Source: a bacterium | Lineage (GTDB): Bacteria > Elusimicrobiota > JBDRMW01 > JBDROU01 | Assembly: GCA_043809745.1 (NCBI GenBank) | Contig: JBDROU010000079.1 | Span: forward strand, 1,163-65,162 | Direction: 5' to 3' | DNA: 64,000 nucleotides | In this document: positions 1-64,000 of the stretch, one piece after another | Layout: the number at the start of each line of letters is the position of its first letter | Numbering within the stretch: position 1 is the stretch's first letter | The notes under the pieces: model-generated | Database searches by the model: none | Seen by the model: the letters and a program-made list of their open reading frames with translations, nothing else | What the model was told of the DNA's origin: nothing | Made by a program: the position numbers and the translations under genes

Positions 1-26600: not shown

Positions 26601-29600
26601 GAAGAACGCTTTGCGGGCCGTTTAGACAGCGCGCTGACGATTAATGCCAAACTGGCTGAAACCAAATTTATATTCCCTTACGATACAAAGGCTCTTAATG
26701 TGCTCTATATACTGGGCAACCTTCCTTCATATGTTGATACTCAGGCAGAGGCGGTGAAGTTTGCCGCTACGGTTCAGAAGAATGTTGAGCGTATAAACTT
26801 TTCGGTGTTAAGCGATGTTTATGAGCGAGCGGATAAGACTCATTCATCCGCGCTGAAGTTTGCCGCTATGGGTATCAATTCGGATGAAAAATTCACCGAG
26901 CTGTTAACCGGCATACACAGCAACCTTATAACGATCAGCACGCTCTCAACCCCGCTTTTCGGAGCTACCGTAAAGGAGCAGCTGGATGCGGCGGAATACT
27001 TTGCGTTCAATGAAGTAACCGGCAGATCCTTCGCGCTTGCCTTAGCGGTAAGCGTTAACAAGAAATCGGAACTTCTGGAAGCCGCAGGTGTAAAAACGCT
27101 CACGCCGCATGCGGCGCTGTGGCTTGCTCTGAAGGGAATCAAGGAGGCGAAAAATAAAGCCCTGGAATTCAACAAGGATTACCTTAAAGAGCGCATCGGG
27201 TCAGGAGCGGCCTTAATGCAGAATCTGGAAAAGGGCGGTTTTGTGTTTGATGTTGAGGGCATAGAACGGACCCTTCTTTCGCTTTCATTATTGGGCTCTC
27301 TTGATGAGAATAAAACCGGTGCTTACGCAACTTCAGCGGTCATGAACCTTAACAACATACAGTCCTGGAGCATAAAATCTAAACTCAGGTTAAACCGTGA
27401 ACTTACCCAGTGGCTGGCATTGACATTCACCAATCAAAACATAACAAAACAGAGTTTATCCCAGAAGCTTGCGGAAGTTGTGCTGGGCGCAAACTTTGAG
27501 ACAGCCAACCGGGAGCTGATATTGGGGGTCGGTCTTAAAGAGAAACTCTACGCCTCGATGATATTGAGTTTTAACGATCTGAAGGGCGGCAAACTAGAAG
27601 AAGCAATCAAAGCCTGGAAATCCGAAACTAACCGCAACCAGATACTGGCATCGCTTAAAGGAATAGAGCTTGATGCGCTTCCGGGAATAATAATAGCATC
27701 CCGTGGAGTAATAACAAGCGGTAAGGGTAAAAACGAAACCTTCAAATTCAGTCCGAAACAGTTTGCGCTGGTTATCACGGCCACAGAAAAGATGATCGGT
27801 TTAACGGATGCGTTTAAGCGGGATGTTCAGGGCATAATAGATGTAAGCGGTATTGTGGTAGATATTCTGGATAAGGCTCCTAAGAATAAAGAAAAGGTTT
27901 TGGCGCTCTTTTTGAAACGGTTTGAAGGTGCTCTCGGCGTAAAGAGCGAGTTAAACGGAATAACATTCAAAAATAAACGCGAGAAATTTATTACCGCGGT
28001 GAATATCGCGCTTAATCAGGTGTTTATTGACAAGGACGGCGGCCTGAAGCTGACATTCCTTAACCGCTGTGTCAACCTTGTAAAAACAGTAAATACCGAA
28101 AGAATCTTAAATCTTAAGCAAGGCGCGTTAAGTTTTGTAGAAGAGCTTAACTATATACTTTCCGCGCTGGCTCTGGACGCAACAATCAACAATCAGCAGG
28201 TTGAAACCGTGCTGAAAAATCTGGTTAAGTTTGCTTACGATAAAAAAACAAAAGGATTTTTTGCGAATCTAAAAACAAAGTCAGGTGAAGCTGTGGATCT
28301 GCTGGACATAATGAACTATGCGAACAGTATAGCTCAGGCAGGCGGCTTCAAATGGCACGAGATTGATAATGTATCAATAGCCCAGTTCGATGCCGGCTCA
28401 AAAACAAAAGTGAAAGACATAAGCCAGATTATAGCTGTAAAAGTTTCTATAGGCGAGAAGCAAATTACGGTGCCGGTATTTAAGACAGCCAAAGGCGAAA
28501 TAAACATACTTAAAGAAGTTTCCATTGATTCTCCGCCGGTGGGCAAGCCGGCAGATGCGCTGATTACAGCGGAAGCTAACAATGTAGATCTGGGAGCCGG
28601 TGAGTATGAGGAGCTTCGTTATAGTGACGGCCAAGCAGATGGATCAGGAGTGGTGCAATCAATCGAGGAGATAGGCGAAAAAATTGAGTCTGCCATCAGG
28701 GCGCTTACTGAAGAAGCATCTCCGCATGTAACAGGAGAACAAACACCCGCGGTGAAACCAGCGGCATTTGAGGAGGATAACACTGGTATTGTGCATGCGG
28801 TATATAGCTGGTATGTATACACCGACAATCAGGGCCGCGAACACACAGTCCCTGCGGGAGATTTCGCAAAATACCTGAGATCGCTTCCTGGGATCCCTGA
28901 TGAAAACACAAGCCTTCCTTATATAAGCCAGATTAAATCAACACTGCCTGCAGAGAGCGCTGCGTTGCCGGAACTGCCAAAAATAAGCCTTACCATGCTT
29001 ATGCAGAAACTTACAGAGGCCGGGCTTAAGGATCAGAATGCTATTAACGGCATTATTGGCAATTATTCATTTATAAAAGACCGGGAAGCTGTATTCGGCA
29101 ACGATTCAGGGGAGCTTATCAGGCAGGCATACAAACTTTATTCTTTCGGCATAACACCGGAACGGAGTTTGAGGAAGTTATTTGATATCACGCTTAAGGA
29201 AGGCGGTTTTATCCGTGAAAAAGCTTCAATAGCTTTGAAAACCGGCGCGGATATGCTGATAGCCGCGAATTTCGGCATGGAAAAGGACGGATTCAGCCGC
29301 GATCTTTTTGAAAAGCTAAGCATTGTGGCGGGCACATTGCAAACAAAAATCAAGTACAAGCTTGATGACGGATTCGCAGCATACAAATTCGCTGATACGA
29401 TAGCCGCAAATCTTAAAGATCCCGGGATGCTGAACAAATTCGTTGACGGTGTATCTTCAAATTACGAGATTATAAACTCGCTCAAAGGCGTTTCGTTTAA
29501 GCCGGGAGAAGTTGAAATTCTTTCAATTATATTCGCAAGATCTAAGATTGCGAGCAAAGAGGTTGCGGCGGAACTCGCGCGCAATTATGCGATACTTGGT

Positions 29601-32600
29601 GCAAACATAAAGACTTATAAGACCAGAACAGACCAGCTTAAAGACTCGCTGAAACTGCTTCAAACCGGCATATACGGCGAAGCGTTGGAGGTGGGAGCTG
29701 CTGTATGGGCAAGCATGAGAGATACTGTTACTAAAAACGCGTATGTTGATATAAAGGATAATGTTACGGGAATCACCGCGGTTGCCTCATGTTTGGTGAG
29801 CGACAAGAAAGGCAATCTTATATTCAGTGAATCCTTATTCAAAAAAGCCAATGAACAGTTAAAATCACTCTCAGCGCTCGGGTTCGATTTCGGCCCGGAG
29901 CCTGATGCCGGATACCGCATGCTGATGACTGCAGGTAAGACACTTAAAACAGATCTGGCGCTTATAGGTGCTTTGATAAAAATTAAAGATAATTTTAAGA
30001 CAATTAAAGATATTGGTCAGGGCAAGTTTGAGGCTCAGGAAGCCGAATCGATCGCGGCGTGGCTGGTTTACGATACTCCTGAAGATGTTCGAACTTATAC
30101 AGAAGATTATCTGGTAATCAAGCAGGATAAAGAAGCCGGTAAAACCGCCGCTCAGAGGCTTTTGACATTGAAGATGTTAAGAAATCCGGGTTTGCCGTTA
30201 TCCGGTAAAAAACTTGCCGCGGCCAGAAGCGCGATGATAGAAAAGGGTGATACAGTTGGTAATATTATCGGTGTTAAGCTTGAAACCTATATAGAGAAAC
30301 TTCAGGGAGCTTCTCTCGGGTTGGTCTTGAACAAGCAGGGGGAATACGAGTTCAGCAAATCAAAGCTGACAGAGTTAACCGCTATAATAGGCGAATTAAA
30401 GGACAGCAAATTCAACTTTAATATTGAACATAAGCTAGCGGGATTTATTGTATATGAACAATGGGCTCAACAGCTGGGCAGCTATGATGCAGCACGGGGA
30501 TATTTGAAAGGTGTCAAGGATATGTTCGCTCTCGTGAAAAGCGGAAGCAAGACGGCATACAATCCCGGCGAGGCTGAAGTTATTGCCATGATGCTCGGTC
30601 AGGCGAAGGTCAGCAAAGAAGACGCGGTTTCATTGCTTAAGCTTTACGACGTACTGAGAGATACAAAAGAGCACGGCAGTACCGCGGAAGCCAGGCTCAT
30701 TTTTGCTCAGAAGATGCACAACAGCGGCATCACAGAGAAAGGGTTCAGCGCGCTGATTGCCGATATCGGTTCACAAAAAGACATGATAGCTAAAGTCATG
30801 GGAGAGATGGTTGATCCCAAAGATCTGCTGGTTATCGCATTCTGCGGTTTGAAAGAAAAAGAGCCGGGAGTATTCAAACTGGATGAAGCTCAATTCAAGA
30901 ATATAGGAAACATCGTGGTGCAGTTGAAAGCGCTCGGTTTCAGGTTTGCAGGCGATGACAGTTCGCTGGTTGCCGGATTTACTTTTGCGAACAGGCTGAT
31001 ACATTCGATGAACAGCGCTGATAAAGCGGCAAAATATCTGGACAGCGTATATGCTGTATTCAGAGAGATTTCATTAATCGGTGCAAAGTCTTTCGAAAAC
31101 GGTGAGGCTGAGGAAATCGCTTTGACGCTTGCGCAAAACGATATTGCGGAGCAAAAAGCGGTAGAAAATACATTGATTAATTACCTAATTATTAAAGACA
31201 AGCAGGAGTTCGGCGCAACGCTTACAGAGCGGCTTTCAAGCGCGCATACATTTTACAAGAAAAACATAAACGGAGCCGAGCTTAAAGCCGGGATAGAAGC
31301 CTGGATAGAACATAGGCAGTTTATCAAGGATAACGCCGGGTTTGAGATTAAGAACTCGATTGTCGGAGTTATAGCGGCTAAGGAAGGCATGACTGAAAGC
31401 AAATCCGGGGAATGGAAATTTTCCGAAGACACATTCCTCTCTAATTTGAAACTAATCGAACCGGTCGCGGAAGAAACGCTTGAACGCAAAATACTTGAAC
31501 AAGCCGGTATTTTAAGAGACATGCTGAAAGAAAAGGGCATCACAGGATTAGGGCTTCGTGAGACAATCTCATTGATGCAGGACGGTGAGGTTAAAGGCGC
31601 GGCGCTGACGCCGGAGCAGATCCAGCAGAAAATTATGTCGATGCGCCGGGTTGCCGAAAGCAATCAGATGAAAGCTCTAACCCAAACAGCCACAGCGGGG
31701 ATGAGCGAAGAAAAAGCTGCTATCTTCCGGATGGATATAGTAAGGAATATGAAGGTAGATTGGCTTAAGGTATCGGACTCGGATATAAAATTGAAGAGAA
31801 TCAGCTACGGCGGCGCCAAACTATACCTGGCAGAGATAACGCTTACCGTAGACAACAAAGAGTTTGTGGTGAACCGTGTTGCTGCAGGCGACAAAATTAT
31901 AACGGTTGATCTGGACGGCAAAAGACTCTCGGAGATATTCAGCACAGTAGAATTCGCCACTGCCTACAGTGATATATTAAATACGCTGACCGAATACATA
32001 AACGCCGATCAGGATATTGAGTCAATAAGGCTTGCCGGCGGCAGGGTAATCAGCCGTGGCGATATAAGTGTGAATGCCTTTGAACTTGCACTGCAGAAAG
32101 TAATCAGCGGTAAAGCGGAGCTTAAGCAATCGGTTTATTTATACAAGATGAAGGACGACGCTGACAAGAGTTCGCACCAGAGCATGAGGATTTTCTATAC
32201 CTCCGATTCCGAAAAGAAATCAAATGAAACCTGCACCGTAACATTCAGGTTCGATGCGGACGGAAATCTTATAAACTCCGAACCCGAGATAAGAAGCAGC
32301 GAGTCCAGGTCGCCTCCGTTTGTTGCGGCTCTCAAAAAAGCGGTAGAGCAGTTAAAGAACAACGAGAATGCCTCTATAAACAAGAAATCCTTTAAGATAA
32401 TCCTTGCTAAGATGGAAGGGCCTAAAGAGAAAATCCCGGTGATGTTTAGTATTAAGAACGGCAAGAGAATGCTGTTTATGCTGGACCGCGGTGTAGAACT
32501 TCCGGGAGTAATGGTATATGAAGAGGCAGCAGCAAAGAGCAAAACAGGAAAGACGATAACGTATCTCCAGCAGATATTCGGTATGGATAAGAATAATCTT

Positions 32601-35600
32601 ATTGAATTTAAGAACGACACGCTTATCGTTTCCAAGCTTGATGAAAACGGTAAAGCGCAGATATACTCCTCAACGAAGGTAAAGCGGGATGCTTCAGGGT
32701 TGATTACCCATGTTGCCGTAGAGTATTCCGAAGCTGGGATATATATGATCGGTAAAGATATGCATCCGATTGCCGTTAAAACTATTGAATGGGATCTTAC
32801 GGGTAAATCGCCGACTCTAAAGATAAACGGTTCTAAAGTTGAGGGCGCGGGTAAAGATTCATTTTCAAGTATGCTGAGAATGTTTGGTAAACGAGCTGAA
32901 TTTTATGAGATAGGCAGCGGAATGGTAAACGGAGTAATGGATAAAGATGAAACAAAGGTTCAATTCGGTTTTATCAATGATGTTAACGGAGGCCAGTTTG
33001 ATGCTGTAATTTTCGATAAATCGGGCATGAGTTTAACAAGGTCTTTTGATCCGCTGGGCAGTGAGTTAGCCAAAAAGGTGTTGAAAGACAGTTCGGGTAC
33101 AAAACATACGCTGAGTTTCTTTGACATAAATAATCCGGTATCAGAGATCGGTTTGAGGATTATGAAAGCTGCGGACAGGTTTTGCGATAATGAGTTTAGT
33201 GAATATGATGAAGCTGAAATGCCGATTTCCAGTGAATTCATGCAAGCCATAGACCGACAGCAGCAGTACCTGAAAGAATCGCTTGATTCAATGTTCGATG
33301 AAAATGCCGCATCCAGTGAAGCTGCATTTTCCAAGCTCTTGATTTGCGCGAAACTTCAATCCGTATTGGATGTGCTGGGGCAGAAAGAAACTGTTGAGGG
33401 GCTTGCTTCAATCACAAACAAGGACGGCAGGTTCTACCCGCTTGCGCTGGTTGATCATTACGAGAAGCTGATCAACAAAGACAATCTTAAAAAACTTACA
33501 AGCAGCACCGTTGCGGGCTTGGATGCGTTAAGGGCAGGCTACAGCCTAAAGCAGGAATCAAAGAACCATAAGGAGTTCTCAGCAGGGGCGAACCGTTTAG
33601 AGAAGGATATAGAGAACTATATTGAGCTTATACCGGGCTGGATGAAAAGCAAGAATCCCGAGATTACCGAAGAGATGGGTAAAATCAGTGAAAAGATATC
33701 TATGGGCGAGCTTGCCATATCCATGAAAGAAAAGGCGGTGAACCTTACCGCCAAAGAATGCGCTAAAGCGGGTATTTTAACAGTTTACAACGGATTTGCG
33801 GAGCTTGCCGAGAGAGGATATGCAAATTATGCGGCAGGCAAAGACGAAGCCGCATCTGTACAGCTGGGAGAAGCCAAGAAGTATTTCGCTGTGATAAATC
33901 TCTTTACCGGTTCACAGCAGTCGGTGGATAAAGAGAAAGCAAAGAATTTGGGCATAGACGCATTCCTGAGAATAACAGACGAGAAAGCCGAAGAAGCGAA
34001 AGCGCTTGCTCTTGCCGGCGATATAGCGGCCGCGTATCAACTGGCGGAGTATCTCAAGGGCAGATACGAGGTAGCTGCCAATATGCTTAAGAACAACGAT
34101 AACCAAAAGAAGCTGCCTAAAATGACCGATTTAGAACAAACCCTATTTAGGGAAAGCACCCGTGAAAACTATCACGCTTACGCTGCATATGTTTCGCTTA
34201 ACCGCGAGATCGCGGAAACCAGCTTGCACAAAGCGGGCGAGGATGTAAGGTTCCTTACCCAAATAGCAAGCATTAAAGACCAGAAAGCCAAAATAAACGA
34301 GAAGCTGGCTGAACTCAAAAAAGATAAAGCAAAGCACGATAAAAAAATTGAAGATCTGAATCAACAGATAAGGGAGCTTGAAGCCCAGGCCAATGTCCGA
34401 ACCCAGTCAGATCTGGCAATATTGGAGGGCAGTAAACGGGATTTCCGCACAGCTCCTCAGGAAAAGCTGAAAAAGGCTAAGAATATCGAAACCGAAATTA
34501 AAAATGAAGAAAGATACAGTAAGGAATGCGTGGAATCGATATCAGAGTGCGGAAAGGCAAAGATTGCCGCAGAAAATGCGGAAATACGCATAGCAGACGG
34601 CATGATCGATGAAGCGTCAGATTATTCCAGAAAAGCAACCGCCAGAATGCGGGTGGTGAGCATGATTGAAAAAGTAAAACGGTTTATCAGTAATAACAAA
34701 GTACCTAAGGAAGTTGTAGCCGGGTTGAAGCCTGAACAAATATTCGAGAAGTATTATGATGATGTTATAAGAATGGCGAATGAAGCGAAGTTTAATTACA
34801 TGCTGGCAAGTGAAAAATCATCCGATGAATATGAATATAAGAAGTACATGGAAAAAGCAGAAGGGTTCGACCAGGCCAGCGTAATAGCCGAGATAGTCGG
34901 CGACCACAGGAAAAATCTTGTAAAGAAAATCAAAAATACCGATCAGGTCAAGATAAATAGATATCAGGAAGAGCTGAAAGTGCTGGAGGCAAAATTAGCG
35001 GACATGAAAACCGTTCCTAAAAACGGCATACGCAGTTTATCCAAGAAGTTGTCATCCGATGATGAAAGAGTAACCTCAGCTAAAGAAAGTGCGCTGAAAC
35101 AACAGATTGAAGTTGTAAGAAGGAAAATTACCAATGAGAAAAATAATCCTTTGTACGGCCAGAACGGCAAGAGAAGTGAGACCAACAGAGCCTTCATGCT
35201 GCTGGGCGAGCAGTCACTTAAAAACGACGAACTGTACGAATGGGAGAAAGCGGCAAAGAATTCGGATATAGTGCCGGATCTGGAACAATCTGATTTCTTC
35301 AAGACAGCATTAACAAAGAGTTTCGAAGAAAACCAGGAATTAACAAAAGATTCCGCTTTATTGCGCGACGCTTTAACGCAGGAGTTTAACAGAATGCTTG
35401 CCAACCCGGCCGAAAACGGGCTTACAGAAAACGCTCAATCGCTCTTCAACGATCTTACGGAAGCAGTGGACAGAGGTACGGCGCTTCATATATTCAGCAG
35501 TGTTATCGGGTTTGCGGAAAAATTACGCGCAGGTACGAGTAATTGCGGTACGCGTGAGTTTTCAGCCAAAGAAGATCCTTTAGACAGCCTGACCCATGTG

Positions 35601-38600
35601 CTCTACAAATATATTTACGATAAAAATGATATTGGCAAGATAGTTGATCTGGTGGTTGATAAATCAGAAAGCAGGCTTAAAGGGTTCAGCATTCTCACCG
35701 CTGACGGGAAAAAGGCAAAAGCTGAAATCGTATATGAGAAAGATCAGCTGTCATACATACATTTCAGGAATGATGAAGAGATTTCTGCAATTATAAACGG
35801 TCAGAAAGTGGATAACCTATTCAGGGATTCTAAGGTGCGGTTTGTGAGCGGTTACAGCGCTCAGGCAGGTCAGATAAACGGCACGCTCTGGGAGGTTAAA
35901 GGCGCAGACGGCAAGTTAACTCTTATCCATCAGGGAGATGTGTTCAATGACAAGGAATATAATACGGATACCGGCGAAAAAACGCCGCAGATATTTCAAT
36001 TTACTGCCAAAGGTTCCCTGCAAGAAAACGGGGATATAGACTGGAGTTTGGGTAACAGTCAAACTGAAATAGATGCGGTGAGTTACTACGACAAGAAATG
36101 GAAAGTTGTTAAGGACTTAAGCAAGGCCGATAATAATCTTGTAAATAGAATCGCAGGAGAAAGAAAGTTAAAAGACATTGTAATTTACAATATAGTTGCC
36201 ATAGAACAGGAAGCTAAAATACAAGAAAAAGATAAAACCCAAGCACATGGTATTTATAAATCTAAAGGATTCGATTCAGACAAGATGCAAAAGCGGATAA
36301 AACAATTACGTGAATTTACATCTCCTAATGAAAGTAGGGTTGCCCAAATAATTGTAGGATTTGAATCTGAAAGTAAAGAACAGCAGAACGGCATGGTTGT
36401 TGCAGTAACACCGGTTATAACCATGCAGTGCAATGGCAGCGGGGAAGGCGAATTCCGTCAGATATACGAAAAAGACGGTGTTAAACAGGAGATGGTGGAT
36501 CCGGGCATGATCAACCGCGCTTGGTCATGGCTGGGAGATAAAATGGGCATGGAAACTACTGCCTGGGAACCGGTTCCTCAAAATGAAGGCGCTATGGCGG
36601 ACATATTGACCTGGTTCAAATTGGGTGTTGTTTGGGCTGTTGACGGCGGTGGAACAACCAGTAAATGGAAGCTGAATGAGTGGGACCGGATGATGCACAA
36701 GGAGCATTCGTTCGGATTTTTAGGTAAATGGACGGTTCCCCAGATAGCCTTCTGGACTGAAGTTGTAGTAACGGTAGCAACAATTGGCACGGGTGCGGTT
36801 GTCACAGGCTTGAGAAGGGGCTTTCTGTGGGCGCTTAGGACTGCGGGCGTAAAAAAGGCAGAGAAATCGATTTTATCGAGTTCGCTTGAATGGCTTGAAA
36901 CCCGTGAATTGGCACACAAACTTGCAGAACAAACAATTAAAAGCTGGGGTAAAGAGAATATAGCGAGTTTTACTGATGAATTTATCGCAAGGCATGCTAA
37001 AACGGTTGCACAACGAACTGCTATTAAAGGTCAGGAAGAAGTATTGGAAAAACTTCTAAAGAAAAGGTTGACAAAATGGGTTAAACGTCAGGCAGCAATC
37101 ATGTCATTGACCAGCGGCGGCGGCGGTGCTCTTGAGTCGGTGATGGGGTTTGCAAGAAACGGCATCAAGCCTAAACTGCTGAATCCGCTCCAGCAGGCAT
37201 GGGGTACCGCAAAGTTCATGGGTTATAAATTCAGCAGAGGCCTTATAGTAAAAGATTTCGCTCATTTTACCGCGACTTTTGCTATATACAACGCAGGGAT
37301 ATCGCTTATAGAACGCATGGCATACGGCGCCAGGTTTGATAAAGACAAGAACAGGGCTCTAACCCTGTTTGAACAGCTCGGAGCTGATGCCAAACTGGGT
37401 GTTGAACAGGCGCTAACTATGGGCCCGGTTCTCTTGCTCTTAGGCCCGTTTGTATCGCCATATGCATCGAAAATACTCTCATCAACATTGGAAAGAGTAG
37501 GCGCGAGTAAAGTAATAGGTATTAGTCGTGTTGCTAAAAGTATTTCCACAAGCGGTACGCTGGTATTCGGTGAAGAGGGGTTGCTCTCAACCTGGGGTAA
37601 GATGCTGGAAAGAAAAACAATAACAGCAGACATCGGGAAAATGCTTAGAGCAGTTGGAAAAGGGGCCGGTGATCACAGTCTGGCATCGGTTTCAACTTAC
37701 GAAGGTTTGTTCGGTTTTATGGAAATTACAGTTAGAGTTACCCAGAAAGCATTGGAAAAAGGACTGCATGTTAATGAATGGGCGGCAGAGATGATCTCGC
37801 TTTTTGTCAGCCCTCAGACTTTTAAGGGTATGGGCAATCCGATGAGCCTTAAAAATATCAGACAGCTCTCAGAGATCGGCAAACTTTCCGGTGAACAGCA
37901 GAGGGAGCTTCTGGTAGCCGCTAAAGAAGTAAAGATGATTTTCGAAAGTAATGACTGCAAAGTTATTGCCAGAGAGCTGGATTCGATGATAAGGAAAATA
38001 GATAAAGAGCTTGCTTCCGCTGAAATTAAGGAAGAGCCGGTGCTTTCGGAATCACAGAAAAAATCGATTGAAACATTAGCCCAGAACACCCCCAACAAGG
38101 AAATCGGCCTGACAGGTGAATTGGGGAGAGAAATAGCGTCTGTGTTGGTAAGTCCCCGTGCGGAAGGTGTAGTCCGCTTGCCTGTAAAACCGAAGTCGGA
38201 GGCTGTAACAGAGGGCGAAGCAGTTAAAGCTAAAGATGCAAAAGTCATCTCAATCTACAAGAAGGCCGGAGAAGCAGAAATAGCAGCCGAAAAGACAGCC
38301 GAAAAGACAGCTGAAAAGACAGCCGAACCGACAGCTGAACCAATAGTTGAGCAGACAGCTGAACAGGCAGCCGAATTAGCTGCTAAAATGCATGAAACTA
38401 CGGAAGCGCCATCAGGGGAAAAAGTGATTAAGTTAAGCCAGGATGTTCCCAGAAAACCTACACAGGGCGGTAAGAAAGCTGTAATAAGTTTAGAAGGAAG
38501 GGGCAGCAGGCCTGAGAGAGCAGAAACACCGCCGCAGGAGACGAAGGAAACATTAAAACAGGAATCTTCTGTACAACTTGAACCAGCTTTGGATGCTGAG

Positions 38601-41600
38601 CCTGTGCAGCCTAAACGCGGGGAAGTTGTAAAGCCCGAACAATTTAAGAGAACCGTTGAAGGGCAGACTGAATCACAAAAGGGTAAGCGGAGTACGGTAA
38701 GCGAAGTTAAGGATGTTTTGGAAAGTACTCTGACGGCTGAGCAGTCAGGCAAACCGGATGCTGACATTATACCTGAGGAAAGGCTTCAGAAAAAAAGGGA
38801 GCGAATAGCGGACCGTGAAGCAGAGAAGGAATCCAAAACGGCAGAACCCCATGAGATGGAAACACAAACAGATCGGGATCAGCAAGCGCATGAGTACAAG
38901 AAACAGCTGGATGAGGCATTAAACAAGGCAGAGGTTGCGGATTTCATAGAGAAGATGGGTCTCAAAAACAGCGTTACTGAAGGATTAAAACAAGATGCGT
39001 TCAAAACGGTGCAATCACTGGTAACTGTGCTGAATAACAGGATGATAACTGATCCCGCGCAGATGGATGCAAAAAATCTGAAAGATCTTGCAGAAGGTAT
39101 AAACCTGCTTTACCAGGCTGTTGCCCAGCTCAAAGGCGTCAACCCGGGTGAAGCCGCAGAGATGTTCCGTATGCTCTCTGAACGCACCAACGATCTTTTG
39201 AAATCTTTCGAGTCGCTTGCCAACAGTTTCCTTGGCAAATACAGCAAACAAGAATACAGGATATCGGATACAACGGAGCTTAAAAAGGAAGAAGCTGAAC
39301 TGGCGGAGATATTCCAGAAGCTTACCCAAATAACGCAGATCTCTCAATCAGGAGATATAAGCTACAGCGGCGCTGTAAAGAATAAGGTCGGAAAAACCTA
39401 TACTGATATAGTATTGAGCATTACCAGAGCCGAACAATCGGCACAGAGTATTTATAATGTTTCTTTGAGGCTGGAAATAGCCAAAACTGCCGCGCTGTCA
39501 GGCCTCGTACCTGAATTTATGCTCAAAAAAATAAGCAAAGGTGACGGGAAAGGAGTATCATTCAACATAAACAGTGAAATTGGTTTGGATGGGGAATTGA
39601 GACGTTACAAAAATGAAATTCTGGAGGAAGCCAGATGGATTGAAAATCTGGAACAATGGGCTGATGTTAAAGAGCCATTTCTTGCAGATTTACATAATAA
39701 AATTCAGATTATACTTGATTCTTTCGGTCAGCAGGGTCTTCTTTCTACCGGCAGGGCCCGCGAAATAATGGATATGCTTGACGCGTATTATAACGCTTAT
39801 GAAAAAGTATACTCAAACACGCCGCAGGATATGATCAAAGTTATTAAAAATGCTTTAGACAGCTATGATAAGGTTTTAGATATGGCAGTTGTTAGCAGAT
39901 TTACAGCACCGATAGCCAAAGAAGCAGCAGTAAAAGTAGACGGATTATTCAAACGCTTCAACGAGATTCTGAAAGATGGTAGAAATAATGTACAAACAGT
40001 TGAAGCTGAAGCTGTTTTGGATACGGCGCTTTCTGTTGTGACAAGATTCCGCAGCAGAGATATAAAAATGTCCAAGTTCGAGAATGTTGTCGAATTTTTG
40101 GATACACTTGTGAGCAACACAGAACATGTTGATTCTCTTATTGAAGGAGCAACTAGCGTCGAAGCCGCGAAACAGCTAGTGTCCATTGTGGCAAAAGTGC
40201 AGACAGCAGTACAGAATTTAAGCCCCGATAAAGTCGGCAAAAGAGTTGATACCTGGGTAAGAAGCATAGCAGAAAAGCTAAACTCCAATGATGCGCCGTT
40301 AACCAGCAAAATAGCGGCTCTTCTTATAATACCGGATAAAGCATCAATAGAAAAGCTTCTGCCTGAAATCCTTAAAGATACGAAACAAACAAGAGATTTA
40401 ATCGAACTTTTAAGTTCACCGGACACATTTGTAGAACAGTTAAAATGCCTGACTATTATAAGATTAGTTGAAAGAAGCGGTATTTCTGAAAGCCAGTTAT
40501 CTAGGTTATACAATAATATTAGTGGAGCTGAACGGTCAAAAGTAAACGAGAATGTTGCTCTTCTGAATGTAAAAATTGTTGTATTAAAATCCAATATTAA
40601 AGCCAGGATGGGAATTTCTCTGCATGATGCTATCACTTTCAAGGATGGCAGCATAATAATAACAAACACCAGAGGTGTTGAACATGTTATAGCCAATGAC
40701 AGCATTATGGGGCCTTGTCTGCTCGAAGCGCTTAAGCCGGAAGCTACGCTCTATGAGATACTTAGCAAACAATTTGGAGAAAAATTGGGAAAAATATTGG
40801 AAGAAATGGGCTTTACTACTCCGGAAGATATGGCATTGCTGGAAGCAACATCATTTGAAAGTGTAGTAAACGGCTCTGCAAATATCAAAAATGGTCGTAA
40901 CATAACAACAATAGAAGAAGCAGTTAAATTCATACAAGAAGGCATTAAGCAGAATAATGCTCAGATGTTTGTTGAAGGTAACGCGGCATTTAGCCGGCTG
41001 GTGCTGAATAATGAAGAATACGCGAAGAAATTCAAGAATTTGACGGATCGATGTCTTAAGGAAACCAACCTGGAATTTGAGATATTTAGCTTAATAGATC
41101 AGGTTGGTAAAGTATATCCGACATTGGCAAATAAGTTTGATTCTGCTGACGAAGCTTGGTTTAAGGCAAATATAATTGAACCAATAAATAGAGTGATAGA
41201 CAGCCTTAAGAAAGAAGAGAAATATTCTGAGATTAAAGAAGAACTTCAGCTTTTCGGCGATTCACTGCAAAAGATGATAAAGTTTCATTATGAGAATAGA
41301 GTTGGAGAAAATGAGATTAGGAATTTCCAAGAACTGCAAACAAATGCGGAGAATGTTTTAAAGGAAATAAATATCGCAGTGAATAATTTTGAAACAAGGC
41401 TAAAAACAAGCCGCTCTGCTCAAAATCCGGATGTTATTTTACTTAATGAACTCCTGAATTTTGCGGCAGACAGCGTAAAGGTTGCGGTTAATGGAATGCT
41501 TAAGGGCAATCTTGAAAATTCGAAGGCTCTCTTGGAAAAAGATGTAAAACTTTATGAATTGGCATTAGAAAAGAAAAAAATACCTAAGAAAACTATATCG

Positions 41601-44600
41601 CAGAAAAAGAAACCATCTTCTAAGAAAATTCAAAGAAGAATTATTCGTAAGCAAAAACAAAGATACTTGGAAGCTGAGGAACAAATCAAAGTAAAGTCTA
41701 GTAGCGAAATAAATAGTGCCAGAGAACAACTGAAGGAAAACAGTAAATTGAATAGCTTGATCAAAGACGCGAGAAAGAGCATAGATAAGCTAATGCCCGG
41801 TGTTGAAAGTAAACGCGCTGAACTGGAACAGAAAAGATTGGAAATTTCAAAACAGCAGCTTATTGGAGAGTTGTTAGCAAAAGGAGGTACACTTCCTTCA
41901 TTTGTACTGGACAGCGTGATAAAATATGAAATATATCTTGCAGAAAAGCGGGAGCTCAAGAGTTACAGAGAAGCATTTAAGGTTGATCCACCAAAAGATG
42001 AAAATGGTAATTTATTTACGGTTGAATTTAAGGATCCTGCTTCAGCAAATGATCCGCTGCTTGTTCAAATAAGAGATGTAATAAATAAAGTACTCGTTGA
42101 CAGAGGACAGAAGTTTGAGAAATTCCCGTTATTAGAGAATCAACCGGATCAGATTTTAGATATGCTGTTCGGTTCAAACGTAGCCTATGAGTTCGGGACC
42201 GGAGGTGGAAAAACTTCGATAATAATGAATTATGTTAATGCTTTGCGCTGGGAACTTTTCTGTAAAGAAAATGGCCCGCTTGCCCATAAAGGCTACCAGC
42301 GCGGTGTAAGCTTATTCACTTCGGATATAAAATCGCATGAGGCATATGAGAAATATAAAGAACGGCTCTGCAGGTTAATGGATATTAAGACAGATTCTCC
42401 ATTAGTGTTCAGGTTGGATCAGGAAGCTATGGATAATGCCAGAACCGATCCGGAATGGCTGGTTGCAAAGATTAAAAATGCCAAGCTTGTTTTGATAGAT
42501 CAGATAGGGTTCCAGTTTATAAAGCACGGTGAATGGTCCAGAGACGGTGTGACTCAGTTCGGCGGCAGGGAAGGCTACAGGCTGTTAACAGAGAGAGTAC
42601 ATTTTATTTTTGACGAGTTCCAGTCCGCGATACTGGAGAAAACTTCCGCGATAGTCGGCGGCGAGGGCAGCCCCAACTCGCCTGCTATCCAGATGGCAGG
42701 CAGGTATGTGCATCGGGCCATTGAAGATATAATATTTAATCAAAGTGATTTTATAAAGTCATTAACCGATGCTGATAAGGCAATTTTTGAAAATGAGTTA
42801 GGCGAGCTTAGAGTGTTGAAGAATGATATGGAAAAGGGATCAGCATCTGCAAGTATAAAAGCAAGGAAAGAATATGTGAATAAGCAGCAGGCATTCTTAA
42901 AGAAATACTGTATGGATACCAATAAGGGTTCCTTAAAGAATGAATTCAAGGAAAAAGTAGACGAAGTAGCAAATTCATTATTAGGAGTACGTCCGGAACT
43001 ATTGGGAGCACATCCAGAACTGAAATCCCTTATGAAAACAGGGGGATCAAATGAATTGTCCGGCGAGTATAATTGGATACACAGGGAACAGCATAAGAAA
43101 GATTCAACATTAAGCGAAGCTGAGATATACAAGAAAATACAAAACGAAATTAGGGCGTCGATCAATGCCCGCGACAATGTATTGAAATTTACGGATGAGA
43201 ACTATTATGTGGAGTTTGAAGGCCAGGAAGGCAAGTCTGAGGTTACTGCTGAACACCGTAATATACCCATACCCAACCATGGTGGACCCTCACCTAATAT
43301 GAGATGGGCTGATTCATATATGTCGGTTGCGCTCTACTTCCACGCGACAGCCGAAGTAAGAGCCAGGAATGCAGAGCTTAACAAGATGCGCACCAGCCCG
43401 GAATCTCTGCAGGCGACCATGGGTACTGTTTTTGCTGATATGCTCAGGAGAGGCAGTTTCGGCTCCGGTATGACCGGTACGCTTCAGAATGTTATGATGG
43501 CAAGCGAGATCGGATTTTACTTTGAATCAATCGCGATGGGGGATATGGCAGGCAGGTATCTGGGCCCGCGCAGGAATGCGATAGAAAATGCTTTCGCTTA
43601 TACAGATAAAGATGGAATGTTCAGCGCGCTTGAAAATTATTTAACCGCACCTGTGGAAGGATCTGAAGCTGTAGACGGTGTAGTGGTAGGTGTTACGAGG
43701 CAGTACGGTCAGGGTGAGCAAAGGGCTCAGTTGGAAGCATCTGGAGCATTCAGGGACAGGATGCAATTAAAGCAAAACGATGCTAATAATTTTGTGCTTA
43801 CTGTGCGCGAAAACGGCAAGTCGGTTGAGATTAACAAGACATGGGTGGAAAGGCAGAATTTAAGCGATTCAGCACAAGCTGAATTAATGGAGCTTTTTAA
43901 TGCAGGAGGAGAAACCATTAATCCTAATGCGCTGGAGAAGATTTTAATAAGAGATAGGCTGGTTGATGTGCTATCCAAAGAGGGTCCGGAATCCAAGCTC
44001 AAAGGGGAAGATCTTGCGATAGCCAGGTTGTTCAGCATGGAAGGATTAAAGGATAAAAAGATGCTGGTTTATATTAACAAGGAAGGCAGTGTCGGAACCG
44101 ACATGTTCGTGCCGGAGGGAGTTAAGTTTGCGCTGCTTACTGATGTTAATGTTACTTTAACTGATATTGTTCAAGCATGGGGCCGCTCAAGAGGAATCTT
44201 CCTATTTGAATCAGAAGGATCAGCTAAAGGGAAATCATATGCTCCGATACTTCATGAAATGAATACGTTTGTATTCGACTTAAACAACGAGCTGAATATG
44301 GAAAACGGCAAAAAGTTCACTCCAAAAGATTTTATGAGAATGCTCAGGACAAATGAGCTTAAAGACTGCCAGCAGAATGTGTTTAATACATACCGCGATG
44401 CGATTCATCAATCTGTATCAAACATGTTTGCTCTTATGCTTGATGTGCCCGGCTTGAGCAATGCTGACCGGAATCTCATACTGGATAGGATGCAACAGCA
44501 TCAAAGCAACAAGACGAAATCGGATAAATTGGAAAGCTCTATGGGTGATCCTCTGGAGGTGTTGATAGAAACGGCAAATGCGACCAGTGAATTCTTGAGG

Positions 44601-47600
44601 AACCTTGGCAATAACGATGCCCAGTTCAAAGATATGATAAACAGAAACAGCGAGAGCAAGCGAATTTATGACTACTGCGTGAATCCGGAAGGGAAAGATT
44701 TTGATATATCAGACTTTATGGTTACTCAAGCCGGCAATAACAGCCTGAATGCCAGTGCGCTGCAGAATGTACTCTTTGTAATGCAGGCGGGTATATTCGG
44801 TATGGCAAAGGTTGGGGATATAATAGCCGTGGCCAGGCAGTATATTCCGAGGTCGCTCCTGCCGGAGAAGGTTTCAAAAGGCAGATCGGCTGAGGCTGAA
44901 ATAAATACTATAGCTGATGGAAGAAATACCGTTAATACCGATGCGGGTCGAGAGAAATATGATAAGGCTATGCAAAAGATGCCAAGAGATTTAAAAAGAA
45001 AGGTGTTTGGCACTGAAAGCCCGACTCCGGATTCGTTGTTAACGGCGTACGGCCGAAGTTTTGTAGCCAATGCTGTTGCGGCTATAAATCTAGCCAACAC
45101 CGAAATAGAAATTCTGGATCAAGATGATAATCCAATTTCCTATAATGACGAAATGCTTGAATCCGCCGTTAAATATGCGGCGGCAATCGGAGCGGATGTT
45201 ATAGGTGATGATGGAACGCCAATCACCGCACCTCTTGTCGCAACCGATGAGGATTCCGTACCGCTTGTTAGTGCTGCTAGAGACTCTGCTAAAGTGCAGG
45301 TTATACCCGAAGATCATGATACAGGCGATAAGGTAACCGAAGGTTTTGTTGATGATATTCAGACCGGCCAACCTGAAAGAACTACTCCAGTGGTTATACC
45401 CGAAGATCAAGACACATTAACCGGTAGTACTGTATCTTCAGATTCAATCGAAGCTGAAGAAGGGTTTGAGCCCGGATATGTGTATGCTAGGGCACTAAGG
45501 AATAATGCAAATAATATAACAGTGGTTGCTGAAACGCTTGCTGATGAGGGTATAGATTTTGAAGCAGCCATGGTGGTAGGCTCTTCGTTGTATGACTTAG
45601 GAGGGCTCACTCGTTCCAACAGCAAAGATCTTGCTCAACTGGGCAACAAGGTTCAGCGTAACAGAAATATGAGTAAGCAGGCAAAGAAAGAAAAAGGTAA
45701 AGATGCCGATCAACAACAGAAATCTTTGCGAGTTAAAACACAAGATCAAATAGCAACGTACATAGAAGATCATAAACTTACTGGCGGTATGGATAAACAG
45801 GAAAAGAAACAAATAAACAGATATAGATCAATAAAGAACAGCTACGATAAAGGCCAAGAATTGTCGAATAGGTTGCAGCAAACGCCGCCTGATTTGCAGG
45901 GGTTATTTAGCTCAATAAGGAATGGGTTAAGAAAAATAGGACTGGCAATAAGGACAGCGATACAAGCTTTCAATATTAAGAGGATTGAACGCTCGATTCA
46001 AAACACTTCTGTGGCTCAATTCGAGCTTGAGAAGCTTGATAATGAAAAACACCGTCAGAAGACATTCTCCTGGATTGTAAGGCTTAATCCGCTGATGTCA
46101 TTCGATAGACTTAAAGATCTTTCAATACGGCTTCGTTCAGAGAGCGAAAATGCCGCTTTGACGCAGGTTACCGCAGGAGCCTTTGAATCATATAATAAAA
46201 ATGGAAGCTTCAGCGGAAATATTACTTCCAGAAGCATGCTCTATGCTGCAGCTCAAAAGATTGACCTGAACAAGATTTTCGGCAAGCTGAAGAGCAAGCA
46301 TAATCTGATCAACAGATTGTATAAACAGATAAGGAAGATTGATCTTACAAAAGCCTTCATATTCAGCAACAGCAGAAATGATACTGTAGCAAGGGTTCTG
46401 CAGCCGGGAACAACAGAGAAAGAGGCGCAGGCGCTGTTGAACGCGAATGTATTCAAGAAGAGAAAAATATTACGCTTGCAGGATCGGCTGCTGTCGCAGA
46501 AAAAAGCGGATGAACTGCAGAAACTGAGCACAGAAATTGATACCGCGCGCGCCGCCATCGCGCAGGTTGAACAAAAGCTTGGTAAGGCTTTAGAGAAACT
46601 GAATAAAGGATTTGGCACAACTACCAATGATCCCGAATACGCTGTCAGGCAGATTAAGAAAAGCAACCGTTATTGGGACATAAAAGCGCGTCTTCAGATG
46701 AGAGCAGAAAATCCCAACGCTAAGATAACCGAACCTGAGCGAAAAGAGTTAACGGAGATGAGATCGCTTTATGATTCTGTGGCATCGCTGGAAACCCTTG
46801 TTGCCGAATACCGTAAACATACCGCTGAACTTCAGAAAAAAGCGGACATAAAGACCGCCATAACGGGCAATATAAATAAGGATATTGAGAAATATGCTGA
46901 GGTTTTGGATGAAGATGGATCTTTAATTGTTCTTCAGACGCGCATCGCACAGGCTAAGTCGAAGAAAGTTCCTATAACCGTAAAAGCGCTCAAAGATATG
47001 GTAGATGAAAGCAACAGATTCTCGACCACTCGTACTGCGGGTTCACCGCTTACACTTGCCGATGCGTTAATTCTTATAGACAAAAACAATGGTACGTATC
47101 ATCTCCCGAAGAATGATAGTGGTGACCGCAAGAGTTTTGCTGAGGTCGTGGAGTGGATGGGAGAAGAATTCGGTGAGAAAGTAGACGAAATTTCAGCTGC
47201 GGATGCGGTTAGTGTAGCCCGGGCGCTTTACGAGATGGGTGAGACTCCGGCCGAAAGAAGTAATGTAAAACTTTCCGAATTCTGGCGTATAATGAAACGC
47301 GCCGGTGCGGCAGGCGATGAAACCAGGCTAAAAGCGGTGGTTGCCGCGCTTGGGTATGACGGAGCGTTATTTGATGCTCTGCCTGCAGATGTAACCTATT
47401 ACAGGACTACTGGACGCGGTTCAAAGTTTGTAGATTCCACTGTTGGAGGGACGCTGTATGATCTTGCTGAGGGCAATATTTCAGAGATACTTAACCCGCA
47501 GAATTATGATGAATCAGAACGAGCTGGAGTAATGAAAAAACTAATCAAATACGCTGATACACTTAAAGATAAATTTGTTGCGGTATCAGCCGGCAAACAG

Positions 47601-50600
47601 GAAGGCGGCACAAATCAATTGAGAAACCAGCTGGAGTCGGTTCTGAGTATCACAGCTGATAAAGCCAATCTGGAACTGCTTGAAGCAGGAGATAAAGAAA
47701 AAGTATCTTCGATATTAGCCAAACTTGCAGTTAACGATATAGATCAGGGGAAGAGCCTGGAAGAAACTTTGGGCATGATGGATTCCTGGTCAGAAAAGCT
47801 GAATGCCGCTCCGGCTGAAGAAAAAGCGCTCTTGGAATCTGTCAGAAAAGAACTTACCGTGAAGGAGAAGAGCGAGTCTGTGGCGCACTTAAATGCCGCG
47901 AAGGCCGTTGACGATAGGATAGAGGCCATTATAGAGCAGGAAAAAATCTCTGAATCCATGCCTTCTATAAGAACCCGGTTGACAAAAACATTTGAAACCA
48001 GGCTGGAGGTTATAAGGCATGCGGAGAATATGAGTGTGGAAAGCGCCTTGGCCGAAATAAACGTGATTATTGATGATATACAGGAAGAAGCAGAGTTGCT
48101 GGGGAGCAGCTCAAAAGCCCTTCTGACTGATGCATATATGTATAAGTTCTTTGTAACTGAGCAGATTATACAAGATTATGAAAAATATTTCGAATCAGAT
48201 GTAGCTTTACAGTACGCGCATCATAACCGGGAGTTCAGGAAGTTGTTGTCCTTAGACGGGTATAAAGAATACAAAGAGCACTATCAGCAGAAAGTAAACG
48301 AGCTTAGACAGTTAAACCGCAGCGGTTTTGAAACCATTAGGCTATTGTTGAAACTGGATCCTTCGATTGCAAGCAGGCTTAAGGATCAAACAAAATTCCT
48401 GGAATTCCTTAAAACATCCTATAAACATGATACAGATACCGCTAACAGGATGCGCTATATATACTATGGATTTGGGTTGATTGAAAGCTTAAAATCCTCA
48501 GAATTGAAACAAAAATATACAGATGAGTTTGAAACATTACTGAGAAATAACCGTTTGGGTATAGCTATGTATTTGAATGAGCAGCTAGGTGACGATATGT
48601 ACAGAGTGGAAAGTAAGAATCTGGAACCTTTGGCTGCCGCGCATATGATAATAAGCGATGATAAGAGTAATAATGAAGAAATAGTGAAACTGGTGCGTGA
48701 TGAGTTCAGAGATGATGCAAAAAGGCGGTTTGCAGAAAGGGAGTTGCAGCACATACCTGGCAGGAATGATGTGCTCCCGCCGACTGCAGTAAAAGAGACA
48801 AAGAATGAATTAACCGTGCGAATGAAGAAAGTAACGCTTCTTAAAGAAACAATTATTGCCATGGCTGATGCAAACGATATAGAAGGCATCGAACAGCTGC
48901 TGGTGCAGACGGTAGAGCTTTACAATGAGTTGTGGGAGCGCGGGTATGCGCCTCATTTTGAAGGTGCGGATGCAAATGGGAAAGTGTCACAATCCATTGA
49001 CGATATAATGATAAACATCGGTACGCTTGAGGATGAACTGCTTCATATAGACCCGCTGAACTTTACGCAGGACGCGAAGTTAGCTCAGCAGCTTATGCCG
49101 AAACTTGCCAAGAAGATGCTGAACGATGTTGCCAGACATCTGCCTAAACCGATGGATGAGAAGGTTGTTAAGAAGTTAGAGAAAAAGCTGGAGGAAGCGG
49201 TAAAGGCGCGGTTTGCGGTCAATAAATGGAATACCGCGCTGGTTGATTCAAAGAATTTGGATGATTTTGAAACCGGATTAGAAGCTGTGCTGGAGTCCGC
49301 GTCCACGAATGATGTTTATAGTATAGATGTACTGGAAAACATAGCTCAGCAGACCCCTGTGAGAAGCTTTATACAGGCGCTGAACAAAATGAAGCTCAGA
49401 GGCGGTGTGAGCATAAGAATAAATGTGATCGGTGATGATGAAATTGACAGCCGCGACGAATCGAGGATACTGATCACCAATAACAAGGAGCACGCATCGC
49501 TTGCCAAAACGCTGTTTGTTGATGAGGGTGATGATCAGAATCAACTCACTGGCAAATTCGGCCAGCTGATTTTGCTCGGCGTAACGTTAACTCAGTATTT
49601 TAATGAAATAAAAACCGGTACTTTTAACAACAGCAACAGAACAAGGCTGCAGAAACAATTTTCACTTCTGGCGAAAAACATTGCCGCGCTGCCTGACAAT
49701 GAAATAAACGAACTTTATAATCAAAGCAAAGATGCCGCGAAGGGCATCAGCGTGCCTCTGCCCGCCTGGAAGGAAGGAGAAACCAGGATAACTGTTGAGT
49801 CGGTGAATCAACCGCGAGCAGCTCAGCTGGTTCAAGAATCCAAGCGTTTGTTGCGCGGCCGGGTCCCGGATATGAAGCAGAAAACAGAGGGGAACCGCAT
49901 GATGGTGCGGGTAAGAAGTGTTGAGCAGCCGCTCGGTAAAGCGATTCTTAATGATATCAACAGTAAGAAGTCAGTGGAAGCAAAGGTGCAGCTCAAAATC
50001 GATGAGGTTATGCGCTTGCTTGCCGATTTGTGGAACCTGGGAGGATACATACCTGAGCCTGTGGCAGACGTTAAGGGATATTATCTCATGGATAGGATAG
50101 GGATGCTGGAAGGCAAAATGGTGTATGCAGATCCTATGAGTTTAACCAATGATGAGACAAGAACAGGAGATATTAAGAACCAGCTTGCAAAAGCAATAGT
50201 TTCTGATCTGGAAAAGTATCTGAATGCGAGTAAAGTTGATAAAAAACTGGCAAAGAAAATAACCAACGGCCTTGAAAAGAAAATTAATACTCAAATAAAT
50301 AAAACGTTCGGATTTGAGCATGAACAGTGGAACGATCTTGACACATACACAATCTATGTTATCCAAAGCGTAGCTGAAACGCCAGGTATTAAAGAAGTGA
50401 TAGATTCGATAAATCAGGGTGAAGATTCAAGGATAGACAATAACGTAAAGTTAGAAGTCATAGATAAAGAAGCAAAATGGGACAGCAGAAAGGTGCTCAT
50501 AACGGACAATAAGGAATTTGAACAGTTGGGTAAAGCATTGGTGATTGACACTAAAACTGATGTGCTGATGCTGGAAAAAGAGTTCAGTTCCATAGTGATG

Positions 50601-50855: not shown

Positions 50856-50871
50856 CCCCCTAAGAGCCGAG

Positions 50872-50914
50872 TATCGTATATTCAACAATCTTATCAGTAA
50901 TAATACGATTTTTG
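50872..50914. terminator. candidate hairpin between the convergent giant gene and macro-domain gene (atcgtata...tacgat + tttt)
   Basis: 7-8-bp AT-rich stem with ~22-nt loop followed by TTTTG. Weak. Confidence 0.25.
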
Positions 50915-50943
50915 AAAAATGGTCTTCAGTTAACTGTTAGAAA

Positions 50944-51888
50944 CTATTTTTTACGGAAGAAATTTGAGTTTTTTATGATTAAAACGTTTGATTCCGCTAA
51001 TATTTTGAATTGTTCAAGAAAATGACCAAAAGCCTCGTTGTTGAATAAAGATATTACAATCAATTCTAAAGATGAGTTGGTTTTCCGCATGAAATAATCG
51101 AATATCTGCTGAAACATGGTCTTTGCGAGAGCATCGTAAGGAAACTTTCCAGTTGCGACACCTAAAGCAGGAATAGCAATAGTTTTTATGCTTTTTTCTT
51201 CCGCAATCTTAAGTATATTGGTTAATGATTGTTGTACATATGCTTTTGTTGTTTTCTTTTGTATTTCTCTATCTGGGAGCATAATGGCGGCATGCAGTAT
51301 GTAATTAAAAGGCAAATAACCGGCTTTTGTAGCTACAACGTCACAGATGTTTATCTCTGATCCGGTTTGTCTTGCTTCCTTTCTTATTGAATCTCCGCCT
51401 TTTACCCTTATAATTGACGCAAGGCCCTGTTCCATCCACAGATCAGTTGTGTCCGGGCTTACTATTGCTTCAACAGGGAGGCTTATTAAGTCCCCTTGCA
51501 GTATTTGAATTGAAGTGCGGTCCAGTGTAACTGTACAAAAAGAGTCTTCCAAAATGTCAGATAGGTTCGTGTCATTTCTTATGTTAACGCTATTTGACAG
51601 GAATTCGTCGTCAAAGGTTGAAACCTGCTTTAATTCTCCCCCGGTATTCTTGAGCGAGTTTCCCAGGTCAGTGATTATGGATTCGAGAAGGTCTTTTTCT
51701 TCAACTGTCAAATCTTTACTCATCTTCTCATTAACCATTTTTAGTATTTCCAGCGGAAGCACTTTGGTATTTTGATTATTTTTATCCTCTGAGATTTCTT
51801 TTATTTTATCTTTTGCAAGGTCGTAAAGATGAAAAGCAAGATGATTTAAATACGGATTAATTTTCTTATCTTCTGAAGTTTCTGACAT
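50944..51888 (-). CDS. macro-domain (ADP-ribose-binding / Appr-1-p-processing fold) protein with ~130-aa N-terminal helical extension, paralog A
   Basis: QILQGDLISLPVEAIVSPDTTDLWMEQGLASIIR aligns to Af1521-type macro KLAQGDITQYPAKAIVNAANKRLEHGGGVAYAI. ILHAAIMLP to FHTVGP. IKTIAIPALGVATGKFPYDALAKTMFQQIFDYF to ESIAFPAVSAGIYGCDLEKVVETFLEAV. The canonical NAAN and GGG loops are replaced by SPDT and MEQGLAS. Confidence 0.6.
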   Translation of the reverse strand: MSETSEDKKINPYLNHLAFHLYDLAKDKIKEISEDKNNQNTKVLPLEILKMVNEKMSKDLTVEEKDLLESIITDLGNSLKNTGGELKQVSTFDDEFLSNSVNIRNDTNLSDILEDSFCTVTLDRTSIQILQGDLISLPVEAIVSPDTTDLWMEQGLASIIRVKGGDSIRKEARQTGSEINICDVVATKAGYLPFNYILHAAIMLPDREIQKKTTKAYVQQSLTNILKIAEEKSIKTIAIPALGVATGKFPYDALAKTMFQQIFDYFMRKTNSSLELIVISLFNNEAFGHFLEQFKILAESNVLIIKNSNFFRKK

Positions 51889-52018
51889 ATTTATTTTACA
51901 GCTCTTCTCAATATGCTTACATATAAATTATATAAAAGGACAGGCCTTAAGCACAAGGTATTTTCAATTCAACTTAAAAATTAATATTGCTTTTCGCAGA
52001 TGTTTTAGGAGAACTGCT

Positions 52019-52954
52019 CTATATTTGTTTAGGTTGTTTGGAAGATTTCATAGTCAATGTGTTTGCCGCCGCAGCAATTTTGAGCTGTTCAACAAAATAA
52101 ACGTAGGCTTCTTTATTAAACAAAGAAATTATTATTAAATCTATACAGGTGTCAGATTTTTTAAGGAGATAATCAAAAATGCATAGCATCATTGTTTTTG
52201 CGAGTGCATCGTAAGGGAATTTATTAGTTGCTACGCCCAGAGTAGGTATTGCGATAGATTTTATTTGTTTTTCTTCAGAAATCTTGAAAATGTTTGATAA
52301 AGCTGTTTGAATATATTTCCTGTTTGTTTCCTTTTTAGATTCTCTTTCCGGGAACATGATTGCCGCATGAAATATATATTTTTGGGACATCTCCCCAGCA
52401 GTTGAGGAGACAACATCACCTACCCGGATAGAGCCTGCCAGGCGCGCTTCTCTTCTGATAGATTCTCCTCCCTTTAACCTGATTATTGAAGCAAGGCCCT
52501 GCTCCATCCAAAGATCAGTTGTGTCCGGACTTACGATTGCTTCTACAGGAAGATTTGTTATGTCGCCAAGAATTACTTGTACAGAAGTCTTGCCGATATC
52601 TACTGTTGAATAAGCTTCCTCTACAATGCTGGTTATTTTATAAGGTGCGTTTTTTAAGTTTTCAAGTGCTTCAAGTTGAGAGTCTAGAGATGATATGGTT
52701 TCTAATTTATTTTCAGACTTTTTCAGTGAAATATCAAGATCGGAAATAAGTGATATAATAAGCTTTTCTTCATCGTCAGTTAAATTCTCGGCGATCTTCT
52801 TTTTTAGCATTCTTAAAATGTCCAGAGGCAATATTGCGGCTATATCCTGCTTATTATTTGAGAGTGATTTAATTTTTGATTTTGCAAAATTGTACAGCGA
52901 AAATACAAGATTATTCAGGTGAGGATCGATTTTATTTTCTTCTTTTTTTTGCAT
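52019..52954 (-). CDS. macro-domain protein, paralog B (tandem duplicate of 50944-51888)
   Basis: About 55-60% aa identity to paralog A over full length. Identical 24-aa stretch LPVEAIVSPDTTDLWMEQGLASII. Same divergent loops. Confidence 0.6.
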   Translation of the reverse strand: MQKKEENKIDPHLNNLVFSLYNFAKSKIKSLSNNKQDIAAILPLDILRMLKKKIAENLTDDEEKLIISLISDLDISLKKSENKLETISSLDSQLEALENLKNAPYKITSIVEEAYSTVDIGKTSVQVILGDITNLPVEAIVSPDTTDLWMEQGLASIIRLKGGESIRREARLAGSIRVGDVVSSTAGEMSQKYIFHAAIMFPERESKKETNRKYIQTALSNIFKISEEKQIKSIAIPTLGVATNKFPYDALAKTMMLCIFDYLLKKSDTCIDLIIISLFNKEAYVYFVEQLKIAAAANTLTMKSSKQPKQI

Positions 52955-53056
52955 GTTATTATTTAATAGCCAATATAGTCTGGATTAATCAACAAAGGCA
53001 AAGCACAAAACAACCCTCGTTGCATTCTTTAAATAAAAAAAGCGGTTCCTAATTAT

Positions 53057-53263
53057 TTATAAAATTTCCGGTATTTCCAATCCAATATTAAATACCCGGG
53101 CGGTTATGTTAATAATGATCAATAAAATAGCGATAAGCATTCCGAAGCGGACCGCTAACTTCCAGATCTTTTTGTCTTGTTTAAAATCTTTGTAAGCCAC
53201 TAACGAGTTGTCTAAAACAAGATAGCACAAAAGAAAAATGATTATCCAATAGATAAGTGACAT
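53057..53263 (-). CDS. small membrane protein (68 aa, two predicted TM helices)
   Basis: MSLIYWIIIFLLCYLVL...GMLIAILLIIINITARVF. Strong SD on the coding strand: aaacaAGGAGGTGGAGAatg (rc of 53264-53283). Confidence 0.55.
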   Translation of the reverse strand: MSLIYWIIIFLLCYLVLDNSLVAYKDFKQDKKIWKLAVRFGMLIAILLIIINITARVFNIGLEIPEIL

Positions 53264-53269
53264 TCTCCA

Positions 53270-53278
53270 CCTCCTTGT
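53270..53278 (-). promoter_or_regulatory. Shine-Dalgarno (AGGAGGTGG) of the small membrane protein gene
   Basis: rc of + strand ...ccacctcct... located 5-6 nt upstream of the ATG. Confidence 0.6.
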
Positions 53279-53391
53279 TTAGTAAACTGCTTTGTTTATA
53301 TGGGTTACAAATTAATCATATAAAAAAAATCAGAACTTGTACATAACTTATTAAAATATATAGGTAAAATAGAAAAATTATGATTTGTGCT

Positions 53392-54165
53392 TTACTGCAA
53401 GCCATTAATGAAATCAGTAAAATATAGAATCTTTTTGATGTCATCAGGATTAAACAGAAATGCTTCCACATCCTTTGTTAAACGCTTAAAATCTAGAGTT
53501 TTGCACTTTAGCAGCATTTTTTTCTTAAGGCTTGCTATATCTTTAACAGAGATTTTTTGCTGTAGATATTTAAAATTTGGCTTTGCTCTGCCGAACAAAA
53601 ATACTGTATCGTAAAAATCCCTGCCCAGACTTCGTTTGCGGTGCAATATCGCGTAAAGTTTTTGTGAGAGCAAAATATCAATTGGCACAAAGCGGATTCT
53701 TAAGAACACATCAAACTTGTTAAGTATAATGAAAGTAGGTTCGTAATTGAAATTTTGTGGTTCGGTGTCAATTTGTATCAGTAATTTTTCTTCCTTATAC
53801 CCGGATAAACCCAAGTCATATAATACTTTGTTTATCTTCAAATAACATCTATAGGCTCCTTTAAAAACATTTTTTATTTCCACTATATATCCTTCCTGTT
53901 CCAACTTTCTCTTTATTAAGTCTGTCATCTGTCCAAATTCAAAGCGGTCTAATCCTAAATTGTCAAAATCAAGATCTTCTGAGAATCTGTTGTGATCATA
54001 TATAATGCGTAGTGCTGTGCCGCCCATAAACGCCAACTTGTGACCAAATTTAGAATCAAATATCACTGACAAAACTTTATATTGCAGATACTCCCGCATT
54101 ATATTTCTTTTGAAAGGTTTTAGATGATCCGGATAAAAAGCTTCTATTTGTTTAAGATCTAGCAT
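53392..54165 (-). CDS. abiEii: AbiEii-family nucleotidyltransferase toxin (type IV toxin-antitoxin / abortive infection)
   Basis: FMGGTALRIIYDHNRFSEDLDFD (GGTAL...R.SEDLDF signature of AbiEii/DUF1814 nucleotidyltransferases). ATG at 54165 preceded by AAGGAAT. The ORF track's longer TTG start at 54189 is less likely. Overlaps the abiEi stop by 14 nt. Confidence 0.75.
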   Translation of the reverse strand: MLDLKQIEAFYPDHLKPFKRNIMREYLQYKVLSVIFDSKFGHKLAFMGGTALRIIYDHNRFSEDLDFDNLGLDRFEFGQMTDLIKRKLEQEGYIVEIKNVFKGAYRCYLKINKVLYDLGLSGYKEEKLLIQIDTEPQNFNYEPTFIILNKFDVFLRIRFVPIDILLSQKLYAILHRKRSLGRDFYDTVFLFGRAKPNFKYLQQKISVKDIASLKKKMLLKCKTLDFKRLTKDVEAFLFNPDDIKKILYFTDFINGLQ

Positions 54166-54775
54166 TTTGGATATATTCCTTAAAAGCAAGGATTCTTCTT
54201 AAAAGTGACTTTTGCCCAATTTTCTCTGCCAAAACATCTAGTTTTTGGAGATTAACCTGTTTTTGGAACTCGTTTGTGTTTATTCTTAGTTTGGAGAAAT
54301 CATATTTGTCTTTTATAGTCGGATTAATATATAAATAATCCAGCACAGCCTTTTCCGGGCAGGCAATTTGGAAGTGTGTGTTATTGCTGCTGATCAAATC
54401 ATAACCAAAAAACATTTCTGACTTTATCATATGATACTTAAAATTAGCAAGAGGCGTCTTAAAAGAGCGTGTTAGCAAAGTGCTCATGGACGTGACCGCA
54501 TAAACGCTTTCCGGTATCAGATTATAGTAAGACAGGGCTGACTGAAGAGAGATATACGACGGTTTGTATATTTTATTAGATATGATAAAAAGACTAAATT
54601 CATCTAATTTTTCATCTGTGAATATATAATAGCCTCTAAGAACTTTTCTTATATATCCTTTATTCTGCCATTCATTAAGTCTGGTTCGATAGAATCCAGG
54701 GTCAATAATACGTATATCTGTCAGCGAGAATACCACAAAATCCTTAAGTGCCCTGTGAAACTCTAAAAAAGTCAT
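54152..54775 (-). CDS. abiEi: AbiEi-family antitoxin / transcriptional regulator
   Basis: MTFLEFHRALKDFVVFSLTDIRIIDPGFYRTRLNEWQNKGYIRKVLRGYYIF and SLQSALSYYNLIPESV match the AbiEi N-terminal wHTH and the conserved S.ALS.HGLIPE region. AGGAAG SD lies 5 nt upstream of ATG 54775, so the 12 upstream codons in the ORF track are unlikely to be translated. Confidence 0.75.
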   Translation of the reverse strand: MTFLEFHRALKDFVVFSLTDIRIIDPGFYRTRLNEWQNKGYIRKVLRGYYIFTDEKLDEFSLFIISNKIYKPSYISLQSALSYYNLIPESVYAVTSMSTLLTRSFKTPLANFKYHMIKSEMFFGYDLISSNNTHFQIACPEKAVLDYLYINPTIKDKYDFSKLRINTNEFQKQVNLQKLDVLAEKIGQKSLLRRILAFKEYIQNARS

Positions 54776-54790
54776 ATTACTTCCTATAAA

Positions 54791-54804
54791 TACTAATATT
54801 AGTA
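54791..54804. promoter_or_regulatory. perfect 14-bp palindrome TACTAATATTAGTA immediately upstream of the abiEi SD: candidate AbiEi autoregulatory operator
   Basis: tactaat|attagta is self-complementary. It is positioned 8-20 nt upstream of the RBS. Confidence 0.45.
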
Positions 54805-54908
54805 CTTTCAAGAAGTATATTATATATAATATGGCTGTTTGTCAAGTGGAAAATGTAAAATTTATTAGCAGTAGAGATATTCTAAAATTAGAGCAAAATT
54901 AGCATATC

Positions 54909-55301
54909 TTACTTTTCATTGAATAGATCGGGGGGGAATCTGGTGGGTTTCCAATCAGCATTTACGCAAACATGATTTGTGTGGCCGCTTACCAATAACT
55001 TATTATCTTTATTCTTTATCTCGTAAGTGAAGCGAATAAAAACCCTTTTTATTTCATCTATCCTGGTTTCAACTGTAATTATATCATCATAGTAGGAAGG
55101 CGCAAAATATCTAACGTGGGATTCGGTTACAGGCAGAAATAGCTTAAATTTATCTTCCATTTTCTTGTATTCATAACCGGAATCTCTTATATATTCTGTT
55201 CTGCCGCGTTCAAAATATACGAGGTAGTTCGCATAGTAAACAACGCCCATTTTGTCTACGTCTGCATAAGGAATTCTAATGTCTAATTTATGGATCTTCA
55301 T
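54909..55301 (-). CDS. acyl-CoA thioesterase, YbgC/4HBT hotdog-fold family
   Basis: IRIPYADVDKMGVVYYANYLVYFERGRTEYIRDSG matches the 4HBT/YbgC N-terminal signature R.Y.EDTD..G.V.HANYL.. (FE.AR.E). 130 aa. Confidence 0.75.
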   Translation of the reverse strand: MKIHKLDIRIPYADVDKMGVVYYANYLVYFERGRTEYIRDSGYEYKKMEDKFKLFLPVTESHVRYFAPSYYDDIITVETRIDEIKRVFIRFTYEIKNKDNKLLVSGHTNHVCVNADWKPTRFPPDLFNEK

Positions 55302-55512
55302 ATTTTTTTAGTATTAGGAGATATTCTAAAATACAATTGCTTAAAAGTCAAATTTTATATAAAAATATTTACAAACACTACGGGCATAAAAGCGTGGCAA
55401 CATAAGTGCTTCAGCCGGAGATGCTGGATTTTAAGGGTGCGCGGGTATCAGTACATCTATTGCAAATGTTTTGGTTAGAAATAACCTTACGAATCTGCGG
55501 AGTTCGGAGGGT

Positions 55513-57495
55513 TTAATTACTTTGGTTCGGAGAGTTTCTGAAGTAGGCCGGCCACGATGCAACTCCTGCTGATCGGGAAAGCGGTACGGAAATGATTTGA
55601 TCCTGTTCTATTCTGTTTGAACTATCTTTTGGAAGGTGGTTTTCAATCATGTCTGTGAATTGTTTTATTGTGATGAGTTCATTCAGCATAAGATATTTTC
55701 TCGAAGCTTCGATCCCTGGTTTGACAAGATTGTAAACCTGATTACTCTTTATAACAGAAATCCCCCAATATGCTGATACTTCTTCCCAGTAGCCCGGATT
55801 AAATATTTGAGGCAATTTTTCTCTATCAACGCCGTATTCAAGCATATACATGATTTGAAATCTCACCACATCTATAGCTTCAGCCGGTTTCTGTGCGGTA
55901 TGCATCATGGATTCAATAAGATAGGCTAGTCTTTCACGCTTGACATTTCTGTGCTGGGATAATTCTCTTAATGCCTGCTTGAGTCCCGGCTGTGCTAATT
56001 CAAACACCTCATCATGTCTTGTTATAGGAAATCCATGCTTTTTGCATGCCTGTTCCCAATATGATGGGGTGCCGATTCGCCCCTTTGATCCCGCTTGCCT
56101 GATATATGTACACTCTTCACGAATAACTTGAAAAGGATCTTTGCGGAAAGTATTCTTTTTTATATTTGGTTTATACTTGAAACCTTGCGGATACGGCGGC
56201 CTTTTGAGCAGCAGTTCGCCGGCTTCTTTCTTAAACGCTTGTTCTATAAGACCAAGCTGAACATTAATATCCTGTGATTCTCCTAAAATATTCAGAATTG
56301 TGTCTGCAACTTTCCTGTAAAGCGTGTCTCTTTGGAAAGTGTATGCTATGTCTCTCAAATTTTCAATAACAATTTCTGGGAACAGTGATATCAAAATCGT
56401 TGCAAGATTGGCAATAAGTTCGTTCTTAAAAGGGTTACTTACAAAGCCTGCTTCATGGTTCAACGTATGCTGGAGTTCATGCAGGGCTACTTCAAACCTG
56501 AATATAATCATGAGCTGCTCTCTGGCCTTAGCTTTTTCCTTTTGCGGTATGTGCGAAAAATGTTTATCCAGAAACACTTCTGCCATATTTTCAATTTTGC
56601 TTTTTATAATAACAGAACGTCCCATTGCTGTAAAACCTTCAAAATCAGGTTCTGTTGTGTTGTCTAAGCGCTCTGCTACAAGTACATTTCTTGTAACGCC
56701 GCTTTTAAGCTGCAGAGCGACTGTATCAATGATGCTATATGCTCTGTACAAAACACCCATTTTTACATCAATAGTCGCGCGCACAATAAAACCATGGTTT
56801 AGTATGAACTCATTGAATGCCCTGCAATTTTGTTCATATTCAATTAGAATATCAGCAATCTGAGCTGAACCGGTTTTTGCTCTCTCCATAAGACGCCTCA
56901 TCATGTGTTCATCTGCGCTGAATACGCTTATGAGTGCATTTCTTAAAGTATTTTTTTCCTTGATTTTCAGTTTGTATTCAATAGAAACTTTTTTTAGATA
57001 ACCAAGCATTTTAGCGCGCAATTCATTATGAAATTTGTGAGGATATTTGTTTGAATATTCGGCTAATGCATAAAGAATTTTGCTCAAAGCCAGCTGTGTC
57101 TTTTTCTGTTCAGGAGTAATACTTGAGAGTACTGCCGTATAAGCAAGATCCGGAAGCACATGCATTAAAGCAATCGCTTTGGTCAAAACAGCCGTGAATT
57201 CTTTTCTTGTTAACATAAGCTGCGGATGATTCTTTTTTTGATTATTTGCCGGCGGCGGTTTATAATTGAACAGATTACGAAATAAATCAAATAATTCTTG
57301 CCTTGAAACAACTTTTTGGCCGGTCTTTGTGACCGTCTGCGTATCCTGCTGTTGCTCGGCAGGTGATATTGGTACCAACGGCTGGTTTATAATTTCGGTT
57401 GTTCCCAAAGGAGCAATCTGCTTATAAGCATGGAGTTCATTTTGAATGAAGAATATGAGCAATATGATTAGAGAGATTATTTTTTTTAGAAACAT
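55513..57495 (-). CDS. secreted hypothetical protein with HExxH zinc-metallopeptidase-like motif
   Basis: N-terminal signal peptide MFLKKIISLIILLIFFIQNELHA. FEVALHELQHTLNHEAG (HELQH) at nt ~56470-56484. No other recognisable family features. Confidence 0.5.
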   Translation of the reverse strand: MFLKKIISLIILLIFFIQNELHAYKQIAPLGTTEIINQPLVPISPAEQQQDTQTVTKTGQKVVSRQELFDLFRNLFNYKPPPANNQKKNHPQLMLTRKEFTAVLTKAIALMHVLPDLAYTAVLSSITPEQKKTQLALSKILYALAEYSNKYPHKFHNELRAKMLGYLKKVSIEYKLKIKEKNTLRNALISVFSADEHMMRRLMERAKTGSAQIADILIEYEQNCRAFNEFILNHGFIVRATIDVKMGVLYRAYSIIDTVALQLKSGVTRNVLVAERLDNTTEPDFEGFTAMGRSVIIKSKIENMAEVFLDKHFSHIPQKEKAKAREQLMIIFRFEVALHELQHTLNHEAGFVSNPFKNELIANLATILISLFPEIVIENLRDIAYTFQRDTLYRKVADTILNILGESQDINVQLGLIEQAFKKEAGELLLKRPPYPQGFKYKPNIKKNTFRKDPFQVIREECTYIRQAGSKGRIGTPSYWEQACKKHGFPITRHDEVFELAQPGLKQALRELSQHRNVKRERLAYLIESMMHTAQKPAEAIDVVRFQIMYMLEYGVDREKLPQIFNPGYWEEVSAYWGISVIKSNQVYNLVKPGIEASRKYLMLNELITIKQFTDMIENHLPKDSSNRIEQDQIISVPLSRSAGVASWPAYFRNSPNQSN

Positions 57496-57721
57496 TTTTT
57501 GCTTTCATAAAAAAAGCTGCATATAAAATATTGAATAACCTGTTTTTATTATACACTTTTCATGTTAAGCATCAAGTAAAATTTGTGTAAAATGATAAAG
57601 AGATTTAGGCATATTTTTTATAGAAGAATTTACAAAAGCTTTACTTGATCTTAATATATATTTATTATTATTAACTCAGTGAAAAAATATTTGCAGAAAA
57701 AGGTATGAAAAAAATAGAACT

Positions 57722-64000: not shown

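Follow-up and report, generated by a model that had tools for sequence, protein, structure and literature searches.

A tryptophan-rich basic module with one candidate membrane-spanning segment in a giant bacterial protein carrying YD-like repeats

Described giant and YD-repeat proteins

Giant bacterial proteins are routinely said to have 'numerous transmembrane helices', and such calls are the basis on which their localisation and function are predicted. In the giant Omnitrophota proteins a long N-terminal part free of transmembrane (TM) helices is followed by TM anchors and then by an intracellular C-terminal part (10.1101/2023.11.21.568195), and the authors who described giant proteins call the TM predictions made on them unreliable (West-Roberts et al., 2023, 10.1101/2023.11.21.568195; Nielsen and Lui, 2026, 10.64898/2026.06.07.730766). 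The protein considered here is encoded within a 64,000-nucleotide stretch of DNA (the window). Like Omnitrophota and other giants, it is the product of a single open reading frame (ORF) exceeding 10,000 aa, its sequence is unique and Pfam leaves most of it 'dark'. With the Omnitrophota type it also shares its layout: a long N-terminal part, free of TM helices and bearing binding-type domains, comes first, then the predicted TM segment(s), and a further long C-terminal part closes the chain. Unlike the Archaeovorin/Dockerin-type giants of Omnitrophota, it has no SecA_DEAD, dockerin, TSP3, C39/S8 peptidase or enzyme domain detectable with Pfam over the whole ORF, and at most one or two credible TM helices are predicted in it, in contrast to the 'numerous' helices of that type; sequence similarity between the two is undetectable.

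Staphylococcus aureus Ebh and related Gram-positive surface giants are largely alpha-helical and extracellular, with a membrane-spanning segment followed by a positive cytoplasmic stretch; Ebh is built of FIVAR, GA and DUF1542 repeats and its anchor lies near the C-terminus. The present protein may be likened to Ebh as a giant alpha-rich protein in which a candidate membrane segment precedes a positively charged stretch, but the candidate helix still has ∼4,700 aa after it, and FIVAR, GA and DUF1542 were not detected. In class I viral fusion proteins, HIV-1 gp41 with its MPER among them, a TM helix in which Gly and small residues abound is directly preceded by a Trp cluster and followed by basic residues. 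A Trp cluster, a Gly-containing segment (S1) and a basic flank occur in the same order here, by way of analogy, although the cluster extends over ∼100 residues rather than ∼20 and there is neither a heptad-repeat fusion core nor homology.

The N-terminal repeats were compared with Rhs/YD proteins, namely Escherichia coli RhsA, the TcB/TcC proteins YenB/RHS2 (PDB 5kis), a T6SS Rhs protein (PDB 8qja) and Bacillus subtilis WapA. Common to all are recurrent YxYDxxGR(L) motifs and a hydrophilic composition rich in S, T, N and Y; a long sheet of antiparallel beta-hairpins is tentatively predicted for the giant. The repeat unit, however, is ∼181 aa with sub-units of ∼45 aa, compared with ∼20 aa in canonical YD repeats, and the repeats cover at least 5,800 aa with ∼10,500 aa after them. 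Over the whole protein there was no match at E≤0.01 to YD/RHS repeat profiles (Pfam PF05593 RHS_repeat, NCBIfam YD, Rhs-core), and alignment of the repeat profile with RhsA by hhalign gave a probability of 0.75% and covered the motif alone. DPxG[LW], the Rhs DPxGL autoprotease motif, is absent anywhere in the giant and no Rhs core model matches it; with the core motif missing, a canonical Rhs toxin architecture is ruled out. The giant adds a new, long-period family to the YD-like repeats.

Extent and composition of the giant ORF

The features of the ORF are collected in Table 1, residue F of the protein beginning at nt 3F. The frame is open from its first codon in the window and therefore runs off the 5′ end, with room for at most ∼925 further codons upstream on the contig of 66,777 bp; the true N-terminus, and hence any signal peptide, is outside the window. 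An apparent ORF start at position 234 is caused by the edge of the window. An assignment of the hydrophobic segments to small genes in other frames or on the opposite strand was rejected, since the region has only short spurious ORFs there.

Table 1. Features of the giant ORF (nucleotide positions in the window)
Feature	Position (nt)	Strand	Description
Giant ORF	3..50855	+	at least 16,950 codons, stop-free until 50855
YD-like beta repeat	12..17483	+	∼40 copies of ∼181 aa tiling residues 4-5827; YDxxGRL and YNELGQV sub-motifs
Fascin/FRG1-like beta-trefoil domain	13593..13964	+	PF06229 4.6e-9, PF06268 6.6e-9; PDB 7zoh_A 2e-7
Hydrophobic cluster 1	19260..19661	+	residues 6420-6553, directly after last YD-like unit
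Low-complexity linker	19923..21602	+	residues 6641-7200, P/S/E/K-rich
Alpha-rich part	21603..50852	+	∼9,750 aa, alpha-helix-type composition, essentially non-repetitive; no family, PDB or homologue matches
Trp cluster	36498..36947	+	residues 12166-12315, 12 W/150 aa; includes patch at nt 36519-36653
S1, IAFWTEVVVTVATIGTGAVVTGLRRGFLW	36744..36830	+	residues 12248-12276; sole TM-competent segment
Basic flank and loop	36813..37409	+	residues 12271-12469, 199 aa; K+R 34, D+E 19
S2, FAIYNAGISLIERMAYGA	37278..37331	+	not TM-like
S3, ALTMGPVLLLLGPFVSPYASKIL	37410..37478	+	marginal hydrophobic segment, three Pro

When the whole ORF was scanned, the Fascin/FRG1-like trefoil was the only domain detectable with Pfam or PDB. 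Cysteine makes up 0.14-0.28% of residues all along the giant, compared with 0.89% in neighbouring proteins, a depletion that fits an extracytoplasmic protein, and the giant is probably a cell-surface protein. Overall composition, Cys included, is alike on both sides of the W-rich module described below; Cys stands at 0.28% and 0.22% on the two sides of S1, with no difference in depletion, which argues weakly against a cytoplasmic location of the C-terminal 4,700 aa.

All homologue searches are qualified by the fact that the giant itself is not retrievable from protein databases. Within this scope, no homologue of the module was found by a word-indexed search with 600 aa against 5.8 billion protein clusters or by phmmer with 1,200 aa against 1.84 billion representatives, none was seen when genome, metagenome and viral contigs were scanned by pattern and tblastn, and nothing came from tblastn searches with 3,000 aa of the module region against plasmids and phages and with the N- and C-terminal 3,000 aa of the giant against plasmids. 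Homologue searches were likewise empty for the junction between the YD end and cluster 1 and for the YD-like repeat itself (a 20-copy profile, plus a metagenome scan with a 2-copy alignment). For the module, Pfam at E≤10 returned only noise (ORMDL 0.14, Helicase_IV_N 0.71) and PHROGs, NCBIfam and PDB sequences gave no match; within the giant it has no internal paralogue, clusters 1 and 3 included. An RTX/T1SS adhesin, an LPxTG anchor and a metalloprotease were rejected, the motifs being absent from the giant. On these comparisons of sequence the giant, the product of a single gene, is an orphan, and its alpha-type part of ∼9,700 aa has no detectable relatives. The neighbouring Ldh has its only confirmed match in species-representative genomes in an Anaerolineales MAG (46% identical).

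The Trp-rich basic module and its hydrophobic segments

Residues 12166-12492, at ∼72% of the window-visible ORF, form a real and compositionally distinct module of ∼330 aa that is W-rich, basic and apolar. Against the alpha-rich part its W content has a z of 5 and its apolar plus Gly fraction is in the top 0.3%, and its net charge is +6 per 100 aa where the rest of the giant is acidic. The Trp cluster (10 W in 108 aa and 12 in 150 aa, against a background of 0.66%) is the densest W stretch of the giant and is beyond chance (Bonferroni-corrected binomial p ∼8e-6). The four peptides that a preliminary description had singled out are real and lie in frame in one ORF (IAFWTEVVVTVATIGTGAVVTGL at nt 36744, FAIYNAGISLIERMAYGA at 37278, MGPVLLLLGPFVSPYASKIL at 37419 and the W-rich patch at 36519); the patch, placed there just upstream of the hydrophobic segments, directly precedes the most TM-competent segment of the giant, and the spacing of ∼5,800 residues to cluster 1 was correctly given. 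A single-sequence AF2 model of the module was uninformative (pLDDT 35).

Hydrophobicity was assessed over the whole giant with re-implemented KD, Wimley-White, Hessa dGapp and GES/TopPred scales run with controls, the dGapp constants being validated on the controls only. A TM segment was taken to be ∼19-23 residues with an insertion energy ≤0 or with classical hydropathy above the cut-off (KD 1.6). On the module the scales disagree: dGapp gives one TM segment, KD none at 1.6 and GES/TopPred two 'certain' ones. Block shuffles of the giant have 19-25 scan windows with dG≤2 and 11-15 with KD≥1.6, where the real sequence has 7 and 2, and its minimum dG is equalled in 64-81% of shuffles. Among known soluble E. 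coli proteins (12,447 aa) the thresholds dG≤0, ≤1 and ≤2 are reached by 0.8, 3.2 and 9.6 windows in every 10,000 aa, a rate at which 1.4, 5.4 and 16 would be expected in 16,950 aa, where 1, 1 and 6-7 were found; a TopPred-like scan gave 9 'certain' segments where ∼19 were expected. Apolar runs are depleted relative to shuffles in the giant and in the soluble controls, but not in LacY. The number of apolar windows in the giant is thus not beyond chance and their density does not exceed the rate of false positives in soluble proteins, within which most TM calls in this 17,000-residue protein fall. The preliminary description had counted at least 4-6 candidate spans. This count is unsupported, because TM-like windows are fewer than in the giant's own shuffles and no more than soluble proteins give; one span is credible, and cluster 1, which holds the highest KD peak of the giant (1.96), reaches a dGapp of only 1.5.

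The credible span is S1, which contains IAFWTEVVVTVATIGTGAVVTGL. Its dGapp of -0.42 kcal/mol is the only value ≤0 in 16,950 aa, and it scores 1.59 on KD, just under the classical cut-off, and 1.47 on the TopPred-like/GES scale. A neighbouring gene on the same contig encodes a clear signal peptide whose h-region has an equal dGapp (-0.43), and among the controls the weaker of the real TM helices (YijD) cover -0.84 to +0.41, a range that includes S1; the soluble proteins BirA (-0.18) and ThiC (0.14) are about as good, the soluble controls as a whole reaching a dGapp of -0.18 and a GES score of 2.03. W12251 and W12276 stand at the two ends of S1, and the charge-free core between E12253 and R12271 is only 17 residues long. 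Charges in the flanks are +2/-1 upstream and +5/0 in the first 15 aa downstream; in the alpha-rich part only 0.7% of 15-aa windows are as basic as the latter, and a net flank of at least +4 was seen in none of the 20 soluble E. coli false positives. The 199-aa loop beyond has a net charge of +15, in the top ∼2% (200-aa mean of the giant -5.6, sd 8.3). S1 alone among the segments combines a positive-inside bias with an aromatic belt. These features of S1 were combined after the fact.

Of the three peptides described earlier as about 20 apolar residues each, only the first agrees well with that wording (23 residues with a single Glu). S2, the FAIYN segment, contains E, R, N and Y and fails on every scale (dGapp 2.8, KD below 1.2, TopPred-like/GES 0.83), and it is highly improbable as a TM helix. 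S3, the MGPVLLLLGPF segment, is marginal (dGapp 1.95, KD 1.44, TopPred-like/GES 1.70), its flanks are at odds with an in-to-out helix, and it scores no better than segments of the window's own soluble Ldh and UvdE (dGapp 1.9 and 1.8); that it spans a membrane is doubtful, if less so than for S2. The check by hydrophobic moment that had been proposed favours S1, with a low moment (muH 0.18; Eisenberg <H> 0.64), and not S2, which is amphipathic (muH 0.34).

Readings of the module

Residues 12166-12492 have about an even chance of engaging a membrane, either as a single anchor of the stop-transfer type or as a membrane-interacting module, within a giant surface protein that bears YD-like repeats. 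Membrane insertion, its orientation and an extracellular location are what we infer from the sequence features and statistics given above. A substantial, if smaller, share of the probability goes to a module with no membrane role, in which S1, S3 and the weaker peaks would be buried core elements of a soluble domain (strands with Gly-rich loops, or core helices) and the W-rich basic composition would serve another function, such as glycan, cell-wall or nucleic-acid binding. The low density of TM-like windows and of 'certain' TopPred-like segments, the depletion of apolar runs and the equal composition, including Cys, on both sides of the module all agree with a soluble domain. Clusters of peaks also occur in soluble Rossmann-type proteins (three TopPred-like peaks in the 251 aa of ThiF), the Val/Thr/Gly richness of S1 and its turn-like IGTG motif also suit a buried beta strand with a Gly loop, and S3 has its three prolines. 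What a soluble domain leaves without a common cause is the coincidence of the best dG, the densest W cluster (p about 1e-5) and a W at both ends of S1, and the basic flank and positively charged loop are also unexplained by it. A polytopic bundle of at least three helices in the module, or four to six counting cluster 1, as the preliminary description had it, might be read from the four TopPred-like peaks ≥0.6 between residues 12250 and 12489 (1.47, 1.06, 0.83 and 1.70), and marginal helices do occur in polytopic proteins. The middle candidates between S1 and S3, however, have dGapp values of 4.3, 2.35 and 2.8, S2 is charged and amphipathic, long and highly charged stretches separate the candidates, and such scores are common among the soluble controls, so that a bundle is very unlikely.

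Somewhat less improbable than a bundle, yet still quite unlikely, is a conditional insertion element in a released toxin-like or contact-dependent giant, with the module shielded in the soluble form; the cationic W-rich patch would bind an anionic target membrane, after which S1, with or without S3, would insert, much as may be envisaged by analogy with the hydrophobic regions of large clostridial toxins and the regions rich in Trp that precede the TM helix in viral fusion proteins. Membrane-active sequences are typically cationic and W-rich, YD-like repeats at the N-terminus are of a class that polymorphic toxins and contact-dependent systems typically carry, a marginal hydrophobicity (dG -0.4 to 2) is as expected of segments that also exist in water, and an equal composition on both sides of the module would be in keeping. 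Against this, the window contains no Rhs core, DPxGL autoprotease motif, toxin domain or secretion-system gene, and the 200 residues from S1 to S3 make no tight hairpin; the present data fit insertion into the target's membrane and the producer's alike. A related and bolder proposal, also unlikely, is that the module is no passive anchor but a dedicated membrane-engaging device acting on the membrane of another cell, an MPER-like interfacial wedge with an insertable Gly/Thr-zipper helix, carried by an orphan surface protein with a length of 17,000 aa or more whose N-terminal ∼5,800 aa would form an undescribed sheet of 181-aa YD-like repeats.

In the preferred reading, that of a single anchor, the 80 Trp-rich residues ahead of S1 would lie on the outer membrane interface, S1 would act as the stop-transfer anchor, placing W12251 at one interface and W12276 at the other, and the RRGFLWALRTAGVKK flank and the positively charged loop would be on the cytoplasmic side according to the positive-inside rule. 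In favour of this reading, five of the 17 peaks that GES gives over the entire giant lie in residues 12127-12489, and the Omnitrophota giants, in which TM anchors come after a long TM-free part, offer a precedent. The N-terminal part of more than 12,000 residues, comprising the YD-like repeats, the trefoil, the linker and alpha-rich domains, would thereby be tethered to the cytoplasmic membrane of the producer. If S1 is a real anchor, the topology of the giant would be fixed: ∼12,000 aa would be extracellular and up to ∼4,700 aa would either be inside or return to the outside, and a defined fragment of 330 residues would be available for experiments; the segment worth testing is singled out by the basic flank, the aromatic belt and the local compositional anomaly.

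Hydropathy of the apolar segments

The four peptides on which the preliminary description relied, namely three apolar stretches (S1 to S3) and a Trp-rich patch just upstream of S1, were all recovered (4/4) in the frame of the giant, a single ORF that in the translation of the window is free of stops from nt 3, its first in-frame codon, to nt 50855. The gene thus continues beyond the 5′ end of the window, and its product comprises at least 16,950 aa. The automatic ORF call (234..50855, 16,873 aa) does not begin at the true start, and the missing 5′ portion amounts to no more than ∼2.8 kb (about 925 codons), the source contig being 66,777 bp. Residues are numbered such that residue F begins at nt 3F. 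Alternative frames and the opposite strand hold just short spurious ORFs in the S1–S3 region, and an Rfam search of the giant gene gave no match.

Features of the giant and of the genes downstream (nt, window coordinates; a single figure is the first nucleotide)
Feature	Residues	nt	Strand	Basis or remark
Beta-repeat part	1 to ∼6420		+	S/T/N/Y-rich, Pro-poor composition
Hydrophobic cluster 1	6420-6553		+	after last repeat unit
Low-complexity P/S/E/K-rich linker, 560 residues	6641-7200	19923-21602	+	composition
Internal duplication, alpha-type half	9792-9946 vs 10324-10478	29376-29840 vs 30972-31436		∼25% identity
W-rich patch	12173-12217	36519	+	in-frame peptide
S1 IAFWTEVVVTVATIGTGAVVTGL	12248-12270	36744	+	in-frame peptide
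S2 FAIYNAGISLIERMAYGA	12426-12443	37278	+	in-frame peptide
S3 MGPVLLLLGPFVSPYASKIL	12473-12492	37419	+	in-frame peptide
Internal duplication, alpha-type half	16258-16500 vs 16621-16842	48774-49502 vs 49863-50528		∼25% identity
Two tandem paralogous macro-domain genes		50944-51888, 52019-52954	-	proteins 51% identical
AbiEii nucleotidyltransferase toxin gene and overlapping 219-aa ORF		53392-54811	-	
660-aa protein, N-terminal signal-peptide-like segment		55513-57495	-	no Pfam match
886-aa protein, N-terminal signal-peptide-like segment, C-terminal adenosine-deaminase-like domain		57722-60382	+	

Transmembrane (TM) propensity was scored, with controls, on the Kyte-Doolittle (KD, 19-residue window), Wimley-White octanol, position-specific Hessa/von Heijne (dGapp, predicted insertion energy in kcal/mol) and GES/TopPred-type trapezoid scales. 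The dGapp constants were validated on controls only: the length term came to ∼0 for 19 residues, glycophorin A scored −2.1, LacY went down to −2.8, and no window of LacZ or RhsA scored ≤2. S1 (KD 1.59, GES 1.47, Eisenberg <H> 0.64, muH 0.18) contains the only window ≤0 in the giant (dGapp −0.42, residues 12254-12276) and is the candidate TM segment. S3 scores KD 1.44, dGapp 1.95 and GES 1.70 and includes three prolines. S2 (KD <1.2, dGapp 2.8) is amphipathic (muH 0.34), with Glu and Arg inside, and is not TM-like.

When residues were permuted inside blocks of 50–400 residues, the shuffles yielded 19–25 windows at dG ≤2 vs 7 in the real giant and 11–15 at KD ≥1.6 vs 2, and its minimum dG was matched in 64–81% of them; this depletion of apolar windows was also seen in soluble controls, not in LacY. 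A soluble reference of well-known E. coli proteins that do not belong to the inner membrane (12,447 aa in total) contained 1, 4 and 12 windows at dG ≤0, ≤1 and ≤2, corresponding to 1.4, 5.4 and 16 per 16,950 aa, whereas the giant has 1, 1 and 6–7. GES ‘certain’ peaks numbered 9, against ∼19 predicted from the soluble set, and soluble ThiC (2.03), BirA (1.71) and ThiE (1.67) score in the range of genuine SecE and YijD helices (1.6–2.1). From these calibrations, hydropathy alone shows no segment to be transmembrane. The ‘4–6 candidate spans’ of the preliminary description, which also counted cluster 1, are thus unsupported, TM-like windows being no commoner than in shuffles or soluble E. coli proteins.

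S1 as a candidate membrane anchor

S1 is distinguished by the coincidence of several independent features. It lies inside the densest Trp window of the giant (10 W in 108 aa, 12 W in 150 aa; background 0.66%, corrected p ∼8e-6), with W12251 and W12276 bracketing it 25 residues apart. Following L12270, a 15-residue stretch (RRGFLWALRTAGVKK) carries +5/0. Within the alpha-rich part only 0.7% of windows are as basic, and among 20 false positives from soluble E. coli proteins no flank reached +4. The 199-residue loop between S1 and S3 has a net charge of +15, where 200-residue windows of the giant average −5.6 (sd 8.3). The enclosing module, residues 12166-12492, is outlying in Trp (z=5), apolar residues plus Gly (top 0.3%) and net charge, and the stretch from residue 12127 to 12489 contains 5 of the 17 GES peaks found in the entire giant. 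The dGapp of S1 matches that of the h-region of the evident signal peptide of the neighbouring 886-aa protein (−0.43). As read from the sequence, this set of features, which was combined post hoc and for which no formal joint probability is claimed, is the classic stop-transfer signature of putative interfacial aromatics, an apolar core and a positive cytoplasmic flank.

It is about an even call that the region forms a module for membrane interaction, in which S1 is the one TM-competent helix and anchors a giant, probably surface-exposed YD-like-repeat protein; the N-terminal side of S1 would then likely lie outside and the C-terminal side inside. A less probable but serious alternative is that S1–S3 belong to the buried core of a soluble domain. 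Only 17 residues of S1 form its charge-free core, which is Val/Thr/Gly-rich, a composition that suits a buried strand and Gly loop equally; the soluble false positives lacked a flank as basic as that of S1. The multi-span bundle of the preliminary description is very improbable. The 15-residue flanks of S3 (+1/−3 upstream, +2/−1 downstream) are a misfit for an in-to-out helix. Cys is depleted to the same degree on either side of the module, at 0.28% and 0.22% against 0.89% in neighbouring proteins, which argues weakly against cytoplasmic C-terminal 4,700 residues and fits a hairpin or the total absence of a TM helix. That the module inserts conditionally into a target membrane is considered unlikely. 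An AF2 model of the module made without an alignment was useless (pLDDT 35).

In giant bacterial proteins described earlier, TM segments come after a long N-terminal stretch that has none (10.1101/2023.11.21.568195; 10.64898/2026.06.07.730766). The present protein is like these in kind, having a long TM-free N-terminal part before a candidate TM segment, but none of their domains occurs here, and it has no detectable relatives, in protein databases that did not return the giant itself.

Organization and relatives of the giant

Composition and self-comparison divide the giant into two parts. In the first, a unit of ∼181 residues is present in about 40 copies tiling residues 4-5827 (iterated HMM), with YDxxGRL and YNELGQV sub-motifs in its consensus. 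A 428-residue super-unit, predicted with internal repeat copies serving as the alignment, formed an all-beta meander of long hairpins (pLDDT 86, pTM 0.72), whose top Foldseek PDB match was the YenB/RHS2 shell 5kis_B (E only 1.1e-3, TM-score ∼0.1). True Rhs/YD family membership was rejected: Pfam and NCBIfam YD/RHS models did not match the giant, hhalign of the repeat profile with E. coli RhsA aligned the YDxxGRL motif alone (prob 0.75%), and the DPxGL Rhs-core motif is absent from the giant. The repeats are therefore termed YD-like. Residues 1-500 and 1410-1908 (nt 3-1502 and 4230-5726) are a recent duplication, 64–65% identical, continuing at ∼42% over residues 501-874 and 1909-2285; other copies of the ∼181-residue unit are 14–36% identical. 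The sole recognised domain, a Fascin/FRG1-type beta-trefoil (residues ∼4531-4654, nt 13593-13964), sits as an insert in the repeat array. Among PDB sequences it is best matched by 7zoh, a 147-aa domain entered under the name ‘Glycoside hydrolase family 18’, and by FRG1, and its role may be to bind a glycan or ligand.

Directly after cluster 1, the P/S/E/K linker separates the beta-repeat half from the C-terminal ∼9,750 residues, which are of alpha-helix-type composition (37–43% apolar, 25–35% charged), essentially non-repetitive apart from only two internal duplications, and without a match in Pfam, NCBIfam, PHROGs or PDB. Residues 6083-6232 (nt 18249-18698), with 7 W in 150 aa, make up the second-densest Trp window and lie upstream of cluster 1, echoing the arrangement at the S1–S3 module. 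The strongest Wimley-White interfacial score is that of TKWVPIPFWNLFKGFFQFV (residues 6680-6698, nt 20040-20096; −6.05 per 19-aa window), and the most positive window is KKKIPKKTISQKKKPSSKKIQRRIIRKQKQR (residues ∼13857-13887, nt 41570-41680; net +15 in 30 aa).

Searches with the S1–S3 region found no match among 5.8 billion protein clusters (600 aa), in 1.84 billion representatives (1,200 aa, phmmer), in genome, metagenome and viral contigs, or in plasmids and phages; the giant holds no internal paralogue of the module. Homology searches with the junction of the repeats and cluster 1, the repeat profile and both ends of the visible giant were likewise empty, as was a two-copy repeat alignment against metagenomes. 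The giant did not retrieve itself and is thus missing from the protein databases searched; its neighbours are present as singleton NCBI MAG entries (15-billion-protein collection). It therefore seems that searchable sets lack very long or partial proteins, so that a ‘no homologue’ verdict on any giant gene carries less weight, and under-representation may extend to other giant proteins.

Downstream genes

The downstream proteins are exact matches to NCBI MAG entries MFH1283493.1 to MFH1283503.1 (ABII27_075xx), all singleton clusters, and no secretion-system genes were found among them. The macro-domain pair, directly downstream of and convergent with the giant, has in each protein a ∼145-aa N-terminal part beyond the macro domain. 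The 219-aa ORF overlapping the AbiEii start has no Pfam match and is probably the AbiEi antitoxin; the locus suggests a variable or defence-type neighbourhood. Also downstream are genes for a thioesterase, an NAD(P)H oxidoreductase, Ldh and UvdE, and two tRNAs. The giant gene (1-50855) has a GC content of 41–47%, dipping locally to ∼36–37% at 16–18 kb and 40–42 kb, and a strong purine excess on its coding strand; the downstream genes (50856-64000) are mostly at 33–38%, with one 2-kb window at 40%. Possible causes of this contrast are amino-acid bias and foreign origin. The genes for the 660-aa and 886-aa proteins are divergent, and an exported deaminase-like protein is unusual.

Follow-up and report, generated by a model that had tools for sequence, protein, structure and literature searches.

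A module that, judging from its sequence, is a genuine two-RecA-domain SF2 ATPase of a small and very divergent family was found inside a giant protein encoded in the 64,000-nucleotide stretch of DNA analysed here (the window). On balance, we favor the view that this module is a rapidly evolving offshoot of the SecA_DEAD modules reported in Omnitrophota giants, with the SecA/SecA2 motors as its closest detectable relatives among the families tested. It does not qualify as a true SecA: its Walker B is of the DExH type, its motif V has no SecA arginine, its motif VI is of the GRxR type, no similarity to the SecA scaffold and wing is detectable, and it has a C-terminal domain of its own (~260 aa).

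The giant ORF and the layout of the module

In-frame stops were absent from nt 3 to 50855, which thus form a single ORF with all five motifs inside. The ORF list gives this frame as 234..50855, and amino acid numbering starts from the GTG at nt 234. The TM-like segments mentioned in the initial annotation were located as two hydrophobic clusters, at aa 6347-6475 and aa 12167-12417. Cluster 1 sits where the beta-rich repeats of the N-terminal region give way to the helical rest of the protein. Cluster 2 precedes the ATPase module by ~1,550 aa and is a candidate membrane tether for it. No second SecA-like ORF was found within the window. The features, all on the + strand, are as follows:

1..50855, + strand: giant ORF, open at the 5' edge of the window; stop codon 50853-50855; product of at least 16,950 aa, a lower bound because the protein's N-terminus is cut by the window edge
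19272..19658, + strand: hydrophobic (TM-like) cluster 1; Kyte-Doolittle 19-residue means up to 1.96
36732..37484, + strand: hydrophobic (TM-like) cluster 2; Kyte-Doolittle means 1.4-1.6
42096..45053, + strand: whole conserved ATPase module, aa 13955-14940, common to three Omnitrophota giant-protein fragments; extents from BLASTP and phmmer
42096..42668, + strand: RecA-like domain 1 (NBD1-like), aa 13955-14145, from hhalign against a SecA alignment
42195..42218, + strand: Walker A (motif I), aa 13988-13995: GTGGGKTS, with K13993; G, K and T invariant in all four family members
42603..42662, + strand: Walker B (motif II), aa 14124-14143: FIFDEFQ and then SAILEKTSAIVGG, with D14127 and E14128; D-E invariant
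42669..43208, + strand: insert separating motif II from motif III, aa 14146-14325; variable and rich in K/E, with gaps and little conservation in the alignment of the family
43230..43448, + strand: conserved block preceding motif III, aa 14333-14405, which aligns to SecA together with motif III
43467..43481, + strand: motif III GMTGT, aa 14412-14416; family consensus G[ML]T[GA]TL
43491..44273, + strand: RecA-like domain 2 (NBD2-like), aa 14420-14680, with family-specific inserts; includes motifs V and VI; covered up to E. coli SecA 594 in the end-to-end hhalign alignment
44085..44108, + strand: motif V GSVGTDMF, aa 14618-14625; T-D invariant
44172..44195, + strand: motif VI QAWGRSRG, aa 14647-14654, with R14651 and R14653; Q, G, R and R invariant
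44274..45053, + strand: family-specific C-terminal extension, aa 14681-14940 (~260 aa), kept in three relatives

Across the family, 225-285 aa separate motif II from motif III and 112-134 aa separate motif I from motif II, and the family alignment contains no conserved cysteines. In a low-confidence model, the K/E-rich insert was mostly helical and the C-terminal extension was helical.

Conservation of the catalytic motifs

A sequence check found every peptide quoted in the initial annotation exactly once, in the stated order and frame: the Walker A peptide FGTGGGKTSIIMNYVNAL starts at aa 13987 (nt 42192), REGYRLLTER at aa 14112 (nt 42567), the Walker B peptide HFIFDEFQSAILEKTS at aa 14123 (nt 42600), the motif III peptide SFGSGMTGTLQNV at aa 14408 (nt 43455), and the motif VI peptide QAWGRSRGIFLFESEG at aa 14647 (nt 44172). 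The claim that five SecA motifs occur in order was thereby confirmed, and all five proved to be conserved across the relatives described below. The further claim that the surrounding residues track E. coli SecA held for YVNAL, which pairs with SecA YLNAL; REGYRLLTER resembles SecA only loosely. GMTGT, which had been called diagnostic of SecA, is not strictly so, as the corresponding motif in DinG reads [TS][SA][AG]T[LI].

Searches of 1.84 billion (1.84e9) representative proteins identified three relatives (phmmer E 1e-24, 4e-13, and 3e-9), all of them partial giant proteins from Candidatus Omnitrophota / Omnitrophica MAGs. No further relatives were found in the viral contigs scanned or by tblastn against plasmids, and homologous-protein searches with the segment, the full alignment, or the core-only alignment gave no matches. 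So far, judging by the relatives found in these searches, the family is known, beyond the giant protein of the window, only inside Candidatus Omnitrophota giant proteins. Pfam analysis of the relatives' giant ORFs detected only Peptidase_M24, in one relative.

Identity among the four sequences (the giant and its three relatives) is only 24-27%. Nevertheless, the Walker A G-K-T, the Walker B D-E, G-x-T-x-T in motif III, T-D in motif V, and Q-x-x-G-R-x-R in motif VI are invariant. Because three relatives keep all of these motifs at such low identity, the motifs are not a chance occurrence, and their invariance at ~25% identity indicates selection on catalysis. By its conserved motifs, the module thus appears to be catalytically intact.

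The motifs are SecA-like in several of their forms, namely GMTGT in motif III, G..GTD in motif V, Q..GR in motif VI, and T[PS]...G after Walker B. Walker A follows the form E-x-x-T-G-x-G-K-T, which is common to SecA and DinG; one relative, P0001, has the atypical TAFGKT. The Walker B of the family is DE[FI][HQ], which is DExH-like, versus DEVD in SecA. After Walker B, the relatives have DE[FI]H and then [KN]TP..[ILT]G, for which the SecA counterpart is DEVDSILIDEARTPLIISG. Motif III is exactly the SecA GMTGT in two of the four members. Motif V has the form IN..G..GTD, compared with TNMAGRGTD in SecA, and the SecA arginine is missing.

Comparison with SecA and with other ATPases

In end-to-end hhalign comparisons, the core alignment of the family scored 54.6 (z 12.2) against 15 SecA sequences, spanning E. 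coli SecA 83-594, and 49.7 (z 12.0) against four SecA2 sequences; the controls scored 41.0 (DinG, eight sequences) and 37.0 (DEAD-box, four sequences). The families tested as alignments were three (SecA-type, DinG, and DEAD-box), RecQ, UvrB, Rep, and UvrD being represented by single sequences. These alignments suggest that SecA/SecA2 are the best end-to-end profile match among the families tested, by a modest margin. Individual blocks were also compared. The NBD1 block matched the 15-sequence SecA alignment over ~170 columns (E 4.4e-5; E. coli SecA 73-252). The block before motif III, taken together with motif III, aligned to SecA 326-415 (E 1.5e-3 with the SecA alignment and 3e-4 with the SecA2 alignment), and the motif III block matched SecA at E ~0.004. 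The motif V-VI block matched two large plasmid-encoded proteins in their SecA-like domains (E 0.007). The matches of the NBD1, pre-motif-III plus motif III, and V-VI blocks to SecA-type sequences were colinear, and for none of them did any of 100 column shuffles reach the observed score.

According to the initial annotation, the insertion between motifs II and III lies where SecA carries its preprotein-crosslinking domain (PPXD). As a pointer to a PPXD, this is weakened: a large insert at this position is not specific to SecA (E. coli DinG has ~210 aa there), and a PPXD could not be demonstrated against shuffles. Tested alone, the pre-motif-III block was placed correctly in SecA (326-366, the last ~70 aa of the insert) but did not score above shuffles, and a clean PPXD remnant was dropped as an assignment when the signal was lost upon removal of motif III from the block. 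The rest of the insert (the 'mid' block) gave no SecA match by hhalign. The PPXD is at best vestigial in this module, and the pre-motif-III block may possibly be a vestige of its C-terminal part. Downstream of motif VI, no similarity was found to the SecA helical scaffold, two-helix finger, wing, or C-terminal tail. Assignment of the C-terminal extension as a SecA scaffold/wing was rejected (hhalign against the SecA alignment, E 0.35; no Pfam match).

Standard searches did not recover SecA. The giant's segment and all four members gave no match to Pfam SecA_DEAD (PF07517), SecA_PP_bind (PF01043), or SecA_SW even at E<=10, so that the profile check proposed in the initial annotation came out negative. 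An NCBIfam search yielded no SecA family, and sequence searches of the PDB (phmmer and hmmsearch, with the single sequence and the family) yielded no SecA; nor did any of these searches bring up another family convincingly. Against E. coli SecA itself, neither BLASTP nor hhalign with the single sequence gave a significant match, and HMM-versus-sequence comparisons with the SecA set were at noise level in both directions. The only Pfam hint was PF00270 DEAD, below cut-off, in two of the four members (E 0.006). AlphaFold2 models of the 840-aa module (pLDDT 40) and of NBD1 alone (pLDDT 52) had no Foldseek match against the PDB at E<1; with such pLDDT values, structure gave no answer. The description of the segment as a SecA-like translocase motor therefore stands in part: it is an SF2 module with its motifs in the SecA order and with SecA/SecA2 as its best end-to-end profile match, whereas it has no Pfam SecA domain, no SecA-type Walker B, and no detectable similarity to the scaffold or wing.

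An unlikely alternative, though one to be taken seriously, is that the module belongs to some other or undescribed lineage of SF2 ATPases, for instance as an XPD/DinG-related DExH helicase acting on DNA or RNA, and that its likeness to SecA is general to SF2. When the Walker A block was compared alone, the DinG (E 1.3e-6) and DEAD-box (E 1.3e-5) alignments fitted above SecA (E 1.9e-3); moreover, the Walker B block matched the DinG Walker B in register (E 0.003), and the SecA Walker B was not convincingly found with this block. The family also shares with XPD/DinG (Rad3) motif I of the form E-A-x-T-G-x-G-K-T, the DExH Walker B (DE[FI]H), a motif III ending in T-L (...T[GA]TL, like DinG TSATL), and an extended II-III insert; the single Pfam hint to DEAD points the same way. 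However, DinG matched nothing past motifs I and II, as the motif III, NBD2, and pre-motif-III blocks gave E values of 0.2-0.8, and it scored below SecA end to end. A DinG-type Fe-S domain needs cysteine ligands and extra length between motifs I and II. With 112-134 aa in this interval (versus ~190 aa in E. coli DinG) and no conserved cysteines, the family has neither the room nor the ligands for such a domain. The DEAD-box hhalign match was confined to ~40 columns around motif I, and the family has DE[FI][HQ], G[ML]T[GA]T, and Q..GR.R, versus DEAD, SAT, and HRxGRxGR in DEAD-box RNA helicases. Furthermore, the published ATPase assignments found for Omnitrophota giants are all SecA_DEAD.

It is very unlikely that a SecA-derived module is delivered as an effector, or acts outside the producer on prey or host, instead of exporting the giant protein. 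Precedents for such a role do exist: effector domains of Amoebophilus, an amoeba symbiont, include SecA-like helicase-related domains (PMC3482391), SecA motor domains occur in ~3,000-aa proteins on plasmids of Mycolicibacterium and of the ciliate symbiont Ca. Bandiella, and Omnitrophota giants have been proposed to act on prey cells (10.1101/2023.11.21.568195). On the other hand, an ATPase needs ATP, which favors a cytoplasmic location; no delivery signal or processing site was found near the module in the window; and the module follows a hydrophobic cluster, as in membrane-anchored Omnitrophota giants (10.64898/2026.06.07.730766). A degenerate pseudo-ATPase kept as a structural element, or a chance pattern of motifs, is exceedingly improbable. 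The arginine missing from motif V (GRGTD in SecA) and the atypical Walker A of P0001 could be read in this way, but the catalytic residues of motifs I, II, III, V, and VI are all invariant, and conservation in three independent relatives excludes chance.

Known systems, a possible mechanism, and meaning

The reading that we favor, an offshoot of the SecA_DEAD modules, places the giant protein within an arrangement that has already been reported. Most Omnitrophota giant proteins reportedly carry divergent SecA_DEAD and preprotein-binding domains, and these modules lie after TM regions, lack a scaffold/wing, and form very long branches (West-Roberts et al., bioRxiv 10.1101/2023.11.21.568195). 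A PF07517 architecture cluster of 20 proteins was described in a set of 916 long Omnitrophota proteins (Nielsen & Lui, bioRxiv 10.64898/2026.06.07.730766). The initial annotation had regarded a translocase-type ATPase fused to a giant protein with TM-like segments as unusual; in view of these two reports of SecA_DEAD in TM-bearing Omnitrophota giants, that assessment is out of date. Like the published modules, the present one is a very divergent ATPase motor without SecA scaffold/wing, located downstream of a hydrophobic region in a TM-bearing protein of >10,000 aa. Unlike them, it escapes Pfam even at E<=10, whereas the published modules were detected by Pfam (SecA_DEAD and preprotein-binding domains). 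Its DExH-like Walker B, arginine-free motif V, and own C-terminal domain also set it apart from the published modules as described.

With the motor of SecA/SecA2 (E. coli ~80-600), the module shares motifs I, II, III, V, and VI in the same order and a large II-III insert; SecA, however, is a free protein of ~900 aa, and here the motor is built into a polypeptide of 16,950 aa or more. SecA-type NBD1-PPXD-NBD2 without scaffold/wing has been described in non-canonical proteins as 'secondary SecA_DEAD proteins' (PMC4452313). The same arrangement is embedded in proteins of Mycolicibacterium arabiense pJCM18538 (3,473 aa) and of a Ca. Bandiella woodruffii plasmid (2,966 aa). The SecA domains of these plasmid proteins are easily recognised (local SecA HMM, E ~1e-60), in contrast to the present module, and the proteins are much smaller and come from unrelated phyla.

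As a working model, the module would lie at the membrane's cytoplasmic face, tethered by the hydrophobic cluster upstream. ATP would be bound between the two RecA domains through K13993, D14127/E14128, and R14651/R14653, and an open-close cycle would move the II-III insert as a clamp on an extended polymer, most likely, by analogy with SecA, an unfolded polypeptide. The initial annotation had raised self-driven export of the giant protein, a function that we can only infer. The module lies ~14,000 residues after the N-terminus and therefore could not help the co-translational export of the protein's own N-terminal beta-repeat region. A role in export or assembly, if any, would be post-translational, or else exerted in trans, with sister copies or other cargo as the substrate. 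In its boldest form, which we consider quite doubtful, the module, the upstream hydrophobic cluster, and the C-terminal domain would make up a self-contained membrane-tethered polypeptide motor that needs neither scaffold nor two-helix finger, perhaps not even SecYEG, and that exports or assembles copies of the >17,000-aa protein post-translationally. If true, such a motor would amount to a translocation system derived from SecA in minimal and autonomous form.

The finding is a highly divergent variant of an already reported arrangement and not a new phenomenon. How proteins of tens of thousands of residues are made, inserted, and exported is an open question for bacteria, and so far nothing other than the SecA-type ATPase that recurs in Omnitrophota giants offers an obvious clue. 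The present family indicates that such a motor can drift beyond standard domain models yet keep every catalytic residue, and Pfam-based surveys will undercount motors of this kind. The four-member alignment delimits a compact construct of ~1,000 aa. The function under selection in this family appears to be ATP turnover by a bare two-domain motor, and not that of the parts with which SecA docks to SecY.

The giant protein and its surroundings

In the ORF listing of the window, the giant protein is encoded at nt 234 to 50855 on the + strand (16,873 aa). Its frame is free of stops from nt 3 on, so that the GTG at nt 234 is not the real start and the product comprises at least 16,950 aa; the N-terminus and any signal peptide lie beyond the window edge. 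Amino acids are numbered from that GTG. Two hydrophobic clusters were located (aa 6347-6475 and 12167-12417), in agreement with the TM-like segments of the initial annotation. The N-terminal ~6,300 aa form a region rich in beta structure that contains YD-like repeats ('YDxxGRL', 'GYNxLGQ'), in which Pfam RHS_repeat was not matched at E≤0.01. It holds a recent tandem duplication of ~1,400 aa (window ~237-2624 and ~4464-6857; aa 2-797 and 1411-2208; two 400-aa stretches are 64% and 43% identical) and a Fascin/FRG1-type beta-trefoil (window ~13600-13970, aa ~4455-4580; Pfam E 3e-9 and 3e-8), the sole Pfam-detectable domain of the whole giant protein. Internal repeats were also found in the helical part of the protein: a ~300-aa unit in two to three copies (window ~29230-31440, aa 9666-10401) and, near the C-terminus, a duplicated ~100-aa unit (window ~49455-50790, aa 16408-16851). 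GC content is 0.40-0.46 across the giant ORF (window 1-50855), where GC skew and AT skew are both strongly positive, that is, the coding strand is purine-rich; in the downstream genes (window 52000-64000) it is 0.34-0.38, with skew near zero. The downstream features are as follows.

50944-51888 and 52019-52954, - strand: a tandem pair of paralogues directly downstream of the giant ORF, each with a ~140-aa N-terminal region and a Macro domain (ADP-ribose binding or hydrolase; Pfam E 1e-14)
53392-54811, - strand: overlapping gene pair, a nucleotidyltransferase toxin of AbiEii type (Pfam E 3e-19) and a probable antitoxin resembling AbiEi, the latter with no Pfam match
57722-60382, + strand: 886-aa protein with a hydrophobic N-terminus, a first ~650 aa free of annotation and a C-terminal adenosine-deaminase domain (Pfam E 9e-12)
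63294-63383, - strand: tRNA-Ser(tga)
63515-63589, + strand: tRNA-His(gtg)

An ATPase module and its relatives

The initial annotation had reported SecA-type motifs in the right order within the giant protein, and this held: each quoted peptide occurs once, in that order.

nt 42192 (aa 13987), + strand: Walker A (motif I), FGTGGGKTS...
nt 42600 (aa 14123), + strand: Walker B (motif II), HFIFDEFQ...
nt 43455 (aa 14408), + strand: SFGSGMTGTLQNV, which contains GMTGT (motif III)
nt 44085 (aa 14618), + strand: motif V, GSVGTDMF
nt 44172 (aa 14647), + strand: motif VI, QAWGRSRG

When aa 13941-14720 were searched by phmmer against 1.84 billion representative proteins, only three true relatives were found, P0001 (E 1e-24), P0002 (4e-13) and P0003 (3e-9); a fourth match was a repeat artefact. 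All three (HBH97907.1, MEW6100673.1 and MBI3616805.1) are recorded as 'partial' hypothetical proteins from MAGs of Candidatus Omnitrophota, and the contigs of two are a single open frame end to end (L002, at least 5,914 aa within a 7,581-aa fragment; L003, at least 7,361 aa). On present evidence, this is a rare module family restricted to Omnitrophota giant proteins. Homology spans ~aa 13,900 to ~aa 14,940, and the module thus includes a conserved ~260-aa extension after motif VI. In P0002 (L002, Ca. Omnitrophota MAG177, JBFMBZ010000002.1), the ATPase module is followed ~1,500 aa further downstream by a Peptidase_M24 domain (~nt 12320-13040, Pfam E 5e-20); no equivalent was detectable in the window's giant protein.

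Identity among the four family members is 24-27%. Invariant in all four are G-K-T (motif I), D-E (motif II) and G-x-T-x-T-L (motif III) and, on the NBD2 side (the second RecA-like domain), T-D (motif V) and Q-x-x-G-R-x-R (motif VI). The motif pattern is beyond chance, and the module is predicted to be a catalytically intact SF2 ATPase; a pseudo-enzyme or chance pattern is contradicted by the invariant catalytic residues and is most improbable.

SecA or another SF2 lineage

Standard searches were largely silent. Pfam SecA_DEAD, SecA_PP_bind and SecA_SW gave no match at E≤10 in the segment or any family member; a weak PF00270 DEAD match (E 0.006) in two members was the sole Pfam hint. NCBIfam yielded nothing relevant, and single-sequence and profile searches of PDB sequences no match. 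BLASTP against E. coli SecA was not significant, with short aligned pieces that do fall on corresponding motifs. AlphaFold2 models from the four-sequence alignment were of low confidence (pLDDT 40 when the whole module was modelled and 52 for domain 1 by itself), and Foldseek found nothing in the PDB with them at E<1. Motif forms were read off real alignments.

Motif forms in the module family, SecA and DinG
Motif I: family E-x-x-T-G-x-G-K-T; common to SecA and DinG
Motif II: family DE[FI][HQ]; SecA DEVD; DinG DE[GA]H
After motif II: family [KN]T[PS]..[ILTV]G; SecA ARTPLIISG (similar); DinG has no counterpart
Motif III: family G[ML]T[GA]TL; SecA GMTGT; DinG TSATL
Motif V: family IN..G..GTD, lacking Arg; SecA TNMAGRGTD
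Motif VI: family Q..GR.R; SecA QLRGRSGR

Profiles were compared locally with hhalign on alignment sets built for the purpose: 15 SecA, SecA2 and SecA-like proteins from PLSDB and E. coli, to which two SecA motor domains that lie inside large plasmid-encoded proteins were added; controls were four E. coli DEAD-box helicases, eight DinG, and RecQ, UvrB, Rep and UvrD as single sequences. The NBD1 block aligned with SecA 73-252 (~170 columns, E 4.4e-5). The block leading up to and including motif III aligned colinearly with SecA 326-415 (E 1.5e-3 for 15 SecA, 3e-4 for four SecA2; all controls E>0.04), and the motif V-VI block matched the SecA-like domains in the two plasmid proteins, from Mycolicibacterium and Bandiella (E 0.007; controls E≥0.1). 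For each of these blocks, 0 of 100 column shuffles attained the observed score. With variable inserts taken out, the end-to-end alignment spanned E. coli SecA 83-594, exactly the motor, and scored 54.6 (z 12.2) for SecA, 49.7 for SecA2, 41.0 for DinG and 37.0 for DEAD-box proteins.

Among the families compared, the SecA motor is the best-matching characterised relative, by a modest margin, and several features are not SecA-like. The Walker A block alone fitted DinG (E 1.3e-6) and DEAD-box proteins (1.3e-5) better than SecA (1.9e-3); the Walker B block alone matched that of DinG (E 0.003), and SecA's was not reliably found. The II-to-III insert, noted initially as the place where SecA has its preprotein-crosslinking domain (PPXD), is not unique to SecA, as E. 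coli DinG has ~210 aa there too. Without motif III, the putative PPXD remnant fell at the right SecA position but its score did not exceed that of shuffles (25/60 attained the score for SecA, 2/60 for SecA2), and the C-terminal extension showed no similarity to the SecA scaffold/wing. DinG has an Fe-S domain requiring cysteine ligands and extra I-to-II length, both of which the module family lacks. That the module belongs to another SF2 lineage, known or new, of DinG-like DExH type and working on nucleic acid, is unlikely on balance. The SecA-like motor of the initial annotation is retained on motif order and end-to-end score, against the missing Pfam and PDB matches and the Walker A preference, and SecA descent is reasonably probable. 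That descent combined with an export or assembly role is favored only slightly; such a role, taken by itself, is tentative, and effector-type use outside the producer cell is quite improbable.

Possible action and place among large proteins

ATP would be bound between the two RecA domains by K13993, D14127/E14128 and R14651/R14653, and, as the domains close, the insert between motifs II and III may be moved so as to clamp an extended polymer, which would most likely be a polypeptide if SecA is a guide. The hydrophobic cluster ~1,550 aa upstream may tether the motor to the membrane. Some ~14,000 residues separate the N-terminus from the motor, which is thus made too late to help with co-translational export of the protein's own beta-repeat region; action would be possible only post-translationally or in trans. 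Lacking the two-helix finger, it presumably could not work canonically on SecYEG.

The fusion of a translocase-type ATPase to a giant protein had been considered unusual, but the arrangement is already described. Most giant Omnitrophota proteins are reported to contain divergent SecA DEAD and preprotein-binding domains, which follow TM regions, lack scaffold/wing, branch on very long stems and occur alongside a normal SecA; they were proposed to help export the giant protein itself (West-Roberts et al., 10.1101/2023.11.21.568195). Among 916 long Omnitrophota proteins, a set in which TM helices or a signal peptide occur in 94%, 20 form a PF07517 architecture cluster (Nielsen & Lui, 10.64898/2026.06.07.730766). 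SecA-like domains were noted in Amoebophilus effectors (PMC3482391), and secondary SecA_DEAD proteins in PVC bacteria (PMC4452313). We also found SecA motors inside ~3,000-aa plasmid proteins, in Mycolicibacterium arabiense pJCM18538 (L018; ORF aa ~930-1511) and a Ca. Bandiella woodruffii plasmid (L019; aa ~861-1476 of 2,966); both are clear SecA motor domains (local SecA HMM E ~1e-60) that lack scaffold/wing, in proteins that bear the annotations 'hypothetical' and 'DEAD/DEAH box helicase'. By context, the module fits the Omnitrophota giant-protein SecA class. It has diverged more than the published modules, to the point that Pfam no longer detects it, and carries a C-terminal domain of its own. 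It is a highly divergent variant missed by standard models, one that opens no new question by itself.

Follow-up and report, generated by a model that had tools for sequence, protein, structure and literature searches.

Tandem DUF1844-like/macro domain fusion proteins with a putatively rebuilt ligand pocket in an Elusimicrobiota contig

The window analysed here comprises 64,000 nucleotides of the Elusimicrobiota contig JBDROU010000079.1. It contains two adjacent intact genes on the minus strand, on which all other features given with coordinates below are located as well. Gene A (50944-51888) encodes 314 residues and its paralogue gene B (52019-52954) encodes 311 residues, and the products are exact matches to the NCBI proteins MFH1283493.1 and MFH1283494.1, respectively. 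The two proteins are 53% identical, less than the 55-60% estimated in the first-pass annotation, and the whole genes share 63% of their nucleotides. The substitution pattern (pN 0.28 compared with pS 0.71) indicates that purifying selection acts on both genes. A flanking repeat or a common upstream region was not found for the two genes, and a scan for promoters and terminators resulted in the same counts as shuffled sequence. On the one side the pair is neighboured by a convergent giant ORF. On the other side, upstream of gene B, lies an ORF of 68 residues (53057-53263) with a strong Shine-Dalgarno sequence and two predicted transmembrane segments, which does not match any family in Pfam, PADLOC, or NCBIfam. 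This ORF separates the pair from AbiEii (53392-54189) and AbiEi (54152-54811), which overlap by 38 nt and form a type IV toxin-antitoxin/abortive-infection module (53392-54811). The adjacency to an AbiE module had been recognised before and holds. The two components that define an AbiE system, the AbiEi antitoxin/regulator and the AbiEii nucleotidyltransferase, form a complete module on the strand of the macro genes (PADLOC E 3e-60 and 1.9e-94; Pfam AbiEii 2.9e-19). The intergenic gaps across AbiE, the 68-residue ORF, and the macro genes measure 100-130 nt.

Both gene products can be regarded as genuine macro domain proteins, as had been proposed from the first reading of the sequence. They score 55.3 and 52.8 bits against the Pfam Macro family (PF01661, cut-off 22; E 7.5e-15 and 4.8e-14). 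The domain comprises residues 117-307 of gene A (50968-51540) and residues 115-304 of gene B (52043-52612), where it was delimited by the Pfam match (residues 146-255) and by the alignment to gene A. The AF2 model of gene A, which was built from an alignment of 32 sequences, has a pLDDT of about 85 (84.8) with values mostly above 90 in the macro part. Foldseek superimposes this model on solved macrodomains at TM 0.82-0.90, namely macroH2A1.1 at 0.82-0.86 (rmsd 2.3-2.4), OiMacroD at 0.87-0.89, and PARP14 macro1 and TTHA0132 at 0.86-0.90. With the macro domain of gene A as query, phmmer reaches E-values down to 1e-17 to 1e-14 against the PDB. The top matches in NCBIfam are the models 'ADP-ribose-binding protein' and 'O-acetyl-ADP-ribose deacetylase' (best scores 73.8 and 73.4 bits compared to cut-offs of 246-252), and all NCBIfam equivalog scores (47-74 bits) are far below their cut-offs (200-315).

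Each macro domain had been described as preceded by a helical domain of about 130 residues. There is indeed a helical addition, but it spans only about 80 residues and is followed by a linker of about 35 residues. In gene A the domain covers residues 1-84 (51637-51888), with AF2-predicted helices at 12-34, 44-55, and 62-81 (pLDDT 81-91) and a disordered linker at 85-108, and in gene B it covers residues 1-82 (52709-52954). This three-helix domain appears to be a divergent DUF1844 (PF08899) that scores below the Pfam gathering threshold. Sub-threshold Pfam matches were obtained for five family members; gene A reaches an E-value of 2.4e-3, and the best score, 26.3 bits (E 8.4e-6) with a gathering cut-off of 27, belongs to the isolated domain of gene B. 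The same domain of gene B matches the DUF1844 protein of the relative locus L001 in BLASTP (E 1e-5) and a custom DUF1844 HMM (E 3.1e-6), and hhalign aligns the N-terminal domains of the family to bona fide DUF1844 over 70 columns with a probability of 80% (E 1.4e-5). In its three-helix length and in the pattern F/LxNLVxSL ... ILxMLxxKxxxNLTxxEExL, the N-terminal domain resembles DUF1844. In the loci L003 and L001 the long gene, which encodes the DUF1844-macro form, begins at the gltX stop codon or at most 4 nt from it, and stand-alone DUF1844 genes occupy the same spot directly downstream of gltX in L027, L028, and L032. Because of the profile matches and this shared position, the N-terminal domain is best interpreted as a DUF1844 homologue. 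It differs from DUF1844 in being fused to a macro domain. We know of no function for DUF1844, and the PDB does not contain a DUF1844 structure. Stand-alone DUF1844 genes are found in serA-DUF1844-ispE-prs-rplY-pth clusters, and a linkage to D-Tyr-tRNA deacylase has been reported in Deinococcus (PMC9425974).

The most conspicuous differences to other macro domains are found in the ligand pocket. The NAAN and GGG loops had been noted as altered, and the alignment confirms SPDT and MEQG at these places. The register was obtained by adding the YmdB sequence to the family alignment, and the phmmer matches to TTHA0132 and 1SPV are aligned consistently with it. Loop 1 is part of a tract of 24 residues, LPVEAIVSPDTTDLWMEQGLASII, which is encoded at 51409-51480 in gene A and, with the same residues, at 52481-52552 in gene B, and which is invariant in the relatives P0003 and P0004. 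Within this tract S144 and T147 of gene A stand where both Asn of the NAAN box were. The Asn that shields the 2''-OH (hMacroD2 N92, OiMacroD N30, YmdB N25) is a Thr in both A (Thr147) and B. The Gly-rich loop GG[V/L/I](D) reads E153-Q154-G155-L156-A157 in gene A, so that the first two Gly are replaced by E153 and Q154, G155 is retained, and A157 is found at the position of the MacroD Asp. In loop 2 (P240-F249, PALGVATGKF, 51142-51171 in gene A), the alignment places A245-T246-G247-K248 at the canonical diphosphate and distal-ribose motif G[V/I/A][Y/F]G. Both the shielding of the 2''-OH by the conserved MacroD Asn and the loop 2 motif have been described (PMC7050489). The change in loop 2 was not part of the first-pass annotation. 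The Asp contacting the adenine is retained (D133 in gene A). As judged from the alignment, the pocket thus keeps D133, G155, and its overall architecture, and all distal-ribose and catalytic-site elements of the MacroD enzymes have been replaced. The loop replacements are strictly conserved across the long-form clade. The G224E mutation of macroH2A1.1 reportedly abolishes ADP-ribose binding, and because of this effect the Gln at the corresponding position might, by analogy, block ADP-ribose binding here.

The window pair is a lineage-specific tandem duplication of a very rare DUF1844-like/macro fusion. The NJ tree pairs A with B (86% bootstrap) and groups them with the pair P0003 and P0004 (90%) within a clade of 100% support. 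P0003 (MFH1282432.1) is probably a third copy from the same MAG, because its accession is close to those of genes A and B. An exhaustive profile search of 1.84 billion representatives identified only three clusters (at 50% identity) with the long form. Pattern scans of contigs detected it in none of 185,579 species genomes, and a broader scan found the P0040 lineage only. Close relatives were not found on plasmids, phages, or viral contigs. The 11 loci of relatives represent five kinds of genomic context, and the immediate neighbours of the macro gene are all housekeeping genes (gltX, hisG, DUF1844, and rplU-rpmA-obg). The gene order is gltX, long form, DUF1844, and short macro gene in L001, gltX, long, and short form in L003 and L002, macro gene, hisG, gltX, and DUF1844 in L027, L028, L029, and L032, and two macro genes followed by hisG and gltX in L034. 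In L030 and L033 the macro gene is located beside rplU-rpmA(-obg). Several of the loci carry tandem macro pairs. The linkage to gltX, hisG, and DUF1844 was observed in about five lineages of uncultivated bacteria, which are perhaps not phylogenetically independent. The window pair itself adjoins AbiE on the same strand and not gltX. We did not find any literature linking macrodomains to glutamyl-tRNA synthetase. Directly downstream of gltX-DUF1844, L027 encodes RadC and a type I restriction-modification system.

The best explanation for these data, with a probability of about 0.55, is that the pair represents a duplicated DUF1844-macro fusion with a remodelled adenine-nucleotide/ADP-ribose-type pocket, a link to translation, and a constrained loop, and that the AbiE module is independent of it. 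The ancestral arrangement is represented by other uncultivated bacteria, in which an 'SP-type' macro gene is located beside gltX, hisG, and a separate gene for DUF1844, and in which two macro genes often stand in tandem. The long form appears to have originated when the macro gene was fused to the DUF1844 gene that follows gltX directly. The resulting protein, composed of a DUF1844-type three-helix domain, a disordered linker, and a macro domain of the MacroD/macroH2A type, was duplicated in tandem in the lineage of the window. Most likely, as far as the sequences tell, the pair binds or atypically processes a ligand with an adenine-nucleotide or ADP-ribose-like moiety. It could be a reader only, as macroH2A is, or it could act as an enzyme on an unusual distal group. 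The DUF1844 domain would most likely tether the protein to a translation-related, possibly aminoacyl-tRNA-related, partner. Because relatives have tandem pairs, the two paralogues may work next to each other or form a heteromer. To our knowledge, little has been established about what macrodomains do in bacterial physiology apart from DarG, YmdB, and the SirTM-linked enzymes. A clade that seems to have kept the adenosine site and rebuilt the distal site hints at nucleotide sensing or processing connected to translation. The repeated proximity of gltX, hisG, and DUF1844, sometimes with DUF1844 being fused, would provide an initial clue to the function of the orphan family DUF1844.

Alternatively, genes A and B could encode ordinary MacroD-type hydrolases (O-acetyl-ADP-ribose deacetylases or mono-ADP-ribosyl-Glu/Asp hydrolases) that tolerate variation in their loops, and the duplication would do no more than raise the dosage. 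The fold is nearest to the MacroD, macroH2A, and PARP14 macrodomains, the best NCBIfam matches are to an ADP-ribose-binding and a deacetylase model, and the adenine-binding Asp and one Gly of loop 1 have been kept. The MacroD-type enzymes (YmdB, OiMacroD, MacroD1/2, Af1521, TTHA0132) share the fold (TM 0.87-0.90 to OiMacroD and TTHA0132), and the nearest canonical relatives carry NAAN..LWMGxGVAGAI and differ mainly at the substituted positions. In addition, the single substitutions N30A, G37V, and D40A in OiMacroD lower the catalytic efficiency by 72-86% and leave 14-28% (PMC5413906). Missing canonical residues are therefore no proof of inactivity. However, the window proteins carry Thr in place of the catalytic Asn (YmdB N25, OiMacroD N30), Glu-Gln in place of two Gly (YmdB G31/G32, with OiMacroD G37 among them), Ala in place of the Asp (YmdB D35, OiMacroD D40), and A-T-G-K in place of G-V-Y-G in loop 2. 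Only one of the three Gly of loop 1 is left, and this loss coincides with that of the catalytic Asn, of the Asp, and of the loop 2 motif G[VIA][YF]G. The strict conservation of the replacements in the long-form clade argues for selection for a different pocket and not for drift, and the NCBIfam equivalog cut-offs were all missed by far. The non-catalytic macroH2A1.1 is also among the nearest neighbours in both structure and sequence. On balance, ordinary hydrolases are an unlikely explanation.

The similarity to the macroH2A-like macrodomains (macroH2A1.1, PARP14 macro 2/3, and PARP9 macro 2) is seen in several respects. No other solved structures match better in Foldseek (E about 1e-14, TM 0.82-0.86, rmsd 2.3), and they are among the top sequence matches as well (E 7e-16). 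The second residue of the 'NAAN' box is a Pro in both, HPTN in macroH2A compared to SPDT here, loop 1 is not Gly-rich, and the adenine-binding Asp is retained. However, macroH2A has an Asn at position four of the box where the window proteins have a Thr, and it is a eukaryotic histone/PARP module whereas the window proteins belong to bacterial DUF1844 fusions linked to gltX/hisG. Diverged macro domains side by side are also found in PARP9, PARP14, and PARP15, and such multi-macro proteins dominate the profile search. There, the domains are part of one eukaryotic polypeptide with a PARP catalytic domain, in contrast to the separate bacterial genes in the window. An ADP-ribosyltransferase was not seen near the macro genes of the window.

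The next alternative assigns the two macro genes to the adjacent AbiE module or to a small defence island, as an accessory or additional antitoxin-like part. It could, for example, reverse or sense a nucleotide modification linked to AbiEii, in analogy to the DarG-type antitoxins or the Thoeris macro sensors. The pair is located downstream of AbiEi/AbiEii on the same strand with only the small membrane ORF and short gaps in between. Nucleotidyltransferases of the AbiEii family (DUF1814) modify the acceptor stem of tRNAs (PMC7450476, PMC10435456), and a tRNA theme is conceivably common to AbiEii and the macro/DUF1844 family given the linkage of the latter to aminoacyl-tRNA genes. The RadC and restriction-modification genes of L027 would also fit. 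Nevertheless, we consider such an accessory role distinctly unlikely. AbiEi and AbiEii with their overlapping genes already are a complete two-gene system, the macro proteins are not a described AbiE component, and none of the relatives adjoins AbiE. The genes are not tightly coupled, and the GC contents of 0.30-0.34 for the AbiE genes and 0.34-0.39 for the macro genes fit a separate acquisition. The macro gene is part of a toxin-antitoxin or defence operon in 0 of the 11 loci of relatives, and the lack of relatives on mobile and viral contigs mentioned above also speaks against a defence island. The resemblance to DarG consists of a macro protein of about 300 residues with a second domain and of weak profile matches, but these matches are confined to the generic macro core (NCBIfam NF048014 22.6 and 24.5 bits compared to 250; PADLOC E 1.8e-7). 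DarG combines an N-terminal TARG1/ALC1-like macro domain with a C-terminal DarT-binding domain, whereas the order is reversed in the window proteins, their macro domain is MacroD/macroH2A-like, and no gene for DarT, a TIR protein, or another signal generator adjoins them. The framing of the locus as a defence or toxin-antitoxin system in the first-pass annotation could thus not be maintained: the relatives reside beside housekeeping genes, although their loops are truly non-canonical also after realignment. Most likely, AbiE was inserted here independently, and the locus need no longer be counted among the potential new defence or toxin-antitoxin systems.

Three specific defence candidates were rejected. 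A DarG-like antitoxin was ruled out because neither PADLOC nor Pfam detected a DarT (DUF4433) and because of the low NF048014 scores. For a Thoeris macro sensor, neither A nor B matches ThsA_Macro (PF20016), to which only P0004 shows a match (E 0.023), no TIR is encoded at 50.9-60.4 kb, and there is no Thoeris match in PADLOC. A split transmembrane-effector/macro sensor including the 68-residue ORF was ruled out because there is no signal generator nearby.

A bolder proposal is that the SP-type macro and DUF1844 proteins constitute an unrecognised aminoacylation factor, and that the window pair has come to lie beside AbiEii, a toxin that acts as a nucleotidyltransferase on the tRNA acceptor stem, to serve in repair or sensing. 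The target of such a factor would be, for example, an adenosine-ribose ester or an ADP-ribose-like adduct, which it would recognise or cleave at the 3' end of the tRNA or at GluRS. If true, this role would account for the conserved proximity to gltX, hisG, pth, dtd, and genes for ribosomal proteins, but we regard the proposal as speculative and very unlikely to be correct.

Finally, gene conversion between the paralogues had been suggested as the reason for a stretch of 60 nt of about 90% identity. The identity is correct (54/60), but the partner of 51421-51480 is 52493-52552; the previously assigned 52491-52550 is 2 nt out of register, with 12/60 identical positions. Conversion is extremely improbable, because, although the 72-nt tract of 24 codons is identical at 63/72 positions compared to 63% for the whole genes and 55.2/72 expected under independent codon choice (P=0.004), and although its pS of 0.52 is somewhat lower than the 0.73 of the remaining macro domain, 9 of its 22 degenerate codons differ synonymously (there are no non-synonymous differences), the longest exact match is 17 nt, identical residues use the same codon about as often as in the rest of the gene (13/22 compared to 63/133, Fisher p=0.36), 24-codon windows elsewhere in the gene reach 85%, and the alignment columns 207-237 are synonymously more identical. 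The nucleotide alignment accordingly does not set the tract above the rest of the gene. The other proposal made for this stretch, extreme constraint on the loop, agrees with the data. Orthologues of 42-45% identity on other contigs and in other organisms, which are beyond the reach of conversion, all carry the peptide EAIVSPDTT.LWME.G.AS unchanged. Because of this invariance, the nine synonymous differences, and the inconspicuous codon usage, the near-identical loop appears to reflect purifying selection on the rebuilt pocket. In L001, for example, the tract is identical at only 49-51 of the 72 nucleotides but at 20 of the 24 residues.

Genes A (50944-51888, 314 aa) and B (52019-52954, 311 aa) are intact neighbouring ORFs on the minus strand, separated by 130 nt, and their products match exactly the NCBI MAG proteins MFH1283493.1 and MFH1283494.1, which are labelled "macro domain-containing protein [bacterium]" and come from a 66.8-kb contig. 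They are macro-fold paralogues that share 53% identity across 304 residues, and both score well over the Pfam Macro threshold. AlphaFold modelling of A reached a pLDDT of 59.5 from four close homologues compared to 84.8 from a 32-sequence alignment. The model comprises a unit of three N-terminal helices (12-34, 44-55, and 62-81; pLDDT 81-91), a disordered linker (residues 85-108), and the macro domain (117-307; pLDDT mostly >90). Foldseek searches with this model against the PDB retrieved macroH2A1.1 (TM 0.82-0.86, rmsd 2.3), O. iheyensis MacroD (TM 0.87-0.89), PARP14 macro 1, and TTHA0132, in agreement with the phmmer ranking. Full-length matches to SPX-macroH2A crystallisation chimeras were rejected as an artefact of the order "helical domain + macro" (rmsd 15-20).

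The register of the pocket was taken from an ungapped phmmer alignment to TTHA0132 and from the family alignment with YmdB added, which concur. The YmdB added is that of E. coli, and its D35 numbering is consistent with PMC5413906. In this register (residue numbers of A), the adenine-binding Asp is kept as D133. Both Asn of the NAAN box are replaced, by S144 and by T147, the latter at the position of the catalytic Asn (YmdB N25, OiMacroD N30, hMacroD2 N92). The first two glycines of GGG are E153 and Q154 (OiMacroD G37), while the third is retained as G155, invariant in 32/32 sequences. The MacroD Asp (D35/D40) corresponds to A157, and Af1521 and TTHA0132 likewise have Ala at this position. The G-[V/I/A]-[Y/F]-G of loop 2 is replaced by A245-T246-G247-K248. 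In canonical macrodomains the role of the Asn is to shield the 2''-OH, that of the loop glycines to position the carbonyl and the catalytic water, and that of the G[A,V][F,Y] patch to bend the distal ribose (PMC7050489, PMC5413906). Therefore, the adenosine side is conserved and the distal-ribose/catalytic side wholly rebuilt, and the alignments indicate a distal site that is remodelled and strongly constrained in both proteins. However, the OiMacroD single mutants N30A, G37V, and D40A retain 14-28% of catalytic efficiency (PMC5413906), so that inactivity of A and B cannot be proven from sequence alone.

The segment replacing the NAAN and GGG loops, LPVEAIVSPDTTDLWMEQGLASII (24 codons; 51409-51480 in A, 52481-52552 in B), is identical at 63/72 nt, with nine synonymous and no non-synonymous differences (pS 0.52). 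The first-pass annotation had noted ~90% identity over 60 nt and suggested gene conversion or extreme constraint on the loop. The stretch 51421-51480 does have a 54/60 identical partner, but at 52493-52552; the interval named, 52491-52550, is off by 2 nt. Independent codon choice would give 55.2/72 identities, which the tract exceeds (P=0.004); outside the tract the excess is weak (63 same codons vs 53 expected, z=1.9), and same-codon use does not differ between tract (13/22) and rest (63/133; p=0.36). Alignment columns 207-237 have a same-codon rate of 85%, higher than the tract, and the longest exact match is 17 nt. Decisive for constraint over conversion is that the peptide EAIVSPDTT(D/E)LWME(Q/R)G(L/V)AS(I/V)IR is invariant in the homologous proteins P0003 (45% identity) and P0004 (42%); the latter belongs to an organism of high GC and has only 49-51/72 tract nucleotides in common with A and B. 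Conversion is thus not needed to explain the loop identity, which is due to purifying selection on the pocket. Over the whole gene pN is 0.28 and pS 0.71, so both copies are being maintained.

Searching 5.8 billion proteins through a word index gave four family members only. A profile search run exhaustively on 1.84 billion representatives yielded 6,800 macro proteins, among which only two further clusters, P0005 (296 aa) and P0017 (359 aa), have the long form, a fusion of a DUF1844-like and a macro domain. This search also exposed a clade of stand-alone ~180-aa macro proteins (P0029, P0036, P0038, P0040, P0056, and P0062) with the hallmark [S/N/T/A]-P-x-x-[T/K]-x-L-x-M-x-x-G. The closest canonical relatives carry NAAN..LWMGxGVAGAI. 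High-GC stand-alone macros from a metagenome scan (loci L005-L016, e.g. L009 2725-3261) have ..[AT]P[SA][GS]TELWMDHG.. instead of NAAN..MGxG yet are 69% identical to P0113, a canonical NAAN protein. Loss of the catalytic NAAN box is therefore recurrent, having occurred at least twice within this branch of the macro superfamily. Neighbours of these high-GC genes resemble succinate-dehydrogenase and transporter genes (ORF starts by eye). A scan of 185,579 species genomes revealed no member besides the P0040 lineage, and plasmids, phages, and IMG/VR contigs gave just generic macro matches of <=30% identity and no member. New here are the clade and the domain architecture, within a known kind of macro protein.

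The N-terminal domain of A and B is DUF1844-like. Pfam DUF1844 stays sub-threshold in five family members (best 26.3 bits, cut-off 27). Aligning six N-domains by hhalign to a true DUF1844 protein (locus L001, 1831-2112; Pfam DUF1844 E 1.7e-22) gave a probability of 80% (E 1.4e-5, 70 columns), and a small custom DUF1844 HMM gave E 3e-6. Gene position also favours this assignment, long genes taking the place of stand-alone DUF1844 at the gltX stop. In L027, L028, and L032 the stand-alone DUF1844 gene shares 4 nt with the gltX stop; the long macro gene of L003 overlaps it in the same way, and that of L001 begins right behind it. Thus, the long form is probably a gltX-linked DUF1844 gene fused to a neighbouring macro gene. 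Within the window neither gltX nor a stand-alone DUF1844 was found. The sole paper found naming DUF1844 lists a linkage with D-Tyr-tRNA deacylase (PMC9425974). Stand-alone homologues (L020-L026; L020 gene 6001-6321) belong to the conserved cluster serA-DUF1844-ispE-prs-rplY(L25)-pth, a functional lead for this orphan domain.

In a neighbour-joining tree of the macro domains, A and B are sisters (86% bootstrap) and together sister to P0003+P0004 (90%), all four within a clade of 100% support separate from the short, stand-alone partners. The pair is a lineage-specific duplication, with gaps of 100-130 nt around it compared to tight coupling in relatives. P0003 (MFH1282432), whose accession number neighbours those of A and B, probably represents a third copy from the same MAG. 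Tandem macro pairs recur, namely in the window, at L001, at L002/L003, and at L034 (four contexts).

Housekeeping synteny is common to the relatives. The gene order is gltX, long, DUF1844, short macro (VISPDTTDFWMRQG) in L001; gltX, long, short in L003 and L002, with 0 nt between long and short; macro, hisG, gltX, DUF1844 in L027, L028, L029, and L032; and macro, macro, hisG, gltX in L034. In L030 and L033 the macro gene adjoins rplU-rpmA(-obg). The first-pass annotation had pointed to defence and toxin-antitoxin contexts of macro domains; the neighbourhoods recovered here held housekeeping genes (gltX, hisG, DUF1844, rplU-rpmA), and the macro gene was never within such a system at L001-L003, L027-L030, and L032-L034. 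Overall, the observation is confirmed in part and its interpretation supported in part, correct on the fold (Pfam Macro, AlphaFold, and Foldseek) and the loops but not on conversion and defence. A PIN gene is merely close by in L033. In L027, from the MAG "Clostridia bacterium CSMAG_496", genes for RadC and for type I restriction-modification (HsdM, HsdS; 12605-16555) lie directly downstream of gltX-DUF1844, a second genome with defence genes near the macro-linked housekeeping block, which may be coincidence.

A complete AbiEi/AbiEii pair (53392-54811, minus strand; PADLOC E 3e-60 and 1.9e-94; 38-nt overlap) is located upstream of the macro genes and has the lowest GC within the window (0.30-0.34, vs 0.34-0.39 in the macro genes). 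That the macro pair is an accessory of AbiE, the main rival, has some appeal since AbiEii/MenT toxins act on the tRNA acceptor stem (PMC7450476, PMC10435456), but a search for comparative support found none and we consider it improbable; the adjacency is most likely coincidental. On the main reading, the ligand of A and B would be adenine-nucleotide or ADP-ribose-like. The proteins might read this ligand or process an unusual distal group, the DUF1844 domain could dock them onto a translation-related partner, and the paralogues may cooperate.

Between AbiEii and B lies a 68-aa ORF (53057-53263, minus strand) with two TM helices by eye and a strong AAGGAGG Shine-Dalgarno, which matched no family in Pfam, PADLOC, or NCBIfam. 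A 660-aa ORF (55513-57495, minus strand), without matches in Pfam or NCBIfam, is divergent from an 886-aa ORF (57722-60382, plus strand) whose only domain is a C-terminal adenosine-deaminase (E 8.7e-12); both N-termini are hydrophobic by eye. Toward the window end, tRNA-Ser(TGA) (63294-63383, minus strand) and tRNA-His(GTG) (63515-63589, plus strand) lie ~9 kb from the AbiE and macro genes, with no integrase in evidence. Downstream of A and convergent with it, an ORF of 16,873 aa (234-50855, plus strand) fills four fifths of the window. Scanning aa 1-5000 and 11874-16873 gave a fascin/FRG1-like beta-trefoil (~aa 4454-4577) as sole Pfam match. By eye, its first ~1,400 aa are seemingly duplicated once, and its N-terminal third contains the YD/RHS-like periodic motifs "YD..GR" and "GYN.L.Q".

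Follow-up and report, generated by a model that had tools for sequence, protein, structure and literature searches.

Our analysis shows that the minus strand of the window, the whole 64,000-nucleotide stretch of DNA analysed here, carries an ordinary two-gene AbiE toxin-antitoxin cassette of the phage-defence type. With a probability of about 0.85, we read it as a self-contained abiEi-abiEii toxin-antitoxin/abortive-infection unit that has its own σ70-type promoter and is repressed by AbiEi through a 40-bp inverted repeat. The gene identities, the AbiEi fold, the intact catalytic motifs, the conservation of the operator and the co-variation of AbiEi residue 31 with operator base pair 6 were all computed in this study. 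A sequence-only reading of this DNA had earlier described two overlapping abiE genes and a palindromic operator candidate; every one of these parts is present in the sequence, on the minus strand.

Identification of the toxin and antitoxin genes

The toxin gene, abiEii, encodes a DUF1814 nucleotidyltransferase of 257 aa (minus strand, 53392-54165, ATG at 54165), the sequence of which includes FMGGTALRIIYDHNRFSEDLDFD. The protein matches PF08843 at 2.7e-19 (70.5 bits, cut-off 22.5) and the PADLOC model PDLC02313 at 1.7e-94 over its full length (about positions 1-254 of 254). TTG 54189 is ruled out as the start, since the alignment to the PADLOC model begins with the first residue of the protein read from ATG 54165. 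Homologous loci also align from this residue, and their start codon is ATG in 142 of 144 cases.

The nucleotidyltransferase motif that had been recognized from the sequence alone (GGTAL...RFSEDLDFD) was found, and the AbiEii motifs are intact. Motif I, defined in previous work (PMC3985639), comprises G48-G49-T50 (minus strand, 54016-54024) and is invariant. The family alignment places motif II with its catalytic Asp pair at R60-F-S62-E-D64-L-D66-F-D68 (minus strand, 53962-53988), and motifs III (K169-L-Y-A-I-L-H-R176) and IV (R182-D183-F-Y-D186) together at 53608-53661 on the same strand. Among 27 family members, R60, S62, D66 and D68 of motif II are invariant and D64 is at least 90% conserved, while K169, R176, R182, D183 and D186 are all invariant. 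In Streptococcus agalactiae, AbiEii toxicity is abolished by mutating motif I (hGG), II (R..DhD), III (KLxAaxxR) or IV (+DxxD) (PMC3985639). All four toxicity motifs are kept in the window AbiEii, at residues that either do not vary among the 27 family members or are shared by at least 90% of them. A PDB profile search with AbiEii returned JHP933 (4o8s) at 1e-7; the match to MenT4 (6y56) was weak and non-significant (E 0.51).

The antitoxin/repressor gene, abiEi, encodes 207 aa (minus strand, 54152-54775, ATG at 54775) and was assigned by PADLOC, an AF2 model, Foldseek and the starts of its homologues. Its product, the sequence of which includes ...PSYISLQSALSYYNLIPES..., matches PADLOC PDLC02241 end to end (positions 1-199 of 199) at 2.5e-60. 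These profile matches bear out both of the gene assignments first made from the letters of the DNA. The sequence-only reading had delimited the segment as 53392-54811. The genes are indeed there, but position 54811 is a mechanical extension of the ORF to a TTG, whereas all 32 of 32 homologues (alignment A1) begin at the Met of ATG 54775; the homologue alignment rules out TTG 54811 as the abiEi start. NCBI annotates this AbiEi (P0001) only as a 'hypothetical protein'.

Other profile libraries recognized AbiEi less readily. Pfam PF13338 (AbiEi_4) gave 15.9 bits at E 0.014, which is sub-threshold (cut-off 25), and NCBIfam TAA_AbiEi (NF047376) gave 5.9e-8 and 32.6 bits, far under its cut-off of 150. 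At E≤1, PF13338 matched 19 of 33 AbiEi family members, with a best value of 2.5e-6. A search of PDB sequences with AbiEi, either as a single sequence or as a 33-sequence profile, returned no match even at E 10. The sub-threshold Pfam and NCBIfam scores reflect a divergent AbiEi clade and not another fold, because the AF2/Foldseek and PADLOC results support the AbiEi fold. The AF2 model has a pLDDT of 91.6 and a pTM of 0.85. Its best Foldseek match in the PDB is S. agalactiae AbiEi (6Y8Q_A; E 5.1e-8, probability 1.00), with TM-scores of 0.58/0.61 over 204 aligned columns, and Rv2827c (1ZEL) ranks third (E 5e-3, TM 0.35-0.47). The link to 6Y8Q comes from the fold search only. As modelled, AbiEi has the two-domain AbiEi/COG5340 fold, with a winged helix-turn-helix (wHTH) predicted at its N-terminus and a C-terminal antitoxicity domain. 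The wHTH and the S.ALS..LIPE motif that had been claimed for it are present, with the spacing given for the motif off by one residue. Loop 84-92 (NLIPES) is conserved, and its L86, I87, P88 and S90 are invariant. Residues 81-90 form the 10-residue block of lowest pLDDT, the C-terminal tail aside.

The clade to which this AbiEi belongs is large. A first search returned 315 proteins, and two collection scans gave at least 585 and at least 579 confirmed stretches. Members occur in Omnitrophota, Patescibacteria, Aminicenantes, Bacteroidota, Desulfobacterota and others, and one operator architecture is common to this large environmental clade. This clade of 205-aa AbiEi proteins is already catalogued as AbiE by PADLOC; PDLC02241 and PDLC02313 cover both window proteins end to end and are without operator or specificity information.

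Gene order and overlap

The cassette is an antitoxin-first bicistron, in keeping with AbiE as judged from the gene arrangement, and adjacent abiEi-then-abiEii genes were found in 151 of 160 homologous loci. The 14-nt overlap that had been reported for the two genes is there (minus strand, 54152-54165), the sequence being read as AAT GCT AGA TCT TAA in abiEi and as ATG CTA GAT CTT AA in abiEii. Across 138 loci, an overlap of 8 nt (AAT GCT TGA) is typical of the family (83 loci) and an overlap of 14 nt occurs in 18. The longer overlap in the window is a derived form of the 8-nt overlap. The TGA has become AGA, a change that is synonymous in abiEii (CTT to CTA) and by which AbiEi gains Arg-Ser. 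The overlap would tie translation of the toxin to that of the antitoxin.

Predicted promoter and operator

A predicted -35 hexamer (TTGACA, 54840-54845) and -10 hexamer (TAATAT, 54817-54822) precede abiEi on the minus strand. The -35 element is conserved in relatives; the window and its four closest relatives all carry CTTGACAAA without change, and the family consensus keeps a TTG at a distance of 17 nt upstream of the -10. The family -10 consensus, TGnTAtTAT, is followed directly by ATTTC. From the positions of the hexamers, we predict a transcription start near 54810, 35 nt upstream of the ATG. The abiEi Shine-Dalgarno sequence (SD), AGGAAG, lies at 54780-54785 on the minus strand, and GGAG stands at the same place in the family consensus.

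The perfect 14-bp palindrome TACTAATATTAGTA (54791-54804), which the sequence-only reading had placed just upstream of the abiEi SD, ends 5 nt upstream of AGGAAG on the coding strand. It consists of inner half-sites TACTA and TAGTA around a 4-bp spacer, ATAT. The proposal that it is an operator is supported, with a correction: a repeat is conserved at this position, but the functional unit appears to be an imperfect inverted repeat of about 40 bp with two 18-20-bp arms and not the 14-mer. This predicted AbiEi operator (54778-54817) has 16 of 20 Watson-Crick pairs and reaches from the -10 box, where its outermost pair (pair 20, 54817) overlaps the hexamer, to the SD, which lies within the SD-proximal arm (54778-54797); the promoter-proximal arm is at 54798-54817. 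It is only through a chance ATAT in the variable 4-bp spacer that the 14-mer is perfect; the closest relatives have ATAT, TATA, TTTT, ATAA or TTAA.

The comparison with other loci bears on whether the palindrome is a functionless chance feature of AT-rich intergenic DNA. By itself the 14-mer is not unusual: the window contains 5 perfect palindromes of at least 14 bp where dinucleotide shuffles lead one to expect 4.3 (2 against 1.5 in its AT-rich tail), and a 16-bp AT-only palindrome adjoins it (54817-54832). As its count is ordinary, the significance of the palindrome rests on conservation across loci. We compared 146 unique upstream regions, from the window and from homologous loci of many phyla. 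At least 13 of 20 pairs were formed in 80% of them, versus 7% of shuffles, and of the 117 regions with at least 13 of 20 pairs, 77 have the centre of the repeat at position -22 or -21 relative to the ATG. The family consensus reads TTG-17-TGnTAtTAT-ATTTCttAaaagTGcTA-NNNN-TAGCAttttt.aGAAAT-ATG. Absence of the palindrome from homologous loci would have spoken against it as an operator; it was instead found at the same position, co-varying with the AbiEi recognition helix. Position, arm sequence and symmetry are thus conserved across many phyla, in which the proteins are only 40-76% identical, and the arms co-vary with AbiEi. These comparative data refute a chance origin, to which we assign a negligible likelihood, and only the perfection of the central ATAT would be left to chance. 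A search of the window for further copies of the operator found none, so that it is a single site. We also considered a terminator downstream of ybgC; this was rejected, as the element has no T-run and travels with abiEi and not with the upstream genes.

Co-variation between AbiEi and its predicted operator

Pair 6 of the operator is Watson-Crick in 100% of 107 loci, where four pair types occur. Its identity follows residue 31 of AbiEi, the second residue of the predicted recognition helix (30-39): R or K goes with G:C, Q with C:G, I with T:A and other residues with A:T. This rule fits 101 of 102 loci, and the window AbiEi conforms to it with Thr31 (codon at 54683-54685, minus strand) and A:T at pair 6. 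The residue 31/pair 6 combination ranks first of 4140 residue × base-pair combinations (APC-corrected mutual information 0.89, z 15.2). About 20 independent switches are required on a tree made without residues 27-33, and the best rule fit in 10,000 tip shuffles was 68 of 102. The rule also held in loci outside the 102, with GTACTA..TAGTAC in P0002 and P0003 (T31) and GTGCTA..TAGCA in P0004 (R31). In the signals that rank next, pairs 5, 6 and 8 are coupled to residues 29 and 30 of AbiEi, and pairs 13 and 11 to residues 46 and 47 at the tip of the wing. The geometry of this co-variation fits what would be expected of a winged helix on DNA.

Taken as comparative evidence, these observations argue strongly for direct AbiEi binding and autorepression at the 40-bp repeat. 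We infer that the N-terminal winged helix of AbiEi binds both arms. The operator covers the edge of the -10, the predicted transcription start and the SD, and its occupation would repress the operon in a negative autoregulatory loop.

It has to be asked whether the palindrome works mainly as RNA, through a 5′ UTR hairpin that occludes the abiEi SD or stabilizes the 5′ end of the mRNA, with the co-variation of the arms reflecting RNA pairing. The computed folding energy of the full palindrome is -15.7 kcal/mol (z -4.98), with AGGAAG taken up in the pairing; the RNA from the predicted start still reaches -7.6 kcal/mol (z -2.35), and homologues fold similarly. RNA pairing, however, cannot explain why AbiEi residue 31 predicts the identity of pair 6, beyond its pairing, in 101 of 102 loci, or why wing-tip residues co-vary with pairs 11 and 13. 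Further, the outer left arm (ATTTC), which is the best conserved with 93-96% pairing, is located downstream of the -10 but ahead of the predicted start and is probably not transcribed, which suggests that the symmetry acts at the DNA level. For arm pairs 3-10, non-Watson-Crick cells are G.T in 67 and A.C in 25 cases, a bias compatible with G.U pairing on the sense strand, but the right arm is constrained by the SD (GGAG) and by its richness in T, and this excess may stem from these constraints. On balance, we find a mainly RNA-based function improbable.

The asymmetry of G.T over A.C is not predicted for a pure DNA operator and hints at a constraint at the RNA level. The 40-bp palindrome might conceivably be a dual-level switch, serving as DNA as an AbiEi operator, the specificity of which residue 31 would largely set by a simple re-programmable code (small or polar residues going with A:T), and as RNA as an SD-occluding 5′ hairpin, although we consider this unlikely. 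If it were so, there would be two gates on the synthesis of antitoxin and toxin, with the 67:25 G.U-compatible excess as the trace of the second constraint, and the roughly 20 residue-31 switches would keep AbiE cassettes that share a cell, or that newly enter it, from repressing one another.

Genomic context

The sequence-only reading had taken the segment downstream of the giant gene to be accessory and defence-like. The neighbours of the cassette are mostly housekeeping genes (YbgC thioesterase, malate/lactate dehydrogenase, a flavodoxin-like reductase, UvdE and tRNAs), and therefore a defence island is unsupported. PADLOC recognized no other system near the cassette, apart from weak domain-only matches to DarG macro and CARF_ADA. 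DarTG was rejected for the neighbouring macro-domain genes, since the macro domain alone matches (1.8e-7) and no DarT was found beside them. A tblastn search of 163 homologous loci with the 68-aa membrane ORF, YbgC, the macro protein and the 660-aa ORF gave no match. Only the cassette, which consists of two genes and no more, behaves as accessory, because none of its window neighbours recurs in any of the 163 loci.

These variable contexts are relevant to the role of the cassette, which may be a mobile-element addiction/stabilization module or a stress-responsive growth regulator and not a system for phage abortive infection. AbiE stabilizes an integrative conjugative element in Streptococcus suis (PMC11062541), and the AbiE of S. 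agalactiae did not protect E. coli from 32 coliphages (preprint 10.64898/2026.01.19.700257), so that a defence role cannot be assumed. On the other hand, no integrase, transposase or conjugation gene was recognized among the window ORFs at 50.9-63.6 kb, the cassette resembles its neighbours in GC content, and L. lactis AbiE aborts phage infection, as cited in the same preprint. We consider such an alternative role rather unlikely, and the phage-defence phenotype of this cassette is itself putative.

Discussion

The cassette resembles the AbiE system of S. agalactiae (SAG1284/SAG1285; 6Y8Q). Both are antitoxin-first bicistrons with overlapping genes, an AbiEi with a wHTH and a C-terminal antitoxicity domain, an AbiEii with DUF1814 motifs I-IV intact and a promoter within about 70 bp of the ATG. 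In S. agalactiae, PabiE is repressed through the binding of one AbiEi monomer to each of two inverted repeats, which are 23 bp long and 3 bp apart (PMC7319586, PMC3985639); similarly, two inverted repeats of about 20 bp, 3-4 bp apart, overlap the start region in both systems (PMC3985639, PMC7319586). The two also differ. The AbiEi proteins share about 20% identity without a sequence-level match, the window has arms of about 18-20 bp around a spacer of 4 bp in contrast to 23 bp with 3 bp, and the overlap is 14 nt (8 nt in the window's family) in contrast to 4 nt. The candidate phospho-acceptor is Ser62 in the window and Thr65 in S. agalactiae, and the conserved antitoxin loop is L-I-P-E-S and D-E-I, respectively.

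Mycobacterium tuberculosis MenA4/MenT4 (Rv2827c/Rv2826c; 1ZEL, 6Y56) likewise pairs a COG5340 antitoxin that autoregulates via inverted repeats with a toxin bearing the same GGT ... RFS.DLDF signature as the window AbiEii. Rv2827c has 293 aa with an extended C-terminal domain, and its fold match to the window AbiEi is weaker than that of 6Y8Q. Its binding sites are four repeats of 23 bp, to which it binds with negative cooperativity (PMC7319586), whereas there is just one pair of arms in the window. Among proteins of solved structure, Helicobacter pylori JHP933 (4O8S/4OK0), also a DUF1814 nucleotidyltransferase, is nearest in sequence to the window AbiEii. The two have motif II (NRFSEDLDFD) and motifs III/IV in common, with only about 100 residues that align. 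We know of no AbiEi-type partner or operator for JHP933.

By analogy to MenT toxins and S. agalactiae AbiEii, the window toxin may add nucleotides to tRNA 3′ ends and thereby stop translation. AbiEi's C-terminal domain and its loop 84-92 would neutralize AbiEii. In the type VII mechanism described for S. agalactiae, the phospho-acceptor is T65 and the antitoxin loop D85-E86-I87 enters the active site (preprint 10.64898/2026.01.19.700257). Following this 2026 work, AbiEi is predicted to bind AbiEii and probably to induce its auto-phosphorylation, here at Ser62. This residue is in register with T65 (R60-x-S62-x-D64-x-D66), as matched by motif register alone within the pattern R-x-[S/T]-x-D-x-D (PMC3985639; preprint 10.64898/2026.01.19.700257), and loop 84-92 is likened to D85-E86-I87 by loop position alone. 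MenT4 has an identical RFS.DLD register, yet it is reported to be unphosphorylated (preprint 10.64898/2026.01.19.700257), which makes a type VII mechanism based on Ser62 uncertain.

In conclusion, two proteins that NCBI lists as hypothetical are confidently assigned to an AbiE cassette, and its promoter, operator and coupling junction are mapped. Our results leave the picture of the AbiE mechanism unchanged, and the comparative result is modestly useful to the toxin-antitoxin field. We found no structure of an AbiEi protein-DNA complex in the AbiE literature cited here; the residue-to-base rule is a directly testable code for AbiEi-DNA recognition, and it offers a prediction of cross-talk or insulation between AbiE systems.

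Identity of the gene pair

Our analysis has shown that the window carries a minus-strand AbiE cassette in which abiEi (207 aa) runs from an ATG at 54775 to the end of its stop codon at 54152, and abiEii (257 aa) from an ATG at 54165 to 53392. The 14-nt overlap of the two genes (54152-54165) and the motifs that a sequence-only reading had quoted, FMGGTALRIIYDHNRFSEDLDFD in AbiEii and SLQSALSYYNLIPES in AbiEi, were all found. Profile matches and a fold match establish the identities of both genes, and the main interpretation of that reading was correct. AbiEii matches PF08843, the profile proposed there as a check, at 70.5 bits (cut-off 22.5), and covers the whole of the PADLOC AbiEii model PDLC02313 (1.7e-94). 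A 27-member AbiEii profile also reached H. pylori JHP933 (1e-7); its match to MenT4 was weak and not significant (E 0.51). Mutating residues of motifs I-IV is known to abolish the toxicity of S. agalactiae AbiEii (PMC3985639). Their counterparts in the window protein, G48-G49 (motif I), R60, D64 and D66 (motif II), K169 and R176 (motif III) and R182-D183..D186 (motif IV), are all invariant or nearly invariant, and the toxin's catalytic motifs are intact.

AbiEi had no Pfam match at E 0.01 and, at relaxed settings, reached AbiEi_4 with only 15.9 bits; the PADLOC AbiEi models matched it end to end (2.5e-60). The NCBI record of an identical protein from an unclassified MAG is labelled "hypothetical protein" (P0001). 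A confident AlphaFold2 model built from 33 homologues (pLDDT 91.6) shows a two-domain fold. In it, helices 3-9, 18-24 and 30-39 and wing strands 42-46 and 49-52 form a canonical winged helix, and a C-terminal alpha/beta domain comes next. The model's nearest PDB structure is S. agalactiae AbiEi (6Y8Q; E 5e-8, TM ~0.6, 204 columns), and M. tuberculosis Rv2827c ranks third.

Mechanical ORF extension placed TTG starts at 54811 (abiEi) and 54189 (abiEii), which were rejected on alignments with homologues and models. AbiEi starts at the Met at 54775 in 32 of 32 aligned homologues. The PADLOC AbiEii alignment begins with residue 1 of the product of ATG 54165, and homologous loci align from that same residue, with ATG in 142 of 144. 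The family's commonest junction, AAT GCT TGA over ATG CTT GA., gives an 8-nt overlap (83 of 138 loci). In the window TGA has become AGA, which is synonymous in abiEii (CTT to CTA); AbiEi thus gains Arg-Ser and stops at the next TAA, extending the overlap to 14 nt, as also seen in 18 other loci. Translational coupling of abiEii to abiEi is suggested by this overlap and by an AGGA that lies, at poor spacing, 12 nt 5' of the abiEii ATG.

The predicted AbiEi operator

The candidate operator of the sequence-only reading was the perfect 14-bp palindrome TACTAATATTAGTA at 54791-54804. On the coding strand, a predicted promoter (TTGACA, 54845-54840, 17 nt before a TAATAT -10 at 54822-54817) precedes it in the order TTGACA - 17 nt - TAATAT ACTTCTTGAAAG TACTAATATTAGTA TTTAT AGGAAG TAAT ATG. 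The 14-mer alone is no more than expected by chance, since the window holds five perfect palindromes of at least 14 bp against 4.3 expected from dinucleotide shuffles; the case therefore rests on comparison with related loci. The longest of them, a perfect 16-bp AT-only palindrome (ATATTATATATAATAT, 54817-54832), adjoins the operator, spans the predicted -10 region and resembles AT-rich promoter sequence.

An imperfect inverted repeat of 40 bp (54778-54817) is centred on the 14-mer, and 16 of its 20 pairs are Watson-Crick. We compared 146 unique upstream regions, taken from the window and from homologous loci with 120 nt or more of upstream sequence. In 80% of them, compared with 7% of shuffles, the best inverted repeat of 40 bp had 13 or more complementary pairs out of 20, and in 77 of the 117 regions reaching this level its centre lay 22 or 21 nt 5' of the ATG. 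The element is present at the same position in homologous loci. Some of these, for example L013 and L131, have perfect 18-nt arms upstream of abiEi. The consensus of 107 loci aligned on the centre is TTG - 17 nt - TGnTAtTAT ATTTCttAaaagTGcTA NNNN TAGCAttttt.aGAAAT A..ATG. Counting pairs outward from the centre, it comprises an asymmetric 4-bp spacer (~30% paired), an inner half-site (pairs 3-8) and a strongly conserved outer box, ATTTC/GAAAT (pairs 15-19, ~74-96% paired). The window's 14-mer is perfect because its spacer happens to read ATAT; those of the four closest relatives read TATA, TTTT, ATAA and TTAA.

The -10 hexamer overlaps pairs 20-25. Transcription is therefore predicted to start near pair 13 in the left arm (~54810), which would put the left outer box upstream of the start. 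The SD sits in the right arm, and a protein occupying the two arms would extend over the -10 edge, the start site and the ribosome-binding site. In S. agalactiae, AbiEi binds two 23-bp inverted repeats 3 bp apart, one monomer on each and cooperatively, resulting in negative autoregulation (PMC7319586, PMC3985639). The window's operator layout is close to this precedent, and by analogy its AbiEi would repress its own promoter.

Co-variation of AbiEi with its predicted operator

Pair 6 is Watson-Crick in 107 of 107 loci, yet takes four forms (G:C 74, A:T 21, C:G 10, T:A 2). Mutual information was calculated for every AbiEi column and every operator pair (4140 combinations), with APC correction to remove shared-ancestry background. 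Residue 31 with pair 6 was the one outlier (MI 1.19 bits, corrected 0.89, z 15.2), followed by residues 29 and 30 with pairs 5, 6 and 8, and then by wing-tip residues 46 and 47 with pairs 13 and 11. Residue 31 occupies the second position of helix 3 in the predicted structure, which is the recognition helix of a winged-helix fold. The correspondence is nearly deterministic, fitting 101 of 102 loci: Arg31 occurs with G:C (69 of 70 loci), as does Lys31 (one locus), Gln31 with C:G (9 of 9), Ile31 with T:A (2 of 2), and Ser, His, Ala, Thr, Asn, Pro or Glu with A:T (20 of 20), the window itself having Thr31 and A:T. Both characters changed ~20 times on a neighbour-joining tree built without residues 27-33, and in 10,000 trials with operator states shuffled across the tips the number of concordant loci did not exceed 68. 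The rule also held in three loci fetched later, outside the 102: P0002 and P0003 (Thr31, GTACTA....TAGTAC) and P0004 (Arg31, GTGCTA....TAGCA).

The conserved operator co-evolves with the antitoxin. Arg-G is a classic major-groove contact, and contact by the wing half a turn farther along the DNA agrees with the way in which winged helices dock. Taken together, these patterns are strong indirect evidence that AbiEi reads the operator arms directly. In the C-terminal domain, residues 101, 105 and 116 vary together with outer pairs 14-18, a hint that this domain may also touch the ATTTC/GAAAT box.

The palindrome could also act as an RNA hairpin. The full element folds at -15.7 kcal/mol (z -5), and RNA from the predicted start still reaches -7.6 kcal/mol with part of the SD paired. 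Mismatches in arm pairs 3-10 are more often G.T (67) than A.C (25), as expected of an RNA helix and not of a DNA site, although the same excess could arise if the right arm is constrained by the SD and by T-rich sequence. Since a hairpin cannot explain the residue 31 rule, we regard it as a possible additional layer on protein binding and not as the explanation of the repeat.

Predicted toxin activity and neutralization

By analogy with MenT toxins and S. agalactiae AbiEii, the window's AbiEii would act as a nucleotidyltransferase, adding nucleotides to tRNA 3' ends and thereby stopping translation, an activity argued for the S. agalactiae toxin in a 2026 preprint (10.64898/2026.01.19.700257). 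AbiEi would, likewise by analogy, neutralize it. The same preprint moves AbiE from type IV to type VII, reporting that S. agalactiae AbiEi binds AbiEii via a flexible loop (D85-E86-I87) and induces its auto-phosphorylation at T65, two residues past the arginine of motif II. In the window's AbiEii, Ser62 is invariant and in exact register with T65 (R60-F-S62-E-D64-L-D66). Helix 77-83 and strand 93-98 of its AbiEi are joined by a loop that is likewise invariant, L86-I87-P88-(E89)-S90. These features make a type VII route plausible but uncertain, as MenT4 has the same Ser and is reported to be unphosphorylated (10.64898/2026.01.19.700257).

Genomic context and related loci

The segment downstream of the 16,873-aa ORF had been read as accessory and defence-like, but the flanking genes do not bear this out; they encode a YbgC-type thioesterase, a malate/lactate dehydrogenase, a flavodoxin-like reductase, UvdE and two tRNAs. 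Also present on the minus strand are two tandem macro-domain paralogues (50944-51888 and 52019-52954; 314 and 311 aa), which share an N-terminal region and have a C-terminal macro domain (PF01661, ~1e-14). They match the DarG macro domain only weakly (1.8e-7 and 4.4e-7), and no DarT-like partner was found for them. Cassette GC is 33-35%, like that of its neighbours. The 16,873-aa ORF (234-50855, plus strand) fills most of the window at 41-47% GC, except for two 2-kb bins (0.36 and 0.37), against 33-40% in the 3' tail of the window. An 886-aa protein (57722-60382, plus) matches adenosine deaminase over its C-terminal ~220 residues (PF00962, 8.7e-12), as well as the deaminase part of the PADLOC CARF-ADA model (1.7e-11); no family was assigned to its N-terminal ~630 residues. 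A 660-aa ORF (55513-57495, minus), which begins with a hydrophobic N-terminal segment and contains an HELQH motif, had no match in Pfam or PADLOC. On the strand of abiEii, 128 nt 3' of that gene, is a 68-aa ORF (53057-53263) for which two hydrophobic segments are predicted and no family match was found; we place it outside the cassette because it is missing from all 163 homologous AbiE loci.

Of these loci, 160 came from scanning genome and metagenome collections (AbiEi 40-64% identical to the window's), and three nearer relatives (62-76%) were fetched one by one. Hosts named in the records include Omnitrophota, Elusimicrobiota, Aminicenantes, Patescibacteria (among them cultured Minisyncoccus), Atribacterota, Desulfobacterota, Bacteroidota, Ignavibacteria and others. 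abiEii lies directly 3' of abiEi in 151 of the 160, and none of the window's neighbouring genes recurred at any homologous locus; the AbiE unit is a two-gene cassette in variable contexts. At the locus of a 62%-identical homologue (L163), the cassette lies ~1.5 kb upstream of an HTH and Fic-domain gene pair resembling a TA module (5317-5985), suggesting that the homologue's genome, unlike the window, has a TA or defence cluster.

In conclusion, the well-known AbiE family gains with this locus a new and unstudied member, in a divergent environmental clade that PADLOC already recognizes. The analysis adds to this by delimiting the true 40-bp operator and by yielding a residue-to-base recognition rule that is simple and can be tested.
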